Of a stretch of 64,000 bases of DNA, positions 1 to 64,000 are shown in pieces. The DNA comes from an uncultured Candidatus Saccharibacteria bacterium (GTDB taxonomy: Bacteria > Patescibacteriota > Minisyncoccia > Phycocordibacterales > Phycocordibacteraceae). Position 1 is the stretch's first letter; the number at the start of each line of letters is the position of its first letter. A model generated the notes under the pieces. It worked only from the letters and a program-made list of their open reading frames with translations, was not told the DNA's origin and searched no databases. A program made the position numbers and the translations under genes. Where the stretch lies: the NCBI GenBank assembly GCA_964357395.1, contig CAYHLC010000001.1:55599-119598 (forward strand). The letters are read 5' to 3'.

Positions 1-83
1 AGAGCTATTCTGCTCCGATTGAACGCGGGCCTTAGGAAGCGAGGCGCGCCGAACTACGCAGAGGACTACTACAGCGCACCTGC

Positions 84-728
84 TCAGTGAGCGAGCGCAA
101 TAGCTATGACGCGCTTGGCGCCAGCTTCGAGGAGAGCTCGGCGAGCGTCTTTCAGTGTGGCGCCGCTCTCTACAACATCGTCTATGAGTAGGATGGTGCG
201 CCCCTCGACGAGCTCGACGTGGGGAACTCGAAATGCATCGCTAATATTCTTTTTCCGCTCGCTCCGCGGAACGTGGACTTGGCTTACGCGTTCAGCGCGG
301 GCAAGTGCGTGCGGTTCGTAGCGTAGGCTAACCTCCGTAGCGATGACGGAGGCAAACAGGGCTGCCTGGCTGTACCCGCGCTCGCGGAGGCGCCTCGGCG
401 AGGAGGGGATAGGCACGACCACAGGCGCTGCCATACCGCCGAGCGCGCTCTCGTCGCTCAGGTAATCCGTTATATAGTCTGCAGCAATCGCGCCCATACG
501 GAGCGCCACTTCCTTTTCGCCGTAATACTTGACCGCCTTGATGCAGGCGCGCACTTCCGCGTTCCAGTACGGCCAGAGGGTGTGGATCCACGCCGCCCTC
601 TCGAGTGTCGAGGGGCGCAGCAAGGCAGAAAGGCGCCCGGAAGTTACCGTGCGCGCCAGAATCGCATTCCGGTGACGTGGTAGCAGTAAGTCAAAAAGTC
701 TAGCAACAAGGCGTCTAAATTGGCTCAT
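84..728 (-). CDS. comF: ComF-family protein (phosphoribosyltransferase-domain competence protein)
   Basis: 214 aa. C-terminal PRTase-type motif LLIDDVVESGATL...AKRVIAIALA is typical of ComFC. Divergently oriented next to the pilus operon. Confidence 0.65.
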   Translation of the reverse strand: MSQFRRLVARLFDLLLPRHRNAILARTVTSGRLSALLRPSTLERAAWIHTLWPYWNAEVRACIKAVKYYGEKEVALRMGAIAADYITDYLSDESALGGMAAPVVVPIPSSPRRLRERGYSQAALFASVIATEVSLRYEPHALARAERVSQVHVPRSERKKNISDAFRVPHVELVEGRTILLIDDVVESGATLKDARRALLEAGAKRVIAIALAH

Positions 729-757
729 ACGCTCATGATATACTCAGCGCGAGTACT

Positions 758-1870
758 ATGCAGTTTTCTTTTGGCGGCATTACAGACGTCCTGACTAGGC
801 TCGGCGGCTCCCTACGCAAGTCGGAGGGTGATAGTGTTGTTGGTGTTGATATTGGCACCTCTACTATTAAGCTCGTCCAGCTGCGCTCTCGTAAGGGGTC
901 GGCAGTTCTTGAGACCTACGGCGAGATAGCACTCGGCCCCTATGCAGGTGCAGAAGTAGGGCAGGCGGTGAGTCCGCCGGCAGAAAAGATTAGCGAGGCG
1001 CTCGCGGACTTGATGCGCGAGGCAAACGTAACCGCAACCACTGGCGGTGTTGCGATACCGCTCTCTGCGTCACTCATCTCCGTGATCACGCTACCGACGA
1101 AGAGTAAGGAGGAACTCGCAACGATGGTGCCGATTGAGGCACGGAAGTACATCCCGGTCCCGGTTTCGGAAGTCGCACTTGACTGGTTTGTCATTCCAGA
1201 AGAAGAGATACAGTTCCTCGGTGCGCCAGCGGCAACGCGGCCAGCAAACGCAACTGACGTCTTGATGGTTGCGATACACAAGGCGACGCTCGCGCGGCAA
1301 GAGACGATCGCCAAGGGCGCCAAGCTCACCCCCGGCTTTTATGAGATCGAGCCATTTTCCTTCGCGCGCGCGTCCTACGAGCACGGCACCGCGCCAACGA
1401 TGATGATCGACATGGGGGCGTCGTCGACCCGTGTCTATATTATTGAGTTCGGTATTATTGCCGTCTCGCACACCGTGAATAGGGGCGGGCAGGACATCAC
1501 GCTCGCGCTCTCGAAGTCCAAGAGCATCCCCTTTAACGAAGCAGAGGCACTGAAGCGCTCCTCGTCCATCGCAACGGAGGAAACGGGGCGAAACGCACTA
1601 GAGTTCGTCTTTTCTGAAGCGCGTCGCATACTCCTCACGTACCAACGGAAGACCAACAAGGCAGTGTCACGCGTCGTCCTTGTGGGCGGTGGTGCGCAGA
1701 TGAAGGGGATGTCAGAGGTGGCGCATACCTACTTCGATGCACCCGTGGTCCTCGGCAGCCCGTTTGATCGGGTATCCGCGCCCGCGTTCATCTCAGACGT
1801 TTTGACTGGAGCAGGACCATCGTTCGCCTCCGCCATCGGCCTTGCCCTCCGCGCTTTGGAGAGAAAGTAG
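758..1870 (+). CDS. pilM: Type IV pilus assembly protein PilM (actin-like ATPase fold)
   Basis: 370 aa. N-terminal VVGVDIGTSTIKLVQL sugar-kinase/actin-like phosphate-1 motif. Position is first in the pilMNO-pilB-pilT-pilC order. Confidence 0.8.
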   Translation: MQFSFGGITDVLTRLGGSLRKSEGDSVVGVDIGTSTIKLVQLRSRKGSAVLETYGEIALGPYAGAEVGQAVSPPAEKISEALADLMREANVTATTGGVAIPLSASLISVITLPTKSKEELATMVPIEARKYIPVPVSEVALDWFVIPEEEIQFLGAPAATRPANATDVLMVAIHKATLARQETIAKGAKLTPGFYEIEPFSFARASYEHGTAPTMMIDMGASSTRVYIIEFGIIAVSHTVNRGGQDITLALSKSKSIPFNEAEALKRSSSIATEETGRNALEFVFSEARRILLTYQRKTNKAVSRVVLVGGGAQMKGMSEVAHTYFDAPVVLGSPFDRVSAPAFISDVLTGAGPSFASAIGLALRALERK

Positions 1871-1883
1871 TGCAAAAGCTTCT

Positions 1884-1976
1884 AGGTGCTAGGTACTAGC
1901 TCCCAGCTTTTAATTTTCTGCACAGCTAGTCCCTAACACCTAGTCCCTAGTACCTCTTTGAGTGTTACACTCAAAG
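1884..1976 (+). promoter_or_regulatory. Structured pilM-pilN spacer: 17-nt imperfect inverted repeat plus a perfect 9-bp hairpin ending 1 nt before the pilN ATG
   Basis: Left arm aggtgctaggtactagc (1884-1900). Right arm gctagtccctaacacct (1925-1941); its reverse complement matches the left arm at 15 of 17 positions. CTAG-rich. Perfect hairpin ctttgagtg-tta-cactcaaag at 1956-1976. Confidence 0.3.
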
Positions 1977-1977
1977 C

Positions 1978-2631
1978 ATGCCAGATCGTGTGACCACCTC
2001 CTTCATACCGAAGGACTCATTGGTGACTGAGCGAGGTCCTCGCACGCCTAATCGCAGCCCCCTCGCGTTCGTCAACCTGATTGCGGGCGGCATCCTCATT
2101 ATCTCAATACTCGCCTGCGCGGGCATGTTCCTCTTCAAAACCTACACCGAGTCATCCATTTCATCGAAACAGGAGTCGCTCGATCGCCAGCGAGCCGCGT
2201 TCGAGCCTGCGACTATCCAGGAGTTACTCCGCCTCGACCGCCGCCTTATGGCCTCGAGCGAGCTGCTTCGCAACCACATGGCGATCTCGCTCCTCTTTGA
2301 GGACCTCGAGGCACGCACTGGTACCAACGTCCGATTCAATGACTTCAAGTTTGAGTCGCTCACCGCTGGCAAGAAGACTATTAATATGAGCGGCACCGCT
2401 CGGAGCTTCAACTCCGTTGCGCTTCAGGCGGACGCGTTCGGCAAGTCAACCCTGTTTAAGGACCCGATCTTCTCGAACCTCAACATCGATGCGAAGGGGA
2501 TAGTGATCTTCGACTTCGCGGGCATTGTGGACACTGCGCGCCTGAACTATGCAGCGCTGGCTACCGCACCCATTGTTGATATTGACGAGAGAATCACAGA
2601 GCCGCTCCCCGAATCACCACTTGAACCATGA
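1978..2631 (+). CDS. pilN: PilN-like pilus assembly protein (N-terminal TM plus coiled-coil)
   Basis: 217 aa. Single N-terminal hydrophobic helix (LIAGGILIISILACAGMFLF). Sits between pilM and pilO. ATGA overlap with the next gene. Confidence 0.55.
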   Translation: MPDRVTTSFIPKDSLVTERGPRTPNRSPLAFVNLIAGGILIISILACAGMFLFKTYTESSISSKQESLDRQRAAFEPATIQELLRLDRRLMASSELLRNHMAISLLFEDLEARTGTNVRFNDFKFESLTAGKKTINMSGTARSFNSVALQADAFGKSTLFKDPIFSNLNIDAKGIVIFDFAGIVDTARLNYAALATAPIVDIDERITEPLPESPLEP

Positions 2632-3173
2632 AAGGCATCATCCCCATCATCTGCATAGTGATAGCCGGAGGTCTCTTTTACTGGTATATCGACCCGACCT
2701 ATGCCGAGGTCAGGGAGCTGCGTGCCGAGGAGGCGACACTCAACCAAGCCCTCGACCGGGCACTCGAGCTACAGGAAACACGCGACCAACTGCTCTCGCG
2801 CTACAACACCTTTGCACAGCTCGACCTCGAGCGGCTCGAGAAGCTCTTGCCCGACCATGTCGACAACGTTCGACTCGTACTTGACCTCGATGGCATAGCG
2901 GTTAAGTATGGCATGCGCGTTCGAAACGTTACCATCGAAGATCCAAACAAGAACAAGAAGCCAACCGATGTTGTTGGTCCCGCAGAGTCGCGCTACGAGT
3001 CGATGGTGATCTCGTTCTCCGTCACTGGCAACTACGACACGTTCCGACAGTTCATGCTCGATTTGGAGCGCTCACTCCGCATCGTCGACCTGGAGTCGCT
3101 CACCTTTAGTGCAGCTGAGAACGACTTGTACGACTTCAGCGTCTCATTACGAACTTACTGGCTCACACCATGA
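2628..3173 (+). CDS. pilO: PilO-like pilus assembly protein
   Basis: 181 aa. N-terminal TM (IIPIICIVIAGGLFYWY) followed by a coiled-coil segment. Translationally coupled (ATGA) to both neighbours. Confidence 0.5.
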   Translation: MKGIIPIICIVIAGGLFYWYIDPTYAEVRELRAEEATLNQALDRALELQETRDQLLSRYNTFAQLDLERLEKLLPDHVDNVRLVLDLDGIAVKYGMRVRNVTIEDPNKNKKPTDVVGPAESRYESMVISFSVTGNYDTFRQFMLDLERSLRIVDLESLTFSAAENDLYDFSVSLRTYWLTP

Positions 3174-3475
3174 TGGACCTCTTCCGCCGCTACCAAACGA
3201 TCATCCTGTTCATTGTTGCAGTGGCGTTCATATTCTTAGGCTACAAGGCGTTCTTTGCTCCAGCAGAGGACCCCGCAGTCCTCACGGTAAGCGAGGAGGC
3301 GTCGGGCCCCGATCAGGAGCTGATTGCACTCCTTTTTGAGCTCCGCGCGATACAGCTCGACCCCGCCATATTTGCTGACCCAATATTCCAGTCCCTTTCA
3401 GACTTCAGCCTCGAGTTGGTACCAGAGCCAACTGGCAGGCAGAACCCATTTGCACCGCTCGGCGGCACAGAATGA
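3170..3475 (+). CDS. Small membrane protein of the pilus operon (PilP-like role possible)
   Basis: 101 aa with an N-terminal TM helix. Coupled upstream of pilB. No recognisable family motif. Confidence 0.4.
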   Translation: MMDLFRRYQTIILFIVAVAFIFLGYKAFFAPAEDPAVLTVSEEASGPDQELIALLFELRAIQLDPAIFADPIFQSLSDFSLELVPEPTGRQNPFAPLGGTE

Positions 3476-3478
3476 TCC

Positions 3479-5269
3479 ATGGATGTCCTCTCAATACTTA
3501 CGGAACGGGGTCTCCTTCCGAAAGGGGCTTTGGCGACGATCAAGGAGGAGGTAGCGAATGGGCAGAAGTCGATGGAGCGGGCACTCCTCGACCGTGGAGT
3601 ATCGTCTAAGGACATACTGGATGCGAGAGGAGAGTACTATCAAGTGCCGACGCGCGTCCTTGAGGACGGTAGCGTGCAATACGAGGTGCTGCGCTATGTC
3701 CCCGAAGAGTCTGCTCGCCACTACCGTTTTGTACCCATAGCGGTTATCGACGGCGCCTTGGAGGTTGGCACCACCGATCCTGACAACCTCGAGGCGCTCG
3801 AGGCGCTGAACTTTATTTCGAGCAAGGTATCGCTGCCGTACAAGGTGTACCTGATTTCTGACGAAGACTTTGACAAGGTGATCGCGCTCTACAAGGGGCT
3901 CACGACTGAGGTCGGGAAGGCGCTCACCGAACTCGAGACCTCAATCTCGCCCGAGGAGGCAGCGGCAGAGGCGGCCGCCGAGACGACAGCGGACCTCAAA
4001 GACGTTGTTGGGGGAGCGTTGAAAGAGGACGCACCAGTCACCAAGATCGTTGCAACCATATTGCGTTACGCGGTGGACGGGCGCGCGTCCGACATCCACA
4101 TCGAGCCAGCAGACAAGGAGCTCCGCGTCCGATTCCGTGTAGACGGCATACTACACACCTCACTCCGTTTACCCAAGAATGTCGAGCGAGCCGTCGTTGC
4201 GCGTATCAAGGTGCTGTCGTCCTTGAAGCTCGACGAACGGCGGAAGCCGCAGGACGGTCGCTTTTCCGCGACGATCGACAATAGGCAGATCGACTTTCGT
4301 GTCTCTACCTTCCCCTCGTATCATGGAGAGAAGGTGGTGATGCGTATTTTGGATAAGAGTCACGAAAAACTCACTTTGGCTGATCTCGGACTCGCGAAGT
4401 ACAACGTCGACATCATACGAAACGCGATTCAGCGCCCGTACGGACTCATTATCATCTCAGGCCCGACTGGTAGCGGTAAGTCGACGACGCTCTACGCGAT
4501 GCTACAAGAGTTGGACCGAGAGGGGATGAACGTCGTCTCCTTGGAGGATCCGGTCGAGTACGACGTCGAGGGAGTGTCGCAGTCCCAAGTGCGCCCGGAA
4601 ATTGGATACACCTTCGCTTCGGGACTCCGCTCCATTCTCCGCCAGGACCCAGACATCATCATGGTGGGAGAGATCCGCGATCGGGAGACGGGCCAGCTTG
4701 CAATCCAGGCAGCGCTGACCGGCCACTTAGTTTTGACGACCCTCCACACCAACAACGCGATTGGTATCGTGCCACGCCTCGTCGACATGGGTATCGACCC
4801 GTACCTGATTGCACCGACGCTCATCCTCTCGATTGCGCAGCGTCTGGTCCGTCGCAAGTGCAAGGATGCAGGGAAGCCAATGAAGGTCGAGGGGTCAGTC
4901 AAGGCCATGATCGACCGCGAGTTCCAGGACGTACCGCCGGAGTTTATGAAGCGCGTACCAGCCGCGACGGAGGTCTATGGTGTAGAGCCGACGGCCGAGT
5001 GTCCAAATGGTACCCGTGGCCGTGTGGGAGTCTTTGAGTTCATCGCCACTTCGAAGGAGATGGAGCGTGTCATCCTCAGTAAGCCGGTTAACGAAGAGAT
5101 CTATAACGTCGCACGCAAACAAGGAATGTTCAGTATGAAAGAGGATGCTATTATAAAAATGCTTGAAGGGGCCATACCCTTTGAGGAGGTGAACACCCTC
5201 GGCGGTGCCATTCTTGACGAAGAGGAGGAGCCGAAGACTAAGCCAGAACCAGAATCAGTAACATCATGA
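3479..5269 (+). CDS. pilB: Type IV pilus assembly ATPase PilB/GspE family
   Basis: 596 aa. Walker A GPTGSGKSTT, Asp box, His box (TLHTNNA). C-terminal tetracysteine-like region (CKDAG...ECPNGTRG). N-terminal GspE-N type domain. Confidence 0.9.
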   Translation: MDVLSILTERGLLPKGALATIKEEVANGQKSMERALLDRGVSSKDILDARGEYYQVPTRVLEDGSVQYEVLRYVPEESARHYRFVPIAVIDGALEVGTTDPDNLEALEALNFISSKVSLPYKVYLISDEDFDKVIALYKGLTTEVGKALTELETSISPEEAAAEAAAETTADLKDVVGGALKEDAPVTKIVATILRYAVDGRASDIHIEPADKELRVRFRVDGILHTSLRLPKNVERAVVARIKVLSSLKLDERRKPQDGRFSATIDNRQIDFRVSTFPSYHGEKVVMRILDKSHEKLTLADLGLAKYNVDIIRNAIQRPYGLIIISGPTGSGKSTTLYAMLQELDREGMNVVSLEDPVEYDVEGVSQSQVRPEIGYTFASGLRSILRQDPDIIMVGEIRDRETGQLAIQAALTGHLVLTTLHTNNAIGIVPRLVDMGIDPYLIAPTLILSIAQRLVRRKCKDAGKPMKVEGSVKAMIDREFQDVPPEFMKRVPAATEVYGVEPTAECPNGTRGRVGVFEFIATSKEMERVILSKPVNEEIYNVARKQGMFSMKEDAIIKMLEGAIPFEEVNTLGGAILDEEEEPKTKPEPESVTS

Positions 5270-5658
5270 CAGACGCACAAAAAGACCTAGTACTCCTCGT
5301 AGACGATGATGCGTTCCTCCTCGACATGTACGCCATGAAGTTTAAGCAATGCGGATTGCTGGTTGATGCGGTGTCGAACCCGGTTGCGGCGCTCGATAAG
5401 CTGCGCGCAGGCCTCGTGCCAGGCGTCATTCTCCTCGATGTCATCATGCCAGGCCTGAATGGTTTCGAGTTCTTGGAGATAGTACGGAAGGAAGGGCTTG
5501 CCAAAGAGGCGAAAGTCATCATGCTCTCGAACCAGGGCCAGCAAGAGGATATTGATAAGGCAACCGCGCTCGGCGCGGACGGCTACATCATTAAGGCGAG
5601 TGCGATCCCGTCTGAAGTCTGCGACAAGGCGCTCGCAATCATTGGTACTAAGAAATAA
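5266..5658 (+). CDS. Single-domain response regulator (CheY-like receiver) embedded between pilB and pilT
   Basis: 130 aa. LLVDDDAFLLDMY ... LLDVIMPGLNGFE ... VIMLSNQ ... GADGYIIK receiver motifs (acidic pocket, phospho-Asp, conserved Lys). ATGA overlap with pilB. Confidence 0.8.
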   Translation: MTDAQKDLVLLVDDDAFLLDMYAMKFKQCGLLVDAVSNPVAALDKLRAGLVPGVILLDVIMPGLNGFEFLEIVRKEGLAKEAKVIMLSNQGQQEDIDKATALGADGYIIKASAIPSEVCDKALAIIGTKK

Positions 5659-5659
5659 C

Positions 5660-6727
5660 ATGGCGCTCAACTACGCAACGGAACTAGAGCAGCTCATCGA
5701 AACCGTGATTGCGGAGGGTGGCTCGGACATACACCTCTCCGCGAAAGCACACCCCATCATCCGTGTCTCAGGCAACCTGATACCACTACTGAAGAAGCCC
5801 GAGTACACAGGCGAGGATACACGTGGCATCCTCAACGAGCTTATCGGTGGAGAGAAGTTGAAGCTTTTTAGCGAGAAGCAGGAGGTCGACTTTTCATACG
5901 CGTACAAAGACAAGGTGCGATTCCGAGGCAATGGTTTTGTGCAGCAAGGAACGGTCTCTTTGGCACTCCGCCTCATTCCCAACGAGATCAAGACGCTCTC
6001 CGACTTGCAGTTGCCGCAAGTACTAGAGACCTTCTGTCAGATGCAGCAAGGCTTTTTCCTTGTAGTGGGGCCGGTGGGGCAGGGCAAGTCGACGACGCTT
6101 GCCGCAATGATCGAGAAGATCAACCAGGATAGGACCGAGCACATCGTGACGATCGAGGACCCGATCGAGTACACCTTCGTCAGTAAGAACTCGACCATCA
6201 ATCAGCGCGAGGTAAAGATCGACACGCACAGCTTTCAGGACGCACTGAACTCCGCGTTTCGTCAGGATATCGATGTGATCATGGTAGGCGAGATGCGCGG
6301 CCCCGAGACGATGGCTGCTGCCGTTACTGCTGCAGAGACGGGCCACTTGGTCCTCTCAACCCTACATACCAACAACGCAGCGCAGACTATCGACCGCATC
6401 ATCGACACCTTCCCGGCCTCCCAACAGGATCAGATCCGCTTGCAGCTCGCAGCCTCCTTGGCGGGTATCTTTTCGCAACGCCTCATACCACGCATTTCTG
6501 GCGGCCTCATCCCTGCGTACGAGCTCCTCCTCAACACCGAGGCGGTTGCAAACCTGATTCGTGAGCGCCGCACACACGAGATTAATGCCATGATCGAGAC
6601 CGGCTCTGAGCTCGGCATGATTGACATGAACCGCTGCCTCGCAGACCTGGTCCGCCGTGGCGAGGTGACGCCGGAAAATGCGGTTGCCCGCTCGCTGAAC
6701 CCTAAGACGTTTATGCGATTGATCTAA
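5660..6727 (+). CDS. pilT: Twitching motility / pilus retraction ATPase PilT
   Basis: 355 aa starting at MALNYATELEQL. Walker A GPVGQGKSTT, TLHTNNA His box, AIRNLIRE-like motif (AVANLIRERR). The annotated ORF 5498..6727 has an N-terminal extension overlapping the receiver gene, judged non-coding. Confidence 0.9.
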   Translation: MALNYATELEQLIETVIAEGGSDIHLSAKAHPIIRVSGNLIPLLKKPEYTGEDTRGILNELIGGEKLKLFSEKQEVDFSYAYKDKVRFRGNGFVQQGTVSLALRLIPNEIKTLSDLQLPQVLETFCQMQQGFFLVVGPVGQGKSTTLAAMIEKINQDRTEHIVTIEDPIEYTFVSKNSTINQREVKIDTHSFQDALNSAFRQDIDVIMVGEMRGPETMAAAVTAAETGHLVLSTLHTNNAAQTIDRIIDTFPASQQDQIRLQLAASLAGIFSQRLIPRISGGLIPAYELLLNTEAVANLIRERRTHEINAMIETGSELGMIDMNRCLADLVRRGEVTPENAVARSLNPKTFMRLI

Positions 6728-6728
6728 C

Positions 6729-7937
6729 ATGCTCTTTAACTACCAAGCAATCGACCAGGCAGGCGTGAAGCAAAGCGGATCGGTGGATGCTATCTCGCGC
6801 GATGTCGCTATCGCATCCTTGCAGCGCAGAGGCTTCTCCGTCACCTCTGTCGAGGAAGCGCAGGAAGGGGGGAGCGGGCTGAACCTCAACATCACCCTCT
6901 TTGAGGGAGTCGCCACGAAAGACGTCGTCCTCCTCTCGCGCGAGATCGCGACACTCTTCGAGGCGCAGGTGTCTGCGCTCCGCATCTTCCGGCTTCTCGC
7001 GACTGAGTCAGAAAAGCCGATACTACGAAAGACGCTGACCGAAGTTGCGGACGATGTACAGAGTGGTGCGCCGATATCAAAGGCGATGAGCAAGCACCCG
7101 AAGGTGTTCAGTGCCTTTTATACCAACATGATCAAGGCGGGCGAAGAGGCAGGAAAGCTGGACGAGACGTTCCTCTACCTCGCCGATTATCTCGACCGCT
7201 CCTACGAGGTGGTATCGAAGGCCAGAAACGCCCTCATATACCCAGCATTCGTTATCGCCACCTTCGTCGTGGTAATGATCCTCATGATGACATTCGTGAT
7301 TCCGCATATCAGCCAGATCCTCCTCGAGTCTGGACAGGAGATCCCGGCATACACCAAGGTGGTTATCGCGATCAGCACCTTCTTTGTTGACTATGGTGTG
7401 TTCCTCCTTATCCTCGCAGTCGTAGGCTCATTCTTCCTCTACCGGTACTCCAAGACGCCCACGGGACGTGCGGCGTTCGACCGATTCTTACTTTCCATCC
7501 CCTACATCGGCGAACTGTTTAAGAAACTGTACCTCGCTCGTATCGCAGATAACATGTCCACCATGCTCACCTCCGGTATCGCAGTGGTGCAGGCAACCGA
7601 GATCACTGCGTCTGTGGTGGGGAGTGCTGTGTACGAAGAGATATTAAATGATGTGGCGGCAACGGTGAAAGGGGGCGGCGCTATGTCGATTGCACTGCAG
7701 AATCACGCGGAGGTGCCGGGCATTATGACGGCTATGATCAAGGTGGGCGAGGAGACAGGAGAGCTCGGGTCTATCCTAAAGACGCTCGCGAAGTTCTATA
7801 ACCGAGAGGTGTCGAACACGGTGGACACACTGGTCGACCTTATCGAACCGTTCATGATCGTCCTTCTCGGTCTTTCTGTCGGTATCTTGCTCGCATCGGT
7901 CCTTATCCCCATCTACAACGTCTCGACCGCCATTTAG
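6729..7937 (+). CDS. pilC: Type IV pilus inner-membrane platform protein PilC/GspF family
   Basis: 402 aa. Two GspF-type repeats, each with a TM segment. Directly follows pilT. Confidence 0.85.
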   Translation: MLFNYQAIDQAGVKQSGSVDAISRDVAIASLQRRGFSVTSVEEAQEGGSGLNLNITLFEGVATKDVVLLSREIATLFEAQVSALRIFRLLATESEKPILRKTLTEVADDVQSGAPISKAMSKHPKVFSAFYTNMIKAGEEAGKLDETFLYLADYLDRSYEVVSKARNALIYPAFVIATFVVVMILMMTFVIPHISQILLESGQEIPAYTKVVIAISTFFVDYGVFLLILAVVGSFFLYRYSKTPTGRAAFDRFLLSIPYIGELFKKLYLARIADNMSTMLTSGIAVVQATEITASVVGSAVYEEILNDVAATVKGGGAMSIALQNHAEVPGIMTAMIKVGEETGELGSILKTLAKFYNREVSNTVDTLVDLIEPFMIVLLGLSVGILLASVLIPIYNVSTAI

Positions 7938-8003
7938 GGCTACAATAAGTAGGACCCACAAGGTCCTTAGCCTAGCTACTTATTAATAATTCGATATTAC
8001 ATT

Positions 8004-8459
8004 ATGAAGTCATTCCGAGGTTTTACGCTCATCGAGCTCCTCGTCGTTATCGCCATCATCGGCATCCTTTCGTCGATCGTCTTGGCATCACTTAATACCG
8101 CCCGCTTGAAGAGTCGTGACGCACGTCGCGTTGCTGACATCAAGCAGGTGCAGCTTGCGCTCCAGCTCTACTACGACGCCAACAGCGCGTATCCAGCTGC
8201 GCTCTCATCACTCGCACCGACCTATATCGCGACTATCCCTCGCGATCCGGTTGACCCAACCAACAACCCGTATCCGTATGACCAGCTGACGACTGGCTCG
8301 TCGTACCACATAGGTGCGAACCTCGAGGACTCGGCTAACGCAGCATTGCAGTCTGACCTCGATACGGCTGCCGATACCGGTACTGTTGACTCGGGGCTCG
8401 ATGCAGCAGGTTGCACGACCGGTGTGACCACGAGGTACTGTTACGACGTAGGTCCCTAA
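8004..8459 (+). CDS. pilA: Type IV major pilin, copy 1 (prepilin with class III signal)
   Basis: 151 aa. MKSFRG|FTLIELLVVIAIIGILSSIVL with Glu at +5. C-terminal Cys pair (GCTTGVTTRYC). Confidence 0.8.
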   Translation: MKSFRGFTLIELLVVIAIIGILSSIVLASLNTARLKSRDARRVADIKQVQLALQLYYDANSAYPAALSSLAPTYIATIPRDPVDPTNNPYPYDQLTTGSSYHIGANLEDSANAALQSDLDTAADTGTVDSGLDAAGCTTGVTTRYCYDVGP

Positions 8460-8920
8460 TCAACTATATGAAACTAAGAGGCTTTACCCTTATTGAGCTT
8501 TTGGTGGTGATTGCCATCATCGGTATTCTCTCCTCCATCGTGCTCGCGTCGCTGAACTCCGCCAGGCTGAAGAGTCGTGATGCACGTCGCGTTGCTGACA
8601 TCAAGCAGGTGCAGCTTGCGCTCCAGCTCTACTACGACGCCAACAGCGCGTATCCAGCTGCGCTCTCATCACTCGCACCGACCTATATCGCGACTATCCC
8701 TCGCGATCCGGTTGACCCAACCAACAACCCGTATCCGTATGACCAGCTGACGACTGGCTCGTCGTACCACATAGGTGCGAACCTCGAGGACTCGGCTAAC
8801 GCAGCATTGCAGTCTGACCTCGATACGGCTGCCGATACCGGTACTGTTGACTCGGGGCTCGATGCAGCAGGTTGCACGACCGGTGTGACCACGAGGTACT
8901 GTTACGACGTCGGCCCTTAG
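8108..8920 (+). repeat. Tandem direct repeat: about 350 nt of near-identical DNA (8108-8459 and 8569-8920) forming the 3' three-quarters of both pilin genes
   Basis: The two copies differ only at gac/gat near the start and at 3 synonymous sites plus the stop codon at the end. The preceding ~105 nt of each gene differ at many synonymous positions. Confidence 0.85.
8468..8920 (+). CDS. pilA: Type IV major pilin, copy 2 (tandem paralog)
   Basis: 150 aa starting MKLRG|FTLIELLVVIAIIGILSSIVL. From residue ~33 the protein is identical to copy 1. The annotated ORF 8411..8920 carries a spurious N-terminal extension. Confidence 0.8.
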   Translation: MKLRGFTLIELLVVIAIIGILSSIVLASLNSARLKSRDARRVADIKQVQLALQLYYDANSAYPAALSSLAPTYIATIPRDPVDPTNNPYPYDQLTTGSSYHIGANLEDSANAALQSDLDTAADTGTVDSGLDAAGCTTGVTTRYCYDVGP

Positions 8921-8931
8921 CTACGGGGGGC

Positions 8932-9765
8932 ATGGACCTTGTACTAGCTATCTTTTTTGGAGCTCTCGGCGCATGCGTCGGGAGCTTCTTAAATGTTGTG
9001 GTACTGCGCTTTGGTTTTGGAGAGCGGCCGAATGCTCGCTCGGAGTGTGCCGGATGCGGCACGCAGCTCCACGCCTCAGACCTGGTACCCATTTTTTCGT
9101 ACCTCTTTCTCGGAGGCAGGTGCCGCTCGTGCGGCAGTGGACTGAATCCCCAATATCCGCTGATCGAGTTCTGCACAGCACTCCTTTTTGCGCTGACGTA
9201 CCTTGGCTTGTTGCCCGCAAGTCTATTTGAGATAGGGGAGTTCCTGGCACTCCTCGGCTTTTGGTCTGCATTTATGGCGCTTGTTGCGTACGACATACGC
9301 CACACGCTAATCCCGCTCCCGTTTATCTACGCACTCTTCGGATTTGCAGGACTTATGGCAGGTGTACGCGCACTTGCAGATGTATCCCTCGAGCCTCTTG
9401 GTTACGCACTCCTCGGCGCACTTGTTTGTGGAGGGTTCTTCGCACTGATCCACGTCGTTACCAACGGGAAGGGGATGGGAATTGGAGACGCGTATGTCGC
9501 AGCTGCTATTGGGGCTGCCTTTGGTGTAGGACAGGGAGTAGCAGCAAGTATTCTTGGGGTGTGGATTGGAGCGTTGGTAGGCGTTGTCGCACTCCTCATT
9601 GGGCGGCTTTTTCCTCACGCGGCGGTCACCCTCTATGGACGGCGGGTTACACTGTCTACAGAGATCCCGTTCGCACCATTCCTCATGATCGGTGCCGTGG
9701 TCGCTACACTATGCCACGTGGATTTTCTCTCATCGAACTTCTTGTTGTTGTCGGGATTTTTATAG
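8932..9765 (+). CDS. pilD: Prepilin peptidase PilD (A24 family aspartic peptidase / N-methyltransferase)
   Basis: 277 aa from MDLVLAIFFGALG. N-terminal CxxC...CxxC zinc motif (CAGCG...CRSCGS). Multiple TM helices. GIGDAYV-type second catalytic Asp region. Confidence 0.85.
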   Translation: MDLVLAIFFGALGACVGSFLNVVVLRFGFGERPNARSECAGCGTQLHASDLVPIFSYLFLGGRCRSCGSGLNPQYPLIEFCTALLFALTYLGLLPASLFEIGEFLALLGFWSAFMALVAYDIRHTLIPLPFIYALFGFAGLMAGVRALADVSLEPLGYALLGALVCGGFFALIHVVTNGKGMGIGDAYVAAAIGAAFGVGQGVAASILGVWIGALVGVVALLIGRLFPHAAVTLYGRRVTLSTEIPFAPFLMIGAVVATLCHVDFLSSNFLLLSGFL

Positions 9766-10268
9766 TGATCACGTCGGTGATTCTTGCAAACCACTCGCGC
9801 TTTTATAGCTCGGTCCTCCTTGGGAATGCCGCCTACGATATCGCGCTCTCGGTGCGTGGTGCGCAGGTGTATGGCCTGTCGACCCAGTCGACCGGAGGCA
9901 GCTTTAATGTGGGATACGGCATCCACTTTACGACGGGGGCTAACACCTACCTCCTCTTTGCAGACAACGACCGCGATCATATCTATGACAATCCGGGTGA
10001 CACTATTCTCAAGACGTATGGCTTTCAGCGTGGGTACCAGATACAGAAATTCTGCGGCGTCCAATCGAACGGGAGCGAGCACTGCTCGAACACGGGGGAT
10101 ATCCCCTTCCTCGATGTCGCATTCCTCCGTCCTAATCCTGATGCATGGATCTTGAGCTCCACCGGTATTACCTACTCGCAGATAAAGGTGACAATCCGCT
10201 CAGGTTCTGATGAGACGCGCACCGTATCTGTGCAGTCGACCGGACAGATAACCGTATCCAATCCATGA
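9711..10268 (+). CDS. Minor pilin / pseudopilin 1
   Basis: 185 aa from MPRG|FSLIELLVVVGIFIV (Glu +5). The start lies 55 nt inside the 3' end of pilD in another frame. The annotated ORF 9261..10268 carries an upstream non-coding extension. Confidence 0.65.
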   Translation: MPRGFSLIELLVVVGIFIVITSVILANHSRFYSSVLLGNAAYDIALSVRGAQVYGLSTQSTGGSFNVGYGIHFTTGANTYLLFADNDRDHIYDNPGDTILKTYGFQRGYQIQKFCGVQSNGSEHCSNTGDIPFLDVAFLRPNPDAWILSSTGITYSQIKVTIRSGSDETRTVSVQSTGQITVSNP

Positions 10269-10837
10269 GAGGCTTTACACTCATAGAGCTTATGGTCGCA
10301 GTGTCGATCTTCGCTATCGTTATGATGGTTGGTGTGGGAGCCCTCCTCACCATGGTTTCGGTAAACAAGCGCGCGCAGGGTATCAACTCGGTGATGAACA
10401 ACCTCAACGCAGCCGTAGAGCAGATAGCCCGCGCGACACGTGTGGGCTCTGCCTATCACTGCGCAGCATCGCCGAACGACTTCAGTAACATTTCCGTACC
10501 GGCAGATTGTGCGGTCAATGGGGGACTACTGTTCGCCTTTGAGGCGACGAACGGAAACGTACTCGATACCAACGATCAGGTAGTGTACCGCCTCAATGGC
10601 ACGCAGCTCGAGCGCTCGCTCCGCTCAGGCATAAACGGAACATGGGTGGCGCTCACCTCACCGGAGGTACATATCACCTCATTTAAGTTTTATGTCACTG
10701 GTTCGACACCGCTTACGAGCGGCGATTCGGTGCAGCCGAGGCTCCTCATGATCATCCATGGCACTGCAGAGTTGCAGGGAGGCCCAACTGACTTCGTGGT
10801 GCAGTCGTCCGTAACACAACGCCTCATCGACCTATGA
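10265..10837 (+). CDS. Minor pilin / pseudopilin 2
   Basis: 190 aa. MRG|FTLIELMVAVSIFAIVMM with Glu +5. ATGA coupling to neighbours. Confidence 0.7.
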   Translation: MRGFTLIELMVAVSIFAIVMMVGVGALLTMVSVNKRAQGINSVMNNLNAAVEQIARATRVGSAYHCAASPNDFSNISVPADCAVNGGLLFAFEATNGNVLDTNDQVVYRLNGTQLERSLRSGINGTWVALTSPEVHITSFKFYVTGSTPLTSGDSVQPRLLMIIHGTAELQGGPTDFVVQSSVTQRLIDL

Positions 10838-11331
10838 ACAAAACACTTTCAGCATTTACCTTGCTAGAAACATTGGTCGCCGTGGCGGTACTGCTTATGT
10901 CGCTCCTTGGCCCGTTTAGTATTGCGCAGCAGTCTCTGAAGAGCGCGTACTATGCGCGCGACCAAGTGACTGCGTACTACCTGGCGCAAGAGGGGCTCGA
11001 GTTTGTGCGTGCTATTCGGGATCAGAACTACCTATCAGGCTCGTCGTGGCTCACTGGTATTAGCACGTGTACCGCAGTGCAGTGCACTGTCGACATGCCG
11101 AACTTTGTCTATGCAACCTGCTCGGGCCCGTGTACAGCGCTCAAGGTGTCTGCTGTTGGAGGCCTCTTCAACCAAGCAAACGGGACTCCGTCTAAGTTCG
11201 TACGCAGTGTATCCCTAATGAACGTTGCTGGGGATCCGAATCAGGTTATTGTTACGGTGACCGTCTCCTGGATCTCTGCCGGCATCTCTCGTACCTTCTC
11301 TCTACAGGAACGTCTCTTTAATTGGCTATGA
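10834..11331 (+). CDS. Pilin-like protein 3 (Ala at -1 of the putative cleavage site)
   Basis: 165 aa. MNKTLSA|FTLLETLVAVAVLL with Glu +5 but Ala instead of Gly at -1. Confidence 0.55.
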   Translation: MNKTLSAFTLLETLVAVAVLLMSLLGPFSIAQQSLKSAYYARDQVTAYYLAQEGLEFVRAIRDQNYLSGSSWLTGISTCTAVQCTVDMPNFVYATCSGPCTALKVSAVGGLFNQANGTPSKFVRSVSLMNVAGDPNQVIVTVTVSWISAGISRTFSLQERLFNWL

Positions 11332-11780
11332 TCAAAACTCCTCGCGGCTTCACCCTACTTATGTCAGTCGTTATCTCGGGAGTCTTGTTGACGCTCGGCT
11401 ATGAGATATACAACCTCGCCGTGAAGGAGGTAGAGCTCTCCTCCTCCGGTCGCGAGTCGCAGTTTGCGTTCTACTCTGCTGATACCGGCATTGAGTGTGC
11501 GCTCTACCTCGACACCAAGCAAGACGCGTTTGCGACCACATCTGCACTTACCCAAGTTACGTGCGGCACGGCGGTATCACCACTCACACGCACCACGGTC
11601 GGTACTGATTACATCACCACCTTCGCCTTCTCACTCGGAGGGGGGATCAACACGCAGTGCGTGGACGTACGCGTCACGAGGCAGAACCCACAGAAAACTA
11701 TCATCGAGTCCTACGGCCACAACACGTGCGTCCTTACCAACCCGCGCCGGCTGGAGCGCGCCATCCGCGTCACCTACTAA
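11322..11780 (+). CDS. Pilin-like protein 4 (no Glu +5; GspK/PilX-like class)
   Basis: 152 aa. MAMIKTPRG|FTLLMSVVISGVLL. Confidence 0.6.
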   Translation: MAMIKTPRGFTLLMSVVISGVLLTLGYEIYNLAVKEVELSSSGRESQFAFYSADTGIECALYLDTKQDAFATTSALTQVTCGTAVSPLTRTTVGTDYITTFAFSLGGGINTQCVDVRVTRQNPQKTIIESYGHNTCVLTNPRRLERAIRVTY

Positions 11781-11808
11781 AAACCCCCGCAGTGGGGGAT
11801 TTTGATCG
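11781..11808 (+). terminator. Rho-independent terminator closing the pilus operon
   Basis: aaaaaccccc-gcagt-gggggatttt: GC stem followed by a T-run, directly after the last pilin stop. Confidence 0.6.
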
Positions 11809-11933
11809 GTCTTCTATTAATTGAAGCTGTGATCTGGGCAGTATCTACGTCCCTTCTGAGGACATGTTGGCTCAGTACACTTTGCGCCGGCACCAGTAGC
11901 TTCCTGATAATTTATGGACGCGTATTTTTCTGA

Positions 11934-14006
<2,073 letters not shown>

Positions 14007-14022
14007 GTGTTACAATCCGAAC

Positions 14023-14313
14023 ATGTCAGTCTCGTCAGATGATGTTAAAAAGCTAGCGGAATTGTCGCGGCTCGCACTCACCCCCGAGGAGATAGAAAAG
14101 ATGCGCAGCGAGATCGAGGCCATCTTGGCCTACGTTGAGGCGATACAGAAGGTACCCCTACCAGAGGGCATCGCACAGTCCCCACACCTTGACTTACAGA
14201 ACGTGATGCGCCCCGACGGCGAGCCGCACGAGGGTGGTATCTATACCGATGCTATGGTCAAGCAGATGCCAGATAAGGTTGGTAATGCTCTGAAGACAAA
14301 GAAGATACTATGA
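14023..14313 (+). CDS. gatC: Asp-tRNA(Asn)/Glu-tRNA(Gln) amidotransferase subunit C
   Basis: 96 aa. LSRLALTPEEIEKM...LAYVEAIQKV is typical of GatC. Coupled to gatA. Confidence 0.8.
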   Translation: MSVSSDDVKKLAELSRLALTPEEIEKMRSEIEAILAYVEAIQKVPLPEGIAQSPHLDLQNVMRPDGEPHEGGIYTDAMVKQMPDKVGNALKTKKIL

Positions 14314-15719
14314 GCGATCTCACTAACCTCACTGCAGAAGAACTCGCCGCGGGCTATCGCGCTAAACAATTTACTGCTACCGAAGTAACTGACGCGCACC
14401 TTGCTCGTATCGAAGCTGGCAACAAAGATCTGAATATCTATCTCGAGGTGTATGACGATGCGCAAGCGATGGCCAAGAAGGCTGACACGGCACTCGCTTC
14501 GGGCAGTGCACACGCTCTAACCGGAGTACCGATCGCTATTAAGGACAACATCATGGTGAAGGGCAAGATCGCGAGCGCCGGATCGAACATGCTCCGCAAC
14601 CACACTGCGGTGTATGACGCGACCTGCATTACTCGTCTCAAGGATGCTGGTGCAGTGTTCCTTGGCAGGGTAAACATGGACGAGTTCGCGATGGGGACCT
14701 CGACAGAGCACTCGGCATACGGACCAACACGAAACCCAGTAGACCCGACACGTGTCCCTGGCGGAACGTCAGGAGGATCCGCAGCAGCAGTAGCTGCAAA
14801 CATGGCCCCGATCGCGCTCGGCACCGACACCGGCGGCTCGGTGCGTCAACCATCTGCACTTTGTGGTGTATACGGCTTCAAGCCAACCTACGGTGGGATA
14901 TCTCGCTACGGACTTGTTGCTATGGGCTCGTCACTCGACCAGCTTGGTATCGTTGCTCGCAACGTGTCTGACATCGAAACGACGTATAAGGTAGTAAGCG
15001 GTATCGATGTGATGGATGGAACAACACTGCCCGAGGCACCAACACCCACAACAAACAAGCGCATTGCCGTTCCGCGCGCCTTTATCAAAGACGCACAGCC
15101 GGATGTAGTTAAGGAGTTCGAGCGGGGGTTGGAGGTGATGGCAAAGGCGGGGTACGAAATAGTCGACGTCGAACTTCCAGTTGCGCCGCACGCGCTCGCT
15201 GCCTACTACATCATTATGCCAGCGGAGCTCTCGACCAACCTAGCGCGCTTCGACGGTATGCGGTACGGCCTCCACAAAGAGGGTGCCAAGCTTCTTGATG
15301 ACTACAAGCTCTCGCGCGCAGCAGGATTCGGGGCAGAAGCTCGTAGACGAATCATCCTCGGTACATACGTCCTCTCGGCCGGCTACTACGATGCGTACTA
15401 CAAGCGGGCGTGCGCTCTCCGGAGCGAGTTGGTACACGAGTTTGATGGTGTGTTTAAGGACGCGTCGTTCATCGCAACACCAACAGCACCAGGACCAGCG
15501 TTCAAGATAGGGGAGAAGCTGGACCCACTCTCCCTCTATCTCGAAGACATCTTCACTGTCTCTGCCAACCTCGCGGGTATACCTGCTATATCGGTCCCTT
15601 GCGGAACAGTGGAGCGGGAGGGGAAGAGCCTTCCGGTCGGGATACAATTCATGAGCCCCAAGCGTACGGAAAGTGCGTTGTTCAGGGTCGCCCGCGATGT
15701 CACTACCGATCATCAGTAA
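14310..15719 (+). CDS. gatA: Glutamyl-tRNA(Gln) amidotransferase subunit A (amidase signature)
   Basis: 469 aa. Amidase signature GGSSGGSAAAVA-like (GGTSGGSAAAVAA) and KDN catalytic region. Confidence 0.95.
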   Translation: MSDLTNLTAEELAAGYRAKQFTATEVTDAHLARIEAGNKDLNIYLEVYDDAQAMAKKADTALASGSAHALTGVPIAIKDNIMVKGKIASAGSNMLRNHTAVYDATCITRLKDAGAVFLGRVNMDEFAMGTSTEHSAYGPTRNPVDPTRVPGGTSGGSAAAVAANMAPIALGTDTGGSVRQPSALCGVYGFKPTYGGISRYGLVAMGSSLDQLGIVARNVSDIETTYKVVSGIDVMDGTTLPEAPTPTTNKRIAVPRAFIKDAQPDVVKEFERGLEVMAKAGYEIVDVELPVAPHALAAYYIIMPAELSTNLARFDGMRYGLHKEGAKLLDDYKLSRAAGFGAEARRRIILGTYVLSAGYYDAYYKRACALRSELVHEFDGVFKDASFIATPTAPGPAFKIGEKLDPLSLYLEDIFTVSANLAGIPAISVPCGTVEREGKSLPVGIQFMSPKRTESALFRVARDVTTDHQ

Positions 15720-16494
15720 TACAGCCGCTGCGGCTCCTGCCGTGCCGTTCTTGAACCTGCAGTACATCTACTGCAGCATCAGCGCGTTGTTCGGCAAGGC
15801 GTGTGCAAATGTGGGTACGCCAGATGTGCCAAGCGTGCCCGACGTATCCGGATCTATACCCACAACTACACTTCCTGTTGCTGACACTGGTGGCTTCTGG
15901 TCATGGCTGTGGCCGTTTGGTAGCAGTGGTGGAAGTACGAGCGATGTAGTGATCGCAACAACCACAGCGGCGAGCGAGCCCGGATTCCTACTTACGACCG
16001 TTGGGGTGATCGGCAGTGTCCTCTTTGGGTTGTGGACCCTCTTCAGTTGGATCTCGTACACGGTATCGTTTGGGATCTTTATTGTCATCGTGGTCGCGTT
16101 CGCCGGGCTTGTACTCATCCGCATGGACGAGTGGCAGCGCTACGGAACACTGCCGCCGCCGCTCCGCTCGGTAACGAAGGGCAAACAACGCTGGCAGGAC
16201 CTCCTCAACGAAGCTATGTCCTCGGAGCCAAAGCGCTGGCGAGAGGCGATAATCGCTGCTGACAATATGCTCGGCATCCTCCTCACACGGCTTGGATACC
16301 ACGGCAAGACGACTGGCGAGCAGATGCGCGCCGTGCCCGAGGGGGCGTTCGTTACCGTCCCGGTTGCGTGGGAGGCGCACCGCGTCAAGAACTTCGTAGC
16401 AGCCCGCTCATCGGACTTCGTCCTCACTCAGCGTGAGGCCTTCCGCGTTATGAAGCTCTACGAACAAGTCTTCGAAGAATTCGATTTCATCTAG
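15673..16494 (+). CDS. Hypothetical membrane protein (Ser/Thr-rich N-region, two TM helices, conserved C-terminal soluble domain)
   Basis: 273 aa; a start at M9 (15697) is also possible. Overlaps the gatA 3' end. TM segments FLLTTVGVIGSVLFGLWTLF and FGIFIVIVVAFAGLVLI. Ends ...YEQVFEEFDFI. Confidence 0.4.
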   Translation: MRCSGSPAMSLPIISNTAAAAPAVPFLNLQYIYCSISALFGKACANVGTPDVPSVPDVSGSIPTTTLPVADTGGFWSWLWPFGSSGGSTSDVVIATTTAASEPGFLLTTVGVIGSVLFGLWTLFSWISYTVSFGIFIVIVVAFAGLVLIRMDEWQRYGTLPPPLRSVTKGKQRWQDLLNEAMSSEPKRWREAIIAADNMLGILLTRLGYHGKTTGEQMRAVPEGAFVTVPVAWEAHRVKNFVAARSSDFVLTQREAFRVMKLYEQVFEEFDFI

Positions 16495-16495
16495 T

Positions 16496-17248
16496 ATGCG
16501 CTTACTGCAGTGGAATGTTTGGTACAAGGAGGATGCACAGAACATGCTCGCGGTATTGAAGGAGACAGCTCCCGACATTGCGTGCCTGCAGGAACTCACG
16601 GTTAGCCACCCGCACCACAACGTCGGTGTTCATGTGCCCGATTTCCTCGCGAAAGGCATGGGATACAACTGCTACTTCAAGGAATCCCAGACTGAGATGT
16701 TTGAAGGCGAGTTGCGAGGGTTCGGGAACGCGATCCTCAGTCGCTACCCGATATCAGACACGCGCTTTGTGTATCTACAGGAGCCGCTGGACCCGAACAT
16801 CCACGATGCGGACTATGCCGACGAGGGCAGGGCATACATCGAGGCGATGCTCGACGTGGGTGGTGCTCCGCTTACGGTCGGGACTACACACGCTGCGTAC
16901 GCGCATATGTTTGAGCAGAGCGTCGCCAAGGTTGCAGAGGCAAGTAAGATTCTTGCTGCCGTTGCGGACAAAAGAGAGAGATTCATGTTCTGCGCAGACC
17001 TAAACGCGACACCGGACTCGCTCATAGTTACCGAGCTATCTAAGCTATTCCAAAATGCAGGCCCGGCCTTTGAGGAGAACACGTGGACCAACAAGCCCTT
17101 TTCCTACAAAGGCTTTGATGCAATGTCGCTCGATTGGCGTATCGACCACTGCTTCGCAACTCGCGATATCCGCATCAACTCTGCAAAAGTGGTGCAAACC
17201 CCACACTCCGACCACCTCCCAATCCTCGTCGGCTTCGACTTTACTTAG
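16496..17248 (+). CDS. Endonuclease/exonuclease/phosphatase (EEP) family protein
   Basis: 250 aa. N-terminal LLQWNVW...CLQE and C-terminal SDHLPILVGFDF are hallmark EEP motifs. Confidence 0.8.
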   Translation: MRLLQWNVWYKEDAQNMLAVLKETAPDIACLQELTVSHPHHNVGVHVPDFLAKGMGYNCYFKESQTEMFEGELRGFGNAILSRYPISDTRFVYLQEPLDPNIHDADYADEGRAYIEAMLDVGGAPLTVGTTHAAYAHMFEQSVAKVAEASKILAAVADKRERFMFCADLNATPDSLIVTELSKLFQNAGPAFEENTWTNKPFSYKGFDAMSLDWRIDHCFATRDIRINSAKVVQTPHSDHLPILVGFDFT

Positions 17249-17382
17249 CAGCCTCTCGCTAAAAACGAGAAGTTTACCAAAGTCTCACGATCGTGGAAGT
17301 TTGGTAAACTTTCATATTCAAAATTAAGCACGTGCTCAAATTTGAATACAATGTTTGTGGTGTCTATATGATGTAGCGCACA

Positions 17383-17411
17383 TTGCGACTTCAGTTAGGG
17401 GGGTGTATACT
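17383..17411 (+). promoter_or_regulatory. Sigma70-type promoter for the candidate tmRNA
   Basis: TTGCGA (17383-17388), 17-nt spacer, TATACT (17406-17411). The predicted start at ~17418-17420 coincides with the 5' acceptor strand of the tRNA-like domain. Confidence 0.4.
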
Positions 17412-17419
17412 CTCAAACA

Positions 17420-17697
17420 GCGGGGTAGAGGAGTGGTACCTCGGGAGGCTCAATTGGGCTGGCGGAACAGTAATGATCCGTTGATAACCTGCCAAATTCG
17501 GTGAAGTCTTAACTGATAACGCCGAGCCAAGCCCTTCAGATACAGATTTGTTGGGAAGGTGTAGAGACTAGACGGTAGGCACCCCATGCGGGTGAAGGCA
17601 TAGTCCAGACCACGCACTTGAGGATGTCTCAGGGCGGCGAAAGTCGAAGTGGTATGCATAACCTCCAGACCTCGGTTCGAATCCGAGCCCCGCAACA
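17420..17697 (+). ncRNA. ssrA: Candidate tmRNA (SsrA) or other structured RNA with a tRNA-like terminus
   Basis: 5' GCGGGGU pairs with 3' GCCCCGC immediately after a canonical T-arm (CTCGG-TTCGAAT-CCGAG, 17671-17687). About 275 nt between the strands, flanked by its own promoter and a strong terminator. Not covered by any credible ORF. The tag reading frame was not confidently identified by eye. Confidence 0.5.
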
Positions 17698-17709
17698 AGC
17701 GAACACAGG

Positions 17710-17733
17710 AAGCCGCCGCAAGGCGGTTTTTTG
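17710..17733 (+). terminator. Rho-independent terminator after the candidate tmRNA
   Basis: gccgcc-gcaa-ggcgg followed by tttttt. Confidence 0.7.
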
Positions 17734-18027
17734 TATATACTGTGGACTATGGACCATCAGGAACAAAAACAGTTTACTCGTCACAATGCATTAAACCTTA
17801 GGTACTGGAAACTTAGTAGGGTACTCACCCCGCTCGCAGTGCTCGCTGTCGTTACTGCGGGACTTGCGGACGCTATGTATTTTGGGTTAGACATGCCGGA
17901 TTCGTTTATCACAACGCTGGTGACGCTCAATAGTCTTTCCCTTGTTGCAACACTCGCAGCGTTTGGAGTTCGTGGCCTAGAGCAGAGGCACACGAGCAAA
18001 GCACTCGGAATCGTCTACAAGCAGTAG
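17731..18027 (+). CDS. Hypothetical small membrane protein
   Basis: 98 aa. Two predicted TM helices. No family motif recognised. Confidence 0.35.
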   Translation: MYILWTMDHQEQKQFTRHNALNLRYWKLSRVLTPLAVLAVVTAGLADAMYFGLDMPDSFITTLVTLNSLSLVATLAAFGVRGLEQRHTSKALGIVYKQ

Positions 18028-18064
18028 ATAAGTGAGTACGTATGGCTTGCTATACTTTAGGGGT

Positions 18065-19084
18065 ATGGCAATCAAGGTGGGGATCAACGGGTTTGGGCGC
18101 ATCGGACGAGTATTCTTCCGCTTTGCACACAAGAACCCCGCTATCGAGATAGTCGCTATCAACGACCTCGCATCAACCGAGGCGATGGCATCGCTCCTCC
18201 AGCGGGACACCGTATACGGCAAGGCGCCATTCATAGTGAGTGTAAAGGAGGACAACCTCCTCGTAGACGGCAAGCAGATTAAGGTGCTTTTTGAAAAGGA
18301 TCCAAACAAAATCCCTTGGGGGGAGCACGGAGTGGATGTAGTAGTAGAGTCGACGGGCGCGTTCGATTCGTTTGAGAAGGCACAGGCGCACCTCGTAGGT
18401 GGTGCCAAGCGAGTTGTGATCAGTGCCCCAGCCAAGGACGCTGCAACAAACACGATAGGCGCGACAGTCCTCGTCGGCATCAACGAAGATAAGCTGAAGA
18501 CCTGCAAGGTGAGTGCTAACGCATCATGCACCACGAACGCGGGGTCGCCGCTCATAGCAATACTGGACGAGGCGCTCGGCATCGAGCATGCGCTCCTATC
18601 GACGACACATGCGCTGACGGCATCACAAGCCTTGGTGGATGGACCCTCGAAGGGCAAGGGTCGCGAGTGGCGCGCGGGTGGTCACAACCTCGTCCCAACC
18701 TCGACCGGCGCAGCAATCGCAGTGACGCAGGCACTCCCACAGTTGGACAAAAAGTTTGATGGCATTGCGATACGCGTGCCCGTACTCTGCGGCTCGCTGG
18801 TCGATGTTACGTTTGTCTCGAAGCGGCCAACATCAGCTGAGGAAGTGAACGCGATACTACGGAAGGCTGCCGCTCTGCATAGGTGGGAAGGGATATTCAC
18901 CACCACAGACGAAGAGCTAGTCTCCTCTGACATCGTGGGCGATCTACACGCGTCTATAGCCGACCTTGCACTGACGCGTGTCGTAGGAGGAACATTGGTA
19001 AAGGTGATGGCCTGGTACGACAACGAGATGGGGTATGTACCCACATTGCTCCGCCACGTCATCAAGGCTGGGTCGTATGTTTAA
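18065..19084 (+). CDS. gap: Glyceraldehyde-3-phosphate dehydrogenase
   Basis: 339 aa from MAIKVGINGFGRIGR (Rossmann NAD motif). Catalytic SCTTN motif (ASCTTNAGSP). C-terminal WYDNEMGY. Confidence 0.9.
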   Translation: MAIKVGINGFGRIGRVFFRFAHKNPAIEIVAINDLASTEAMASLLQRDTVYGKAPFIVSVKEDNLLVDGKQIKVLFEKDPNKIPWGEHGVDVVVESTGAFDSFEKAQAHLVGGAKRVVISAPAKDAATNTIGATVLVGINEDKLKTCKVSANASCTTNAGSPLIAILDEALGIEHALLSTTHALTASQALVDGPSKGKGREWRAGGHNLVPTSTGAAIAVTQALPQLDKKFDGIAIRVPVLCGSLVDVTFVSKRPTSAEEVNAILRKAAALHRWEGIFTTTDEELVSSDIVGDLHASIADLALTRVVGGTLVKVMAWYDNEMGYVPTLLRHVIKAGSYV

Positions 19085-19526
19085 GGGTACGGTATACCTC
19101 GCGACTGACCACGCGGGCTTTGCGCTCCGCAACGCTATTAGTGACCGCCTGTCCGCTGCGCACGTGCGCGTCGTGGATATGGGCGCGACGAAGCTAAGTG
19201 TCGATGACGACTTCCCCGACTTTATCGAGCCAGCGGCAGAGAAGGTGGTGGCGGACTCCACTGCGCGCGGCATTATCCTCGGCAAGACGGGCGAGGGGGA
19301 GGCGATGGATGCGAACCGGATCATTGGTGTACGTGCGGCTGTCTATAATGGTGGCGACCTCGAGATAGTACGGCTCGCAAGGCAGCACAATGATGCCAAC
19401 ATCCTTTCCTTGGGCGCAGGATTCCTTACGGAAGAACAAGCGTGGGACGCAGTCAAGATCTTTTTGGAAACACCATTTTCGGGTGATGAGCGCCATGAAC
19501 GGCGTATAGCAAAGCTCGATGATTGA
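19077..19526 (+). CDS. rpiB: Ribose-5-phosphate isomerase B (RpiB/LacAB family)
   Basis: 149 aa from MFKGTVYLATDHAGF. Overlaps the gap stop by 8 nt in the +1 frame. Confidence 0.85.
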   Translation: MFKGTVYLATDHAGFALRNAISDRLSAAHVRVVDMGATKLSVDDDFPDFIEPAAEKVVADSTARGIILGKTGEGEAMDANRIIGVRAAVYNGGDLEIVRLARQHNDANILSLGAGFLTEEQAWDAVKIFLETPFSGDERHERRIAKLDD

Positions 19527-20208
19527 AATCATTCCTGCAGTCTTGCCACACTCGCACGCTGATCTATTGATGAGACTCGGCATGCTCCGCGGTGCGCCGG
19601 GCATTGGCAAGGGGGCGCTCATGGTGCAGCTGGACCTCTGTGACGGACTGTTTGTCCCCACGCGCACGTGGCCGTTCAACCCTGCTGACCGGGCCAGCTT
19701 CGCTGAGATAGTTACGGGGGACGAGGGGTTGCCGTACTGGGAGGACTTCAACTATGAAGTCGACTTGATGGCGCACCAGCCAGAGAGCCTATTGCCAAAC
19801 TGGATCGCAGCAGGAGTATCGCGCGCGGTGGTGCACCTCGAGAGTCGACACGACTGGGAGGCGCTGCGAGACGCAGCGGGGCAGACTGTGGAGTTGGGAC
19901 TCGCTATCGATCTCGACCCGCCATTCGATCGCCTTAATAACTACTTGCCAAAGATCGACTACCTGCAGATCATGGGAATCTCACACTTGGGGAGGCAAGG
20001 TGAGGAATTAGACCCTCGTGTGTATGAACTGGTGAAGCGCATCAGAGCCGATTTCCCCGATGGTACAATCCAAATTGACGGCGGAGTTACGATAGACAAC
20101 GCACCGGAGCTAGTCGCAGCCGGCATAGACCGACTCGTCGTAGGCTCGAAGATTGTAGGGGATGATGACCCACGCCGCGCCCTGAAGGAATTCCAAAACA
20201 TAGCATGA
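19519..20208 (+). CDS. rpe: Ribulose-phosphate 3-epimerase-like TIM-barrel protein
   Basis: 229 aa. VQLDLCDGLFVP resembles the Rpe HxDxMDGxFVPN motif. C-terminal IDGGVT. ATGA overlap with rpiB and with the transketolase N-terminal gene. Confidence 0.55.
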   Translation: MIEIIPAVLPHSHADLLMRLGMLRGAPGIGKGALMVQLDLCDGLFVPTRTWPFNPADRASFAEIVTGDEGLPYWEDFNYEVDLMAHQPESLLPNWIAAGVSRAVVHLESRHDWEALRDAAGQTVELGLAIDLDPPFDRLNNYLPKIDYLQIMGISHLGRQGEELDPRVYELVKRIRADFPDGTIQIDGGVTIDNAPELVAAGIDRLVVGSKIVGDDDPRRALKEFQNIA

Positions 20209-21068
20209 CCTATCTAACCGAAGACAAGGAAAAGTCACTCGTTGCCAAGGCGGCCGCAATCCGCGAGACGGTTATTACGATGCTCGTCGAGGCGGGGTCG
20301 GGACACACGGCGGGCCCCTTGGGGATGGCGGACATCTTTGCCGCATTCTATTTCCATATCCTGAACCACGACCCAAAGAAGCCGGACTGGGCAGACAGAG
20401 ACCGTCTCGTACTCTCTAACGGTCACATCACCCCGGTGCGCTACGCTGCTATGGCACACGCAGGCTACTTTCCTGTAGAGGAGTGTATGACGCTGCGCAA
20501 GTTCGGCTCGCGCCTCCAGGGCCACCCAGAGCGGGAAAAGTTGCCAGGCGTCGAGACTACCTCGGGCCCTCTCGGCCTTGGCCTCTCGCAAGCAGCTGGG
20601 ATCGCATACGCTGCACGCATGGATGGGAAGAAGTTCCGTACCTATTGCCTTATGAGCGACGGCGAGCAGGCGGCAGGGAACACGTGGGAGGCCGCGATGT
20701 TTGCTGGCAACAACAAGTTACACAATCTTACCGCCATCATTGATCGCAACAATATCCAGATCAACGGTATGACGGAGCAGGTGATGCCCTTGGAGCCCCT
20801 CCGCGATAAGTACGAGGCATTTGGTTGGCACGTCTTAGAGATCAATGGGCACAACATGGAGGAGATAGTCGATGCGGTAGAGACTGCGAAGGCGATATAT
20901 GAAAAGCCAACGATGATCATCGCCCACACCATCGCAGGAAAGGGGATACCAGAGATTGAACTCGACTTCCGCTACCACGGGTATGCCCCCGGTGGGAAAA
21001 AAGAAGCAGAGGAGCTCTTAAAAAAGCTGCGATCAGCTGGAGGCAAAGTCGAAGGCGAATATGCTTAG
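20205..21068 (+). CDS. tktA: Transketolase, N-terminal (thiamine diphosphate-binding) subunit of a split enzyme
   Basis: 287 aa. GSGHTAGPLGMADI and SDGEQAAGNTWEAA ThDP-binding motifs. Confidence 0.9.
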   Translation: MTYLTEDKEKSLVAKAAAIRETVITMLVEAGSGHTAGPLGMADIFAAFYFHILNHDPKKPDWADRDRLVLSNGHITPVRYAAMAHAGYFPVEECMTLRKFGSRLQGHPEREKLPGVETTSGPLGLGLSQAAGIAYAARMDGKKFRTYCLMSDGEQAAGNTWEAAMFAGNNKLHNLTAIIDRNNIQINGMTEQVMPLEPLRDKYEAFGWHVLEINGHNMEEIVDAVETAKAIYEKPTMIIAHTIAGKGIPEIELDFRYHGYAPGGKKEAEELLKKLRSAGGKVEGEYA

Positions 21069-22044
21069 TAACAACACCAACCCAAAAGTTTTTGATCCCA
21101 AGGTGGAGTCGGCAGCGACGCGCGATGGGTTTGGGAAAGGCGCGGTCGAGGCGGGCAAGAAGGACGAGCGGGTAGTGGTGCTCTGCGCCGACCTCGCAGA
21201 GTCGACACGGGCAGAGTGGTTCCAAAAAGAGTTTCCCAATCGCTATATCGAGATCGGCGTTGCAGAGCAGAACTTGGCCGCGGTTGCCTCTGGCATGGCA
21301 AACTATGGCAAGATCCCGTTCATCACCTCGTACGCCGCGTTCAGTCCTGGCCGCAACAACGAACAGATCCGAACGACAATTTCACTCAATAATCTTCCAG
21401 TGAAAGTTTGTGGTATGCACGCAGGAGTCTCTGTTGGTCCAGACGGCGCGACGCACCAGGCGCTCGAGGATATCGGCCTTATGCGTATGCAGCCAAATAT
21501 GAAAGTGATAGTACCCGCGGACGCCGAGGAGGCGCGGAAGGCGACATACGCGGCCGCGTTCAACAACTCGCCAACGTACCTGCGGTTTGGGAGAGAGAAG
21601 ACCCCACTGATGACCACGCTCGAGACACCATTCGAGATAGGTACGGCGTACTACTTGTGGAAGAACGAGGCGCCGCAAGTCGTTATCATCGGTTGCGGCG
21701 CCATCCTCTTTGAGGCGCTGAAGGCGGCGCGGGACTTGGAGGCGCTCGGGGTGCGCGTTTCAGTACTGAACAGCCACACTGTTAAGCCACTCGACGGCAA
21801 CGCGATACTGATGGCGGCAGCGGAGGCGGGGAGGATAGTGACGGTAGAGGAGCACCAAGCAGCGGGTGGGCTCGGGAGCGCAGTTGCCGAGTTCCTTGCA
21901 GAAAATAGGCCCGTACCGATAGAGATGGTGGCCGTCCGCGACCGCTTTGGACAATCCGGCACGATGGCGGAGCTGTATAAGGAGTATGGACTGGACAGCG
22001 CCGCTATCATGGCCGCTGTCCAGAAAGTCATCAAGCGGAAGTAG
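21061..22044 (+). CDS. tktB: Transketolase, C-terminal (pyrimidine-binding / C-terminal domain) subunit
   Basis: 327 aa. IEIGVAEQNLAAVASGMA and C-terminal domain. Overlaps the N-terminal subunit gene by 8 nt. Confidence 0.9.
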   Translation: MLSNNTNPKVFDPKVESAATRDGFGKGAVEAGKKDERVVVLCADLAESTRAEWFQKEFPNRYIEIGVAEQNLAAVASGMANYGKIPFITSYAAFSPGRNNEQIRTTISLNNLPVKVCGMHAGVSVGPDGATHQALEDIGLMRMQPNMKVIVPADAEEARKATYAAAFNNSPTYLRFGREKTPLMTTLETPFEIGTAYYLWKNEAPQVVIIGCGAILFEALKAARDLEALGVRVSVLNSHTVKPLDGNAILMAAAEAGRIVTVEEHQAAGGLGSAVAEFLAENRPVPIEMVAVRDRFGQSGTMAELYKEYGLDSAAIMAAVQKVIKRK

Positions 22045-22045
22045 T

Positions 22046-22684
22046 ATGAAGATCTACGTTATACGACACGGCGTTACAGAACTAAATACGGAAAAGGTCC
22101 GCCAGCACATGGAGGGGTTCTTGAGTCAAGAGGGTGTCGCGCAGGCTCGCCTCCTCGGCGAGCGCTTATCCTCGATACCAGTCGACACCATCTTCACCTC
22201 GCCATACCCGCGCGCCAAGCAGACCGCGGACATCATCTCCGCTTTCCACAAGCAACTGCTGGTGCAGGAGTCCGAGTACCTCGTCGAGGTACGCTACCCA
22301 TCAGAGGTGTTTGGGCAGCCGAAGGAGGACCCCAAGAGTATGCGCATCATCGAGACGGTGCACGACCACTTTGGCGAGCCAGGCTGGCGCTATTCGGACG
22401 AAGAAACATTTGATGAGTTTGTGGGTCGCGCACGCACCGTCCTCGAGTACATATCGAAAACCGGGTTTCAGAACGCGGTAGTCGTCTCGCACGAGCGATT
22501 CATACGCGTCCTTGTGGGCGTCGTACTCCTTGGCAAGCACTTCACGCCAGACACGTTCCGCACGATGCGCAAGAACCTGTATGTTTCGAACACCGGCATC
22601 ACCGCCTTTGAGGAGCAGAAGAGCGATACGGGGCATTGGAAGCTGAGCACCCTAAACGACCACGCACACGTGCGCACTATCTAG
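22046..22684 (+). CDS. Histidine phosphatase family protein (phosphoglycerate mutase-like)
   Basis: 212 aa from MKIYVIRHGVTELN (RHG catalytic motif). Later VVVSHERFIRVL. Confidence 0.75.
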   Translation: MKIYVIRHGVTELNTEKVRQHMEGFLSQEGVAQARLLGERLSSIPVDTIFTSPYPRAKQTADIISAFHKQLLVQESEYLVEVRYPSEVFGQPKEDPKSMRIIETVHDHFGEPGWRYSDEETFDEFVGRARTVLEYISKTGFQNAVVVSHERFIRVLVGVVLLGKHFTPDTFRTMRKNLYVSNTGITAFEEQKSDTGHWKLSTLNDHAHVRTI

Positions 22685-22685
22685 T

Positions 22686-22874
22686 ATGCATAACCCAAAC
22701 ATTCATACGTCGATTGGTGTCATGCTCGCCATGCTCCTTTCCTTGTGCATTCTTGGGTGGCTCTTGTATGCAACGTCAGACACGGTCGAGGAGACCGTCC
22801 AGGTTGGTGGAGAGGGGATACGGAAAGCGCAGGAAGTTAAGCTGGAGATCGAGTCACAGTCTCTTCCAGACTAG
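22686..22874 (+). CDS. Hypothetical small membrane protein
   Basis: 62 aa. One TM helix. Convergent overlap with the kinase gene. Confidence 0.25.
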   Translation: MHNPNIHTSIGVMLAMLLSLCILGWLLYATSDTVEETVQVGGEGIRKAQEVKLEIESQSLPD

Positions 22875-23814
22875 CCCTACTCTGCAATCCTCGCTGAGCG
22901 CCGATGTCCTGCACGACGTGCGCTGCATTGATAAGTCCACGGAACATCGCGTCCTTTAGCGGCGTACCAGTGGCAAAGAACACGCAGGTAGTCGCTGTAA
23001 ACGCGTCTCCGGCACCGGTCCGCTCTGTAGGCGGCTTGATGTCCTTGAACATGGGTAGGTGGATGCGCTCGCCGTTGTCGAGCGCGTAGGCGCCATTCCT
23101 ATCGTCCGAGACGACAACCGTCTTAGGGCCAAGTGCGTGGAGGCGCTGCATCAGCATCGGGACGTCGTCCTCAGTTTCGGTGAGGCCAAGGATCCGCTGC
23201 GCCTCCTCCTTGTTGACTACAAAGAGGTTGGCACGCTGGTATAGGCGTTTGAGGCGCTCGGCACCAAGCTTCATTTGGAATGTGCCAGGCTGGAAGCAGA
23301 AGAATACATTTGGATGCGCCTCGAGATAGGTAGCGATTTGGTCGTGGTATACCTCTGTCCCCGCTGCGAGAGAGGAGAGGTAGATAATCTTCGGCTCAGG
23401 CATATCGGCAGGGAAGTGGTAGTCGTAGAGGAAGTGGTTGACGAGGATGGTGCGCTCGTCCTCGTACCAGAGGACATAGTGGTAGTTAGTTGGCGCGCCC
23501 TCCTGCTGGACCTCATAGGTGGTGTCGATACCCTCGGCCTTGTGGGCAGCCAATATCTTGTCGCCATTCAGGTCCTTACCAAAGGTGGTGACGAACCCAG
23601 CCTTGAGGCCAAGCCGAGCTGCGCTAACGGCAGCGTTTGCTGCGTTGCCGACCCCATAAATAATGGTCGATGATTCGAACGGGACCTTGTCGCCAAAGCG
23701 GAGGCAGAGCTCGCAATCCTCGTGATCTATCTTGCAGTGGGATGCCGCATCCTTGAGGCGAATAAAGTCGTCTACGACGGTGTCGCCAACGGCCACGAAG
23801 TCCAGGTTTTGCAT
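22837..23814 (-). CDS. PfkB-family carbohydrate/nucleoside kinase (ribokinase-like)
   Basis: About 325 aa from MQNLDFVAVGDTVVDDFI. C-terminal ERTGAGDAFTA (DTxGAGD-type ATP motif). The annotated ORF extends to 23949, but its N-terminal 45 aa lack coding character. Confidence 0.8.
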   Translation of the reverse strand: MQNLDFVAVGDTVVDDFIRLKDAASHCKIDHEDCELCLRFGDKVPFESSTIIYGVGNAANAAVSAARLGLKAGFVTTFGKDLNGDKILAAHKAEGIDTTYEVQQEGAPTNYHYVLWYEDERTILVNHFLYDYHFPADMPEPKIIYLSSLAAGTEVYHDQIATYLEAHPNVFFCFQPGTFQMKLGAERLKRLYQRANLFVVNKEEAQRILGLTETEDDVPMLMQRLHALGPKTVVVSDDRNGAYALDNGERIHLPMFKDIKPPTERTGAGDAFTATTCVFFATGTPLKDAMFRGLINAAHVVQDIGAQRGLQSRASLEETVTRSPA

Positions 23815-23853
23815 AACGCCAGTATACCCCGTGGGGCACGGTACTATGGGACC

Positions 23854-24384
23854 GTGCGGAGGAGGAAACAAAAAATTGCGATTGTGATGTCGGGCGGCGG
23901 ACTTCAGTGTGCCTATGGTGCTGGGGTGTTGGTTGCGCTTGCCGAGCACTATCGCTTTACTACACCTGACATATTGATCGCAGCTTCTGGTTCGGCCGGC
24001 ACCGCCGCGTACTACCTGTCAGGGCAAAAGAACAAAATCCCGATGGCATGGATCTCGCTCGCCACAGACAAAAAGCTCGTGTCGTTGTTTAGGAAACGTG
24101 CATTTGATATCGACTACTTGGTGGACGAGGTATACAAGCGAGTACACCCCCTCAACCTCAAGAATATTGCAAAATCCAAGACCAGATTCTTGCTCCCAGT
24201 ACTTCGTGTTCGTGATGGAGCGCTCCAGTACTTGCGCGTTAGGGATAATGCAAAGGCATTCCAGATCATCAAGGCATCAATGGCAGCGCCGTTTATTAGC
24301 GGACGCAAGGTCAAGGTCAATCACAGCTACTACATTGATGGCGGGTTTGGCCCCACTATCCATGATTTTACCATGATTTTATGA
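23854..24384 (+). CDS. Patatin-like phospholipase
   Basis: Glycine-rich oxyanion motif IAIVMSGGGLQCAYGAGV. Nucleophile elbow ASGSAGTAAYY (GxSxG). Catalytic Asp in YIDGGF near the C-terminus. Probable GTG start at 23854, because the upstream ATG at 23722 would overlap the divergent kinase gene by 90 nt. Confidence 0.65.
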   Translation: MRRRKQKIAIVMSGGGLQCAYGAGVLVALAEHYRFTTPDILIAASGSAGTAAYYLSGQKNKIPMAWISLATDKKLVSLFRKRAFDIDYLVDEVYKRVHPLNLKNIAKSKTRFLLPVLRVRDGALQYLRVRDNAKAFQIIKASMAAPFISGRKVKVNHSYYIDGGFGPTIHDFTMIL

Positions 24385-24719
24385 CGTATGCGGTAACAAG
24401 GGGAGCTACGACTGTCATACTTGTTGCCACCCGTACCGACTTTAGTGCTATCGCAAAAGCTATGTTACGTGCCACCGTCTTGCCACGCAATCCTCTCAAA
24501 CAAAAGAAGGCATTTGTGCTGGCAGCACAAAAAGCGCTCAAGCTCGGGAAGATCTTTGTTCCACCAAATAATGCGAACCTGATCAGCATTGTTCCGAGCA
24601 AAATGCTACCCATATCACTTATCAGCGGCTCCAGTACTAACTTGCGAACTGCATTCAATCAGGGGTACGAGGATACGGTCAATAACCCAGAGCTCGAGGA
24701 GCTTTTCTCCACTAAATAG
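24381..24719 (+). CDS. Hypothetical protein (ATGA-coupled to the patatin-like gene; possibly its detached C-terminal part)
   Basis: 112 aa. No recognisable motif. The patatin-like ORF ends unusually soon after its DGG motif. Confidence 0.3.
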   Translation: MTYAVTRGATTVILVATRTDFSAIAKAMLRATVLPRNPLKQKKAFVLAAQKALKLGKIFVPPNNANLISIVPSKMLPISLISGSSTNLRTAFNQGYEDTVNNPELEELFSTK

Positions 24720-24734
24720 CTTTATACTTAGTGG

Positions 24735-26378
24735 ATGGCAGTTGCAGATGATCTCAAAAAAGTGATACAGGGCGAGGTGGACGCGTCGGATCGGGCGCGG
24801 GATATCGCAAGTAGGGACGCATCGCTCTTTCGGGTAGTGCCCGAAGTGGTAGTGCGGCCCCTGGGCACGGCCGACATCCAGGCGCTGGTCCGCTACGCCG
24901 GGAAGAACAAGGGAGTCTCGCTCACGCCACGCGCCGCTGGTACCGACATGTCCGGCGGGCCACTGACCGCATCTGTCTCCGTGGATATGCTGCCGGGCTT
25001 TACTAAGATACTCGAGGTGGGCCCTTCGGAGCTCGGCGGCTTCGCTATCACTCAACCTGGGGTGTATTTCAGAGACTTTGACAAGGCGACCAAGGAACAC
25101 GGGCTCGAGCTCCCGAGCTACACGGCGAGCAGGGAGATCTGTACCGTAGGCGGTATGGCAGCAAACGATAGCGGTGGGGAAAAGAACCTGAAGTACGGCA
25201 AGACCGCGCGGTATGTAGAGGAGTTGGAGGTAGTTCTCGCCGATGGGGAAGTGCATACGCTGCGGAACCTCGAAGGCGAGGAGCTGTGGAAGAAACTGAA
25301 GGAGGTCAGCTTCGAGGGCGACCTGTACCGCGCAGTTAGTACGCTACTACAAGAAAACAAAGACACTATTAAAGAGCGAACGCCGGTAGTGCACAAAAAC
25401 TCATCCGGCTATGCGCTCTGGGACATTGGAGATGGGATAGAGAGGCTGAACCTCGCACGCCTGTTCGTCGGCTCGCAGGGGTCGCTCGGCATTATCACCA
25501 AGATCAGGTTTGGGTTGGTCAGGCCAAAAAAGTTCGCAGCAATGACGGTGCTGTTCGTGAAGAGCTTGGAGGAACTCGGCTCCCTGGTCCCCAGCGTCCT
25601 TGCGTACCAGCCAGACTCGTTCGAGAGCTACGACGACAACACGTTCCGCCTCGCGGTGAAGTACTTCCCCGAGTTTGCACTGCAGATGAAAACCGGGATC
25701 ATCGGACTCGGGTTCGCGTTCCTCCCGGAAGTATTCATGCTCCTTACAGGCGGCGTTCCCAAGTTGGTGCTGATGGCCGAGTTCCGCTCCGACTCGCAGG
25801 AGGAGGCAACGGGGCGTGCCGAAAAGCTGGCAAGTGATATCCGCATGGCGCACAAGCATGTACAGGTACGCGTAGCAGCGAATGAGGCCGCAACACGGAA
25901 GTACTGGACCGTGCGCCACGAGAGCTTCAATCTCCTTCGCAAAAAGGTGCGCGGCAAGCGGACCGCGCCCTTCATCGATGACTTTGTGGTCCCGCCACTA
26001 TCGCTCCCGGAGTTCATGCCGCAGCTCGAGGCGCTACTCAAGGAGTACAAGCTGACCTACACCATTGCGGGGCACGTGGGGGATGGCAACTTTCATATCA
26101 TCCCACTCATTGACCCAAAAGACCCCACCATGGCCCGCGTTATTGAGGAGCTGAGTAAAAAAGTATATGACTTGGTCCTTAGGTACCACGGCTCTATTAG
26201 TGGGGAGCACAATGACGGCTTTATCCGCACCCCGTTTGTGGAGGCCATGTTCGGACCGAAGATGTATGAGCTCTTCCGCAGGGTGGAGCACATCTTCGAC
26301 CCACAAGATATCTTCAACCCCGGCAAGAAAGTCGGCACCACCTTCGCCTCCGCCAAAACTTACCTCGACCTCGGGTAA
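24735..26378 (+). CDS. FAD-linked oxidase (GlcD / D-lactate dehydrogenase family)
   Basis: 547 aa. FAD-binding PCMH-type domain (VVVRPLGTADIQALVRYAGKNKGVSLTPRAAGTDMSGG). C-terminal oxidase domain HVGDGNFH. Confidence 0.85.
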   Translation: MAVADDLKKVIQGEVDASDRARDIASRDASLFRVVPEVVVRPLGTADIQALVRYAGKNKGVSLTPRAAGTDMSGGPLTASVSVDMLPGFTKILEVGPSELGGFAITQPGVYFRDFDKATKEHGLELPSYTASREICTVGGMAANDSGGEKNLKYGKTARYVEELEVVLADGEVHTLRNLEGEELWKKLKEVSFEGDLYRAVSTLLQENKDTIKERTPVVHKNSSGYALWDIGDGIERLNLARLFVGSQGSLGIITKIRFGLVRPKKFAAMTVLFVKSLEELGSLVPSVLAYQPDSFESYDDNTFRLAVKYFPEFALQMKTGIIGLGFAFLPEVFMLLTGGVPKLVLMAEFRSDSQEEATGRAEKLASDIRMAHKHVQVRVAANEAATRKYWTVRHESFNLLRKKVRGKRTAPFIDDFVVPPLSLPEFMPQLEALLKEYKLTYTIAGHVGDGNFHIIPLIDPKDPTMARVIEELSKKVYDLVLRYHGSISGEHNDGFIRTPFVEAMFGPKMYELFRRVEHIFDPQDIFNPGKKVGTTFASAKTYLDLG

Positions 26379-26385
26379 TAAAAAG

Positions 26386-26406
26386 TACCGAGGTTTCGCC
26401 TCGGTA
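26386..26406 (+). other. Perfect 8-bp hairpin just after the oxidase stop
   Basis: taccgagg-tttcg-cctcggta. No T-run follows. Confidence 0.35.
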
Positions 26407-26469
26407 TGCCGCTGCTCGACACAGTGCCATTTCGGTGGTAATTTTCGTCGACTGACAGTTGTCGGATAC

Positions 26470-26838
26470 ATGCAACGAGAGCACAACGTAACATTTGCTG
26501 CAGCGAAGAAAATGGAGGCAGGGTGCCCCTCGTTCACCGAGGACAGCTACTCACACTTAGCCAACAGCGGACGGCTAAGCGATGTGTTAGCTGAGATCCA
26601 AGAAGAAGGTGAGTCACCGGCGACCATTGCGGATCTTGAAGATCTCAAGGATTGGCTTAACGCTCATAAGAACTCTCCTGAGGCAAAGGGATATGGACGC
26701 GGCTATTACTTTGCCTTTGGAACCGTTGAGGGTAACCGCAGTGTTCCATATCTATACAGGAGCGGCGGCTCGTTCTGCATTCTTTGGAGCGGCCTTTGGT
26801 ATAGATGGAATGACGGTTATGCCGCGCTTCTGCACTGA
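26470..26838 (+). CDS. Low-confidence hypothetical ORF in an otherwise gene-free 500-nt gap
   Basis: 122 aa. Somewhat lower GC (~53%) than its neighbours. No SD and no family motif. The only long ORF in the gap. Confidence 0.2.
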   Translation: MQREHNVTFAAAKKMEAGCPSFTEDSYSHLANSGRLSDVLAEIQEEGESPATIADLEDLKDWLNAHKNSPEAKGYGRGYYFAFGTVEGNRSVPYLYRSGGSFCILWSGLWYRWNDGYAALLH

Positions 26839-26867
26839 GGCGCTTGAGGTAGGTGGCATCCGGAGTC

Positions 26868-26896
26868 TTGGCAAATAAGGGTCTTTCGGCTATACT
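26868..26896 (+). promoter_or_regulatory. Sigma70-type promoter of rplY with a near-leaderless start
   Basis: TTGGCA (26868-26873), 17-nt spacer, TATACT (26891-26896). ATG at 26906 lies only ~3 nt past the predicted start. Confidence 0.4.
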
Positions 26897-26905
26897 CGGG
26901 GAACT

Positions 26906-27577
26906 ATGGCAGCTATGGCCCTGAAGGCAGCAAAGCGCACTACCCTCGGAAAGGGGGTCTCTGAGCTGCGCGCTGGCGGGGATATGCCAGCAGTAGTCTA
27001 TGGCCCAAAGCAGGAGTCGCTCTCTATTACGGTCAACCAGCGTGAGTTTGAGAAGGTCTTCAAGACTGCAGGCGAGTCGACCGTCGTGACGCTCAACGTC
27101 GATGGCGACGAGATCAACACCCTGATACACGAAGTAGACTTCGACCCCGTGAGGAGCACCGCACGACACGCAGACTTCTTCGCAATTGTTAAGGGCCAGA
27201 AGGTGCAGGTCATGATCCCACTCGAGTTCGTCGGCGAGTCTGCAGCAGTGAAGGCGGGTGCGAACCTTGTTAAGACGCTGTACGAAATTGAGGTTGAGGC
27301 AGATCCGATGAATCTTCCACACAATTTCGAAATAGACATCTCGGTACTCGCCGAGGTTGGAGCGCAGATAACGGCAGGGGATATCAAGATTCCTACCGGC
27401 GTTGAACTGGTTACCAATCCTGAAGACGTTGTGGCGCTCACGGCGGAAGCCAAGGAGGAGGAGCTCGATACACCTGTTGTTGGTCCAGACATGGAGGCTA
27501 TCGGCGACTCTGAGAAGCGTGGTAAGTCTGAGGAAGAGACTGTTGCTGAGGGTGGCGAGGAAGCCAAGGCCGAATAA
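26906..27577 (+). CDS. rplY: Ribosomal protein L25 / general stress protein Ctc (long form)
   Basis: 223 aa. N-terminal L25 beta-barrel (LKAAKRTTLGKG...PAVVYGP). C-terminal acidic Ctc-type extension. Confidence 0.85.
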   Translation: MAAMALKAAKRTTLGKGVSELRAGGDMPAVVYGPKQESLSITVNQREFEKVFKTAGESTVVTLNVDGDEINTLIHEVDFDPVRSTARHADFFAIVKGQKVQVMIPLEFVGESAAVKAGANLVKTLYEIEVEADPMNLPHNFEIDISVLAEVGAQITAGDIKIPTGVELVTNPEDVVALTAEAKEEELDTPVVGPDMEAIGDSEKRGKSEEETVAEGGEEAKAE

Positions 27578-27617
27578 TTGGTCACGCGCTGCGCGTGAAT
27601 AACGTTATACTGGGAGC

Positions 27618-28988
27618 ATGCGCTCCTTTTTTGCGTTTAGTGCGCTCGCACTCATCCTCTGTGGGACATTCTTTATTGCGGTACCTTCGGCATCCGCCGA
27701 GTTCCTGACCGAGGCTGACAAGGCACGATTGCAGGACGAATACAACAAGATCCAAGCCGAGATTAACGAGTGGCAGAAGGTCTTGGACGAGACACGGGCC
27801 AAGAAGAACTCCATCCAAGGCGATGTTACCAGCCTCAACGCTCTGATCAAAAAGGCTGCTGCCGAGATCAAGCAACGCGCGACGACGATTGCAAGGATCG
27901 GGAGCGATATTGCGGAGAAGTCAGAGCAGATCAGCAGCTATGAAGAAAAGCTGAATCGCGGTCGGGTCTCCCTGGCCGACATGCTGCGGAAGCAATTCGA
28001 AGCCGATGAGCGTTCGGTCGCAGAGTTGGTGCTCTCGTCCGACAACTTCGGCTCCTTTTATGGCGACCTAGAGGCGCTGGCATACGTGCGCAGCGACCTA
28101 CAGAATTTGTTTGATCAGGTACGCACGGTGAAGGCGGAGACCGAGGAGGAGAAGGCCGCACTCACCGAAAAGCGGAATCAGGAGCTCGACGCCAAGTACG
28201 ATGTCGAGAAGGCCAAGAAGCAGATCGCAGCAAACGAGGCAGAGAAGCGTCAGCTACTCTCGATAACAAAAAACCAGGAGGCCGCATACTCGAATGTGCT
28301 CGCAGAGCGGCAACGTCGTGCAGAGCAGATACGGAACGCACTCTTCCCACTCCGCGACACGGAGGGGATCTCGTTTGGTGACGCGCTCGACTACGCGGTC
28401 TATGCCTCGCAAAAAACAGGGGTCCGTGCGTCGCTCATCCTCGCGATCCTCTCGCAGGAGTCTGACCTCGGCAAGAACGTTGGTTCATGCTACGTGACGA
28501 ACCTCGAGAGTGGCGATGGTGTGGGCAAGAACACCGGACGGGTCTTTGAGCAGGTGATGAAGGCGCCTCGTGATACGCAGCCGTTCGAGCGGATCACCTC
28601 GGCCTTGGGGAGAGTATGGGGCGCCACGCCTGTCTCGTGTCCCCTGGGGCAGACCTACACCTCGGGACGCGGCTTCGGTGGCGCTATGGGCCCATCGCAG
28701 TTCATCCCTTCTACCTGGGTGCTGTATGAAAAGCGATTGGATGCTGCGCTCTCGGTGGGCCAAGCAGACCCATGGAATGCGAAGCATGCTGTTATGGCAA
28801 CGGCGCTCTACATGCAGGACTTGGGTGCTGCGGGTGGCGCGTATACCGCGGAGCGCAATGCCGCGTGTCGCTACTACTCGGGTCGCGCCTGCGACAGTAA
28901 GAAGCCCTCTAACTCGGCGTATGGAGACTCGGTAGTAAAGAAGGCAGAGAGCTTCCAGGAGAATATCGATTTCCTAAAGGGAAGTTAG
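27618..28988 (+). CDS. Secreted coiled-coil protein with C-terminal lytic transglycosylase (MltB/SLT-like) domain
   Basis: 456 aa. Signal peptide. ~230 aa heptad-rich coiled coil. Then LILAILSQESDLG (the catalytic Glu-Ser motif of the SLT fold) and GAMGPSQFIPSTW (MltB-like). Confidence 0.7.
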   Translation: MRSFFAFSALALILCGTFFIAVPSASAEFLTEADKARLQDEYNKIQAEINEWQKVLDETRAKKNSIQGDVTSLNALIKKAAAEIKQRATTIARIGSDIAEKSEQISSYEEKLNRGRVSLADMLRKQFEADERSVAELVLSSDNFGSFYGDLEALAYVRSDLQNLFDQVRTVKAETEEEKAALTEKRNQELDAKYDVEKAKKQIAANEAEKRQLLSITKNQEAAYSNVLAERQRRAEQIRNALFPLRDTEGISFGDALDYAVYASQKTGVRASLILAILSQESDLGKNVGSCYVTNLESGDGVGKNTGRVFEQVMKAPRDTQPFERITSALGRVWGATPVSCPLGQTYTSGRGFGGAMGPSQFIPSTWVLYEKRLDAALSVGQADPWNAKHAVMATALYMQDLGAAGGAYTAERNAACRYYSGRACDSKKPSNSAYGDSVVKKAESFQENIDFLKGS

Positions 28989-29013
28989 CCACCGTTTCCT
29001 GTGGGAAACACCT

Positions 29014-29721
29014 ATGCAGCGCTGCGGCGGTGCTACCATTCAGGTAATGCCGCCTAATGTCCAGCCGCAGGTACCAACGCCTGTGCCCGCATCCAAAAGC
29101 GGACTTCTAGTTGTTTTCTTATTAATCGTTACACTTCTTGTTGGAGGAGGGTATTTGGGTAGTTTGATAGGTATTTTCTCTCCGGTTCATGGGTCAGTGT
29201 CAGTTTTGGTTCGAGGAACAGACGATACACGTTCCGTGCAGTATCTGAACCTCGCCTCCGGGGTTCACGAAGTGCGCACCGATATCAATGCCTCGGAGTT
29301 CGCAGCCGAGAATATTAAGATTTTTGCACTCAGCGATGGTACCTATATTACGCTTTCGTCGGCGGGCATTGTCCGCAAGAACGATACCGATGGCTCGGAG
29401 AGCCTCCTTGTGGCTACACCAGTTGCACCTGTTATGGCACGAACCCCACTTGCAGTGTGGGGGGATGGCCTCCGCATCGCGTGGGTCAATCCGGCCGATC
29501 ACTCATTGCAGGTATTCGCCAAAAACGCACGTGGCGCGTACCTACCGATCTTTGCGTCAGGTAATGTAATTGCAAACTCAGTCTTGTTTACTGAGGCAGG
29601 GGACACGGTAGTCCTGACCCGTATCGCGAACGACGAGACAGAGGTATTTGCTATCGACCTCGCATCGGGACAGATGACGAGGGTTAAAACTATGCAAGGA
29701 TTTGCAACACTTTTGCCATGA
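29014..29721 (+). CDS. Membrane-anchored PD40/TolB-like beta-propeller repeat protein, paralog 1
   Basis: 235 aa. N-terminal TM (LLVVFLLIVTLLVGGGYL). The repeat LRIAWVNPADHSLQVF is shared with the paralog at 31914. Confidence 0.5.
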   Translation: MQRCGGATIQVMPPNVQPQVPTPVPASKSGLLVVFLLIVTLLVGGGYLGSLIGIFSPVHGSVSVLVRGTDDTRSVQYLNLASGVHEVRTDINASEFAAENIKIFALSDGTYITLSSAGIVRKNDTDGSESLLVATPVAPVMARTPLAVWGDGLRIAWVNPADHSLQVFAKNARGAYLPIFASGNVIANSVLFTEAGDTVVLTRIANDETEVFAIDLASGQMTRVKTMQGFATLLP

Positions 29722-31910
29722 AAAAAACTCTCTACTCGCTCATAGCTCTCACAATAGCTGGCGCAAGTATCTTTGGAGTGTCGAGCATGACCGAAGCGCA
29801 GTACACGGTGCCCGGATTTACACTCACGAACGACTCGACTTGTGTGGGTGGCACCATGATCCTCCAGTACGGAGACGTACAGGACACTGGTGCTGGAATA
29901 GCGGCAAAGGCACTCGCGGTGCAGGATTGCCAGTACTACATGACCGGCCCAAATCAGTGCTGCTCGGTCAAGTACCGTAGAGCCACACCAGCGCCCCCTG
30001 CTATTGGCTCGCACGTGTTTCAATACGAGGTCTATCAGGGTGGGGTAGTGGGACCTTCAACTCCTCCTCCTGACACCGCGACTAGCCTCTATCAGCACTG
30101 GGCTGGCGTTTCTAGTCCTGCTAACTCGTGTATGGGGACGTGGCAGCTTGCCTCGACCGATATGTCTGATGTTGCGTGTACCGGGTCAGGTGGCGTATGC
30201 GTACCAAATGCGAACAATACAAATATCTATTCCGCACTCGCTACCTGCCCAAGCGCCAACCCAGACGGAGTTGCATGCAAGGTGGGAGACCCAGTCCTCC
30301 TACGGGGTGTGAAGGGGCCACTCACCTACGGCACCAGCTGTAAGTGGAATTCGGTAGAGCCCGGCAGCAATATCATTACGACGAATGTCTACAACTGTGT
30401 GGGCGCAAGCGGATCGATAGTCAGCACAAGTTGTGATCTGCCCGCGGCGCAGGTGACCGCAGACCTAGTAGCAAATCCAAATTCGATTGAGCTCGGCGAG
30501 CAGTCGCTCCTCACGTGGACCTCAACTGGAGCAACGTCCTGTACGAGCTCCGACTTTACTGTAACGAACAGCGCAACGCAGGGCTCTACCCCGGTAGCGC
30601 CAACTGCAACCAAGACCTACACCGTCACCTGTACGGGTGCAGGGGGGAGTGCGGACGCAAGCGCGACGGTCAGCGTTTCCACACCAGGGACTGAGCCTGA
30701 GCTTGCAGCAACGTGCCGCGTGCACCCAACGAGTGCAAGGACAGGCGAGACGGTGTTGTGGTCTTCAACGGTGACTGGTCCGCAGGGCTTGTACGCATAC
30801 TCGTGGAGCGGAAGCGAGAACCTAAGCGGTGTTGCGAACCAGGTATTTAAGACCTACGCGTCGACAGGACAGAAGACTGCGTCGCTTACCGTGACCTACA
30901 CCCCACCTGCACCTGTAGAAAGCAGTGGCGCAGAAAGTTCTTCAGTGGCGCCATCAACGACATCACCAACCACACCACCCACAGCCCCTACAACACCGGC
31001 GCTCGGTGATGGTCTGTTGGATACTGCGTGCACAACACTAGGCTGGACTACGCCAATTACGGCCTGCGCTGGTAGCTGGTCACCGACCTATAGTTCCGCT
31101 GGATGCCAGAACGGCTGGCAGTGCACCAGTACTATGCCTACGGACGGCGGCGGTGGCGGTACACTCCCCGCCGAGGACACGTCATTCCTCGACTCGTTGC
31201 AGGAGCTACTCAGGTTCGAATCATCACAGATCAACGAGATCCCAGAGATCCAAACAGTAGACGGTTCGGTGCTCGCAGCATCCGTTGGCCCGCAGACTAT
31301 TACAGTCCAGTGCGAGAACGCAGCGAACATTACAACGCCACCTGTGTATCAGTGTTCAGACGGAATCGATAACGATGATGATGGCCTTGCAGACGAAGAC
31401 GATCCAGGCTGCTACGTCGGCGGCACTCCTGGCGGCCAGCCAGGCGGTCCCGGCGGCGGTACCTACAATTCCGGCGGCGGGAGCGAGGGGACGACCCCGA
31501 ACCAATGCACTACCGGACTCTTCTGCAAAGGTACGGATGTATACTCACGGAACGCGCAGTGTGTCGAGTCCTTTGTTAAGAGTTGCCCATTCGGATGCCT
31601 TAATGGTGAGTGTATCGACGGCCCCGCAGAGGAGCCAGACCTAACGCTAAACGCAACTCCGCCGCTCATCAAGAAGGGTCAGTCCTGCACACTTGCAGTA
31701 AGTGCTCGCAGCGTGACGAGCTGCTCCTTAACTGGCAGTGGCGTGTCAGTTACGTTCCCCGCTACTGGTGGCATTGTTGCAGCAACAACAGTTATCACCC
31801 CATCCCTCACCGTGACGAGTCCGTACAAGCTTACGTGTACCGGTACTAACGGAGCAACATTGTCGAAGACGGTTGAGTGCAAGATCGCACCGTCGTTTGA
31901 GGAGTTCTGA
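29718..31910 (+). CDS. Giant secreted Cys-rich protein, paralog 1, with PKD-like repeats, a DxDxDG Ca-binding-like motif and a C-terminal APSFEEF tail
   Basis: 730 aa. Signal peptide MKKTLYSLIALTIAGASIFGV. Repeats such as ADLVANPNSIELGEQSLLTWTSTGATSCTSS and YSWSGSENLSGVANQVFKTY...LTVT (PKD-like). Contains CSDGIDNDDDGLADEDDPGC. Ends KIAPSFEEF. Confidence 0.6.
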   Translation: MKKTLYSLIALTIAGASIFGVSSMTEAQYTVPGFTLTNDSTCVGGTMILQYGDVQDTGAGIAAKALAVQDCQYYMTGPNQCCSVKYRRATPAPPAIGSHVFQYEVYQGGVVGPSTPPPDTATSLYQHWAGVSSPANSCMGTWQLASTDMSDVACTGSGGVCVPNANNTNIYSALATCPSANPDGVACKVGDPVLLRGVKGPLTYGTSCKWNSVEPGSNIITTNVYNCVGASGSIVSTSCDLPAAQVTADLVANPNSIELGEQSLLTWTSTGATSCTSSDFTVTNSATQGSTPVAPTATKTYTVTCTGAGGSADASATVSVSTPGTEPELAATCRVHPTSARTGETVLWSSTVTGPQGLYAYSWSGSENLSGVANQVFKTYASTGQKTASLTVTYTPPAPVESSGAESSSVAPSTTSPTTPPTAPTTPALGDGLLDTACTTLGWTTPITACAGSWSPTYSSAGCQNGWQCTSTMPTDGGGGGTLPAEDTSFLDSLQELLRFESSQINEIPEIQTVDGSVLAASVGPQTITVQCENAANITTPPVYQCSDGIDNDDDGLADEDDPGCYVGGTPGGQPGGPGGGTYNSGGGSEGTTPNQCTTGLFCKGTDVYSRNAQCVESFVKSCPFGCLNGECIDGPAEEPDLTLNATPPLIKKGQSCTLAVSARSVTSCSLTGSGVSVTFPATGGIVAATTVITPSLTVTSPYKLTCTGTNGATLSKTVECKIAPSFEEF

Positions 31911-31913
31911 TCC

Positions 31914-32819
31914 ATGGTTGATTTGGTCAAACAGTTCCGCTCTGTGCCTGTCATGCGGGTGTTGTTGCCCGGTGTCGCCGTGGTAGGAATTGCGGCTTTG
32001 CTCGTGTGGTATATCACCGATGACCCACTGCGTGGAGTGGTATATGTGACGGTGACGGACGGGCTCTCGCACGCTGCGACCATAACACTCCCTGAGCTTT
32101 CAACAACCACACTGCAGGTTGCAGACGCAGCTCTCTTGGCGCAGATACCAAGTCCCGACGGGGACTCTACTGCGTCGCTCACCGTTTCCTTGGAGGAGGG
32201 GAGAGGGATTGTGGTCAGTACAAGCGGTGCGTCGCGCACGGTGGTGCTCCACGGTACCATCCCCACTCCTCCCGCCTGGGCGCATGACTCCAGTACTTTT
32301 GCATTTGCAGTGTTGCCCGCTGAGTCTGAGGGGGATACTGGCAATCCTGCTACCTGGCAGGTGGTGCGTGCGGTTGCAAACGGAGACTCGTTAGTTCTGG
32401 GTCACGGATTCCGACCGATGCCCGCCTTTGATGATCGTGTGTACGCACTGACTGAGCGCGGCATCGAGCTGTTGGACTTTGGCAAAGTGGGCGAGATTGT
32501 GGTTGCGAGCGCGGCGCCCGTCCACACAGCGACTCCATTTGCCGCTTCGCCTGATGGCACACAGGTGGCGTGGGTTAATCCTGCTGATCGCTCGCTACAA
32601 GTCTTCGAGCACACTAACGGTTTTTTTGTACCACTTCTCTTCCTGCCCGGGGTGTCGCCGCATTCTATTGTCTTCTCACCGGACGGCATGTACCTGCTTG
32701 TGGCATTCCAAACAGAGACAGAAACACGCCTTTCCCGCATACGCATAGATGGCGGTAGCACCGATGCGGTAGGTGTATTGCAAGGTGGTGTGGCACTTCA
32801 TGCATGGCATTATGAATAA
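31914..32819 (+). CDS. Membrane-anchored PD40/TolB-like repeat protein, paralog 2
   Basis: 301 aa. N-terminal TM. SPDGTQVAWVNPADRSLQVF and FSPDGMYLL PD40-type repeats. Confidence 0.5.
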   Translation: MVDLVKQFRSVPVMRVLLPGVAVVGIAALLVWYITDDPLRGVVYVTVTDGLSHAATITLPELSTTTLQVADAALLAQIPSPDGDSTASLTVSLEEGRGIVVSTSGASRTVVLHGTIPTPPAWAHDSSTFAFAVLPAESEGDTGNPATWQVVRAVANGDSLVLGHGFRPMPAFDDRVYALTERGIELLDFGKVGEIVVASAAPVHTATPFAASPDGTQVAWVNPADRSLQVFEHTNGFFVPLLFLPGVSPHSIVFSPDGMYLLVAFQTETETRLSRIRIDGGSTDAVGVLQGGVALHAWHYE

Positions 32820-35124
32820 GATACACTCTGCACTTGCTGCACTTGTTATCGCGGTAGCACTCGTGTCGGTGGCGCACGCCTACACCACCACGGTCTATAA
32901 CGCGCAATGGTGTACCGGGGGCACGTTGGCCGGCACGGCACTGATACAGCCGACCAACAGTTGCGTATCATTTTGTGCGGGACTCTCGGCGACCTGCTGC
33001 ACTACCAAGCAGGTCTTGGAGCTGAATACGGGCGAGGTCACCTACGACTGCTCCGCCTACCTCAACACCACCACTCATGCCGCAAAGTCGAACCAGACGA
33101 TTAACTGTGGTGGCGAGCCGTGTATCCGCAACTCGTGGACTGCAACAGTCATAAACTATTCGGGGACGCCAGTGACCGCTGATATCGTTGCCAACCCTGG
33201 CACTATTACGACCGGGCAGTCGTCACTACTGACCTGGTCATCGACCGGGGCTACGAGCTGCACGGGCACTAACTTCTCAACCGGAGGGGCGGTGTCGGGA
33301 TCAATAAGTGTGGCGCCGGCAAGCGATACGCTCTATACGGTCACCTGTCAAAACGCGAGCACATCTGCAAACGACACGGTGTGGGTGTACCGACAAAATT
33401 TTAATGTATCTTGCACCGTTAACACTGGCACGGGTGGCGGGTACGGTATGGTCGGCACCCCAGTCACGTGGACCGCAGCACCACTCTATGGCCCTGGCGC
33501 CTACACGTACTCGTGGAGCGGGACGGACTCGCTCTCGGGATCAACCAATGCGGTACAAAAGACGTACACGACCAGCGGTCAGAAAGAGGCTACGGTAACT
33601 GTGACCTCGGGTGGCCTCAGCATCAGCACCGAGTGCATCTATAACAACTGCACCGCTTCGACGTGCCAATCCTCGGGCATCAACGTGATTTCCGGGGAGG
33701 GTGTAGACATTGCTGGTGGTATCCCGAGTATTAATTCCGGAAGCCTCGTGTCGGGCGGCACGCTGACGTTCTCGGGGCAGATCCAGAGTATTGGAACTGG
33801 AAGCATAGATGAGTATTTCCAAAACCGCTTCCAGGTAGATATTGGGAATGATGGTACGTACAACACCAACCTCGATATACTTGGGAGTACTGTTAGCTAT
33901 CCTAAGTATAACGCCACACAGATGTGCTCGGGCGGTACTCTCGTATATGAGGGGTCTGATGTGCAGGACACAGGAAACCTTAGCGATCCTGTCGGGCTTG
34001 CGCAGTTAAATTGTTCGAACGGCGGTGGCGCGGGGCCCGGATTGCAGTCTGGACAGTGCTGTCAGACAAACTTTCGTCATGAGAGTTGCGCGCCACCCAC
34101 TATCTGTTACTACTACTTTGACTGGAAGGTGTACAACAACGCTACTCTCGTTCCAGAGACCACCTCAGTTACGTGCCCAGCGAACTACAACTGCAGAGCA
34201 GGAACGATGGTTACTGCTACCGGCGTGCACTACACCATCCCGCTCGGCTCCAACGTGTCGGTGACCTCGCCATCGTGGACCAATATCCCACCCGGCACCC
34301 ACTCGGTGCGGCTCTGCGTGGACCAACCATCGCTCTCGCTCACTGAGACAAACGAGACCAACAACTGCGGCACGGCATACGTCTTTACGGTAGGTGGACC
34401 AGACTTTACCGCAAGCCAGCCGAACTTGAATTCGGGCTCACTGATAGCAGGTCAGCAACTTACGTTCTACGGGACTGTTACGAACGCGGGGACCCTGTCC
34501 CACACCGGCACCATCCCGAACCGCTTCCAGATCGACCTCAGTAACAACGGGTCGTGGGATACCAACCTCGACGCGTCCATCACTGACCTAGCTGTAGGCC
34601 AAACCAAGCAGCCTATCTCGCCAACATGGACCGCAACTTCTGGAACTCACGCGGTACGACTCTGCGCAGATACTCCTGCCAGTATTACAGAGAGTAACGA
34701 GTCCAACAATTGTGGATCGTCCTTCGTTATTACTGTTTCGGCGCCAACCCAGTGTCAGGACGGAGTCGATAACAACGGCAACGGACTCATTGACACCGCT
34801 GACCCAGCCTGCTCGAGTGGGGGAGATACATCAGAGGAGCTCCATGCTGTTGCAACGCTTGTTATGACCCCAAGCAAAACTACTGTGAAGACTGGTACCA
34901 CCACAACCCTTGTCTGGAGCGTAACAGAAGTCGTTACGAACTCCTGCAAGATCACCTCGAACGTTGGAGACTTGTGGAACCTGACTGGAACCTCGGGTAG
35001 CCAGGTCACCAGCCCAATAACCCAAGAGACGGTATACACCCTGACCTGTACCTCTATGAAGACAGGTGGCCCAGTTAGCACCACAACCAGAGTTCGACTC
35101 GCCCCATTCTTCGAGGAGATCTAG
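32812..35124 (+). CDS. Giant secreted Cys-rich protein, paralog 2, with PKD-like repeats, a DxDxNG Ca-binding-like motif and a C-terminal APFFEEI tail
   Basis: About 770 aa from MNKIHSALAALVIAVALVSVAHA. Repeats TADIVANPGTITTGQSSLLTWSSTGATSCTGT and YSWSGTDSLSGSTNAVQKTY...VTVT. Contains CQDGVDNNGNGLIDTADPAC. Ends RLAPFFEEI. The annotated ORF begins at 32773 inside the previous gene. Confidence 0.6.
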   Translation: MNKIHSALAALVIAVALVSVAHAYTTTVYNAQWCTGGTLAGTALIQPTNSCVSFCAGLSATCCTTKQVLELNTGEVTYDCSAYLNTTTHAAKSNQTINCGGEPCIRNSWTATVINYSGTPVTADIVANPGTITTGQSSLLTWSSTGATSCTGTNFSTGGAVSGSISVAPASDTLYTVTCQNASTSANDTVWVYRQNFNVSCTVNTGTGGGYGMVGTPVTWTAAPLYGPGAYTYSWSGTDSLSGSTNAVQKTYTTSGQKEATVTVTSGGLSISTECIYNNCTASTCQSSGINVISGEGVDIAGGIPSINSGSLVSGGTLTFSGQIQSIGTGSIDEYFQNRFQVDIGNDGTYNTNLDILGSTVSYPKYNATQMCSGGTLVYEGSDVQDTGNLSDPVGLAQLNCSNGGGAGPGLQSGQCCQTNFRHESCAPPTICYYYFDWKVYNNATLVPETTSVTCPANYNCRAGTMVTATGVHYTIPLGSNVSVTSPSWTNIPPGTHSVRLCVDQPSLSLTETNETNNCGTAYVFTVGGPDFTASQPNLNSGSLIAGQQLTFYGTVTNAGTLSHTGTIPNRFQIDLSNNGSWDTNLDASITDLAVGQTKQPISPTWTATSGTHAVRLCADTPASITESNESNNCGSSFVITVSAPTQCQDGVDNNGNGLIDTADPACSSGGDTSEELHAVATLVMTPSKTTVKTGTTTTLVWSVTEVVTNSCKITSNVGDLWNLTGTSGSQVTSPITQETVYTLTCTSMKTGGPVSTTTRVRLAPFFEEI

Positions 35125-35169
35125 CCCTACCTTGCTGAAGAAGTGTTTATTTGGTACAGTAGCTCCTGT

Positions 35170-35430
35170 ATGAAGCAGGGAGTACACCCGACCAATTACC
35201 GACCCGTCATCTTTGAGGACGCCTCAGCTGGGGTGAGCTTTCTTATCGGTTCGACCGTAGAGACCAAGTCCAAGGGGAAGTGGGATGGCAAGGAGTACGA
35301 TCTTGTTCAGGTAGAGATTAGCTCTGCGTCGCATCCGTTCTATACCGGAAAGAAGACCACTATTGACCGTGCTGGCCGCGTAGAGCGCTTTAAGGTCCGC
35401 GCATCTAAGGCGGGGGCTAAAAAGAAGTAA
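35170..35430 (+). CDS. rpmE: Ribosomal protein L31
   Basis: 86 aa from [17 protein letters not shown], ending near RFKVRA. The annotated ORF 35143..35430 has a 9-aa spurious extension. Confidence 0.85.
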
Positions 35431-35439
35431 CGACACCTC

Positions 35440-35472
35440 AGACCTCTACTATAATGGTAGAGGTCTTTTTTA
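35440..35472 (+). terminator. Rho-independent terminator after rpmE whose loop is TATAATG
   Basis: agacctctac-tataatg-gtagaggtct, then ttttttat. The prfA ATG at 35474 follows immediately. Confidence 0.65.
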
Positions 35473-35473
35473 T

Positions 35474-36448
35474 ATGACAACACTCGAGGAGTACCACAAA
35501 GATCACCGCACCCGCTACCTGGCGGAGGAGCATGACCGCCTGACGGCAGAGATAGCACGCGCGGATGCTCTTGCAGCAGAGGACCCTGCGATGACAGAGC
35601 TTGCTGCCGAGGAGCGCGCTGCCTTGCTCACTAGCCAGGCAGAGGTCATAAAGCAGATGGAGCAGATACTGGGGAGTGGCGAGAGTCAGGGGCCCGGCGA
35701 GGCAGTCGCGGTAGTCATGGAGTTCCGTGCCGCAGCGGGTGGTGACGAGGCGAGCCTCTTTGCGAGTGAGCTGGCACGCATGTACCAGCGCTACGCCGAG
35801 CGACGCGGCTGGGAGGTCAAGCTCCTCAATGGGCACGCTGAGATAGAGATCAAGGGCAAGGCGGTGTACGAGGCGCTGAAGTATGAAACCGGTGTGCACC
35901 GCGTACAGCGCATCCCTAGTACGGAGAAGGCGGGCCGCATCCATACCTCGACAGCATCGGTTGCAATTTTACCGATCAGGAAGTTTAACAAAATGTCACT
36001 GAATCCATCTGACATCGAAATGGAGTTCTCTCGCTCGGGTGGTGCCGGAGGACAGAACGTCAACAAGGTCGAGTCTGCGGTTCGCCTTGTGCACAAACCG
36101 ACCGGACTCGAGGTCCGCTCGCAGTCAGAGCGTAGCCAGGCGGCCAACCGCGAAAAGGCGATGCAGATCCTCACTGCAAAGGTCGAGACATACGAGGAGG
36201 AAAAAGCCGCTCGTGAGCATTCGGAAGCTCGGAAGGCACAAATTGGTACGGGCGATCGGTCGGAAAAGATACGGACCTACAACTTTCCTCAGGACCGCCT
36301 GACGGACCACCGCATTAAGCAATCCTGGCACAACCTGCCTGCCATTATGGATGGGGACATCGAGGATATGGTCGCGGCCTTACAAAAGGTGGCAGCAGGG
36401 GGCTCCGTAGGATCTCTGCCCGTCGAAGAATTGCCGGAGGAGGACTAA
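35474..36448 (+). CDS. prfA: Peptide chain release factor 1
   Basis: 324 aa. PST tripeptide (RIPSTE, PxT-type, RF1-like rather than SPF of RF2). GGQ motif [16 protein letters not shown]. Confidence 0.85.
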
Positions 36449-36466
36449 TGTGATACAGTAGCCCCT

Positions 36467-37168
36467 ATGCAGGATTCGAAAAATGGCATGATTCAGGCGC
36501 TCTTTAAGGTGGGGGCCCATTTCGGCTATGCACGCTCGCGTCGCCATGCCACCATGAAGTCATTCGTATTTGGTACCAAGAACAAGACAGACATTCTGGA
36601 CCTCACCCAGACAGCCCCTCTCCTCGAAGAGGTGTTAGAGTATGTGCGTATTCTCGGTACTCAGGGCAAGAACCTCCTCTTCGTCGGCGGTAAGCCAGAG
36701 GTGTCATCCATGGTCCGCACTTCAGCCGCATCCATTGGTATGCCGTATGTAGCGGGCAGGTGGCTCGGCGGTACGCTCTCCAACTTTGTCGAAATCAAGA
36801 AGCGTATGAATCGGATGAAGGAATTGATCGAGGGTAGGGAGTCGGGCACGCTTGCGCACAAGTACACCAAGAAGGAACGCCTCATGATCGACCGCGAGAT
36901 TGCCCGGCTCGAGGAAAACTTTGCCGGCCTCGTCACGATGGACCGCCTCCCTGACGCCCTCGTCATAGTTGACACTAAGCGGGAAGATAATGCAGTCAAG
37001 GAAGCTCGAGGATTAGGCATCCCAGTCATTGGTATAATGAATTCTGACTGCGATCGCAGTCTTGTGACTCACCCGATTATCGGGAATGATGCTTCGCGTG
37101 AGAGCGTCTCTTTCTTCCTAGGAGAGATCGCACAGGCATTCGAGGAGGGCCGCAAGGCTAAGACGTAA
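36467..37168 (+). CDS. rpsB: Ribosomal protein S2
   Basis: 233 aa. ...LFKVGAHFGYARSRR... and VIGIMNSDCD-like region. Confidence 0.9.
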   Translation: MQDSKNGMIQALFKVGAHFGYARSRRHATMKSFVFGTKNKTDILDLTQTAPLLEEVLEYVRILGTQGKNLLFVGGKPEVSSMVRTSAASIGMPYVAGRWLGGTLSNFVEIKKRMNRMKELIEGRESGTLAHKYTKKERLMIDREIARLEENFAGLVTMDRLPDALVIVDTKREDNAVKEARGLGIPVIGIMNSDCDRSLVTHPIIGNDASRESVSFFLGEIAQAFEEGRKAKT

Positions 37169-37193
37169 GTCTTAAATAACTCAAATAGTATAT

Positions 37194-37778
37194 ATGGCAG
37201 TCTCTTCAGACGTTGTTAAAGAGCTTCGTGAGCGAACCGGCATTTCTGTTATGCAGTGCAAGGCCGCGCTTGAGGAGGCCGGTGGTGACATGGATAAGGC
37301 ACTCATGCTCCTTCGAAAGAAGGGCTCAGCTATTGCAGACAAGAAGGGTGACCGATCACTCGGCGCCGGAGCTCTTGCCGCATATGTACATGCGAACAAG
37401 AAGATTGCCGCAGTAGTCGAGCTCCAGTCGGAGACCGACTTTGTAGCAAAGAACGAGGACTTCATAAAGCTGGCATACGAGTTAGCCTTGCAGGTCGCCG
37501 CCTCAAGCCCGCTGTACCTCACCCGAGCAGATGTGCCAGCAGAGGAGATGGATAAGATCAAGGCTATGTACGTAGCGGACGTTGAGGGCAAGCCAGAAAA
37601 CCTGAAAGAGACCATTCTTGCAGGCAAGATCGATTCGTACATGAAGGGGATAGTCTTCTACGAGCAACTTTATATTAAGGACGACTCGCTCACGATTAAA
37701 CAGCTCATCGATAACGCGGTACAGAAGTTCGGCGAGCGTATCGAGGTCGGCTCCTTTAGACGCTTCGTAACCAAGTAG
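37194..37778 (+). CDS. tsf: Elongation factor Ts (short form)
   Basis: 194 aa. N-terminal UBA-like VKELRERTGISVMQCKAALEEAGGDMDKA. Confidence 0.9.
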   Translation: MAVSSDVVKELRERTGISVMQCKAALEEAGGDMDKALMLLRKKGSAIADKKGDRSLGAGALAAYVHANKKIAAVVELQSETDFVAKNEDFIKLAYELALQVAASSPLYLTRADVPAEEMDKIKAMYVADVEGKPENLKETILAGKIDSYMKGIVFYEQLYIKDDSLTIKQLIDNAVQKFGERIEVGSFRRFVTK

Positions 37779-37779
37779 T

Positions 37780-38139
37780 ATGCTGACGGCGACATTCATT
37801 CTTATTACCGCGGCGGTACTCCTTGGAGCTTTTGTTACATTCCGCATCGTCGAGCATAAGCGCGGCGTTCGCCTCTTTGAGGTATCGCGAGCCGCGCTCG
37901 ATGTGCATGCGCTCATACTATGGAATGATCTTGTAACTGGTGGCGTGCCGCTCAAGTGGCGCCATTCGGCTAAGGTAATCGCGCACCAGGCAACACACGG
38001 TGGGTTGCAGAGCCTGGTCATACTGCTCCGCGCTGCAGAGCGTCCGCTCGCACGACTGTCATACAAGCTTCGTGTGTCAGCCCCAAAAGCCGGTGGCAGG
38101 GAGGTATCTCAGTATCTCAAGACCATCACCCCCGAGTAG
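37780..38139 (+). CDS. Hypothetical membrane-anchored protein
   Basis: 119 aa. N-terminal TM helix. No family motif. Confidence 0.3.
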   Translation: MLTATFILITAAVLLGAFVTFRIVEHKRGVRLFEVSRAALDVHALILWNDLVTGGVPLKWRHSAKVIAHQATHGGLQSLVILLRAAERPLARLSYKLRVSAPKAGGREVSQYLKTITPE

Positions 38140-38143
38140 TAGT

Positions 38144-38219
38144 GCCGCCTTAGCTCAGTTGGTAGAGCAACACTTTTGTAAAGTGAAGGTCCTCGGTTCG
38201 AATCCGAGAGGCGGCTCCA
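38144..38219 (+). tRNA. tRNA-Thr (anticodon UGU), CCA encoded
   Basis: Cloverleaf: acceptor GCCGCCT/AGGCGGC, D-arm GCTC-AGTTGGTA-GAGC, anticodon arm ACACT-TTTGTAA-AGTGA (U33, UGU, A37), T-arm CTCGG-TTCGAAT-CCGAG, discriminator U, then CCA. Confidence 0.8.
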
Positions 38220-38221
38220 AA

Positions 38222-39784
38222 ATGAAACACATTCCGAGCCACCCCTATCTCCACGTTAGTCGCGCGTCCGATCTGGCGGGATGGGACCGCACGCTCTACC
38301 GGTTTTTGGAATGCTTGCCAGCGGTGCTCTCGATCGGGACGCTTACTGGCCTCTCTGCACTCGCGTTCTTCGCGCCCACTGCCGCAGCCTACTTCACCAT
38401 ACTCTTTTCGGGATACTGGCTCTTCAAGACCATCTTCCTCTCCGCACACCTGCACCATAACTTTAAGCGATTGCGACATAACATGCAGGTCAACTGGCAG
38501 GAGCGACTACAGAACTTTAAGTATGACGACGTTGTGCATGTAGTGATCTTTCCGTTTTATAAAGAGCCGTACGAAGTCTTGCGCGCCTCCGTGCGCGCTG
38601 TCGTAGAGTCGAAGTATGATGGGAAGAAGATCGCGGTCGTCCTCGCGGCCGAGGCGCGCGCAGGACTCGATGCAAGAAGCATGGCCGAGCGCATACAGTC
38701 CGAGTTTAGGGGGGTCCTCCTCGATTGCATTGTTACAGTCCACCCATCGGACACGCCAGGCGATATGGCTGGAAAGGGATCGAACATCGCCTACGCAGCA
38801 GAAGAGGCGAGGGAGCGCATATTGGATGCGCGGAACCTCCCGTACGCACGCACGCTCGTGTCAGCATTCGACGTAGACACCATCGTGTATCCGCACTACT
38901 TCAGCTGCCTCACGTGGCACTTCCAGACCGCGGAGCGGCCGAGCCGAGTATCGTTCCAGCCAGTCCCGCTCTACAACAACAACATCTGGGAGGCGCCCGT
39001 ACTCTCTCGCGTCCTTGCGTACTCCTCGACCTATTGGCAGATGATCCAACAGGAACGCCCAGAACGTCTCTCAACTTTCTCCTCACACGCAGTGCCCATG
39101 GATGCCCTCGTCGAGGCGGGGTACTGGCAGCGCAACATGGTGTCGGAGGATTCGCGCATCTTCTGGAATCTGTTTGTTCGCTTTGATGGCGACTATTCAG
39201 TAATACCCCTGTCGTATCCAGTTTCGATGGATGCCAACGTCGCCGGCACGACCTGGGGCACGGTTAAGAATTTGTACAAACAGCACCGCCGCTGGTCCTA
39301 CGGCGCGGAAAATATTCCGTACATGATTTTTAACTTTATAAAAAATCCGCGCATTCCGCTCCGCAAAAAACTCTTCAACATCAGCACGCAACTCGAGGGG
39401 TTCTGGTCCTTGGTCACACATCCCATCATTTTGTTTGCGGTTGGATGGTTCCCGCTCATCGTGGGTGGGCACGCATTCAATGACACCGTGCTCTCTTACA
39501 ACCTCCCGATCGTCGCACAGTGGTTTCTTACTCTTGCGATGTTCGGACTCGTCACCTGCTCAGCGTACTTTATGTTTCTGATACCCCAGCGCCCAGGTGT
39601 CTACACATGGCGGCAGAGTATCCTTATGGCCTTGCAGTGGGCCTTGGTACCACTTACTATGGTCGCGTTCAGCTCTCTCCCTGGTCTTGAGGCTCAGGTC
39701 CGTCTCGCGACTGGCCGCTATCTCGGCTTTTGGGTTACTCCTAAGGAGAGAGTTCTGAAGTCCCGCAAGACACAATCAGCATGA
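38222..39784 (+). CDS. Integral membrane glycosyltransferase (GT2-like)
   Basis: 520 aa from MKHIPSHPY, starting 2 nt after the tRNA. N-terminal TMs, then a GT-A-like core (VVIFPFYKEPYEVLRASVRAV...KIAVVLAAE ... FDVDTIV, a DxD-like motif) and C-terminal TMs. The annotated ORF 38000.. overlaps the tRNA and is trimmed. Confidence 0.6.
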   Translation: MKHIPSHPYLHVSRASDLAGWDRTLYRFLECLPAVLSIGTLTGLSALAFFAPTAAAYFTILFSGYWLFKTIFLSAHLHHNFKRLRHNMQVNWQERLQNFKYDDVVHVVIFPFYKEPYEVLRASVRAVVESKYDGKKIAVVLAAEARAGLDARSMAERIQSEFRGVLLDCIVTVHPSDTPGDMAGKGSNIAYAAEEARERILDARNLPYARTLVSAFDVDTIVYPHYFSCLTWHFQTAERPSRVSFQPVPLYNNNIWEAPVLSRVLAYSSTYWQMIQQERPERLSTFSSHAVPMDALVEAGYWQRNMVSEDSRIFWNLFVRFDGDYSVIPLSYPVSMDANVAGTTWGTVKNLYKQHRRWSYGAENIPYMIFNFIKNPRIPLRKKLFNISTQLEGFWSLVTHPIILFAVGWFPLIVGGHAFNDTVLSYNLPIVAQWFLTLAMFGLVTCSAYFMFLIPQRPGVYTWRQSILMALQWALVPLTMVAFSSLPGLEAQVRLATGRYLGFWVTPKERVLKSRKTQSA

Positions 39785-40545
39785 ACCCACTTTCAAGCAG
39801 AACACGCAATATCTATTTCCTACTCCTCACGTTCGCATTCGTGCTCGTTGTCCCTGTTGCCGTGCTCTATGCTACGGGGTATCGCCTCCGCGACTTCTCA
39901 CTCCAGGAGACCGGGGGCGTGTACGTCACCGTGCCCATTTCTGATGTGGTTGTGACCATTAATGGTGAGGAGGTGGGGAAGAGTGGCCTCTTTGATAGGA
40001 CACTCTACATCCCAGACCTCTCGCCGGACAAATACGTGGTACAGGCGACTCGGGAAGGATATTATCCATGGACCAAGACCATTACGGTGGAGCCATGGAT
40101 TGTGACAGACGCGCTGGCACTCATGGTACCAACAACCATCCAGCTAACTGAGGAGCCAGTCGCAACGTCGACTCTAGCTGCCTTTGCGACTACAACTGTG
40201 CAGGAATCGGTGGGAGGTATGGAGCTGCTACTCGAGGATGGAGATGTATCGGTGCGATGGATACGAAATCCAGATAACGCGCCAAGCGCGTTCTGCTTCC
40301 GCCCATCGGCATGTGCGAGCGAGATCACCATTCTGCGCGGGAAGGAGGATGCCCTCGGCGCAGTTTTCTTTTCCGGTGGGGTAGTGTATCGAACTCAAAC
40401 TGGTATCTATTTCAGTGATATCGAAACACGATCGCCGCAGTTGATACTCCCACTCTACACGCGGCCAAAAGCCGACTTTCGCATCATCGACGACGCCCTC
40501 GTCATCAAGGATGGCGCGAGCTACTACCGCATAGACTCGTTTTAG
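39781..40545 (+). CDS. Membrane-anchored PEGA-domain-like protein
   Basis: 254 aa. N-terminal TM. VVVTINGEEVGKSG...YVVQATREGYYPWTKTITVEP resembles PEGA-domain architecture. ATGA-coupled to the glycosyltransferase. Confidence 0.45.
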   Translation: MNPLSSRTRNIYFLLLTFAFVLVVPVAVLYATGYRLRDFSLQETGGVYVTVPISDVVVTINGEEVGKSGLFDRTLYIPDLSPDKYVVQATREGYYPWTKTITVEPWIVTDALALMVPTTIQLTEEPVATSTLAAFATTTVQESVGGMELLLEDGDVSVRWIRNPDNAPSAFCFRPSACASEITILRGKEDALGAVFFSGGVVYRTQTGIYFSDIETRSPQLILPLYTRPKADFRIIDDALVIKDGASYYRIDSF

Positions 40546-40566
40546 CGCTAGCGCTATACTGCTGTA

Positions 40567-41301
40567 ATGGCAGATCAACGGGGCAAGCTGCACCCAATAA
40601 GCATTGCGATCCGCGATATTGCGGATATTTTTGGCAAGATGGGATTCGGCATAGCCTACGGTCCTGAACTCGAAACCGACTTTTACAACTTTACGGGCCT
40701 CAATATTCCGCAGGACCACCCCGCTCGCGACATGCAGGACACCTTTTGGATTAAGGACAGGCCGGGCGAGGTGCTCCGCACCCACACTACTTCCGTCTCT
40801 ATACGCGAGCTAGAGAAGATGGCCAAGGAGGGCCGCACAAAAGAGCGGATGATTATCCCGAACAAGGTGTTTCGCAACGAGGCGACGGATATCACGCACG
40901 AAGCGCAGTTCTACCAGCTGGACGGATTTGCTGTCGCACAGGTTGGCGAGATTACGATGGCGCACCTCAAAGGGACATTGAGCCACTTTTATCGCGAGTA
41001 TCTCGGTCCGTCCGTTGAAGTACGCTTCCGACCGAGCTTCTTCGGGTTTACCGAGCCGTCGGTCGAAGTGGACGCGTGGTTTCAGGCACCTGGCAAGGAG
41101 GGGAGATGGCTCGAGATGTGTGGCGCAGGCATGCTGCACCCGAATGTGCTACGCGCCGCAGGACTCGATCCAGAAAAGGTGGCAGGCTTCGCCTTCGGTG
41201 GCGGACTGGAACGAGTAGTCATGGTTAAGTACGGGATCCCTGACGTCCGCTACTTCCACGGAGGCGACGCTCGGTTTGTGTATGGCTTCGATACTATATG
41301 A
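40567..41301 (+). CDS. pheS: Phenylalanyl-tRNA synthetase alpha subunit (catalytic core only)
   Basis: 244 aa. Class II motifs (FRNE..., GFAFGGGLERVVM). Confidence 0.9.
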   Translation: MADQRGKLHPISIAIRDIADIFGKMGFGIAYGPELETDFYNFTGLNIPQDHPARDMQDTFWIKDRPGEVLRTHTTSVSIRELEKMAKEGRTKERMIIPNKVFRNEATDITHEAQFYQLDGFAVAQVGEITMAHLKGTLSHFYREYLGPSVEVRFRPSFFGFTEPSVEVDAWFQAPGKEGRWLEMCGAGMLHPNVLRAAGLDPEKVAGFAFGGGLERVVMVKYGIPDVRYFHGGDARFVYGFDTI

Positions 41302-43112
41302 AAGTCTCTCGCACATGGCTACAAAAGTATTTCGAAGCGCCCTTGCCAGGCGTAGCAGAACTCTCGCAGCTAATCACTGCGCACGCCTTTGAGATCGACG
41401 AGATAGTTGGGGAGATGCTGGACGTGAAGGTGCTACCCGACCGAGCAGGTGACTGTCTCTCGCATCGTGGTATCGCAACGGAGCTCTCGGCGATCCTGAA
41501 GATGCCACTAAAGAGCGACCCGCTCCGTGAGGCGCTGCCCGCATGGACTAGGACTGACACGTTTACTATTGAGGCTGATTCGACGTTTGTTCTCCGGCAT
41601 ACTGGCGCTCTTGTAACTGGAATCAAGGTGGGCCCATCGCCCGCGTGGCTGAAGGAGGCATTGGAGAGCGTGGGACAGCGCTCGATCAACAATATAGTGG
41701 ATGCCACAAATTATGTGATGCTCAACTTGGGCCAACCATCGCATGCGTTTGATGCAACGAAGAGCTCCACGAAGATTGTTATCCGCAAGGCCAAGGCCGG
41801 AGAGAAGGTCGTGAGTCTCTCAGGAGATGCGTACGAACTAACCGACAAGATGCACGTATTTGCAAACGCTGAGACCGGCGAGGCACTCGACATTGCGGGC
41901 ATTAAGGGCGGTCAGAGTTCTGGAGTGAGCGAGACAACAACAAGTATCTTTGTTTCGGCTGGAAACTACGATGGCACTACTATTCGGAAGACAGCGCAGG
42001 CACTGAAGCTCTTTACCGACGCATCGCTCCGTTTCCAAAACCGGCCATCGCCGGAGTTGACTGCCTACGGTATGCGAGATTTGCTGGCACTCATCACGGA
42101 CGTTGCAGGAGGGACAGTAGAGGGAGTTATTGATATCTACAACACACACGCAGATCTCGCTCCGGTAAGTATTACGAAGCAGAGTATTGATACCAAGCTC
42201 GGGCGTGTCTATACCGACGAGGAAATCCGAGGTGCATTTGCAAGACTGAGACTGCCCTGCAAAGTGGAGGGCGAGGTGTATACAGTTACGCCCCCATTCG
42301 AGCGTGTGGACCTCACCATTAGCGAGAATCTCATAGAGGAAGTGGGTCGCATCGTTGGGTACGATAAGATCGAGCCGGTAGTACCCACTGCAGAAGGAGG
42401 CTTTGACCAGAGGAAGTATAGAGGCATTGAACGTCTGAAGGACATACTTGTCACACATGGATACATAGAGGCATCGACCCAATCGTTTGCTAAAAAGGGT
42501 GACGTGGGGCTTGCAAATCCTACCGATGTGGACAATCCGTATCTACGCCCTTCACTAGCACCAAATATGCAAAAGGCCCTGGAGCATGGGAAGTACATTA
42601 TGCCGCTTATCCTGCCCCCGAAAGGGAAGCTGAAGTTGTTTGAGGCAGGCACCGTATTTAACAAAGACGGTGAGCATCTATCGCTCGCGATCTCTCTGCC
42701 ACTCGCAGAACTCGACGTGGTACTAGGCAAGCCGACGATGGTAGGGAGTATTGCCGAGTATGACTTATCTAAAGTTGACCTCGAGGCTTATGGGGATGGC
42801 TACGAGCCGAAGCGCTACACACTTAGCGCATTTAAACCGTTCTCCCAGTACCCATTTGTCCTCCGCGACATAGCAGTGTGGGTCCCTACCGCCACAACCG
42901 ACTCCGAGCTTGCAGAGCTTATCAAGCAAAATGCTGGAGCGCTCCTTACTAAGATCGACCTCTTCGACTCCTTCGCCAAAGATGACCGAACCTCATACGC
43001 ATTCCGCCTGGTGTTCCAATCTATGGACCGCACACTGACCGATGTCGAGGTGGGTGTAGAGATGCAAAAGGTTACCGATGCTATAGCAGCTAAGGGCTGG
43101 ACCGTGCGCTAA
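41298..43112 (+). CDS. pheT: Phenylalanyl-tRNA synthetase beta subunit (shortened)
   Basis: 604 aa. B3/B4, B5 and C-terminal FDX-ACB-like regions. ATGA-coupled to pheS and folB. Confidence 0.9.
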   Translation: MKVSRTWLQKYFEAPLPGVAELSQLITAHAFEIDEIVGEMLDVKVLPDRAGDCLSHRGIATELSAILKMPLKSDPLREALPAWTRTDTFTIEADSTFVLRHTGALVTGIKVGPSPAWLKEALESVGQRSINNIVDATNYVMLNLGQPSHAFDATKSSTKIVIRKAKAGEKVVSLSGDAYELTDKMHVFANAETGEALDIAGIKGGQSSGVSETTTSIFVSAGNYDGTTIRKTAQALKLFTDASLRFQNRPSPELTAYGMRDLLALITDVAGGTVEGVIDIYNTHADLAPVSITKQSIDTKLGRVYTDEEIRGAFARLRLPCKVEGEVYTVTPPFERVDLTISENLIEEVGRIVGYDKIEPVVPTAEGGFDQRKYRGIERLKDILVTHGYIEASTQSFAKKGDVGLANPTDVDNPYLRPSLAPNMQKALEHGKYIMPLILPPKGKLKLFEAGTVFNKDGEHLSLAISLPLAELDVVLGKPTMVGSIAEYDLSKVDLEAYGDGYEPKRYTLSAFKPFSQYPFVLRDIAVWVPTATTDSELAELIKQNAGALLTKIDLFDSFAKDDRTSYAFRLVFQSMDRTLTDVEVGVEMQKVTDAIAAKGWTVR

Positions 43113-43459
43113 TGGATTACGTACATATACAGGGGCTCCGGATAGTAGGGAAGCACGGGCACTATGTCCATGAGCGGCGCGGAGCGCAGGAGTTCGAGGT
43201 CTCGGTGCGCGTCGCACTTGATACAACAAAAGCGGGGAAGTCAGACAAGCTCCATCACTCACTGAGCTACTCCAAGATTAAGGAGGTAGTAGAAAAAGCA
43301 TTCGCAGCAGCGCCACGATACTTACTAGAGAGGTTGGCCGAGGAGATCGCGCGCGCACTCCTCAAGGATGCACGGGTTAAAGAGGTAGTGGTTACAATCA
43401 AGAAGCTGAAGATCTGGAAGAATGGTATTCCGGGTGTCACTATTACCCGTAAGCGCTGA
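43112..43459 (+). CDS. folB: Dihydroneopterin aldolase-family protein
   Basis: 115 aa. MDYVHIQGLRIVGKHG...YVHERRGAQEFEVSVRV is the typical FolB N-terminus. Confidence 0.7.
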   Translation: MDYVHIQGLRIVGKHGHYVHERRGAQEFEVSVRVALDTTKAGKSDKLHHSLSYSKIKEVVEKAFAAAPRYLLERLAEEIARALLKDARVKEVVVTIKKLKIWKNGIPGVTITRKR

Positions 43460-43585
43460 ACATGATCTCGTTTCTTATCAAGCGCTTCGTACTTAAGCCC
43501 CTCGGCCTCTACAAGGAGCCAGTAGATGACGAAGAGGACAAGAGCTGGCTGCAGCAAATCGGCTTTTATAACAAAAACAACAAAC

Positions 43586-43843
43586 CTAAGTAACTTTCGA
43601 AAAGCGGGGCTTGCCATCGACGATGGCGAGCCACTCTGAGACTGGCCGCACGAACGAGAGGCGCGGTCCATACTGCGCCTGGTACAGAACGCCGATAGAG
43701 TCGTCTGCCTCGATAACGACCACGCCTCTGACTATGTACGTTTTTGTAGAGTCCTTGTAGTGGACGTAGGTAGTACCAACTTCGATGTGATCTTTATACG
43801 CGCTTATCTCCTCTGCGAGTTCGTTTAGCGGCTTGTGACTCAT
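43586..43843 (-). CDS. Small conserved hypothetical protein (DUF1653-like)
   Basis: 85 aa. HYKDSTKTYIVRGVVVIEADDSIGVLY pattern. Confidence 0.4.
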   Translation of the reverse strand: MSHKPLNELAEEISAYKDHIEVGTTYVHYKDSTKTYIVRGVVVIEADDSIGVLYQAQYGPRLSFVRPVSEWLAIVDGKPRFSKVT

Positions 43844-43860
43844 AGTGCTAGTATAGCCCT

Positions 43861-44727
43861 ATGAAGGGTAAGCGACGAGGAAGATTCGATAACAGGGCTC
43901 CAAACGGAGGCAAGCCGCTGCCGATGGTACGCGGCAAGGGCGGTGCATACGCTCCAGGAGAGAAGGAGGAGCGACGCACAGCCAAAACAGGCTGGGACGA
44001 GATGGCCCCTTGGTACGCAGGCTGGGCAGGACAGGGTTCCAACTTCCACAAGCACTTTGCACTACCAGAGATAGCGAAAGCGTTAGCACTGAAGCGCGAC
44101 ATGCGCGTAGTCGACCTCGGCTGTGGTATGGGTGCCCTCCGCGAGACGGTGGAGAAGGCGGGCGGCGAGTATGTAGGCGTCGATAAGTCGCCGAACATGA
44201 TCAAGCGTGCAAAAGAGCTTCATGGCGAGCGAAGTCGAGCCAAGTTCTTCGTCTCGGACGTGGCGCGCCCAGGCGGAATCGCGTTTCCTGGGGCAGCGAA
44301 TTTTGACCGTGCAGTATTCATGTTTTCCATCCAGGACATCGACAACCACAAAGCAGCTATTGCGAACGCCGCTAAGCTTTTGAAGAAAGGGGGTCTGCCT
44401 GCGCAGGCAGGCGAGCTTCTGATATTTATGGTGCACCCAGCGTTCCGCATTCCTCGACAGTCGGGGTGGGGTACAGACGCGGCGCGGAAGCTGACCTACC
44501 GCAGGATGGACCGCTACAAGTCCGAGACGACCATCCCGCTCCCACAGCGCACCGGCGAGCATCAAGTCACGTCCTTCTTCTACCATCGCCCACTGCAGTC
44601 ATACGCGGACGCGCTCACTGACGTCGGCTTCAGTATCGTCGGCATTAAGGAGATCTACTCTGGCTCCAAAGGCGCCGAAGTCGAGTTCCCACACTTCCTC
44701 CTCCTCCACGCTAAACTATTGCCATGA
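43861..44727 (+). CDS. Class I SAM-dependent methyltransferase with a basic N-terminal tail
   Basis: 288 aa. SAM motif I VVDLGCGMG. Acidic motif II. First ~45 aa are Lys/Arg/Gly-rich. Confidence 0.7.
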   Translation: MKGKRRGRFDNRAPNGGKPLPMVRGKGGAYAPGEKEERRTAKTGWDEMAPWYAGWAGQGSNFHKHFALPEIAKALALKRDMRVVDLGCGMGALRETVEKAGGEYVGVDKSPNMIKRAKELHGERSRAKFFVSDVARPGGIAFPGAANFDRAVFMFSIQDIDNHKAAIANAAKLLKKGGLPAQAGELLIFMVHPAFRIPRQSGWGTDAARKLTYRRMDRYKSETTIPLPQRTGEHQVTSFFYHRPLQSYADALTDVGFSIVGIKEIYSGSKGAEVEFPHFLLLHAKLLP

Positions 44728-45242
44728 AGGAGTTAGAGCGGACATTCTTGGCGAGGGCGTTACCCGATTTAGACGGTGCTACGAGCAGGGAGATGCTTGA
44801 CATATACTTGCCCACCTCCTCAGATCATCCGATACTTCGTATCCGCAAGCAGGGCGATAGACACGAGATGACGAAGAAGGCGCCGATAGACGACGCAGAC
44901 CGGTCAGTGCAGCTGGAGCAGACTATACCGCTCTCGGTTAATGAGTATGCAGAACTGAGCACGCTCCCGGGCAAGCGCGTCGCAAAGACGAGGTACTACT
45001 ACACGGAGGGGGTACACACCTATGAGATTGATGTGTTCAGAGAGGCACTGAGCGGATTAGTATTAATCGATATCGAGTTCGACACGGTGGCAGACAAGGA
45101 TGCATTTGTTGCTCCCGCGCTCTGCCTCGCCGAGGTGACCCAAGAGCAGTTCCTCGCGGGCGGCATGCTCTGTGGCAAGAGCTATGCAGACATCGAGGCG
45201 CGGTTGGCCCCCTTCGGATACCAAAAGATCGTAACCCACTAG
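44724..45242 (+). CDS. CYTH-domain protein (triphosphate tunnel metalloenzyme family)
   Basis: 172 aa. ExExK-like start (MKELERTFLA), ILRIRKQG, LIDIEF motifs. Confidence 0.6.
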   Translation: MKELERTFLARALPDLDGATSREMLDIYLPTSSDHPILRIRKQGDRHEMTKKAPIDDADRSVQLEQTIPLSVNEYAELSTLPGKRVAKTRYYYTEGVHTYEIDVFREALSGLVLIDIEFDTVADKDAFVAPALCLAEVTQEQFLAGGMLCGKSYADIEARLAPFGYQKIVTH

Positions 45243-45300
45243 GGTGGTGGAATCGAACACTTTGTGATATAGTCCAGGAGGCCCCGGGCCCTTTTTTGTT

Positions 45301-47088
45301 ATGGAAATCAGAAATATAGCCATTATTGCTCACGTGGACCACGGCAAGACCACCCTTACCGACGCAATATTGCGCCAGACCGGTGCCGCCAAAGAGGGGG
45401 TCACGATGGACACCAACAAGCTCGAGCAGGAGCGTGGTATCACCATTTATGCCAAGAACGCCTCGGTGACTTACAAAGGCACCAAGATCAACATCGTAGA
45501 CACTCCTGGCCACGCAGACTTCGGCTCTGAGGTAGAGCGCGTGCTGCGATCCATCGACTCCGTTTTGCTTATCGTAGACGCACAGGAGGGCCCCATGCCA
45601 CAGACCCGCTTCGTACTTAAGAAGTCCTTGGAGCTCGGCTTGAAGCCCATTTTGGTAATCAACAAGATCGACAAGCCAGCTGCGGACGCGCACCGCACCG
45701 AGGAGCAGGTCTTAGAGCTCTTCTTGGAACTCGGCGCTAACGATGATCAGTCCAACTTCCCAGTCGTATACGCTATTGGTCGCGAGGGCGTTGCGATGCG
45801 GAAGCTGGACGATGCTCGTGTGGATCTCACGCCACTCCTCGATGTTGTGTTGGAGCACGTTAAGCCCGAGCATCCATCCCCCGAGGGCACGTCACTCAAG
45901 TTCCAGCCATTCAACCTCGGCTACGACAACTTCCTCGGCCGCCTCGCAGTAGGCCGCGTATACGAGGGCGTTATAGGCCCAAACATGCCCGTGTTTATTA
46001 AGAAAGCTGACGGCGCCACACGCACAGGCCGCACGGTAAAGATCTTTACCTTTAATGGCCTCGAGCGAGTGGAGGCAGAAAAGGCAGAGGCAGGAGACAT
46101 CGTGCAGGTAGCAGGGCTCCCTGACATATACATTGGCGAGACGATAACAACGGATGAGAAGATGGAGCCACTGCCAGCCATCCATGTGGACGAGCCGACG
46201 ATCGCGCTTAACTTCCTCGTCAACAACTCGCCATTTGCAGGCCGCGAGGGCAAGTACGTTACCAACCGTCAGATCCGCGAGCGACTGGAAAAGGAGCTGG
46301 AGATCAACGTAGGACTTCGTGTTGATTTCGGCGGCAATGATTCGTTCCGAGTGTACGGACGTGGCGAGCTGCATGTGTCCATCCTCCTCGAGAACATGCG
46401 TCGCGAAGGATACGAGATGCAGGTCTCGCAGCCACAAGTAATCATCAAGGAGGAGAATGGGGTTAAGGTAGAGCCGTATGAGGAAGTCGTCGTTGACACA
46501 CCATCCGAGTTCCAGGGAGCTATTATCGAGCGACTCGGCGTCCGCGCCTTCCAGATGAAGGACTTGAAGGTGCACGGTGACACAGTCCGTATGATCTTTG
46601 AGGGCCCAACACGCGGACTCTTGGGCTACCGTAACCAGTTCGTCGTAGACACCAAGGGCGAGGGTATCCTATCGTCGCGCTTCCTAGAGTTTAGGCAGCA
46701 CGCAGGTGAGATCAAGAAGCGCCAAGTGGGCTCGATGATCAGCATGGCGAGCGGCAAGGCGCTCGGGTTCTCCCTCTTTAACCTACAGGATCGCGGCGTG
46801 CTCTATATCGGGCCAGCGGTCGAGGTGTACGAGGGACAGGTGATAGGTAACACCTCGAAGGGCGAGGAGATGATAGTTAATCCGACCAAGGGTAAGCAGC
46901 TGACCAACATGCGCGCATCTGGATCCGACGACGCCATCGCACTTATCCCGCCTTACGCCCTCACTATCGAGCGCGGACTTGAGGTTATGTCGGAGGACGA
47001 GTACCTCGAGGTCACCCCAACGTCAGTACGATTGCGCAAGCAGGCCCTATCAGAAAACGACCGCTCCAAGTCCCGCCGCAAAGAGTAG
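45301..47088 (+). CDS. typA: Translational GTPase TypA/BipA
   Basis: 595 aa. [13 protein letters not shown]1, DTPGHADF G3, NKIDKP G4. EF-G-like domains. Confidence 0.95.
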
Positions 47089-47156
47089 GGGGTTGACATT
47101 AACTGATTTTAGGTGTATTTTAGGGCGGTTACTGAGGTTATAAATTTATAGAAAAT

Positions 47157-47462
47157 ATGGGAATTCTTAATGTTTCTAGAGAGGCAGCGTGGAGAACAGG
47201 CTACTTCCATATGCGTCCTATGCGATACGTCCTCGCAGCTGGCCTACTTCTTGGCTTGGGGATCGTGGGAGCAGATCAATTTGATCTAGATAGCTCGCTC
47301 GGCGAAGGTGCAGACAAACTTATCACTACGGAAGCAGGGTTGTTTGTCGCGGGTGCGTTTGCTGGTACGTATGTTGCCACGAAGGTTGTAGCAGCCCTCG
47401 CGTGGGCCTTCTATGGTTACGCTCTAAGAAATCACAGAGATTACACTCTCTCTGGAGAATAA
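47157..47462 (+). CDS. Hypothetical small membrane protein
   Basis: 101 aa. Two TM helices. Followed by a strong terminator. Confidence 0.35.
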   Translation: MGILNVSREAAWRTGYFHMRPMRYVLAAGLLLGLGIVGADQFDLDSSLGEGADKLITTEAGLFVAGAFAGTYVATKVVAALAWAFYGYALRNHRDYTLSGE

Positions 47463-47489
47463 AAAAGGCGCCCTCGGCGCTTTTTTTGT
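47463..47489 (+). terminator. Rho-independent terminator
   Basis: aaaaaaggcgcc-ctc-ggcgcttttttt. Confidence 0.7.
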
Positions 47490-47509
47490 TTGGCAGTATA
47501 GTAGGGTGT

Positions 47510-47797
47510 GTGAAGTCAACCTTTAAGGCAAGGCTTTGGGTCTATCCGGGAGATAAGGCTTCGTGGCGGTTCATAACCGTTCCGAAGGATATATCTGGGA
47601 AGATTCGGAAGAGTAACAAGCCTCGCGGCTGGGGCTCACACCAGGTACGCGTCACGATTGGCAAGACCAGTTGGGACACGTCGATCTTTTGGGAGTCGAA
47701 GAGCCTTACGTTCCTGCTGCCAGTCAAGGCAACAATCCGTCGCGCGGAAGGGATAGAAGATGGAGAAACCGTTTCCGTAAAGCTGGTGATCAGATAA
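47510..47797 (+). CDS. DUF1905-like small protein (GTG start proposed)
   Basis: About 95 aa. WRFITVPKD...VRVTIGKTSWDTSIFW pattern. The annotated ORF 47402.. runs through the upstream terminator and is trimmed. Confidence 0.35.
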   Translation: MKSTFKARLWVYPGDKASWRFITVPKDISGKIRKSNKPRGWGSHQVRVTIGKTSWDTSIFWESKSLTFLLPVKATIRRAEGIEDGETVSVKLVIR

Positions 47798-47799
47798 TC

Positions 47800-49314
47800 A
47801 TGCAAAAGACAATCTCAGTCAAACACGTTAGTGTCGAATTCGGAACCAAAACAGTCTTAGACGATGTATCGTTTGCTATCGCCGTACCTGACCATATCTG
47901 TGTGGTGGGGGAGAACGGCGAGGGCAAGTCGACCTTGATGCGAGTCCTTGCAGGCACTGTCGAGATTGAGGAAGGCACGGTAGCAAAGAGCAATGGCGCT
48001 CGGGTGTACTACATTCCTCAGGAATTCCCACACTCACATATGGCCCTTACGGCACGCGAGTACGCAGTACAGGAAGCAGGACACGGCATGTACAAAAAGG
48101 TAGAGGAAATATGTACGGTGCTCGGCCTCCGATTAGCAACGTATGCGGACCAGCAGTGCCGACTCCTCTCGGGCGGGCAGCAAAAGATCATTGCGCTTGC
48201 TGTTGGTATGGCAATCCGGCCCGACTTCCTCCTCCTCGATGAGCCGGAAAACCATTTGGATATCGTGACGCGAAAGCAGCTCATAGTAGAGCTGCAGGAC
48301 TTTCCTGGCGCGCTTATTTGCATCTCGCACGACCGCTTCGTTATCGATGCCTTGGCAGAAAAGATTCTGGAGATTGCAGATGGGAAGCTACACATATCAG
48401 AGGGGAACTATGCAGATTACCGCCAATCTCGCAGACGCAGGATAGAGGGTTCGCAGCGCACCTTTGATGCCGAGGAAAAGCGCATAGCTCAGCTCAAGAA
48501 GGCCTACGTAATCGCGCACCAGAAGGCTATTAGAGGTAAGGAGACCGCAGCCTACCACCGCATTAAGGACGAGCTCCTGGGCTTGAAGCAGGATCATAAG
48601 GAAAACAGGCGTGCCGAAGACGAGTTTACCAAGATCAAGCTCGGAGGAAGCAAGTCAGATCTACACAACACCAAACTCCTTGTTAAGGCAGAGGACGTGT
48701 CGTATGGCTACTCGGGCAAGCACCCACTCTTTAAGAAGCTCTCATTCGAGATCCGCGTCGGCGGACACATCGTACTTCTCGGGAGGAACGGCTCGGGCAA
48801 GTCGACACTGCTAAAGCTAATGCAAGGGAAGCTGAAGCCAGACACTGGAGCCATAACCTGGGCACCCGGGATCAAGGTGCACTACTTCGACCAGCACATG
48901 GCTTTCGATCCAAACATGTCACCACGCGAGGTAGTCGAGGATCACTATGGCTGCTCAGTACAGGATGCACGGGCGATATTGGGTAAGGTAAAGTTCGACC
49001 TCGACCGCATGGAGCGGAAGCTCGAGAGCCTCTCCGGTGGCGAGCGTATGCGACTCAAGTTCGCAATAGTCTTCGGTATGAACCCCGACGTCATCGTGCT
49101 CGATGAGCCAACGAACCATGTAGACATCACAACATGGGACATACTCCTCGAGCAGTGCAATGCGACCAAGGCGACACTGATCCTCGTGACCCACGATGAG
49201 GAGTTCATCGAAAAGCTGAACAACAAACTCTTCTTCGTCCTCTCCCGCTCCGAGTTCAGTGTCCGCCACAAGGCCCTAGACGTCCTCCTCGAGGAGCTCT
49301 CGCGTGTAGAATAG
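47800..49314 (+). CDS. ABC-F family ATPase (two tandem ABC domains, no TMD)
   Basis: 504 aa from MQKTISVKHVSVEFG. Two Walker A (GENGEGKST, GRNGSGKST), two LSGGQ signatures, and an inter-domain linker. Confidence 0.85.
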   Translation: MQKTISVKHVSVEFGTKTVLDDVSFAIAVPDHICVVGENGEGKSTLMRVLAGTVEIEEGTVAKSNGARVYYIPQEFPHSHMALTAREYAVQEAGHGMYKKVEEICTVLGLRLATYADQQCRLLSGGQQKIIALAVGMAIRPDFLLLDEPENHLDIVTRKQLIVELQDFPGALICISHDRFVIDALAEKILEIADGKLHISEGNYADYRQSRRRRIEGSQRTFDAEEKRIAQLKKAYVIAHQKAIRGKETAAYHRIKDELLGLKQDHKENRRAEDEFTKIKLGGSKSDLHNTKLLVKAEDVSYGYSGKHPLFKKLSFEIRVGGHIVLLGRNGSGKSTLLKLMQGKLKPDTGAITWAPGIKVHYFDQHMAFDPNMSPREVVEDHYGCSVQDARAILGKVKFDLDRMERKLESLSGGERMRLKFAIVFGMNPDVIVLDEPTNHVDITTWDILLEQCNATKATLILVTHDEEFIEKLNNKLFFVLSRSEFSVRHKALDVLLEELSRVE

Positions 49315-49318
49315 GTGA

Positions 49319-50527
49319 GTGCGAATACTGATAGTAGGCAGCAAGGGCAGCGAGCATGCTCTCGCGTGGAAGATTAGTCAGTCGCCACTGGTTACAAAGG
49401 TAGTGGTGACCCCAGGGAACGCCGGGTGGGAGAGCCTCGGCATTGTGGAGGCAGATGAGATCATCGCCTATGCAAAGACGAATGCTGACCTTGTGCTAGT
49501 TCGTGAGGATACGTATCTTGCGAGCGGACTGGTTGATGCGCTTCAGGACGCCGGGTTACTGGTTTTTGGTCCTACAAAAGCTGCCGCAAAGATCGAGTGG
49601 TCCAAGGGATACGCAAAGGAGGTAATGCTTGCTGCTGGCATTAGAACTGCACGCTCGCGAAGCTTTTCTAACCAAGGCGATGCGGTCGCCTATATAGAGG
49701 GGCAAGAACACCCACTTGTCATAAAAGCCGACGGGCTCGTCGCAGGGAAGGGGGTGGTGATATCGCAATCCGTTGCTGAGTCAGAGGCGGCACTGCATAC
49801 GCTCGGCATGCCGGTAGTTATTGAAGAGTACATGCAAGGCAGAGAGATATCGGTGCACGCGCTCTGCGATGGCGAGCGGGCTATACTCTTCCCGCCGTCC
49901 CAGGACCACAAGCGCGCGTATGACAATAATGAGGGTCCTAACACTGGAGGAATGGGCACTATTGCTCCTGTCCCGGGCGTTACTGCGGAGGACATGCGGC
50001 GTATCGAACAAGAGGTAGTACGTTCGCTCCTTGCTGAGCTCAGACGTCGAGGCACTCCATTTAAGGGGATTCTGTTTCCGGGCATTATGCTCACTGCGGA
50101 GGGTCCAAAGGTGATCGAGTTCAATGCACGTTTCGGCGACCCAGAGACGCAGTCGTACATGCGACTCTTACAGTCTGACTTGATCCCAGCACTTATTGCT
50201 GTAGCGCAGGGCGATATCTCCGACGTGAGACTAGAGTGGCGGCAGGGCAGCGCGGCAACAGTGATCCTCGCGTCTGGCGGCTACCCAGGCGACTACCAAA
50301 AAGGATTGCCAGTTACGCTTCCAGAACCGCCTGCCGATGTTATCGTTTTTCATTCAGGTACGGCACTTCGCGACGGTCAGCTAGTGACGGCCGGAGGCAG
50401 AGTGCTTGGGGTCTCAGCAACAGGCGCAGATTTGGATGAGGCACTAGGCAATGCCTATAGTGCAGCCTCGCAAATACACTTTGACGGGATGCACTTTAGG
50501 CGTGATATTGGTGCTTATGGAGGCTGA
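49319..50527 (+). CDS. purD: Phosphoribosylamine-glycine ligase (PurD, ATP-grasp)
   Basis: 402 aa. MRILIVGSKGSEHALAWK, GGMG, and EFNARFGDPETQ hallmark motifs. Confidence 0.85.
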   Translation: MRILIVGSKGSEHALAWKISQSPLVTKVVVTPGNAGWESLGIVEADEIIAYAKTNADLVLVREDTYLASGLVDALQDAGLLVFGPTKAAAKIEWSKGYAKEVMLAAGIRTARSRSFSNQGDAVAYIEGQEHPLVIKADGLVAGKGVVISQSVAESEAALHTLGMPVVIEEYMQGREISVHALCDGERAILFPPSQDHKRAYDNNEGPNTGGMGTIAPVPGVTAEDMRRIEQEVVRSLLAELRRRGTPFKGILFPGIMLTAEGPKVIEFNARFGDPETQSYMRLLQSDLIPALIAVAQGDISDVRLEWRQGSAATVILASGGYPGDYQKGLPVTLPEPPADVIVFHSGTALRDGQLVTAGGRVLGVSATGADLDEALGNAYSAASQIHFDGMHFRRDIGAYGG

Positions 50528-50846
50528 TGAGTTTCAGAAACTGGTGGCGGAGGCGATCGACAAGGTCCCCGCTAAGTTTGTGGGGAGGATACAGAACCTC
50601 GCATTCCTCATCGAAGAGGGGACAGCGGATGGCGAAATCTTGGGCCTCTACCAGGAGGCAGGAGATATGCCCCACACAATAACCCTCTACCGCCTCCCAA
50701 TTCTCGAAGAGGCGACCCACTCAGGCCTACCGGTGGCTGTGGTCGTGCAGGAGACAGTCTGGCACGAGATCGCACACTACTTTGGCATGGACGAACAGGG
50801 TGTGCACACCAGGGAGGAGGAGGGCACAAACCGCTTCGCGGAATAG
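50517..50846 (+). CDS. Zincin-like metallopeptidase family protein (DUF1025 / possible zinc metallopeptidase)
   Basis: 109 aa from MEADEFQKLVAEAIDKVP. HExxH in VWHEIAHYFGMDE. Confidence 0.65.
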   Translation: MEADEFQKLVAEAIDKVPAKFVGRIQNLAFLIEEGTADGEILGLYQEAGDMPHTITLYRLPILEEATHSGLPVAVVVQETVWHEIAHYFGMDEQGVHTREEEGTNRFAE

Positions 50847-50924
50847 GGCTATACCCCATGAGATAGACAGGTACGTTTATCGCTACACAGTCGAGTGCGA
50901 TATCTCACGGGGTATACTGTCCGT

Positions 50925-51317
50925 ATGGCAGCAGACAAGCGGGTATTGTATATCGAGGACGAAAAGTTTTTTGCTACCACGGTTGATAAGGTCCTTACTC
51001 AAGCCGGCTACTCGGTCCAGCTCTCCGCAGACGGTGAGGCTGGGGTCAAAGTGGCTCGCGAATGGAAGCCAGATTTGATACTCCTAGACCTCCTCCTCCC
51101 TAAGATTGATGGCTTTGAGGTACTGAAGCAGTTGAAGGCAGACCTCTCGACGAAGCCCATTCCGGTAGTTGTGCTCTCGAATCTGAACTCGGAGGCAGAC
51201 GTCAAGAAAGCTACCGACCTTGGTGCCAAAAACTTTTTTGTTAAGGCGCTTACGATGCCTGCTAATATCCTTGCACTAGTAAAGGATGTGATTGGCCCCC
51301 CACCGTCTACTGGCTAA
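50925..51317 (+). CDS. Single-domain response regulator (receiver only)
   Basis: About 130 aa. VLYIEDE...LILLDLLLPKIDGFEVL...VVVLSN...GAKNFFVKA. Confidence 0.75.
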   Translation: MAADKRVLYIEDEKFFATTVDKVLTQAGYSVQLSADGEAGVKVAREWKPDLILLDLLLPKIDGFEVLKQLKADLSTKPIPVVVLSNLNSEADVKKATDLGAKNFFVKALTMPANILALVKDVIGPPPSTG

Positions 51318-51320
51318 GTC

Positions 51321-52889
51321 ATGTTTGGCCTATCTGACCAGCTACTAATCACGCTTGGGGGTAATATACTCTCGATCGGCATCATCCTCGTTGGAGGGCT
51401 CTTTGTGCTCTTCAACAATATCCGTGGGCGGACCAACCAGCTCTTCGCATTCCTCATGTTTTCCTGCATGTTGTACGAGGTCTTCTTCGTCGTCGCTGCT
51501 TTGCAGACGGAGTATTTCGCAGCATATTTCTGGTGGTTCCTGAACATCTTTGACGTACTGATCACCATGTCTGTGGTGCACTTCATCTTTCATATCATTA
51601 AGAAGGAGCGCAAGTGGTCGTGGTATATCATCCTGACATACATCCTTGGTATTGCAATCTTTGCGTACGCGTGGCTCGACCCTGCGGCGTTCCTCCCAAC
51701 GGTAGTGCCGAAGATGTACTTCTTCTACTTCCTCGAGGCAGGATGGTGGTACACCGTGATGCTGGTATATTTCCTCGCACTGCCACTCGTCCCATTCGTA
51801 GTCCTACTCGTTACCTACTGGAACTCAGGAGGGGTAGAGGGCAAGCGACTCGAATACATCATTTTGATGTTGCTCATTGGGTATGCCATTGGATGCTTGA
51901 ACTTCCTCCTCGTGTACAACATCCCTATCGACCCGGTGTTCGGGATGTTCTTCGGGTTTTACTTCATACCGATTGCGTACGGCATATTTGCTACCAACCT
52001 TATGGACATTAGACTCGTGCTGCGCAGGGCCGTGGTGTACGGCATCACGATCGGTGCTGTTGCGGCATTCCTCACCGCCCTCATTCTCCTCAATGACTTC
52101 ATCATCCGAACTTTGCCGTGGCTCGGGTTCTGGACGGTGCCACTCGGTGTTGCCGTTGTGTCGGTAGTTATTACTCGTACGGTGTGGGCACAGTCTAAGG
52201 ACACAGACAGACTAAAGTATGAGTTCATTACGATTGCGGCGCACAAGCTCCGCACTCCGCTCACTCGTATCCGCTGGGAGATTCCGGGCCTCTTGGATCG
52301 AGTAGGGGAGAACAAGGTGGTGCGTGAAGGACTCGTGCGTATCGATGTTGCAAACAATCGACTCATCGAACTCACTAACATACTTATGGAGGCAGCACAC
52401 ACAGAGGACACTGCGTACAGCTATCGGAAGGATCCAGTGGACCTAGCTCAGGCGATCAAAAACGCATTGGCCCGCTTTGAGTCACAGATCAAGGAGAAGA
52501 GCATATCCTCTGTCGTGCAGGTCGACCCAAGTATCAAAAAGATGCCGCTCGGAGATCCGGGACGAGTGAGCTCGGTAGTCGACGTGATGATAGAGAACGC
52601 AGTGGTGTACACCCCACAGGGGGGGTCGATACGGGTCGCACTTGGGGAGGAGCGCCGTGGCATCAAGTTTTCTGTCTCTGACACTGGTATTGGCGTTAAT
52701 CCCGAGGATCGGGAGAGGATCTTTTCCTCCTTCTTCCGTACCGACAGAGCCAAGACTGCCGATACTGAGGGCGTGGGTATCGGCCTTGCGATCGCCAAGA
52801 GCATTGTGGAGAAGCATAACGGCCACATCGGTGTCGACTCGGAGGGTGAGGGCAAGGGCTCGACCTTCTGGTTTACGCTCCCCGTTTAG
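51321..52889 (+). CDS. Sensor histidine kinase with a multi-TM N-terminal sensor domain
   Basis: 522 aa. At least 6-7 TM helices. H-box IAAHKLRTPLT. N, G1 (DTGIGV) and G2 (GVGIGLAI) boxes. Confidence 0.85.
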   Translation: MFGLSDQLLITLGGNILSIGIILVGGLFVLFNNIRGRTNQLFAFLMFSCMLYEVFFVVAALQTEYFAAYFWWFLNIFDVLITMSVVHFIFHIIKKERKWSWYIILTYILGIAIFAYAWLDPAAFLPTVVPKMYFFYFLEAGWWYTVMLVYFLALPLVPFVVLLVTYWNSGGVEGKRLEYIILMLLIGYAIGCLNFLLVYNIPIDPVFGMFFGFYFIPIAYGIFATNLMDIRLVLRRAVVYGITIGAVAAFLTALILLNDFIIRTLPWLGFWTVPLGVAVVSVVITRTVWAQSKDTDRLKYEFITIAAHKLRTPLTRIRWEIPGLLDRVGENKVVREGLVRIDVANNRLIELTNILMEAAHTEDTAYSYRKDPVDLAQAIKNALARFESQIKEKSISSVVQVDPSIKKMPLGDPGRVSSVVDVMIENAVVYTPQGGSIRVALGEERRGIKFSVSDTGIGVNPEDRERIFSSFFRTDRAKTADTEGVGIGLAIAKSIVEKHNGHIGVDSEGEGKGSTFWFTLPV

Positions 52890-53278
52890 GCGTGCACTGT
52901 CCGTTCCTGTCTCGTAGGCCACAGGCCATACGTAAGAAGTACTGTCGATACTGTCATTGCGACAGCGGCTTCCTTAACGCGCGTTATGCCGATGTTGTAA
53001 CCCGCATTGTAGGCCTTGTAGCACTCATCTGCACTGTCCTCCTGCTCGTAAGGGGTAAGGTCGTACGGACTCACGTCTCCACTTTCGCCGAACAGGAAAG
53101 TATTTAGTACCTGCCTCCCAGTCGCTACGCCATCTTTAAAGCAGTCAGCGTTCTCATCGGAATAGAGCCACTCGCCTAGTATAGGAGCAATAAGGACATA
53201 CAGGGCAGTACCGGCCATACCAATAGCCCCGGTATAGACCATCCAGCGCTTACCAGTATCCTCTCGCATTAGGGACAT
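52886..53278 (-). CDS. Hypothetical membrane-anchored protein
   Basis: 130 aa. One TM helix. Convergent 4-nt overlap with the kinase gene. Confidence 0.3.
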   Translation of the reverse strand: MSLMREDTGKRWMVYTGAIGMAGTALYVLIAPILGEWLYSDENADCFKDGVATGRQVLNTFLFGESGDVSPYDLTPYEQEDSADECYKAYNAGYNIGITRVKEAAVAMTVSTVLLTYGLWPTRQERTVHA

Positions 53279-53369
53279 TCTGCCCTAACAGCGCTATCGA
53301 TGCAATTGCGCGGCTTTGTGTGTCCTAAAACCAAAAACCCCACCGAAGCAGGGTTTTGGGTAGCCTTCT

Positions 53370-53543
53370 TTAATCTCCACCGTCGGAAGCCGTGTTTGAC
53401 CCTTGAATGAGGTACGCAATACCCGCTACTATCCCCGCCACGCCCACGTACTGTACCCAATCTCCACCTTTCTCATGTGGCAGGTAGTCACCTCCGAATG
53501 CAAGCGCTGCACCGAGCACCGCTACTGCTAGTCCCCAGGCCAT
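53370..53543 (-). CDS. Unannotated small membrane ORF (57 aa)
   Basis: MAWGLAVAVLGAALAFGGDY...IVAGIAYLIQGS, two hydrophobic helices. Followed on the minus strand by a hairpin plus T-run at 53330-53369. Below the 60-aa cutoff of the ORF track. Confidence 0.25.
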   Translation of the reverse strand: MAWGLAVAVLGAALAFGGDYLPHEKGGDWVQYVGVAGIVAGIAYLIQGSNTASDGGD

Positions 53544-53596
53544 CTGCTCGCGACCAAGCGTGACTGCCTCTCCTCTAGTTGCTGCTTTTATAATTC

Positions 53597-53767
53597 TTAA
53601 TCGTTGCTTGGCAACAGCGCTTCCGTCCCTACGGACGCTGCGACGCTAACTCCGATAAGTGCTGCGAGAGCGTCAAGGCCTAGATCAAGGCCGAATACCT
53701 CTCTAAGTCCTACCCATGCAAGGCCACCACCTATAGTGCCACCCAGGGCTTCGTTTATGTATCTCAT
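53597..53767 (-). CDS. Unannotated small Gly-rich ORF (56 aa)
   Basis: MRYINEALGGTIGGGLAWVGL...ALAALIGVSVAASVG, a glycine-zipper-like pattern. Lies between corA and the 57-aa ORF on the same strand. Confidence 0.2.
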   Translation of the reverse strand: MRYINEALGGTIGGGLAWVGLREVFGLDLGLDALAALIGVSVAASVGTEALLPSND

Positions 53768-53844
53768 ACACTTGTCATACTCATCCAGGAGGGTGTTAGG
53801 TTACGGGTCGAAAACGCCTAATTGTCAATAGCAGTGTAAGGCCT

Positions 53845-54756
53845 TCAAAGCCACTTATGGCGGCTAAGGACTATGGCTGCTGCTATGAAAAAGAGTACTA
53901 CGAAGGCGAGGACCCCGTATGCAGCACCTGGGCCCGCAAAGGGGAGTGCCAGGTTCATGCCATAAAACCCGGTCACCATGTTTGGTACAGTCACTATGAT
54001 CGTGAGCGCCGTAAGGAAGCGCATGGTGTTGTTCAGCCGGTGCGTCGCGATCACGCTGTACGCCTCACGAGTGTTCTCCATCGTCTTTAGGGTTGATCGG
54101 CCGAGCTCTACAAGCTCGGCGGTCGCAAGGATCACATCGTTCAAGAGGTCTTGATTTTTTGCTGTGAGCACACCAGACTTACCGTGCGCTAGTTTGCCAA
54201 GCGCAACTCCTTGTGGGATGAGGGCGTCCATAAAATCATTGACGGTGCCCTCGTAGTCAGTAAGCTCGATAATGTGTTCCGAGCGCATCTTCCCGATGAG
54301 CTGTTTGCGACGATTAACGGCGCGCTGAATGTTAATGAGCGAGTGTCTGTAGTGACTGGTAACAGTCTGCAGGATCTTGATAAGGAGGTGCATCGGGTCT
54401 GCAGTGTCGTAGTCGCCGGACTCTGCGAACGCTTTCAAAAATCGTGCTTCATTTGGCGTAATAGTCAGCACCCCACTCTTTGTAACGGCGACGAGGAGTG
54501 GCCACGTACCCGCTTCGTCACTCTCGCCTGCGTAGCGCAGAAAGATATAGGTTGCGTGATGGTCGACCTCAAAGCGGGGCGCCTCATAGAGGTCTAGCGC
54601 GTCGAGCACCAACTCTTCCTTGGCGCCGAGCGTCTTAGCAATCGCGCGGGCCTCACTCGTCTCTGGTGCCTCAAGGTACACCCAGGTGTCCTGATGGTCG
54701 ATGGGGCACGTTAGAGTGAGCGACTCCTCACCCGATTTGCAATATGTCTGCATCAT
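53845..54756 (-). CDS. corA: CorA-family magnesium/cobalt transporter
   Basis: 303 aa. C-terminal two TM helices with GMN motif (YGMNLALPF). Confidence 0.85.
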   Translation of the reverse strand: MMQTYCKSGEESLTLTCPIDHQDTWVYLEAPETSEARAIAKTLGAKEELVLDALDLYEAPRFEVDHHATYIFLRYAGESDEAGTWPLLVAVTKSGVLTITPNEARFLKAFAESGDYDTADPMHLLIKILQTVTSHYRHSLINIQRAVNRRKQLIGKMRSEHIIELTDYEGTVNDFMDALIPQGVALGKLAHGKSGVLTAKNQDLLNDVILATAELVELGRSTLKTMENTREAYSVIATHRLNNTMRFLTALTIIVTVPNMVTGFYGMNLALPFAGPGAAYGVLAFVVLFFIAAAIVLSRHKWL

Positions 54757-54765
54757 ATCCTTCGT

Positions 54766-55308
54766 CTATGATACCTGGTTTTTGAGGAGGGCGGCGAACT
54801 CCTTTTGGACCTTCTCTAGCTTCGGGTTGATGACGAGGGCGCAGTACTGGCTCCCCGCGTTTCGGGCGAAGTAGTCTTGGTGATAGTTCTCCGCCTCATA
54901 GAACTCGGTAAGTGGTTCGAGTTCGGTAACTATAGGCGCACCATCCGCGTTTGATGCATTGGCATCTGCAATAAACTTTGCTGCCTCGGCCTTCTGCTCT
55001 GGGGTTGTGTAAAAGATGACCGAGCGGTATTGCGTACCGATGTCAGCGCCCTGCCTATTAACCGTTGTTGGGTCGTGCGAGCCAAAGAAGACGAGGAGGA
55101 GGTCGCGGTACTTCACCATGTTCGGGTCGTACTCTACTTGTACACATTCGGCGTGGTTAGTATCGCCGTTCGAGACTTGGTCGTAGGTAGGGTTAGGAAC
55201 GTTCCCTCCTGCGTAGCCGGGGAGTACGGAGCCGACCCCCTTCATCATCTTAAACACCGCCTCCGTGCACCAGAAGCATCCTCCACCAAAGACTGCTACT
55301 TCGGTCAT
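54766..55308 (-). CDS. msrA: Peptide methionine sulfoxide reductase MsrA
   Basis: 180 aa. Active site GGCFWC. Confidence 0.9.
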   Translation of the reverse strand: MTEVAVFGGGCFWCTEAVFKMMKGVGSVLPGYAGGNVPNPTYDQVSNGDTNHAECVQVEYDPNMVKYRDLLLVFFGSHDPTTVNRQGADIGTQYRSVIFYTTPEQKAEAAKFIADANASNADGAPIVTELEPLTEFYEAENYHQDYFARNAGSQYCALVINPKLEKVQKEFAALLKNQVS

Positions 55309-55784
55309 ACTTGTGCTTGCGGTGGCTGTAGATCAGCGACTGTCTCCTCAGTGTCGCGGGCCTCGGGCGCGCGGGGAGTGGGGACAGCGGAAGTGTCGAG
55401 GTCGAGACACACCGACATAGTGCAGTAGCGCTTGCCGGTTGACTTTACGGGTCCGTCATTAAACACATGTCCCAGGTGTGACTTGCAGCGCGAGCAGCGG
55501 ATCGCAGTTCGGTTCATGCCGTGGCTTGTGTCCTCGACCTCCTCGACTGCGCCAGGAATTGCACTATCAAACGATGGCCAGCCGGTCATCGAGTCGTACT
55601 TCGCAGTACTCTCGAACAGGGCTTGCCCGCATACCTTGCAGGTGAAGGTCCCGTCCGGGGTTTTGGTGAGGTAGCTGCCGGTGTAGGGGATCTCGGTGCC
55701 CTTGTTCCGCAGCACTTCGTACTCCTCGGGGCTCAACTTAGCCTTCAACTCCTCCTCCGTAGGCATTTTGTACTCATCCGTCAT
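55305..55784 (-). CDS. msrB: Peptide methionine sulfoxide reductase MsrB (zinc-binding form)
   Basis: 159 aa. Two CxxC pairs (CKVCG, CSRCKS). RYCTMS-type catalytic region. ATGA-coupled to msrA. Confidence 0.9.
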   Translation of the reverse strand: MTDEYKMPTEEELKAKLSPEEYEVLRNKGTEIPYTGSYLTKTPDGTFTCKVCGQALFESTAKYDSMTGWPSFDSAIPGAVEEVEDTSHGMNRTAIRCSRCKSHLGHVFNDGPVKSTGKRYCTMSVCLDLDTSAVPTPRAPEARDTEETVADLQPPQAQV

Positions 55785-55801
55785 GGTGGTAGTCTAACAT
55801 A

Positions 55802-56368
55802 ATGCGTATTGGATTAGCAGGAGCGGCGGGGTCGTTTTCGGAGATGGCAGCTATGACCTACGCCAAGGAGGCGGGGGACGCAGCACCTACCTACGAGTAC
55901 CTCACACACCCGAGCAATGTCCTGGACGCTCTCGATGCGGGGACCATCGACATAGGTATATTTGCTATCGAGAACTCGACCGGAGGCGTGGTGACCGAGT
56001 ACTTGCCTGCTATAGCCGAACACAAGTTTAGTATCGACAAGATATTCGAGATCCCCGTCGACCATATGCTCCTAGTAAAGAAGGGGACCAACGCCTCGGA
56101 CGTCACCATGATAGTCTCGCAGCGGCAGGCACTCCGCCAGTGCCGTATGTACCTCGCCCGCCAGTGGCCATCGGTAGAGGTCAAGGAGTACGTCGATACC
56201 GCTACTGCTGGTAAGGATTTGAGCGAGGGAGTTTTGCCAGCAACCGCAGCTGTGGTTGCGTCGGCTCGAGCAGGTGAACTGTATGGACTCGAAGCGCTTG
56301 ATCAGAAGATCCAAGACCTAAAGTTTAATTACACCGTATTCATCGCAGCAAAACCTATGTCAAAATAG
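55802..56368 (+). CDS. Prephenate/arogenate dehydratase catalytic (PDT) domain protein without an ACT domain
   Basis: 188 aa. IENSTGGVVTEY, and near the C-terminus FNYTVFI (the NxTRF-like region). Confidence 0.6.
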   Translation: MRIGLAGAAGSFSEMAAMTYAKEAGDAAPTYEYLTHPSNVLDALDAGTIDIGIFAIENSTGGVVTEYLPAIAEHKFSIDKIFEIPVDHMLLVKKGTNASDVTMIVSQRQALRQCRMYLARQWPSVEVKEYVDTATAGKDLSEGVLPATAAVVASARAGELYGLEALDQKIQDLKFNYTVFIAAKPMSK

Positions 56369-56372
56369 GTAA

Positions 56373-57626
56373 GTGGATACGTACGATGTAATTGTTATTG
56401 GCGCTGGACCAGCGGGGCTCAACGCTGCGCGCGATTTGCAGAAGGGCGGCAAGCGGGTCGTAGTTTTGGAAGCGCGTGGTCGGATTGGGGGTAGAGTGCG
56501 GACCGAAAGGGATCGGGGCATTGTTGAGGCGGGCGCCGAGTTTATACACGGGGAGCATGCAGCAACGTGGGAGATGGCCGAGGAACTGAACCTAAAGACT
56601 GTGACCTGGGGTCCCGAGAATGCCGACTCGTATCGCATATTCGGCAAGGGGGGACAGATACGACACGACACCGATGAGTTGTTTAAGCGGTTTGCCAAGA
56701 GCGATGATGATCTGTGGAAGTATGAGGGTCCGGACGTATCACTCGCAGAGTATTTCAGAAAGTTTAGTACCGACGAGGAGGCTGCCTTTTATAAACTGCG
56801 CGAGATCGCAGACATTGAGACGGCTGACCCGGGGCTACTCTCGGTGCGGAGCATTATCAACGAGGAGCGGCTCGCCACAAATGGTGCACGTAACTTCTGG
56901 ATCACTGACGGGTACTCGACTTTGATGGAGGGCTTTGCGCGTGGGCTTGATATCAAGTTGCGTCACCGCGTCGTGCGTGTTCGGTGGAAAAAGGATTTTG
57001 TCGAGCTTGAGTGTGAGAATGGTGCGCATATCAACGCGGCGCGCCTTGTTATGACGATGCCGATCGGGGTTATGAAGCGCTGCCCACCCGAATTCCTACC
57101 CCTCCTTCCCACTGCGTTTGAGGCTGGCGTACGCGCGATTGGCTTTGGAAATGCAACCAAAATGACGTTCTGGGTGGACGGGCCGATACCGGATTTTCGC
57201 GCCCTTGATACTGCTGGCCTCGTCGGCCATTGGTGGCAACGTCGCTTCGGACCAGAAAACGTTATTGTCGGCTTTAGTGGCGGGACACGTGCAGACCAGC
57301 TTACGCGCATGGGTGAAAAGGAAGCGATATCCGTAGGTATTGCTGAACTCGCCGATGGTCTTGGGAGTGCGATCAAACATATGATAATGCACGCATGCCA
57401 CTTTACCTGGAGTGATGATCCGTACGCATACGGCTCATACTCATTCCCGACCGTCGGTATGGAGGATACCCGGGACATACTTGCTCGGCCGATCGAGGAT
57501 ACGCTCTACTACTGTGGCGAGGCAACCAATACGCGTGGCCACCCCGGCACGGTGCACGGATCTATCGAGGAAGGGAAGCGGGTTGCGCGCGATATTTTGG
57601 CTCTCGGAGACGTGGGGGTACAATAG
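56373..57626 (+). CDS. Flavin-containing amine oxidase family protein
   Basis: 417 aa. N-terminal FAD dinucleotide motif VIVIGAGPAGLNAARDL...VVVLEARGRIGGRV. Confidence 0.8.
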   Translation: MDTYDVIVIGAGPAGLNAARDLQKGGKRVVVLEARGRIGGRVRTERDRGIVEAGAEFIHGEHAATWEMAEELNLKTVTWGPENADSYRIFGKGGQIRHDTDELFKRFAKSDDDLWKYEGPDVSLAEYFRKFSTDEEAAFYKLREIADIETADPGLLSVRSIINEERLATNGARNFWITDGYSTLMEGFARGLDIKLRHRVVRVRWKKDFVELECENGAHINAARLVMTMPIGVMKRCPPEFLPLLPTAFEAGVRAIGFGNATKMTFWVDGPIPDFRALDTAGLVGHWWQRRFGPENVIVGFSGGTRADQLTRMGEKEAISVGIAELADGLGSAIKHMIMHACHFTWSDDPYAYGSYSFPTVGMEDTRDILARPIEDTLYYCGEATNTRGHPGTVHGSIEEGKRVARDILALGDVGVQ

Positions 57627-57630
57627 CAGC

Positions 57631-58095
57631 ATGAGAAAGGTGGGACAGAAGGCCCCGAACTTCAGCCTGCCTGATCAGGATGGCATTACGCACACCCAAG
57701 ACGAGTACAAAGGGGGGTGGCTCCTCATCTACTTCTACCCCAAGGACGACACGCCGGGCTGCACCAAGGAGTCGTGCCAGCTGCGTGACACCTTTCCCTC
57801 GTTCGAAAAGCTGAACGCAAAGGTCATCGGAGTCTCGGCCGATACAGTTCAGAGTCACAAGAAGTTTGCTGATAAGTACAAGCTCCCGTTTACACTCCTT
57901 GCTGACACGGATAAAGAACTGATAGGCGCCTACGGTGTGTGGCAGGAAAAGAAGTTCATGGGGCGCACCTATTTTGGTATCGTCCGCTCGTCATTCCTTA
58001 TTAGCCCCGAAGGCAAGATCGCAAAGATATATGAAAAAGTCATTCCAGAAAAGCACGCCGAACAAGTCCTCGCCGACCTCGCCTCCTTCGCATAA
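57631..58095 (+). CDS. bcp: Peroxiredoxin Bcp (thiol peroxidase, 1-Cys/atypical 2-Cys type)
   Basis: 154 aa from MRKVGQKAPNF. Peroxidatic Cys in PGCTKESC. The annotated ORF 57412.. has a non-coding extension overlapping the amine oxidase gene. Confidence 0.85.
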   Translation: MRKVGQKAPNFSLPDQDGITHTQDEYKGGWLLIYFYPKDDTPGCTKESCQLRDTFPSFEKLNAKVIGVSADTVQSHKKFADKYKLPFTLLADTDKELIGAYGVWQEKKFMGRTYFGIVRSSFLISPEGKIAKIYEKVIPEKHAEQVLADLASFA

Positions 58096-58741
58096 AGCTC
58101 CGGGTGGCCAAAGAAAGCTTTTGGCGCGTAAGATAGTTGCGCATCTGAAGAAGGCGTACCCGGCGCCGAAGACGGAGCTCTTGTACGAAACACACTTCCA
58201 ATTAGTGGTAGCAGTCATACTCTCTGCGCAGTGCACCGATAAGGTGGTCAATCGAGTGACGCACACGTTGTTTCAGAAGTATAAGCACCCACGCGACTTT
58301 GCCACAGCGAGGCACTCAGCTTTCGAGCAGGAGATCTCATCAATCACGTTTTATCGCAACAAGACCAAGCACATCATTGAGGCTGCTAAGCGCTTCAGCG
58401 GCCTTAGCTTTGACGAGCTCGTCGCCTTGCCTGGAGTGGGGTACAAGACCGCACACGTCATCCGGGGCGAGCTCCTCGGCGAGTATGACGGCATACCCAC
58501 GGACACTCATGTAAAGCGCTTTGCTCGTCGATTCGGCCTCACGAAGCATACGGACTTAAAGAAGATCTCCAAGGACCTAGAGGCCCTGGTGCCCAAGCGC
58601 GACTGGAAGTATGTTAATAATGGCCTCGTACTCTATGGTAGATACACCTGCCCCGCGCGTGCCCACGACTGCCGTCAGCATGCGCTTACGCGCATTACGA
58701 AGATCGGCGCTGGCCCACTACAAAAAGTTCGGAAGGCATAG
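58031..58741 (+). CDS. nth: Endonuclease III (HhH-GPD glycosylase with C-terminal 4Fe-4S cluster loop)
   Basis: LVVAVILSAQCTD. HhH LPGVGYKTAHVI. C-terminal Cys cluster CPARAHDC. Start ambiguous: ATG 58031 overlaps bcp by 65 nt; an in-frame TTG at 58121 is an alternative. Confidence 0.75.
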   Translation: MKKSFQKSTPNKSSPTSPPSHKAPGGQRKLLARKIVAHLKKAYPAPKTELLYETHFQLVVAVILSAQCTDKVVNRVTHTLFQKYKHPRDFATARHSAFEQEISSITFYRNKTKHIIEAAKRFSGLSFDELVALPGVGYKTAHVIRGELLGEYDGIPTDTHVKRFARRFGLTKHTDLKKISKDLEALVPKRDWKYVNNGLVLYGRYTCPARAHDCRQHALTRITKIGAGPLQKVRKA

Positions 58742-59447
58742 CCTCCCCTGGAGACAGACACGCGACCCGTACCGCATCTTGGTTTCTGAAGTAATGTTGC
58801 AACAGACCCAAGTTGATAGGGTGGTGCCGAAGTACAACGCGTTTATCAAGAAGTTTCCGACTGCCAAGGCACTAGCGCGCGCCCCACTTACTGACGTTCT
58901 GCGTTTATGGAGTGGGTTGGGGTACAACAGAAGGGCCAAGTACTTGTGGGAGGCAGCCAAGCGCTGGCCCAAAATCCACCGAGGCGAAACCTCGGTGGAT
59001 TTTGAAAGCTTGCCGGGTGTGGGGCCATACACGGCGAGTGCGGTGCGCGTCTTTGCCTATAACGAGCCGCACGTACTGATAGAGACCAACATCCGCACGG
59101 TGTTCCTACACCATCTCTTTCCAAAATCAAAAAAAGTACCCGACTCAAAGTTAGTACCATATATAGTACTGCTGCTGAAGGGCCAAAGGCCGCGCAAGTG
59201 GTACGCAGCACTTATGGACTACGGCTCGTATCTAAAGAAGCTGCATCCCAACCCATCCCGACGTTCCGCAGGTCACAACAAGCAATCAAAATTCAAGGGC
59301 TCTGATCGCGAGATACGTGGCGCCATACTGCGAGCACATCTAAAGGGTGAGCAGCTCTCCAAGTTGCAGTTCGATAGTGCACGCATCAAGGTGCTTACTG
59401 TCGCAATGCGGAAGGAGGGGCTCCTAGCGCGTATCGCGGACAAGTAG
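58680..59447 (+). CDS. MutY-like A/G-specific adenine glycosylase, catalytic HhH-GPD domain only
   Basis: About 255 aa. PWRQTRDPYRILVSEVMLQQTQV is typical of the MutY N-terminus. HhH LPGVGPYTASAV. No NUDIX-like C-terminal domain. Overlaps nth by ~60 nt and the convergent MFS gene by 24 nt. Confidence 0.6.
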   Translation: MRLRALRRSALAHYKKFGRHSLPWRQTRDPYRILVSEVMLQQTQVDRVVPKYNAFIKKFPTAKALARAPLTDVLRLWSGLGYNRRAKYLWEAAKRWPKIHRGETSVDFESLPGVGPYTASAVRVFAYNEPHVLIETNIRTVFLHHLFPKSKKVPDSKLVPYIVLLLKGQRPRKWYAALMDYGSYLKKLHPNPSRRSAGHNKQSKFKGSDREIRGAILRAHLKGEQLSKLQFDSARIKVLTVAMRKEGLLARIADK

Positions 59448-60620
59448 CAATCCGAAGGAGCCGAGGATGATGATGATTCCGAAGGTGAGGAATGCTGCTG
59501 AAAACGGGGCAGTGGCGAGGACTAGGCTTCCGATAAGAGGCGCAAGTATAGCAGCGCCCTGGCGCAAGGTGCGATAAAAGCTGATAAGGTTGCTGTCGCC
59601 CGCATTCACTTGCTTAAAGAAGAACGACTCAGCGGAAATCTCGAGTATGGCGCCACCAATATGGATGAGGACGATGATAGCTCCTATTGCAAATGCGGTC
59701 TCGAAGCCGGACGCGAGTGCGAGGTAGGAGACGCCCGCTATCATGGTGCCGAGGAGCATGAACTCTTTTTCGCCAGTGTAGTGGTCGGCTACCCAGCCGA
59801 TAGGGAGTTGGAAGATAACAAATGGAAGCATGTTGAGAGCAAATATTGTTCCGATGGCACTCCAGCTCCACCCAAGATGGTTGTGGAGGTAGAGCGGAAT
59901 AAAGACCGCGCTCGTGACAAAAATGAGTTGTAGCAGGAACTGCGCTACAACAGCACCGAGGAGTGATCGATTATGCGAGAGTGTCTGAATGGCATCCATG
60001 ATCCGCACCGTACGTGTTGCAACGTGGGGGATGGTGGCATAGTAGTTGAGTGCCAGGTATCCGCAGAGTGCAAATGCTGCAGCAGCGAGGAGGAATACCC
60101 TCCAATAGTCGCCGTTCGTGAGCGTCACTGCAATGATGATAGAGGAGATAAGTACCGCCATGTTGGAGGCAGTAAGGAAGAGGCCACGGGCCATGCCAGT
60201 CGACGTTTCCTCTAGGCCCACTATCTTTTCCAATATGACATCGAGGGCGAGAGCGACTATCCAGCCGGAGACCCACGAGATGATAAAGAAGAGGACTGCC
60301 GTAGTGGCCGTCTCGACGAACGAAAGCATGACGAGCCCAAATGCACCGGTGGCTGCTGCGGCAATCAGAACACGATGTGTGCGGAAGCGAGCAAAGATGC
60401 GCGGTGCTATAAGGAGGAACACCAAGGAGACTGCTGCGGAGAGTGAGAATGCGAGTCCCACCTGATCCTCGGGCATGAACTGCGAGAGGAAGGTGGAGTA
60501 GACGACGTAGGGGATATAGACGCCAAGCGCGCGGAGGAAGTTGCCGACGTAGATCGCGTTCGTGCGGAGTATCTCCTTCACCCCACTAGTATAACCCCGT
60601 GAGATAGGCGAAGCCGCCAT
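59424..60620 (-). CDS. MFS-type transporter
   Basis: 398 aa. 12 predicted TM helices. Loop region after TM2 resembles the MFS motif A. Confidence 0.75.
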   Translation of the reverse strand: MAASPISRGYTSGVKEILRTNAIYVGNFLRALGVYIPYVVYSTFLSQFMPEDQVGLAFSLSAAVSLVFLLIAPRIFARFRTHRVLIAAAATGAFGLVMLSFVETATTAVLFFIISWVSGWIVALALDVILEKIVGLEETSTGMARGLFLTASNMAVLISSIIIAVTLTNGDYWRVFLLAAAAFALCGYLALNYYATIPHVATRTVRIMDAIQTLSHNRSLLGAVVAQFLLQLIFVTSAVFIPLYLHNHLGWSWSAIGTIFALNMLPFVIFQLPIGWVADHYTGEKEFMLLGTMIAGVSYLALASGFETAFAIGAIIVLIHIGGAILEISAESFFFKQVNAGDSNLISFYRTLRQGAAILAPLIGSLVLATAPFSAAFLTFGIIIILGSFGLLLVRDTR

Positions 60621-60650
60621 CTCATGGGGTATATCGCGCGTTAGAGGCGT

Positions 60651-60950
60651 CTAGAGGTGGCCGAAGGCAAAGCCCGGGTTCTGTTTTTCGTGTTCGTCTG
60701 CTGCGACAGTAACGGCGCGGCCTTTGCGCATAAGATTGCCAAGTGCGGCTACGAAGACCGCTGCGGCACCGCCAGGCACCCCGTAGGCGACAGCAGTGTT
60801 AACAGTTTCGCCAAAAGAAATCCATTCCTGAACTACTGCAATTGGCGCTAGGAACGAGAGCACGAGTGCTAGGGCCGCATACCCGGCGATGCCTCCAGCG
60901 CGCCTATTTTCCACCCCTGCCGCCTTCAGTGCTTCAAGCGTGTCTGTCAT
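60651..60950 (-). CDS. Hypothetical small two-TM membrane protein
   Basis: 99 aa. Confidence 0.3.
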   Translation of the reverse strand: MTDTLEALKAAGVENRRAGGIAGYAALALVLSFLAPIAVVQEWISFGETVNTAVAYGVPGGAAAVFVAALGNLMRKGRAVTVAADEHEKQNPGFAFGHL

Positions 60951-61032
60951 ACAACAATACCTACTCGCTGCAATTACCCAAAGTTACACAGCAAACCTGC
61001 CAAAAGTGGGGCCGTCGTGTCTTTCATTGTAC

Positions 61033-61046
61033 TATTCGCGCGAATA
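61033..61046. promoter_or_regulatory. Perfect 14-bp palindrome (candidate operator) upstream of the small membrane protein / MFS operon
   Basis: tattcgcgcgaata equals its own reverse complement. Lies ~85 nt upstream of the minus-strand start at 60950. Confidence 0.3.
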
Positions 61047-61064
61047 ATACTATGAGAGGATAAC

Positions 61065-61090
61065 AAAAACCCGCCGGGAGGCGGGTTTTT
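61065..61090. terminator. Bidirectional-looking rho-independent terminator downstream of rnj
   Basis: aaaaacccgcc-ggga-ggcgggttttt, with A-run and T-run on both sides. Confidence 0.6.
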
Positions 61091-61103
61091 GTGTTCGGGT
61101 TGG

Positions 61104-63164
61104 TTAGACACCAATCAGGACTGGGATGACCATGGGGCGCTTGCTGGTCTTCTGGAAGAGGTAGCGCTCGACGTTATCGGTCAGCTCCTGCTTGACCATC
61201 TCGAGATCGACAGGGTTCATACCCTGCGTCATATCCTCTATAGATTTCTTGACCAACAGGCGTGCTTCGGAGAGGAGCCCCTGCGACTCGCGGAGGTACA
61301 CGAAGCCTCTACTGATAATATCTGGCGATTTCTTGAGCGTACCAGTGCGGAGGTTGACGGTCGCGATGATCACGAACATGCCGTCCGATGAGAGCGCCTG
61401 GCGGTCACGAATGACCACCTCCTGCATATCACCGATAGAGAATCCGTCCACCATCATAGGGCCCGAGGGGATCTTCTCCTTCCTCACGTTCAGCTCCGTG
61501 CCGTTTTTGATCTCGATCACAAAGCCGTTGTCAGGGATCACAACCTTTTCCTTTGGGAAGCCGGCAGCGATCTGCGCATTGGCGTGGTTCTTGAGCATCG
61601 AGTAGTAGCCGTATGCAGGCATAAAGAAGTTCGGGTTGACCTGGTTTCGCATCCAAACGAGCTCGCCCGTGTTGCCATGGCCGGTCGAGTGCACGTCAGA
61701 CGAGCGGTAGTGCACGATCGTGAGACCGTGGCGCAATAGGTTGTCCTTCAGCTTCTGGACCGCCATCTCGTTGCCGGGAATGACGGAAGAGGAGAGGACG
61801 ATAGTGTCGCGCTCGGTAAAGGCGATGTTCTTGTGCTTCTTGGTTGCGATACGCATGAGAGCTGCGTTTTCCTCGCCCTGTGCTCCAGTCGAGATGATCA
61901 CGATCTTGTCGGCTGGGTAGTCGTTGATGGCCTCCTCGGGAATGATGGTGCCTTTCTTGATCTTCAGCATCTCAGCACGCTCAGCGATCTCGATGTTCGT
62001 CTTGTGGGAGCGGCCGACAACAACGATCTTCTTGCCCAGGTTCTCTGCGGCCATAACGATACGGATCACACGCTCGAAGTTTGATGCGAACAAAGAGATG
62101 ATGATACGTCCCTTAACGGTGCGGATGATATCCTCGAGTGTTTGATGTACGCGAATCTCGGGGATGGAAAAGCCCTCGCGCTCCGCGTTGGTCGAGTCAG
62201 CAATGAAAATAATATTCTTGTCGCGACCGAGGTCGCCCCAGACTCGCTTTTCCTTATCTGATGGATCGCCATCCGTGTGTTCGAGCTTGAGGTCGCCAGA
62301 GATAACTATATTGCCGTGCCGGGTTTTGATTGAGAGGCCCATCGCGTCCGGAATCGAGTGAGTGACAGGGAAGGTCTTGACGGTCACTTGTGGGCCGCCG
62401 ACCTTGCCGACCATAACTGCGCCGCCTGGATCGACGACGTGCATGTCGAGCTTTGGCTGGTGAGGGAACTCCTCTTGCCGCTTCAAAATCATGAGACTTG
62501 TGATGAGCTGGGTGTAGATCGGCGGATTGCCGATGCGGTCCATGATGAAGGGGATACCACCAATGTGGTCGAGATGGCCGTGTGTGATGAAGAGCGCGAG
62601 GATGCGATCCTTATTGTCTTCAAGCCACCTTGTGTTTGGAAGGACGTAGTCGATACCCGGGGCGCTGCCCTCGCCGACGAACTGGAACCCAGCGTCGGAA
62701 ATAATAATCCCTTCCGGTAGTTCGAATGCGCACATATTGCGACCCACTTCCTCCACGCCTCCAAGTGGAATGACGCGGATAGTGTCCTGATCGAGTGCAG
62801 GCAGCACGACACGCTCTCGTGCCTCAGCCTCGTTGACTGGGTGGCGTGGCATAACTGGTGGGCGGCGGAAGTGTCCGCGAGCGCCTCCAGGGCCTCCGCG
62901 GCCTCCGCGTCCGCCGCCACGTGCTGGTGGACGTCCGCCTCTGTGTGGGGCTGGATGTGCTCCGACGCCCGAAGGGGTCGGAGTCCCGCCTATTCTGTGC
63001 GTCGGGACTGCTCCGTGTCCGTGTGGAGCAGGACGCGGGCCCTGCCCGTGACCTCCACGACCCCCAGGGTGAGCGGAAAATGGGCGTCGGCGCGGTGGCG
63101 ATCCTGCAGAGTAGGGGCGCCTATGTGGGCCTCCCTCTGGGGTTGCTGATGATGTTGAATCCAT
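61104..63164 (-). CDS. rnj: Ribonuclease J (metallo-beta-lactamase / beta-CASP) with Arg/Gly/Pro-rich N-terminal extension
   Basis: 686 aa. HGHLDHIGG metallo-beta-lactamase motif, beta-CASP region and C-terminal domain. First ~105 aa are low-complexity (RGGGRGGRGGPGGARG). An internal Met at 62852 would give a canonical-length RNase J. Confidence 0.85.
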   Translation of the reverse strand: MDSTSSATPEGGPHRRPYSAGSPPRRRPFSAHPGGRGGHGQGPRPAPHGHGAVPTHRIGGTPTPSGVGAHPAPHRGGRPPARGGGRGGRGGPGGARGHFRRPPVMPRHPVNEAEARERVVLPALDQDTIRVIPLGGVEEVGRNMCAFELPEGIIISDAGFQFVGEGSAPGIDYVLPNTRWLEDNKDRILALFITHGHLDHIGGIPFIMDRIGNPPIYTQLITSLMILKRQEEFPHQPKLDMHVVDPGGAVMVGKVGGPQVTVKTFPVTHSIPDAMGLSIKTRHGNIVISGDLKLEHTDGDPSDKEKRVWGDLGRDKNIIFIADSTNAEREGFSIPEIRVHQTLEDIIRTVKGRIIISLFASNFERVIRIVMAAENLGKKIVVVGRSHKTNIEIAERAEMLKIKKGTIIPEEAINDYPADKIVIISTGAQGEENAALMRIATKKHKNIAFTERDTIVLSSSVIPGNEMAVQKLKDNLLRHGLTIVHYRSSDVHSTGHGNTGELVWMRNQVNPNFFMPAYGYYSMLKNHANAQIAAGFPKEKVVIPDNGFVIEIKNGTELNVRKEKIPSGPMMVDGFSIGDMQEVVIRDRQALSSDGMFVIIATVNLRTGTLKKSPDIISRGFVYLRESQGLLSEARLLVKKSIEDMTQGMNPVDLEMVKQELTDNVERYLFQKTSKRPMVIPVLIGV

Positions 63165-63216
63165 AATTGTATTAATTTTAATTTCTTATCTTTTACTTTT
63201 GATTTATAACTTTTGA

Positions 63217-63984
63217 CTATTTAAAGAGTGGCCAGACTCTCTCCTTTGTGAGGTACCAATCGGTAACTCCGATAAAGCGGTCCGCCGGTGTCGTCATAGT
63301 GGGGAGTGTGATTCCGCGGAGACTCGTCGGTACGAGGTACACAAAGTGTGGTGCGTATAGGAACACTGCGGCATGCTCCTCGGCAATGATCCCCGCAACC
63401 TCCTCGGCTGCAACGCGACGCTCCTCGGGGTCCTCGATAGTGCGGACCTCCTCGAGCATCTTGTCCGCTGTGGAGTTGGCATACATAGCAATGTTGAGGC
63501 CCGGGTCATTGCGCTGGCTGGAGTGCCAGAATGCAAAGAGATCTACATCTCGCCCGATGACCTCTCCGAAGAGGAGTGCGTCATACTTGCGGGGCCTGAT
63601 GATGCTCTGCTGCAAATCGCTCGCCTCAAAGAACTGTGTGGTCACTTCGGCTCCGAGCCCACGCCACGCTTCTGCTACTACCTCAGCAGCGTGCTTCAGC
63701 TCTGGTGCATTGCCTGTTACGAGTGTAAACGTGAGACGCTTGGTAGCCTTGTTTACAACCCTCGCCAGAACGCCGTCCTCGCCGGCACTCCAACCTGCAG
63801 CGGCCAAGCGTTCCTTGGCGCTAGCAAGATGGTCGACGTCTGGCTCATCGCCTGTGTCTAATACCTGCCGTGGAGGGAGTGGCCCCGAAAGCGGAGACCC
63901 ATAACCGCTAACCAGTGTAGCAAGAAGAGCCTTTTTGTCAAGTGCGTCGTCGAGTGCGCCTCGAACTATCTTGTCTGCAAACAA
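63217..63984 (-). CDS. ABC transporter substrate-binding protein, family 5 (peptide/nickel type), C-terminal part; truncated by the window edge
   Basis: 255 aa visible. Typical family-5 SBP C-terminal segment (…NPGLNIAMYANSTADKMLEE…). Confidence 0.65.
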   Translation of the reverse strand: MFADKIVRGALDDALDKKALLATLVSGYGSPLSGPLPPRQVLDTGDEPDVDHLASAKERLAAAGWSAGEDGVLARVVNKATKRLTFTLVTGNAPELKHAAEVVAEAWRGLGAEVTTQFFEASDLQQSIIRPRKYDALLFGEVIGRDVDLFAFWHSSQRNDPGLNIAMYANSTADKMLEEVRTIEDPEERRVAAEEVAGIIAEEHAAVFLYAPHFVYLVPTSLRGITLPTMTTPADRFIGVTDWYLTKERVWPLFK

Positions 63985-64000
63985 CTCGTTCTGGTTTTGG

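Follow-up and report, generated by a model that had tools for sequence, protein, structure and literature searches.

A strictly terminal six-residue motif on exported Ig-domain proteins of Patescibacteria, a possible docking signal encoded beside membrane-anchored propellers

Introduction

The C-terminal domain (CTD) of type IX secretion (T9SS) substrates is a β-sandwich of about 80-90 aa that occurs on diverse exported proteins and targets them as a transferable unit. The T9SS itself is a system of diderm Bacteroidota that carries proteins across the outer membrane. In the cohesin-dockerin and SlaA/SlaB systems, a secreted protein is held non-covalently by a partner anchored in the membrane or wall, and this partner is often encoded adjacent to it. 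Repeat scaffolds can also read short peptides or free C-termini. Among β-propellers, TolB is an extracytoplasmic protein that binds short disordered peptides (Pal and the colicin TolB-box), and the Kelch protein KLHDC2 recognizes C-terminal degrons. TPR domains bind EEVD-COOH through a carboxylate clamp. Patescibacteria are assumed to live in attachment to host cells, and the lineage of the organism studied here is generally regarded as having no outer membrane. How members of this group (candidate phyla radiation) build their envelopes is still described as unclear (PMC5220378). The tripartite C-terminal sorting signals consist of a motif, a transmembrane (TM) helix and a basic cluster, and are cleaved by a dedicated enzyme (PMC3237569; bioRxiv 10.1101/2023.06.07.544157).

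Here we examine a locus in a 64,000-nucleotide stretch of DNA (the window) from an uncultured Candidatus Saccharibacteria bacterium, in which two tandem gene pairs each encode a small membrane-anchored protein (S1, S2) and a larger exported protein (G1, G2). The G proteins end in a short motif that recurs at the extreme C-terminus of many exported proteins.

Results

Gene organization of the duplicated module

An initial annotation had placed two gene pairs at 29014-31910 and 31914-35124, downstream of a lytic transglycosylase gene and between rplY and rpmE. All four ORFs are found at those coordinates and the flanking genes agree with the description (Table 1). The junctions, described earlier as ATGA and short overlaps, likewise agree on inspection: S1 and G1 share an ATGA overlap, G1 and S2 are separated by 3 nt, and the start of G2 overlaps the stop of S2 by 8 nt when the ATG at 32812 is taken as the G2 start (the mechanical ORF begins at GTG 32773). 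Because start and stop codons overlap or abut, and because a promoter-like site and a terminator bracket the region from rplY to rpmE, rplY, the transglycosylase gene, both S/G pairs and rpmE appear to be co-transcribed as one set. Such co-transcription with rplY and rpmE would suggest high, constitutive expression.

Table 1. Coordinates of the features at the S/G locus, in window positions. Signal peptides and TM helices were called by reading the sequence, without a dedicated predictor.
Feature	Position	Strand	Basis
Sigma-70-like promoter match 5ˊ of rplY, possible transcription-unit start	26868..26896	+	TTGGCA-17-TATACT, 10/12, consensus match only
rplY (ribosomal protein L25/Ctc), upstream border	26906..27577	+	ORF; orthologues in related loci with Pfam Ribosomal_L25p
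Exported coiled-coil and lytic transglycosylase (SLT) protein, conserved upstream neighbour	27618..28988	+	SLT_2; QESDLG block
S1, 235 aa, single-pass membrane protein, S-family (PD40/TolB-like) β-repeat ectodomain	29014..29721	+	Homology to S2
G1, 730 aa, exported Cys-rich multi-domain protein (32 Cys), signal peptide aa 1-26	29718..31910	+	
G1 internal Ig-like repeat domain, aa 250-320	30465..30677	+	Profile A1, i-E 1.5e-11
G1 acidic double-disulfide repeat, aa 542-565	31341..31412	+	NF033662, E=7.7e-9, 35.1 bits, below cutoff 41
G1 terminal Ig-like β-sandwich, aa 643-724	31644..31889	+	i-E 8e-32; AF2 pLDDT 92.6, 7 strands; Ig-like fold matches
G1 C-terminal tail P-S-F-E-E-F	31890..31907	+	Followed by stop TGA 31908-31910
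S2, 301 aa, single-pass membrane protein, TolB-like β-propeller ectodomain (predicted), helix aa 14-34	31914..32819	+	Model, Foldseek, profile matches
G2, 770 aa from ATG, exported Cys-rich multi-domain protein (30 Cys), signal peptide aa 1-23	32812..35124	+	
G2 internal Ig-like repeat domain, aa 125-192	33184..33387	+	i-E 6e-9
G2 CARDB domain, aa 530-634	34399..34713	+	PF07705, 39.3 bits vs cutoff 22.7
G2 acidic double-disulfide repeat, aa 646-669	34747..34818	+	NF033662, E=4.8e-6, 26.2 bits, below cutoff 41
G2 terminal Ig-like domain, aa 683-764	34858..35103	+	i-E 1.6e-21
G2 C-terminal tail P-F-F-E-E-I	35104..35121	+	Followed by stop TAG 35122-35124
rpmE (ribosomal protein L31), downstream border	35170..35430	+	Likely true start ATG 35170; orthologues with Pfam Ribosomal_L31
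Intrinsic-terminator-like hairpin, 12-bp stem and T run, directly 3ˊ of rpmE	35440..35466	+	

The two pairs are paralogous, as had been suggested. S1 and S2 align with E=1e-14 over 98 aa that include AWVNPAD[HR]SLQVF, and G1 and G2 align with E=4e-25 over 149 aa that span the Ig-like unit with LLTW[ST]STGATSCT and the YSWSG unit. G1 and G2 also match each other in the acidic Cys loop (E=2e-6), in a Cys-rich domain (E=3e-6) and, at the C-terminus, in the domain that includes the tail (E=0.002). The pairs are also conserved as neighbours in related genomes, and the duplication is ancient rather than recent, with both pair types present in every close relative. The earlier picture of a duplicated module composed of a membrane-anchored PD40/TolB-like propeller and an exported Cys-rich Ig-type protein is supported.

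The gene upstream of the module encodes a predicted family-1 lytic transglycosylase. Its product matches SLT_2 with 28.4 bits against a cutoff of 24.3 in a Pfam scan, and E281-S282 within the QESDLG block, which we take from general knowledge of the family to be the catalytic Glu-Ser motif, is invariant across six orthologues. There are 586 relatives of this protein in genome contigs. A tail gene lies directly 3ˊ of the transglycosylase gene in five loci (L006, L009, L014, L044 and L066), and many genomes have the transglycosylase gene at a locus that lacks a tail gene (35 loci with a gap of less than 75 bp to rpmE). The slot between the transglycosylase gene and rpmE is a variable insertion site inside an apparent ribosomal-protein transcription unit, and is a useful marker when surface-protein turnover is compared between related genomes.

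Domain architecture of the S and G proteins

S1 has a hydrophobic segment at about aa 31-53. The AF2 model of S2 is all-β after the TM helix (mean pLDDT 66, only moderate confidence), and its best PDB matches in Foldseek are TolB propellers (E about 1e-9, TM 0.57-0.60). A profile of the S family matches WD40 chains (E=3.6e-11) and TolB chains (E 3e-5 to 9e-4). S2 is thus predicted to adopt a β-propeller fold, and S1 is placed in the same class only through its homology to S2. The initial annotation had called both proteins PD40/TolB-like with an N-terminal TM helix. The helix and, from the S2 model, the TolB-like fold stand, and the PD40 assignment does not hold at the Pfam threshold: neither protein matches any Pfam family at E≤1, and hence neither matches PD40 (PF07676) at its gathering threshold. 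The homologues P0083 and P0084 do carry a precomputed PF07676 match, and the NCBI name of P0083 is 'PD40 domain-containing protein'. The S family is barely alignable, with almost no conserved residues other than generic PD40 features. These proteins are not TolB proper, given TIGR02800 scores of 13.3 and 10.8 bits, far below the cutoff of 343, and a TM helix in place of the N-domain.

G1 is identical to a hypothetical protein from a 'Patescibacteria group bacterium' MAG, in line with the earlier guess of an ultra-small cell. The G proteins had been described as giant, but at the lengths listed in Table 1 they are mid-sized, with orthologues of up to 1,503 aa. A Pfam scan finds no CARDB match in G1. 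The acidic loops, CSDGIDNDDDGLADEDDPGC in G1 and CQDGVDNNGNGLIDTADPAC in G2, had been likened to thrombospondin type 3 repeats. No Pfam TSP_3 match appears at E≤1 in either protein, and the loops match the acidic double-disulfide repeat model NF033662 instead. They score below its whole-protein cutoff because each G protein carries a single copy, and the repeat precedes the terminal domain in many homologues as well. Similarly, the designation of PKD-repeat proteins fails at the Pfam threshold, since G2 scores 16 bits against 27 for PKD_4 and G1 has no PKD match, but the YSWSG unit can fairly be called 'PKD-like' because several homologues pass the threshold. In general, the G-type carriers are fast-evolving, Cys-rich Ig-domain proteins.

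A conserved tail at the extreme C-terminus

The last residues of the G proteins are KIAPSFEEF (G1) and RLAPFFEEI (G2), and this conserved terminal tail, recognized in the initial annotation, is enriched among homologues. A tail of the form P-x-[hydrophobic, mostly F]-x-E-[F/I] ends 34 of 79 G1 homologues, none of which has an internal copy. Related loci contain 1,200 ORFs with a length of 150 aa or more, and 42 of these end in P-x-hydrophobic-x-E-x compared with 1.05 expected from the internal motif rate (Poisson p about 1e-51); the eleven loci L001-L011 in this count had been obtained via tail proteins. Some of the counts given here are inflated by the choice of some loci via G1 homologues. 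Of 61 metagenome matches to the DNA pattern VN..P.F.EF-stop, about 42 are genuine members of the family, and the viral contigs searched contain none. A set of 78 non-redundant tails was chosen with a pattern in which Pro at −6, Glu at −2 and a hydrophobic residue at −4 are fixed; in this set, position −4 is Phe in 65 and position −1 is Phe or Ile in 67.

The tail lies outside the general Ig-repeat domain, whose profile has 12,511 representative matches that usually end at about profile position 80; only about six of the 149 top matches carry the tail at their end. In the AF2 model of the last 88 aa of G1, the last strand covers residues 72-81 and is followed by the tail as coil with a lower pLDDT of ~79. 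This value is compatible with packing of the tail onto its own domain.

An N-terminal hydrophobic segment is present in 85 of 92 tail proteins (about 92%) versus 372 of 1,307 background proteins. The terminal module is found on many exported proteins of Paceibacteria-type Patescibacteria whose passengers differ, including CARDB, PKD, TSP_1, InlB B-repeat, and a subtilase with a lactonase propeller. In the P0018 and L110/L139 proteins, the tail follows a different, PKD-like last domain. The initial annotation raised a role as an export signal, but G1 and G2 have ordinary Sec-type signal peptides at their N-termini, which makes such a role unlikely. The accompanying statement that the tail resembles no known sorting tag is borne out: no TM helix follows it, and the C-termini of G1 and G2 have no Pfam or NCBIfam match at E≤1, sorting domains included. 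The tail is not described by any Pfam or NCBIfam model or in the literature searched.

Genes adjacent to tail genes

Of the 35 S-like genes that have a neighbour on the downstream side, 31 have one that overlaps or lies within 10 bp and whose product carries Glu at −2. Viewed from the other side, an S-like gene precedes 24 of 66 full-length tail genes, while S-like genes make up about 1% of ORFs. Genes for TM-anchored TPR proteins precede four other tail genes, and among the remainder some follow small membrane proteins and some follow the transglycosylase gene directly. More than half of the tail genes have neither an S-like nor a TPR neighbour. The tails are alike whether the neighbour is S, TPR, another membrane protein or none, and in an unbiased metagenome sample of tail genes, about half are directly upstream of rpmE/prfA whatever the partner. 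One tail gene, P0018 (PTFIEI), is preceded by four pilin-like genes together with a gene for a prepilin peptidase. On these sequence comparisons, a propeller as the universal partner of the tail is not supported. S is disfavoured as a universal reader because it is far less conserved than the nearly invariant tail.

Discussion

A proposed docking function and its alternatives

We tentatively propose that the tail, with its free carboxylate, may be a portable motif for docking or retaining Sec-exported surface proteins, and that the local scaffold could be the co-translated propeller. Cleavage of the signal peptide would free G into the extracytoplasmic space, where Phe at −4, Glu at −2, the hydrophobic last residue and the α-carboxylate would bind a membrane-anchored repeat scaffold and thereby keep G at the cell surface with no covalent link. 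This scaffold would be S1 for G1 and S2 for G2, and other genomes would use a TPR protein with a membrane anchor or some other small membrane protein. More doubtful is the broader proposal that P-x-F-x-E-[F/I]-COOH is an undescribed Paceibacteria-type surface-anchoring signal that docks, after Sec export, into upstream-encoded membrane-anchored propeller or TPR receptors.

The tail might be read by one conserved factor other than the neighbouring propeller, such as a cell-wall component, machinery of the transglycosylase locus, a type IV pilus or a PDZ-type protein, with S or the TPR protein binding the variable body of G or acting as a co-receptor or assembly factor. A single reader encoded elsewhere would fit better than S with a tail that is invariant over lineages where S is barely alignable, and with identical tails beside any kind of neighbour or none. 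The recurrent position upstream of rpmE/prfA and the location of P0018 beside pilin-like genes point the same way. However, no candidate for a universal reader emerged, the 35 loci described above have the transglycosylase without a tail gene, and the near-obligate order from S to tail gene, with abutting or overlapping codons in most cases, is left to be explained. Overall, we judge a single reader possible but rather unlikely.

A structural role in which the tail caps or stabilizes the last Ig-like domain, for example over an exposed β-edge, is improbable. Its intermediate AF2 confidence indicates that the tail is not disordered, and in most carriers it follows the same type of β-sandwich, but thousands of other proteins with this domain family end without it, and the P0018 and L110/L139 proteins carry it on another domain. 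Moreover, the protein ends exactly one residue past the Glu, which points to recognition of a free carboxylate, and a cap would not account for the strong association with export and with neighbours anchored in the membrane. There is even less reason to expect a processing site at which a peptidase or transpeptidase cleaves the C-terminus or couples it covalently to the wall or another subunit by sortase-like chemistry. Although the hydrophobic-Pro start ([VIL]-P-x-F) loosely resembles LPXTG-type motifs and the gene conserved upstream encodes an enzyme of the cell wall, nothing akin to a TM helix or basic tail would tether the substrate to the membrane, sortase-type genes are absent from the conserved neighbourhoods examined, and no energy source or acyl-enzyme candidate was found. 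Finally, conservation might act on the nucleotides if the Glu codons formed the Shine-Dalgarno sequence of the next gene, as the G1 tail codons (TTT GAG GAG TTC TGA) place GAGGAG 9-14 nt upstream of the S2 ATG. This idea is effectively refuted: G2 has the same tail, yet rpmE starts (35170) about 50 nt past its GAGGAG; tails such as PAFQEF, PKFVEF and PAFREQ lack GAGGAG; spacers of 40-80 nt follow many tail genes; and the conserved Pro and Phe would go unexplained.

The strictly terminal six-residue motif provides a sequence handle for listing likely surface proteins of Patescibacteria, with at least one protease among the carriers, and the fact that it recurs beside propeller or TPR proteins with a membrane anchor offers a concrete, testable receptor hypothesis. 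If docking occurs as proposed, the tail would represent a new class of C-terminal surface targeting that dispenses with both a membrane-spanning segment and a processing enzyme. Such a non-covalent, enzyme-free display system would delineate a large part of the so far unknown surface proteome of these ultra-small bacteria, and the tail could be used to tag proteins for surface display or pull-down in these hard-to-culture organisms.

Comparison with known systems

Like the tripartite signals (LPXTG/sortase, PEP-CTERM/exosortase, PGF-CTERM/archaeosortase, GlyGly-CTERM/rhombosortase and MYXO-CTERM), the tail is a short C-terminal motif on many exported proteins with varied passengers in one lineage. 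It is not a signal of that kind, however, given the stop codon one residue past the Glu, the lack of a TM helix and the absence of an NCBIfam match. No sortase, exosortase or rhombosortase was seen in the conserved neighbourhoods, with the organism's own genome represented by 64 kb. The terminal domain, a seven-strand Ig-like sandwich, recalls the T9SS CTD. It has no NCBIfam CTD match and only a generic Ig-like fold, which sets it apart from that class, and whereas the CTD itself does the targeting, the distinctive element here is the six-residue tail.

For the S proteins, the closest known relative in structure is TolB, on whose propellers the S2 model superposes best and whose chains are matched by the S profile. 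TolB has a signal peptide and an α/β N-domain, whereas S has an N-terminal TM helix, a large Ig-domain protein as its partner, and no tol or pal genes in the window neighbourhood. The cohesin-dockerin and SlaA/SlaB systems share the logic of two-component display with no sequence or fold relation, and they employ a folded dockerin or coiled-coil stalk where a six-residue free C-terminus would act here. The likeness to the TPR carboxylate clamp for EEVD-COOH and to Kelch/WD40 degron readers is that repeat scaffolds read an acidic/hydrophobic C-terminus with its free carboxylate. The upstream partners here are putative propellers, or TPR proteins in four loci. The EEVD and degron systems are cytosolic and eukaryotic, and no homology is claimed.

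Organization of the S/G gene pairs

The two gene pairs S1/G1 and S2/G2 are located between a lytic transglycosylase gene (SLT) and rpmE. In each pair, S is a single-pass membrane protein with a TolB-like propeller and G is an exported multi-domain protein rich in cysteines (32 in G1 and 30 in G2). The genes are tightly packed, with an ATGA junction between S1 and G1, a 3-nt gap between G1 and S2, and an 8-nt overlap between S2 and G2. G1, its TGA stop codon, a single TCC codon, and the S2 ATG share one common reading frame. Downstream of G2 are rpmE, whose true start is probably at 35170, prfA, rpsB, and tsf. Because a promoter-like site and a terminator bracket the region from rplY to rpmE, it is plausible that this region forms a single transcription unit. 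The transglycosylase matches the Pfam SLT_2 model with 28.4 bits (cutoff 24.3) and carries an invariant QESDLG block. A MAG labelled 'Patescibacteria group bacterium' encodes a hypothetical protein identical to G1, followed by a gene identical to S2. Elsewhere in the window, a tRNA-Thr gene (anticodon TGT) falls within a mechanically called ORF, and the actual gene within this ORF probably starts after the tRNA.

Coordinates of features in the window and in related loci (L-numbers)
Feature	Location	Size	Remarks
Type IV pilus cluster	window 758-11780		
Second pilin-like ORF	window 8411-8920		adjoins major pilin
Promoter-like site	window 26868-26896		5' bracket of rplY-to-rpmE
rplY	window 26906-27577		upstream of S1
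Exported coiled-coil protein with lytic-transglycosylase domain	window 27618-28988	456 aa	upstream of S1
S1	window 29014-29721	235 aa	co-directional with G1, S2, G2; ORF list
G1	window 29718-31910	730 aa	co-directional with S1, S2, G2; ORF list
G1 end to S2 ATG, common frame	window 31896-31916		
S2	window 31914-32819	301 aa	co-directional with S1, G1, G2; ORF list
G2	window, ATG at 32812	770 aa	mechanical ORF from GTG 32773; co-directional with S1, G1, S2
Terminator	window 35440-35466	12-bp stem	3' bracket of rplY-to-rpmE
Mechanically called ORF	window 38000-39784	594 aa	
tRNA-Thr	window 38144-38219		
Exported protein, tail-less protein, and short tail protein	L008 2565-6637		SLT-rpmE gap
Same	L078 4248-8377		SLT-rpmE gap
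Retroelement-like pair	L009 14216-15580		between prfA and rpsB
TPR neighbour	L064 13693-14826		single-pass; TPR_1/2/8/17 (Pfam, all four TPR neighbours)
TPR neighbour	L119 611-1528		single-pass
TPR neighbour	L129	290 aa	single-pass
TPR neighbour	L150 6058-6780		single-pass
Tyr/Gly-rich carrier	L099 11631-12782 (minus)		
Small Ser/Thr-rich neighbour	L100 1390-1725		
Small Ser/Thr-rich neighbour	L140 1636-1971		
Subtilase carrier	L112 950-3883 (minus)	977 aa	

S1 and S2 align across their C-terminal ~100 amino acids (E=1e-14), including AWVNPAD[HR]SLQVF. Similarly, G1 and G2 align across an Ig-like unit and a YSWSG unit (E=4e-25), with shorter significant matches in the acidic Cys loop, in a Cys-rich domain, and in the tail-bearing C-terminal domain. 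The duplication of the S/G pair is old. Every close relative (transglycosylase 69-75% identical) has pairs of both types, and the tails of the two types differ in flavour, CK[IV]AP[ST]F[EQ]E[FI] in one and V[RK]LAP[KR][FY]EE[IR] in the other.

The N-termini of both G1 and G2 resemble typical signal peptides, being positively charged and hydrophobic with a small-x-small motif. A profile of the terminal domain detects the Ig-like unit twice in each G protein, once internally and once at the end. CARDB in G2 is the sole above-threshold Pfam domain in the G proteins, and PKD_4 is sub-threshold. The initial annotation had described the acidic loops as thrombospondin type 3-like, but Pfam and NCBIfam scans contradict this assignment, and the loops of both proteins instead match NCBIfam NF033662, an acidic double-disulfide repeat, with scores below the whole-protein cutoff. 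A sequence search of solved structures with G1 gave no match.

The S2 model has one TM helix (residues 14-34) followed by an all-beta ectodomain, with a mean pLDDT of 66 that rises to 75-92 in the C-terminal half. In structure comparison TolB propellers rank highest (E about 1e-9, TM 0.57-0.60), and at the sequence level the S profile matches chains of WD40 and TolB proteins. The immediate S2 family is rare (five matches among 5.8 billion proteins). Single-linkage BLAST and iterated HMM searches link it to ~300-aa single-pass proteins whose genes precede tail genes in other lineages, and the family extended in this manner has 40 members among the related loci examined.

A conserved, strictly terminal tail

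Both G proteins end in a tail of the form P-x-F-x-E-[F/I] (KIAPSFEEF in G1 and RLAPFFEEI in G2). The search with G1 yielded 79 proteins. In 34 of them P-x-[hydrophobic, mostly F]-x-E-[F/I] forms the very C-terminus, and none of these 34 has the motif elsewhere, which bears out the original proposal of a conserved and strictly terminal tail. Among 1,200 ORFs of at least 150 aa in related loci, which were fetched mainly via other genes except for eleven (L001-L011) fetched via tail proteins, 42 end in P-x-hydrophobic-x-E-x compared with 1.05 expected from the internal frequency (Poisson p about 1e-51). When VN..P.F.EF-stop was searched as a degenerate DNA pattern, 61 metagenome contigs matched, with about 42 clear family members, and none of the viral contigs scanned did. 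The selection pattern behind a set of 78 non-redundant tails required Pro at -6, Glu at -2, and any hydrophobic residue at -4. Phe occupies -4 in 65 of these tails and Phe or Ile occupies -1 in 67, with a preference for Val-Asn at -10/-9. Looser variants beside S-like genes (…PAFREQ, …SDQIEF, …SGSGEF, and …APRYEER) retain the Glu at -2.

A different near-terminal motif is present in five tandem Ig-repeat proteins (P0131, P0181, P0192, P0196, and P0213). In this motif a Cys and a few residues lead to [WY]-x-E-V, after which two residues remain, as in ...KACKIPTNWIEVNP and ...NECRNLNWREVSF. It may represent a related C-terminal signature of other lineages.

The terminal Ig-like domain is generic, since its profile matched 12,511 cluster representatives, for the most part long proteins with tandem Ig repeats from a wide range of bacteria, and added few new tail carriers. 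For most matches the best alignment stops at position about 79-82 of 86, and the tail ends only about six of the 149 newly listed top matches. This proportion and the terminal-only occurrence in G1 homologues lead us to reject the tail as part of a general domain or as a segment inside a known one. In an AF2 model of the terminal 88 residues of G1, a seven-strand sandwich (pLDDT 92.6) has its last strand stop at residue 81 and the tail is coil (about 79). The fold is generic Ig-like, with SoxY/Z and KIR domains as the best PDB matches (E about 4e-3). A different, PKD-like last domain precedes the tail in P0018, L110, and L139. When the final 62 residues of 56 aligned sequences served as the query, a search covering 201 candidates gave one irrelevant match.

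Tail carriers and their passengers

An N-terminal hydrophobic segment is found in 85 of 92 non-redundant full-length tail carriers compared with 28% of other ORFs, and several of the other seven visibly have signal peptides or mis-called starts. Passengers include CARDB, PKD, a thrombospondin type 1 domain, an InlB B-repeat, a Tyr/Gly-rich repeat, and a subtilase with a lactonase-type propeller. Such variety is typical of portable targeting modules. In the subtilase carrier (L112), the Peptidase_S8 domain (E=6e-40) and the 7-bladed propeller come before the terminal Ig domain and tail, and thus the tail is not confined to adhesin-like proteins. In the L099 carrier, ~170 aa of GYY[YAQE] repeats lie between the signal peptide and the Ig domains.

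Genomic neighbourhoods

Using the transglycosylase protein as bait, we collected 80 loci from named Paceibacteria-type genomes (Kaiser-, Adler-, Nomura-, Zambryski-, and Parcubacteria), in which the default order is rplY-SLT-rpmE-prfA. The SLT-rpmE gap is <75 bp in 35 loci. In about 20 it measures 1.5-9 kb and contains one or two units, in most cases an S-like gene and, after it, a large gene encoding a protein with Glu at -2. A tail gene also occurs in five further loci, either immediately upstream of rplY or in the interval separating rplY from the transglycosylase gene. About half of the tail genes with downstream sequence in the metagenome sample, for which the tail was the sole selection criterion, lie directly upstream of rpmE/prfA.

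A census of the upstream neighbours of 66 full-length tail genes found an S-like propeller in 24, a TM-anchored TPR protein in four, and other small membrane proteins in at least eight; several tail genes are directly behind the transglycosylase gene. When S-like genes with a downstream gene are considered, 31 of 35 are followed by a Glu(-2) protein no more than 10 bp away or overlapping, and the exceptions are mostly contig ends. Together with the presence of both pair types in close relatives, this establishes the pairs as conserved neighbours. The asymmetry between the two counts suggests that S exists for tail proteins, which themselves need no adjacent S. By their sequences, the TPR membrane proteins are a candidate second class of peptide-binding scaffold in the position of the propeller.

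A third kind of upstream neighbour (in L100, L123, L136, and L140) is a single-pass protein of ~100-135 aa with a Ser/Thr-rich tail containing repeated L[DE]SLT[SA]-like motifs. A distinct sub-module occupies the SLT-rpmE gap in L008 and L078, where a gene for a ~460-aa exported protein immediately precedes and overlaps one for a ~900-aa protein without the tail, and a short (~225 aa) tail-bearing protein comes next. In L009, a pair resembling a diversity-generating retroelement (bAvd and an RVT_1 reverse transcriptase), alongside a 614-aa protein, interrupts the prfA-rpsB interval and adjoins the tail-gene locus.

The window also contains a type IV pilus cluster (Pfam) with PilM, PilN-like, PilB-type and PilT-type ATPases, PilC (T2SSF), a major pilin, and pilin-like genes with N-terminal methylation motifs. 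The second pilin-like ORF repeats the N-terminal FTLIELLVVIAIIGIL segment and last ten residues of the major pilin. The cluster is followed by ligA, gatC, and gatA. In L010, the 1,066-aa tail protein P0018 (ending PTFIEI) is encoded exactly between the pilin-like genes and ligA, a slot that is empty in the window.

Possible functions of the tail

The tail is strictly terminal, conserved, carried by exported proteins, portable, and linked to S. It might function in docking or retention through its free carboxylate, with the co-translated propellers serving as membrane anchors in the window. Propellers and TPR domains bind short peptides and free C-termini, as with the TolB box, C-degrons, and the EEVD clamp, and for this reason docking is a fitting interpretation. 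We tentatively consider docking of the tail on the co-translated S propeller a serious possibility, albeit short of probable. The case for S as a universal tail receptor is weakened by S proteins that can barely be aligned and by the minority of tail genes (24 of 66) that follow S. The main argument against docking on S is that the tail hardly varies, whereas S proteins have almost nothing in common apart from generic PD40 features. The tail also looks alike with any partner or with none. These observations favour a single conserved factor, encoded elsewhere, that reads the tail while S binds the variable body of G, an arrangement we regard as possible but rather unlikely.

A purely structural cap is improbable, and there is only a slim chance that the tail is a processing site. 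A constraint at the nucleotide level is suggested by the GAGGAG of the G1 tail codons, which is positioned 9-14 nt upstream of the S2 ATG like a Shine-Dalgarno sequence. However, the GAGGAG of the G2 tail lies about 50 nt ahead of the rpmE start, which has no such sequence directly before it, and most tails lack GAGGAG. This explanation, which holds for the G1/S2 junction only, is essentially excluded and was rejected.

Comparison with known systems

No NCBIfam or Pfam model matched the tail in scans of G1 and G2, and the literature searched described neither the motif nor the S/G module nor the NF033662 repeat. The LPXTG, PEP-CTERM, PGF-CTERM, and GlyGly-CTERM signals combine a motif with a TM helix and a basic tail (PMC3237569; bioRxiv 10.1101/2023.06.07.544157), whereas the tail described here does not have this architecture. 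It resembles the T9SS CTD only as a C-terminal sandwich on varied cargo, and cohesin-dockerin and SlaA/SlaB only in logic. The case for the tail is solidly documented, and its proposed role would place it among the C-terminal surface-targeting modules.
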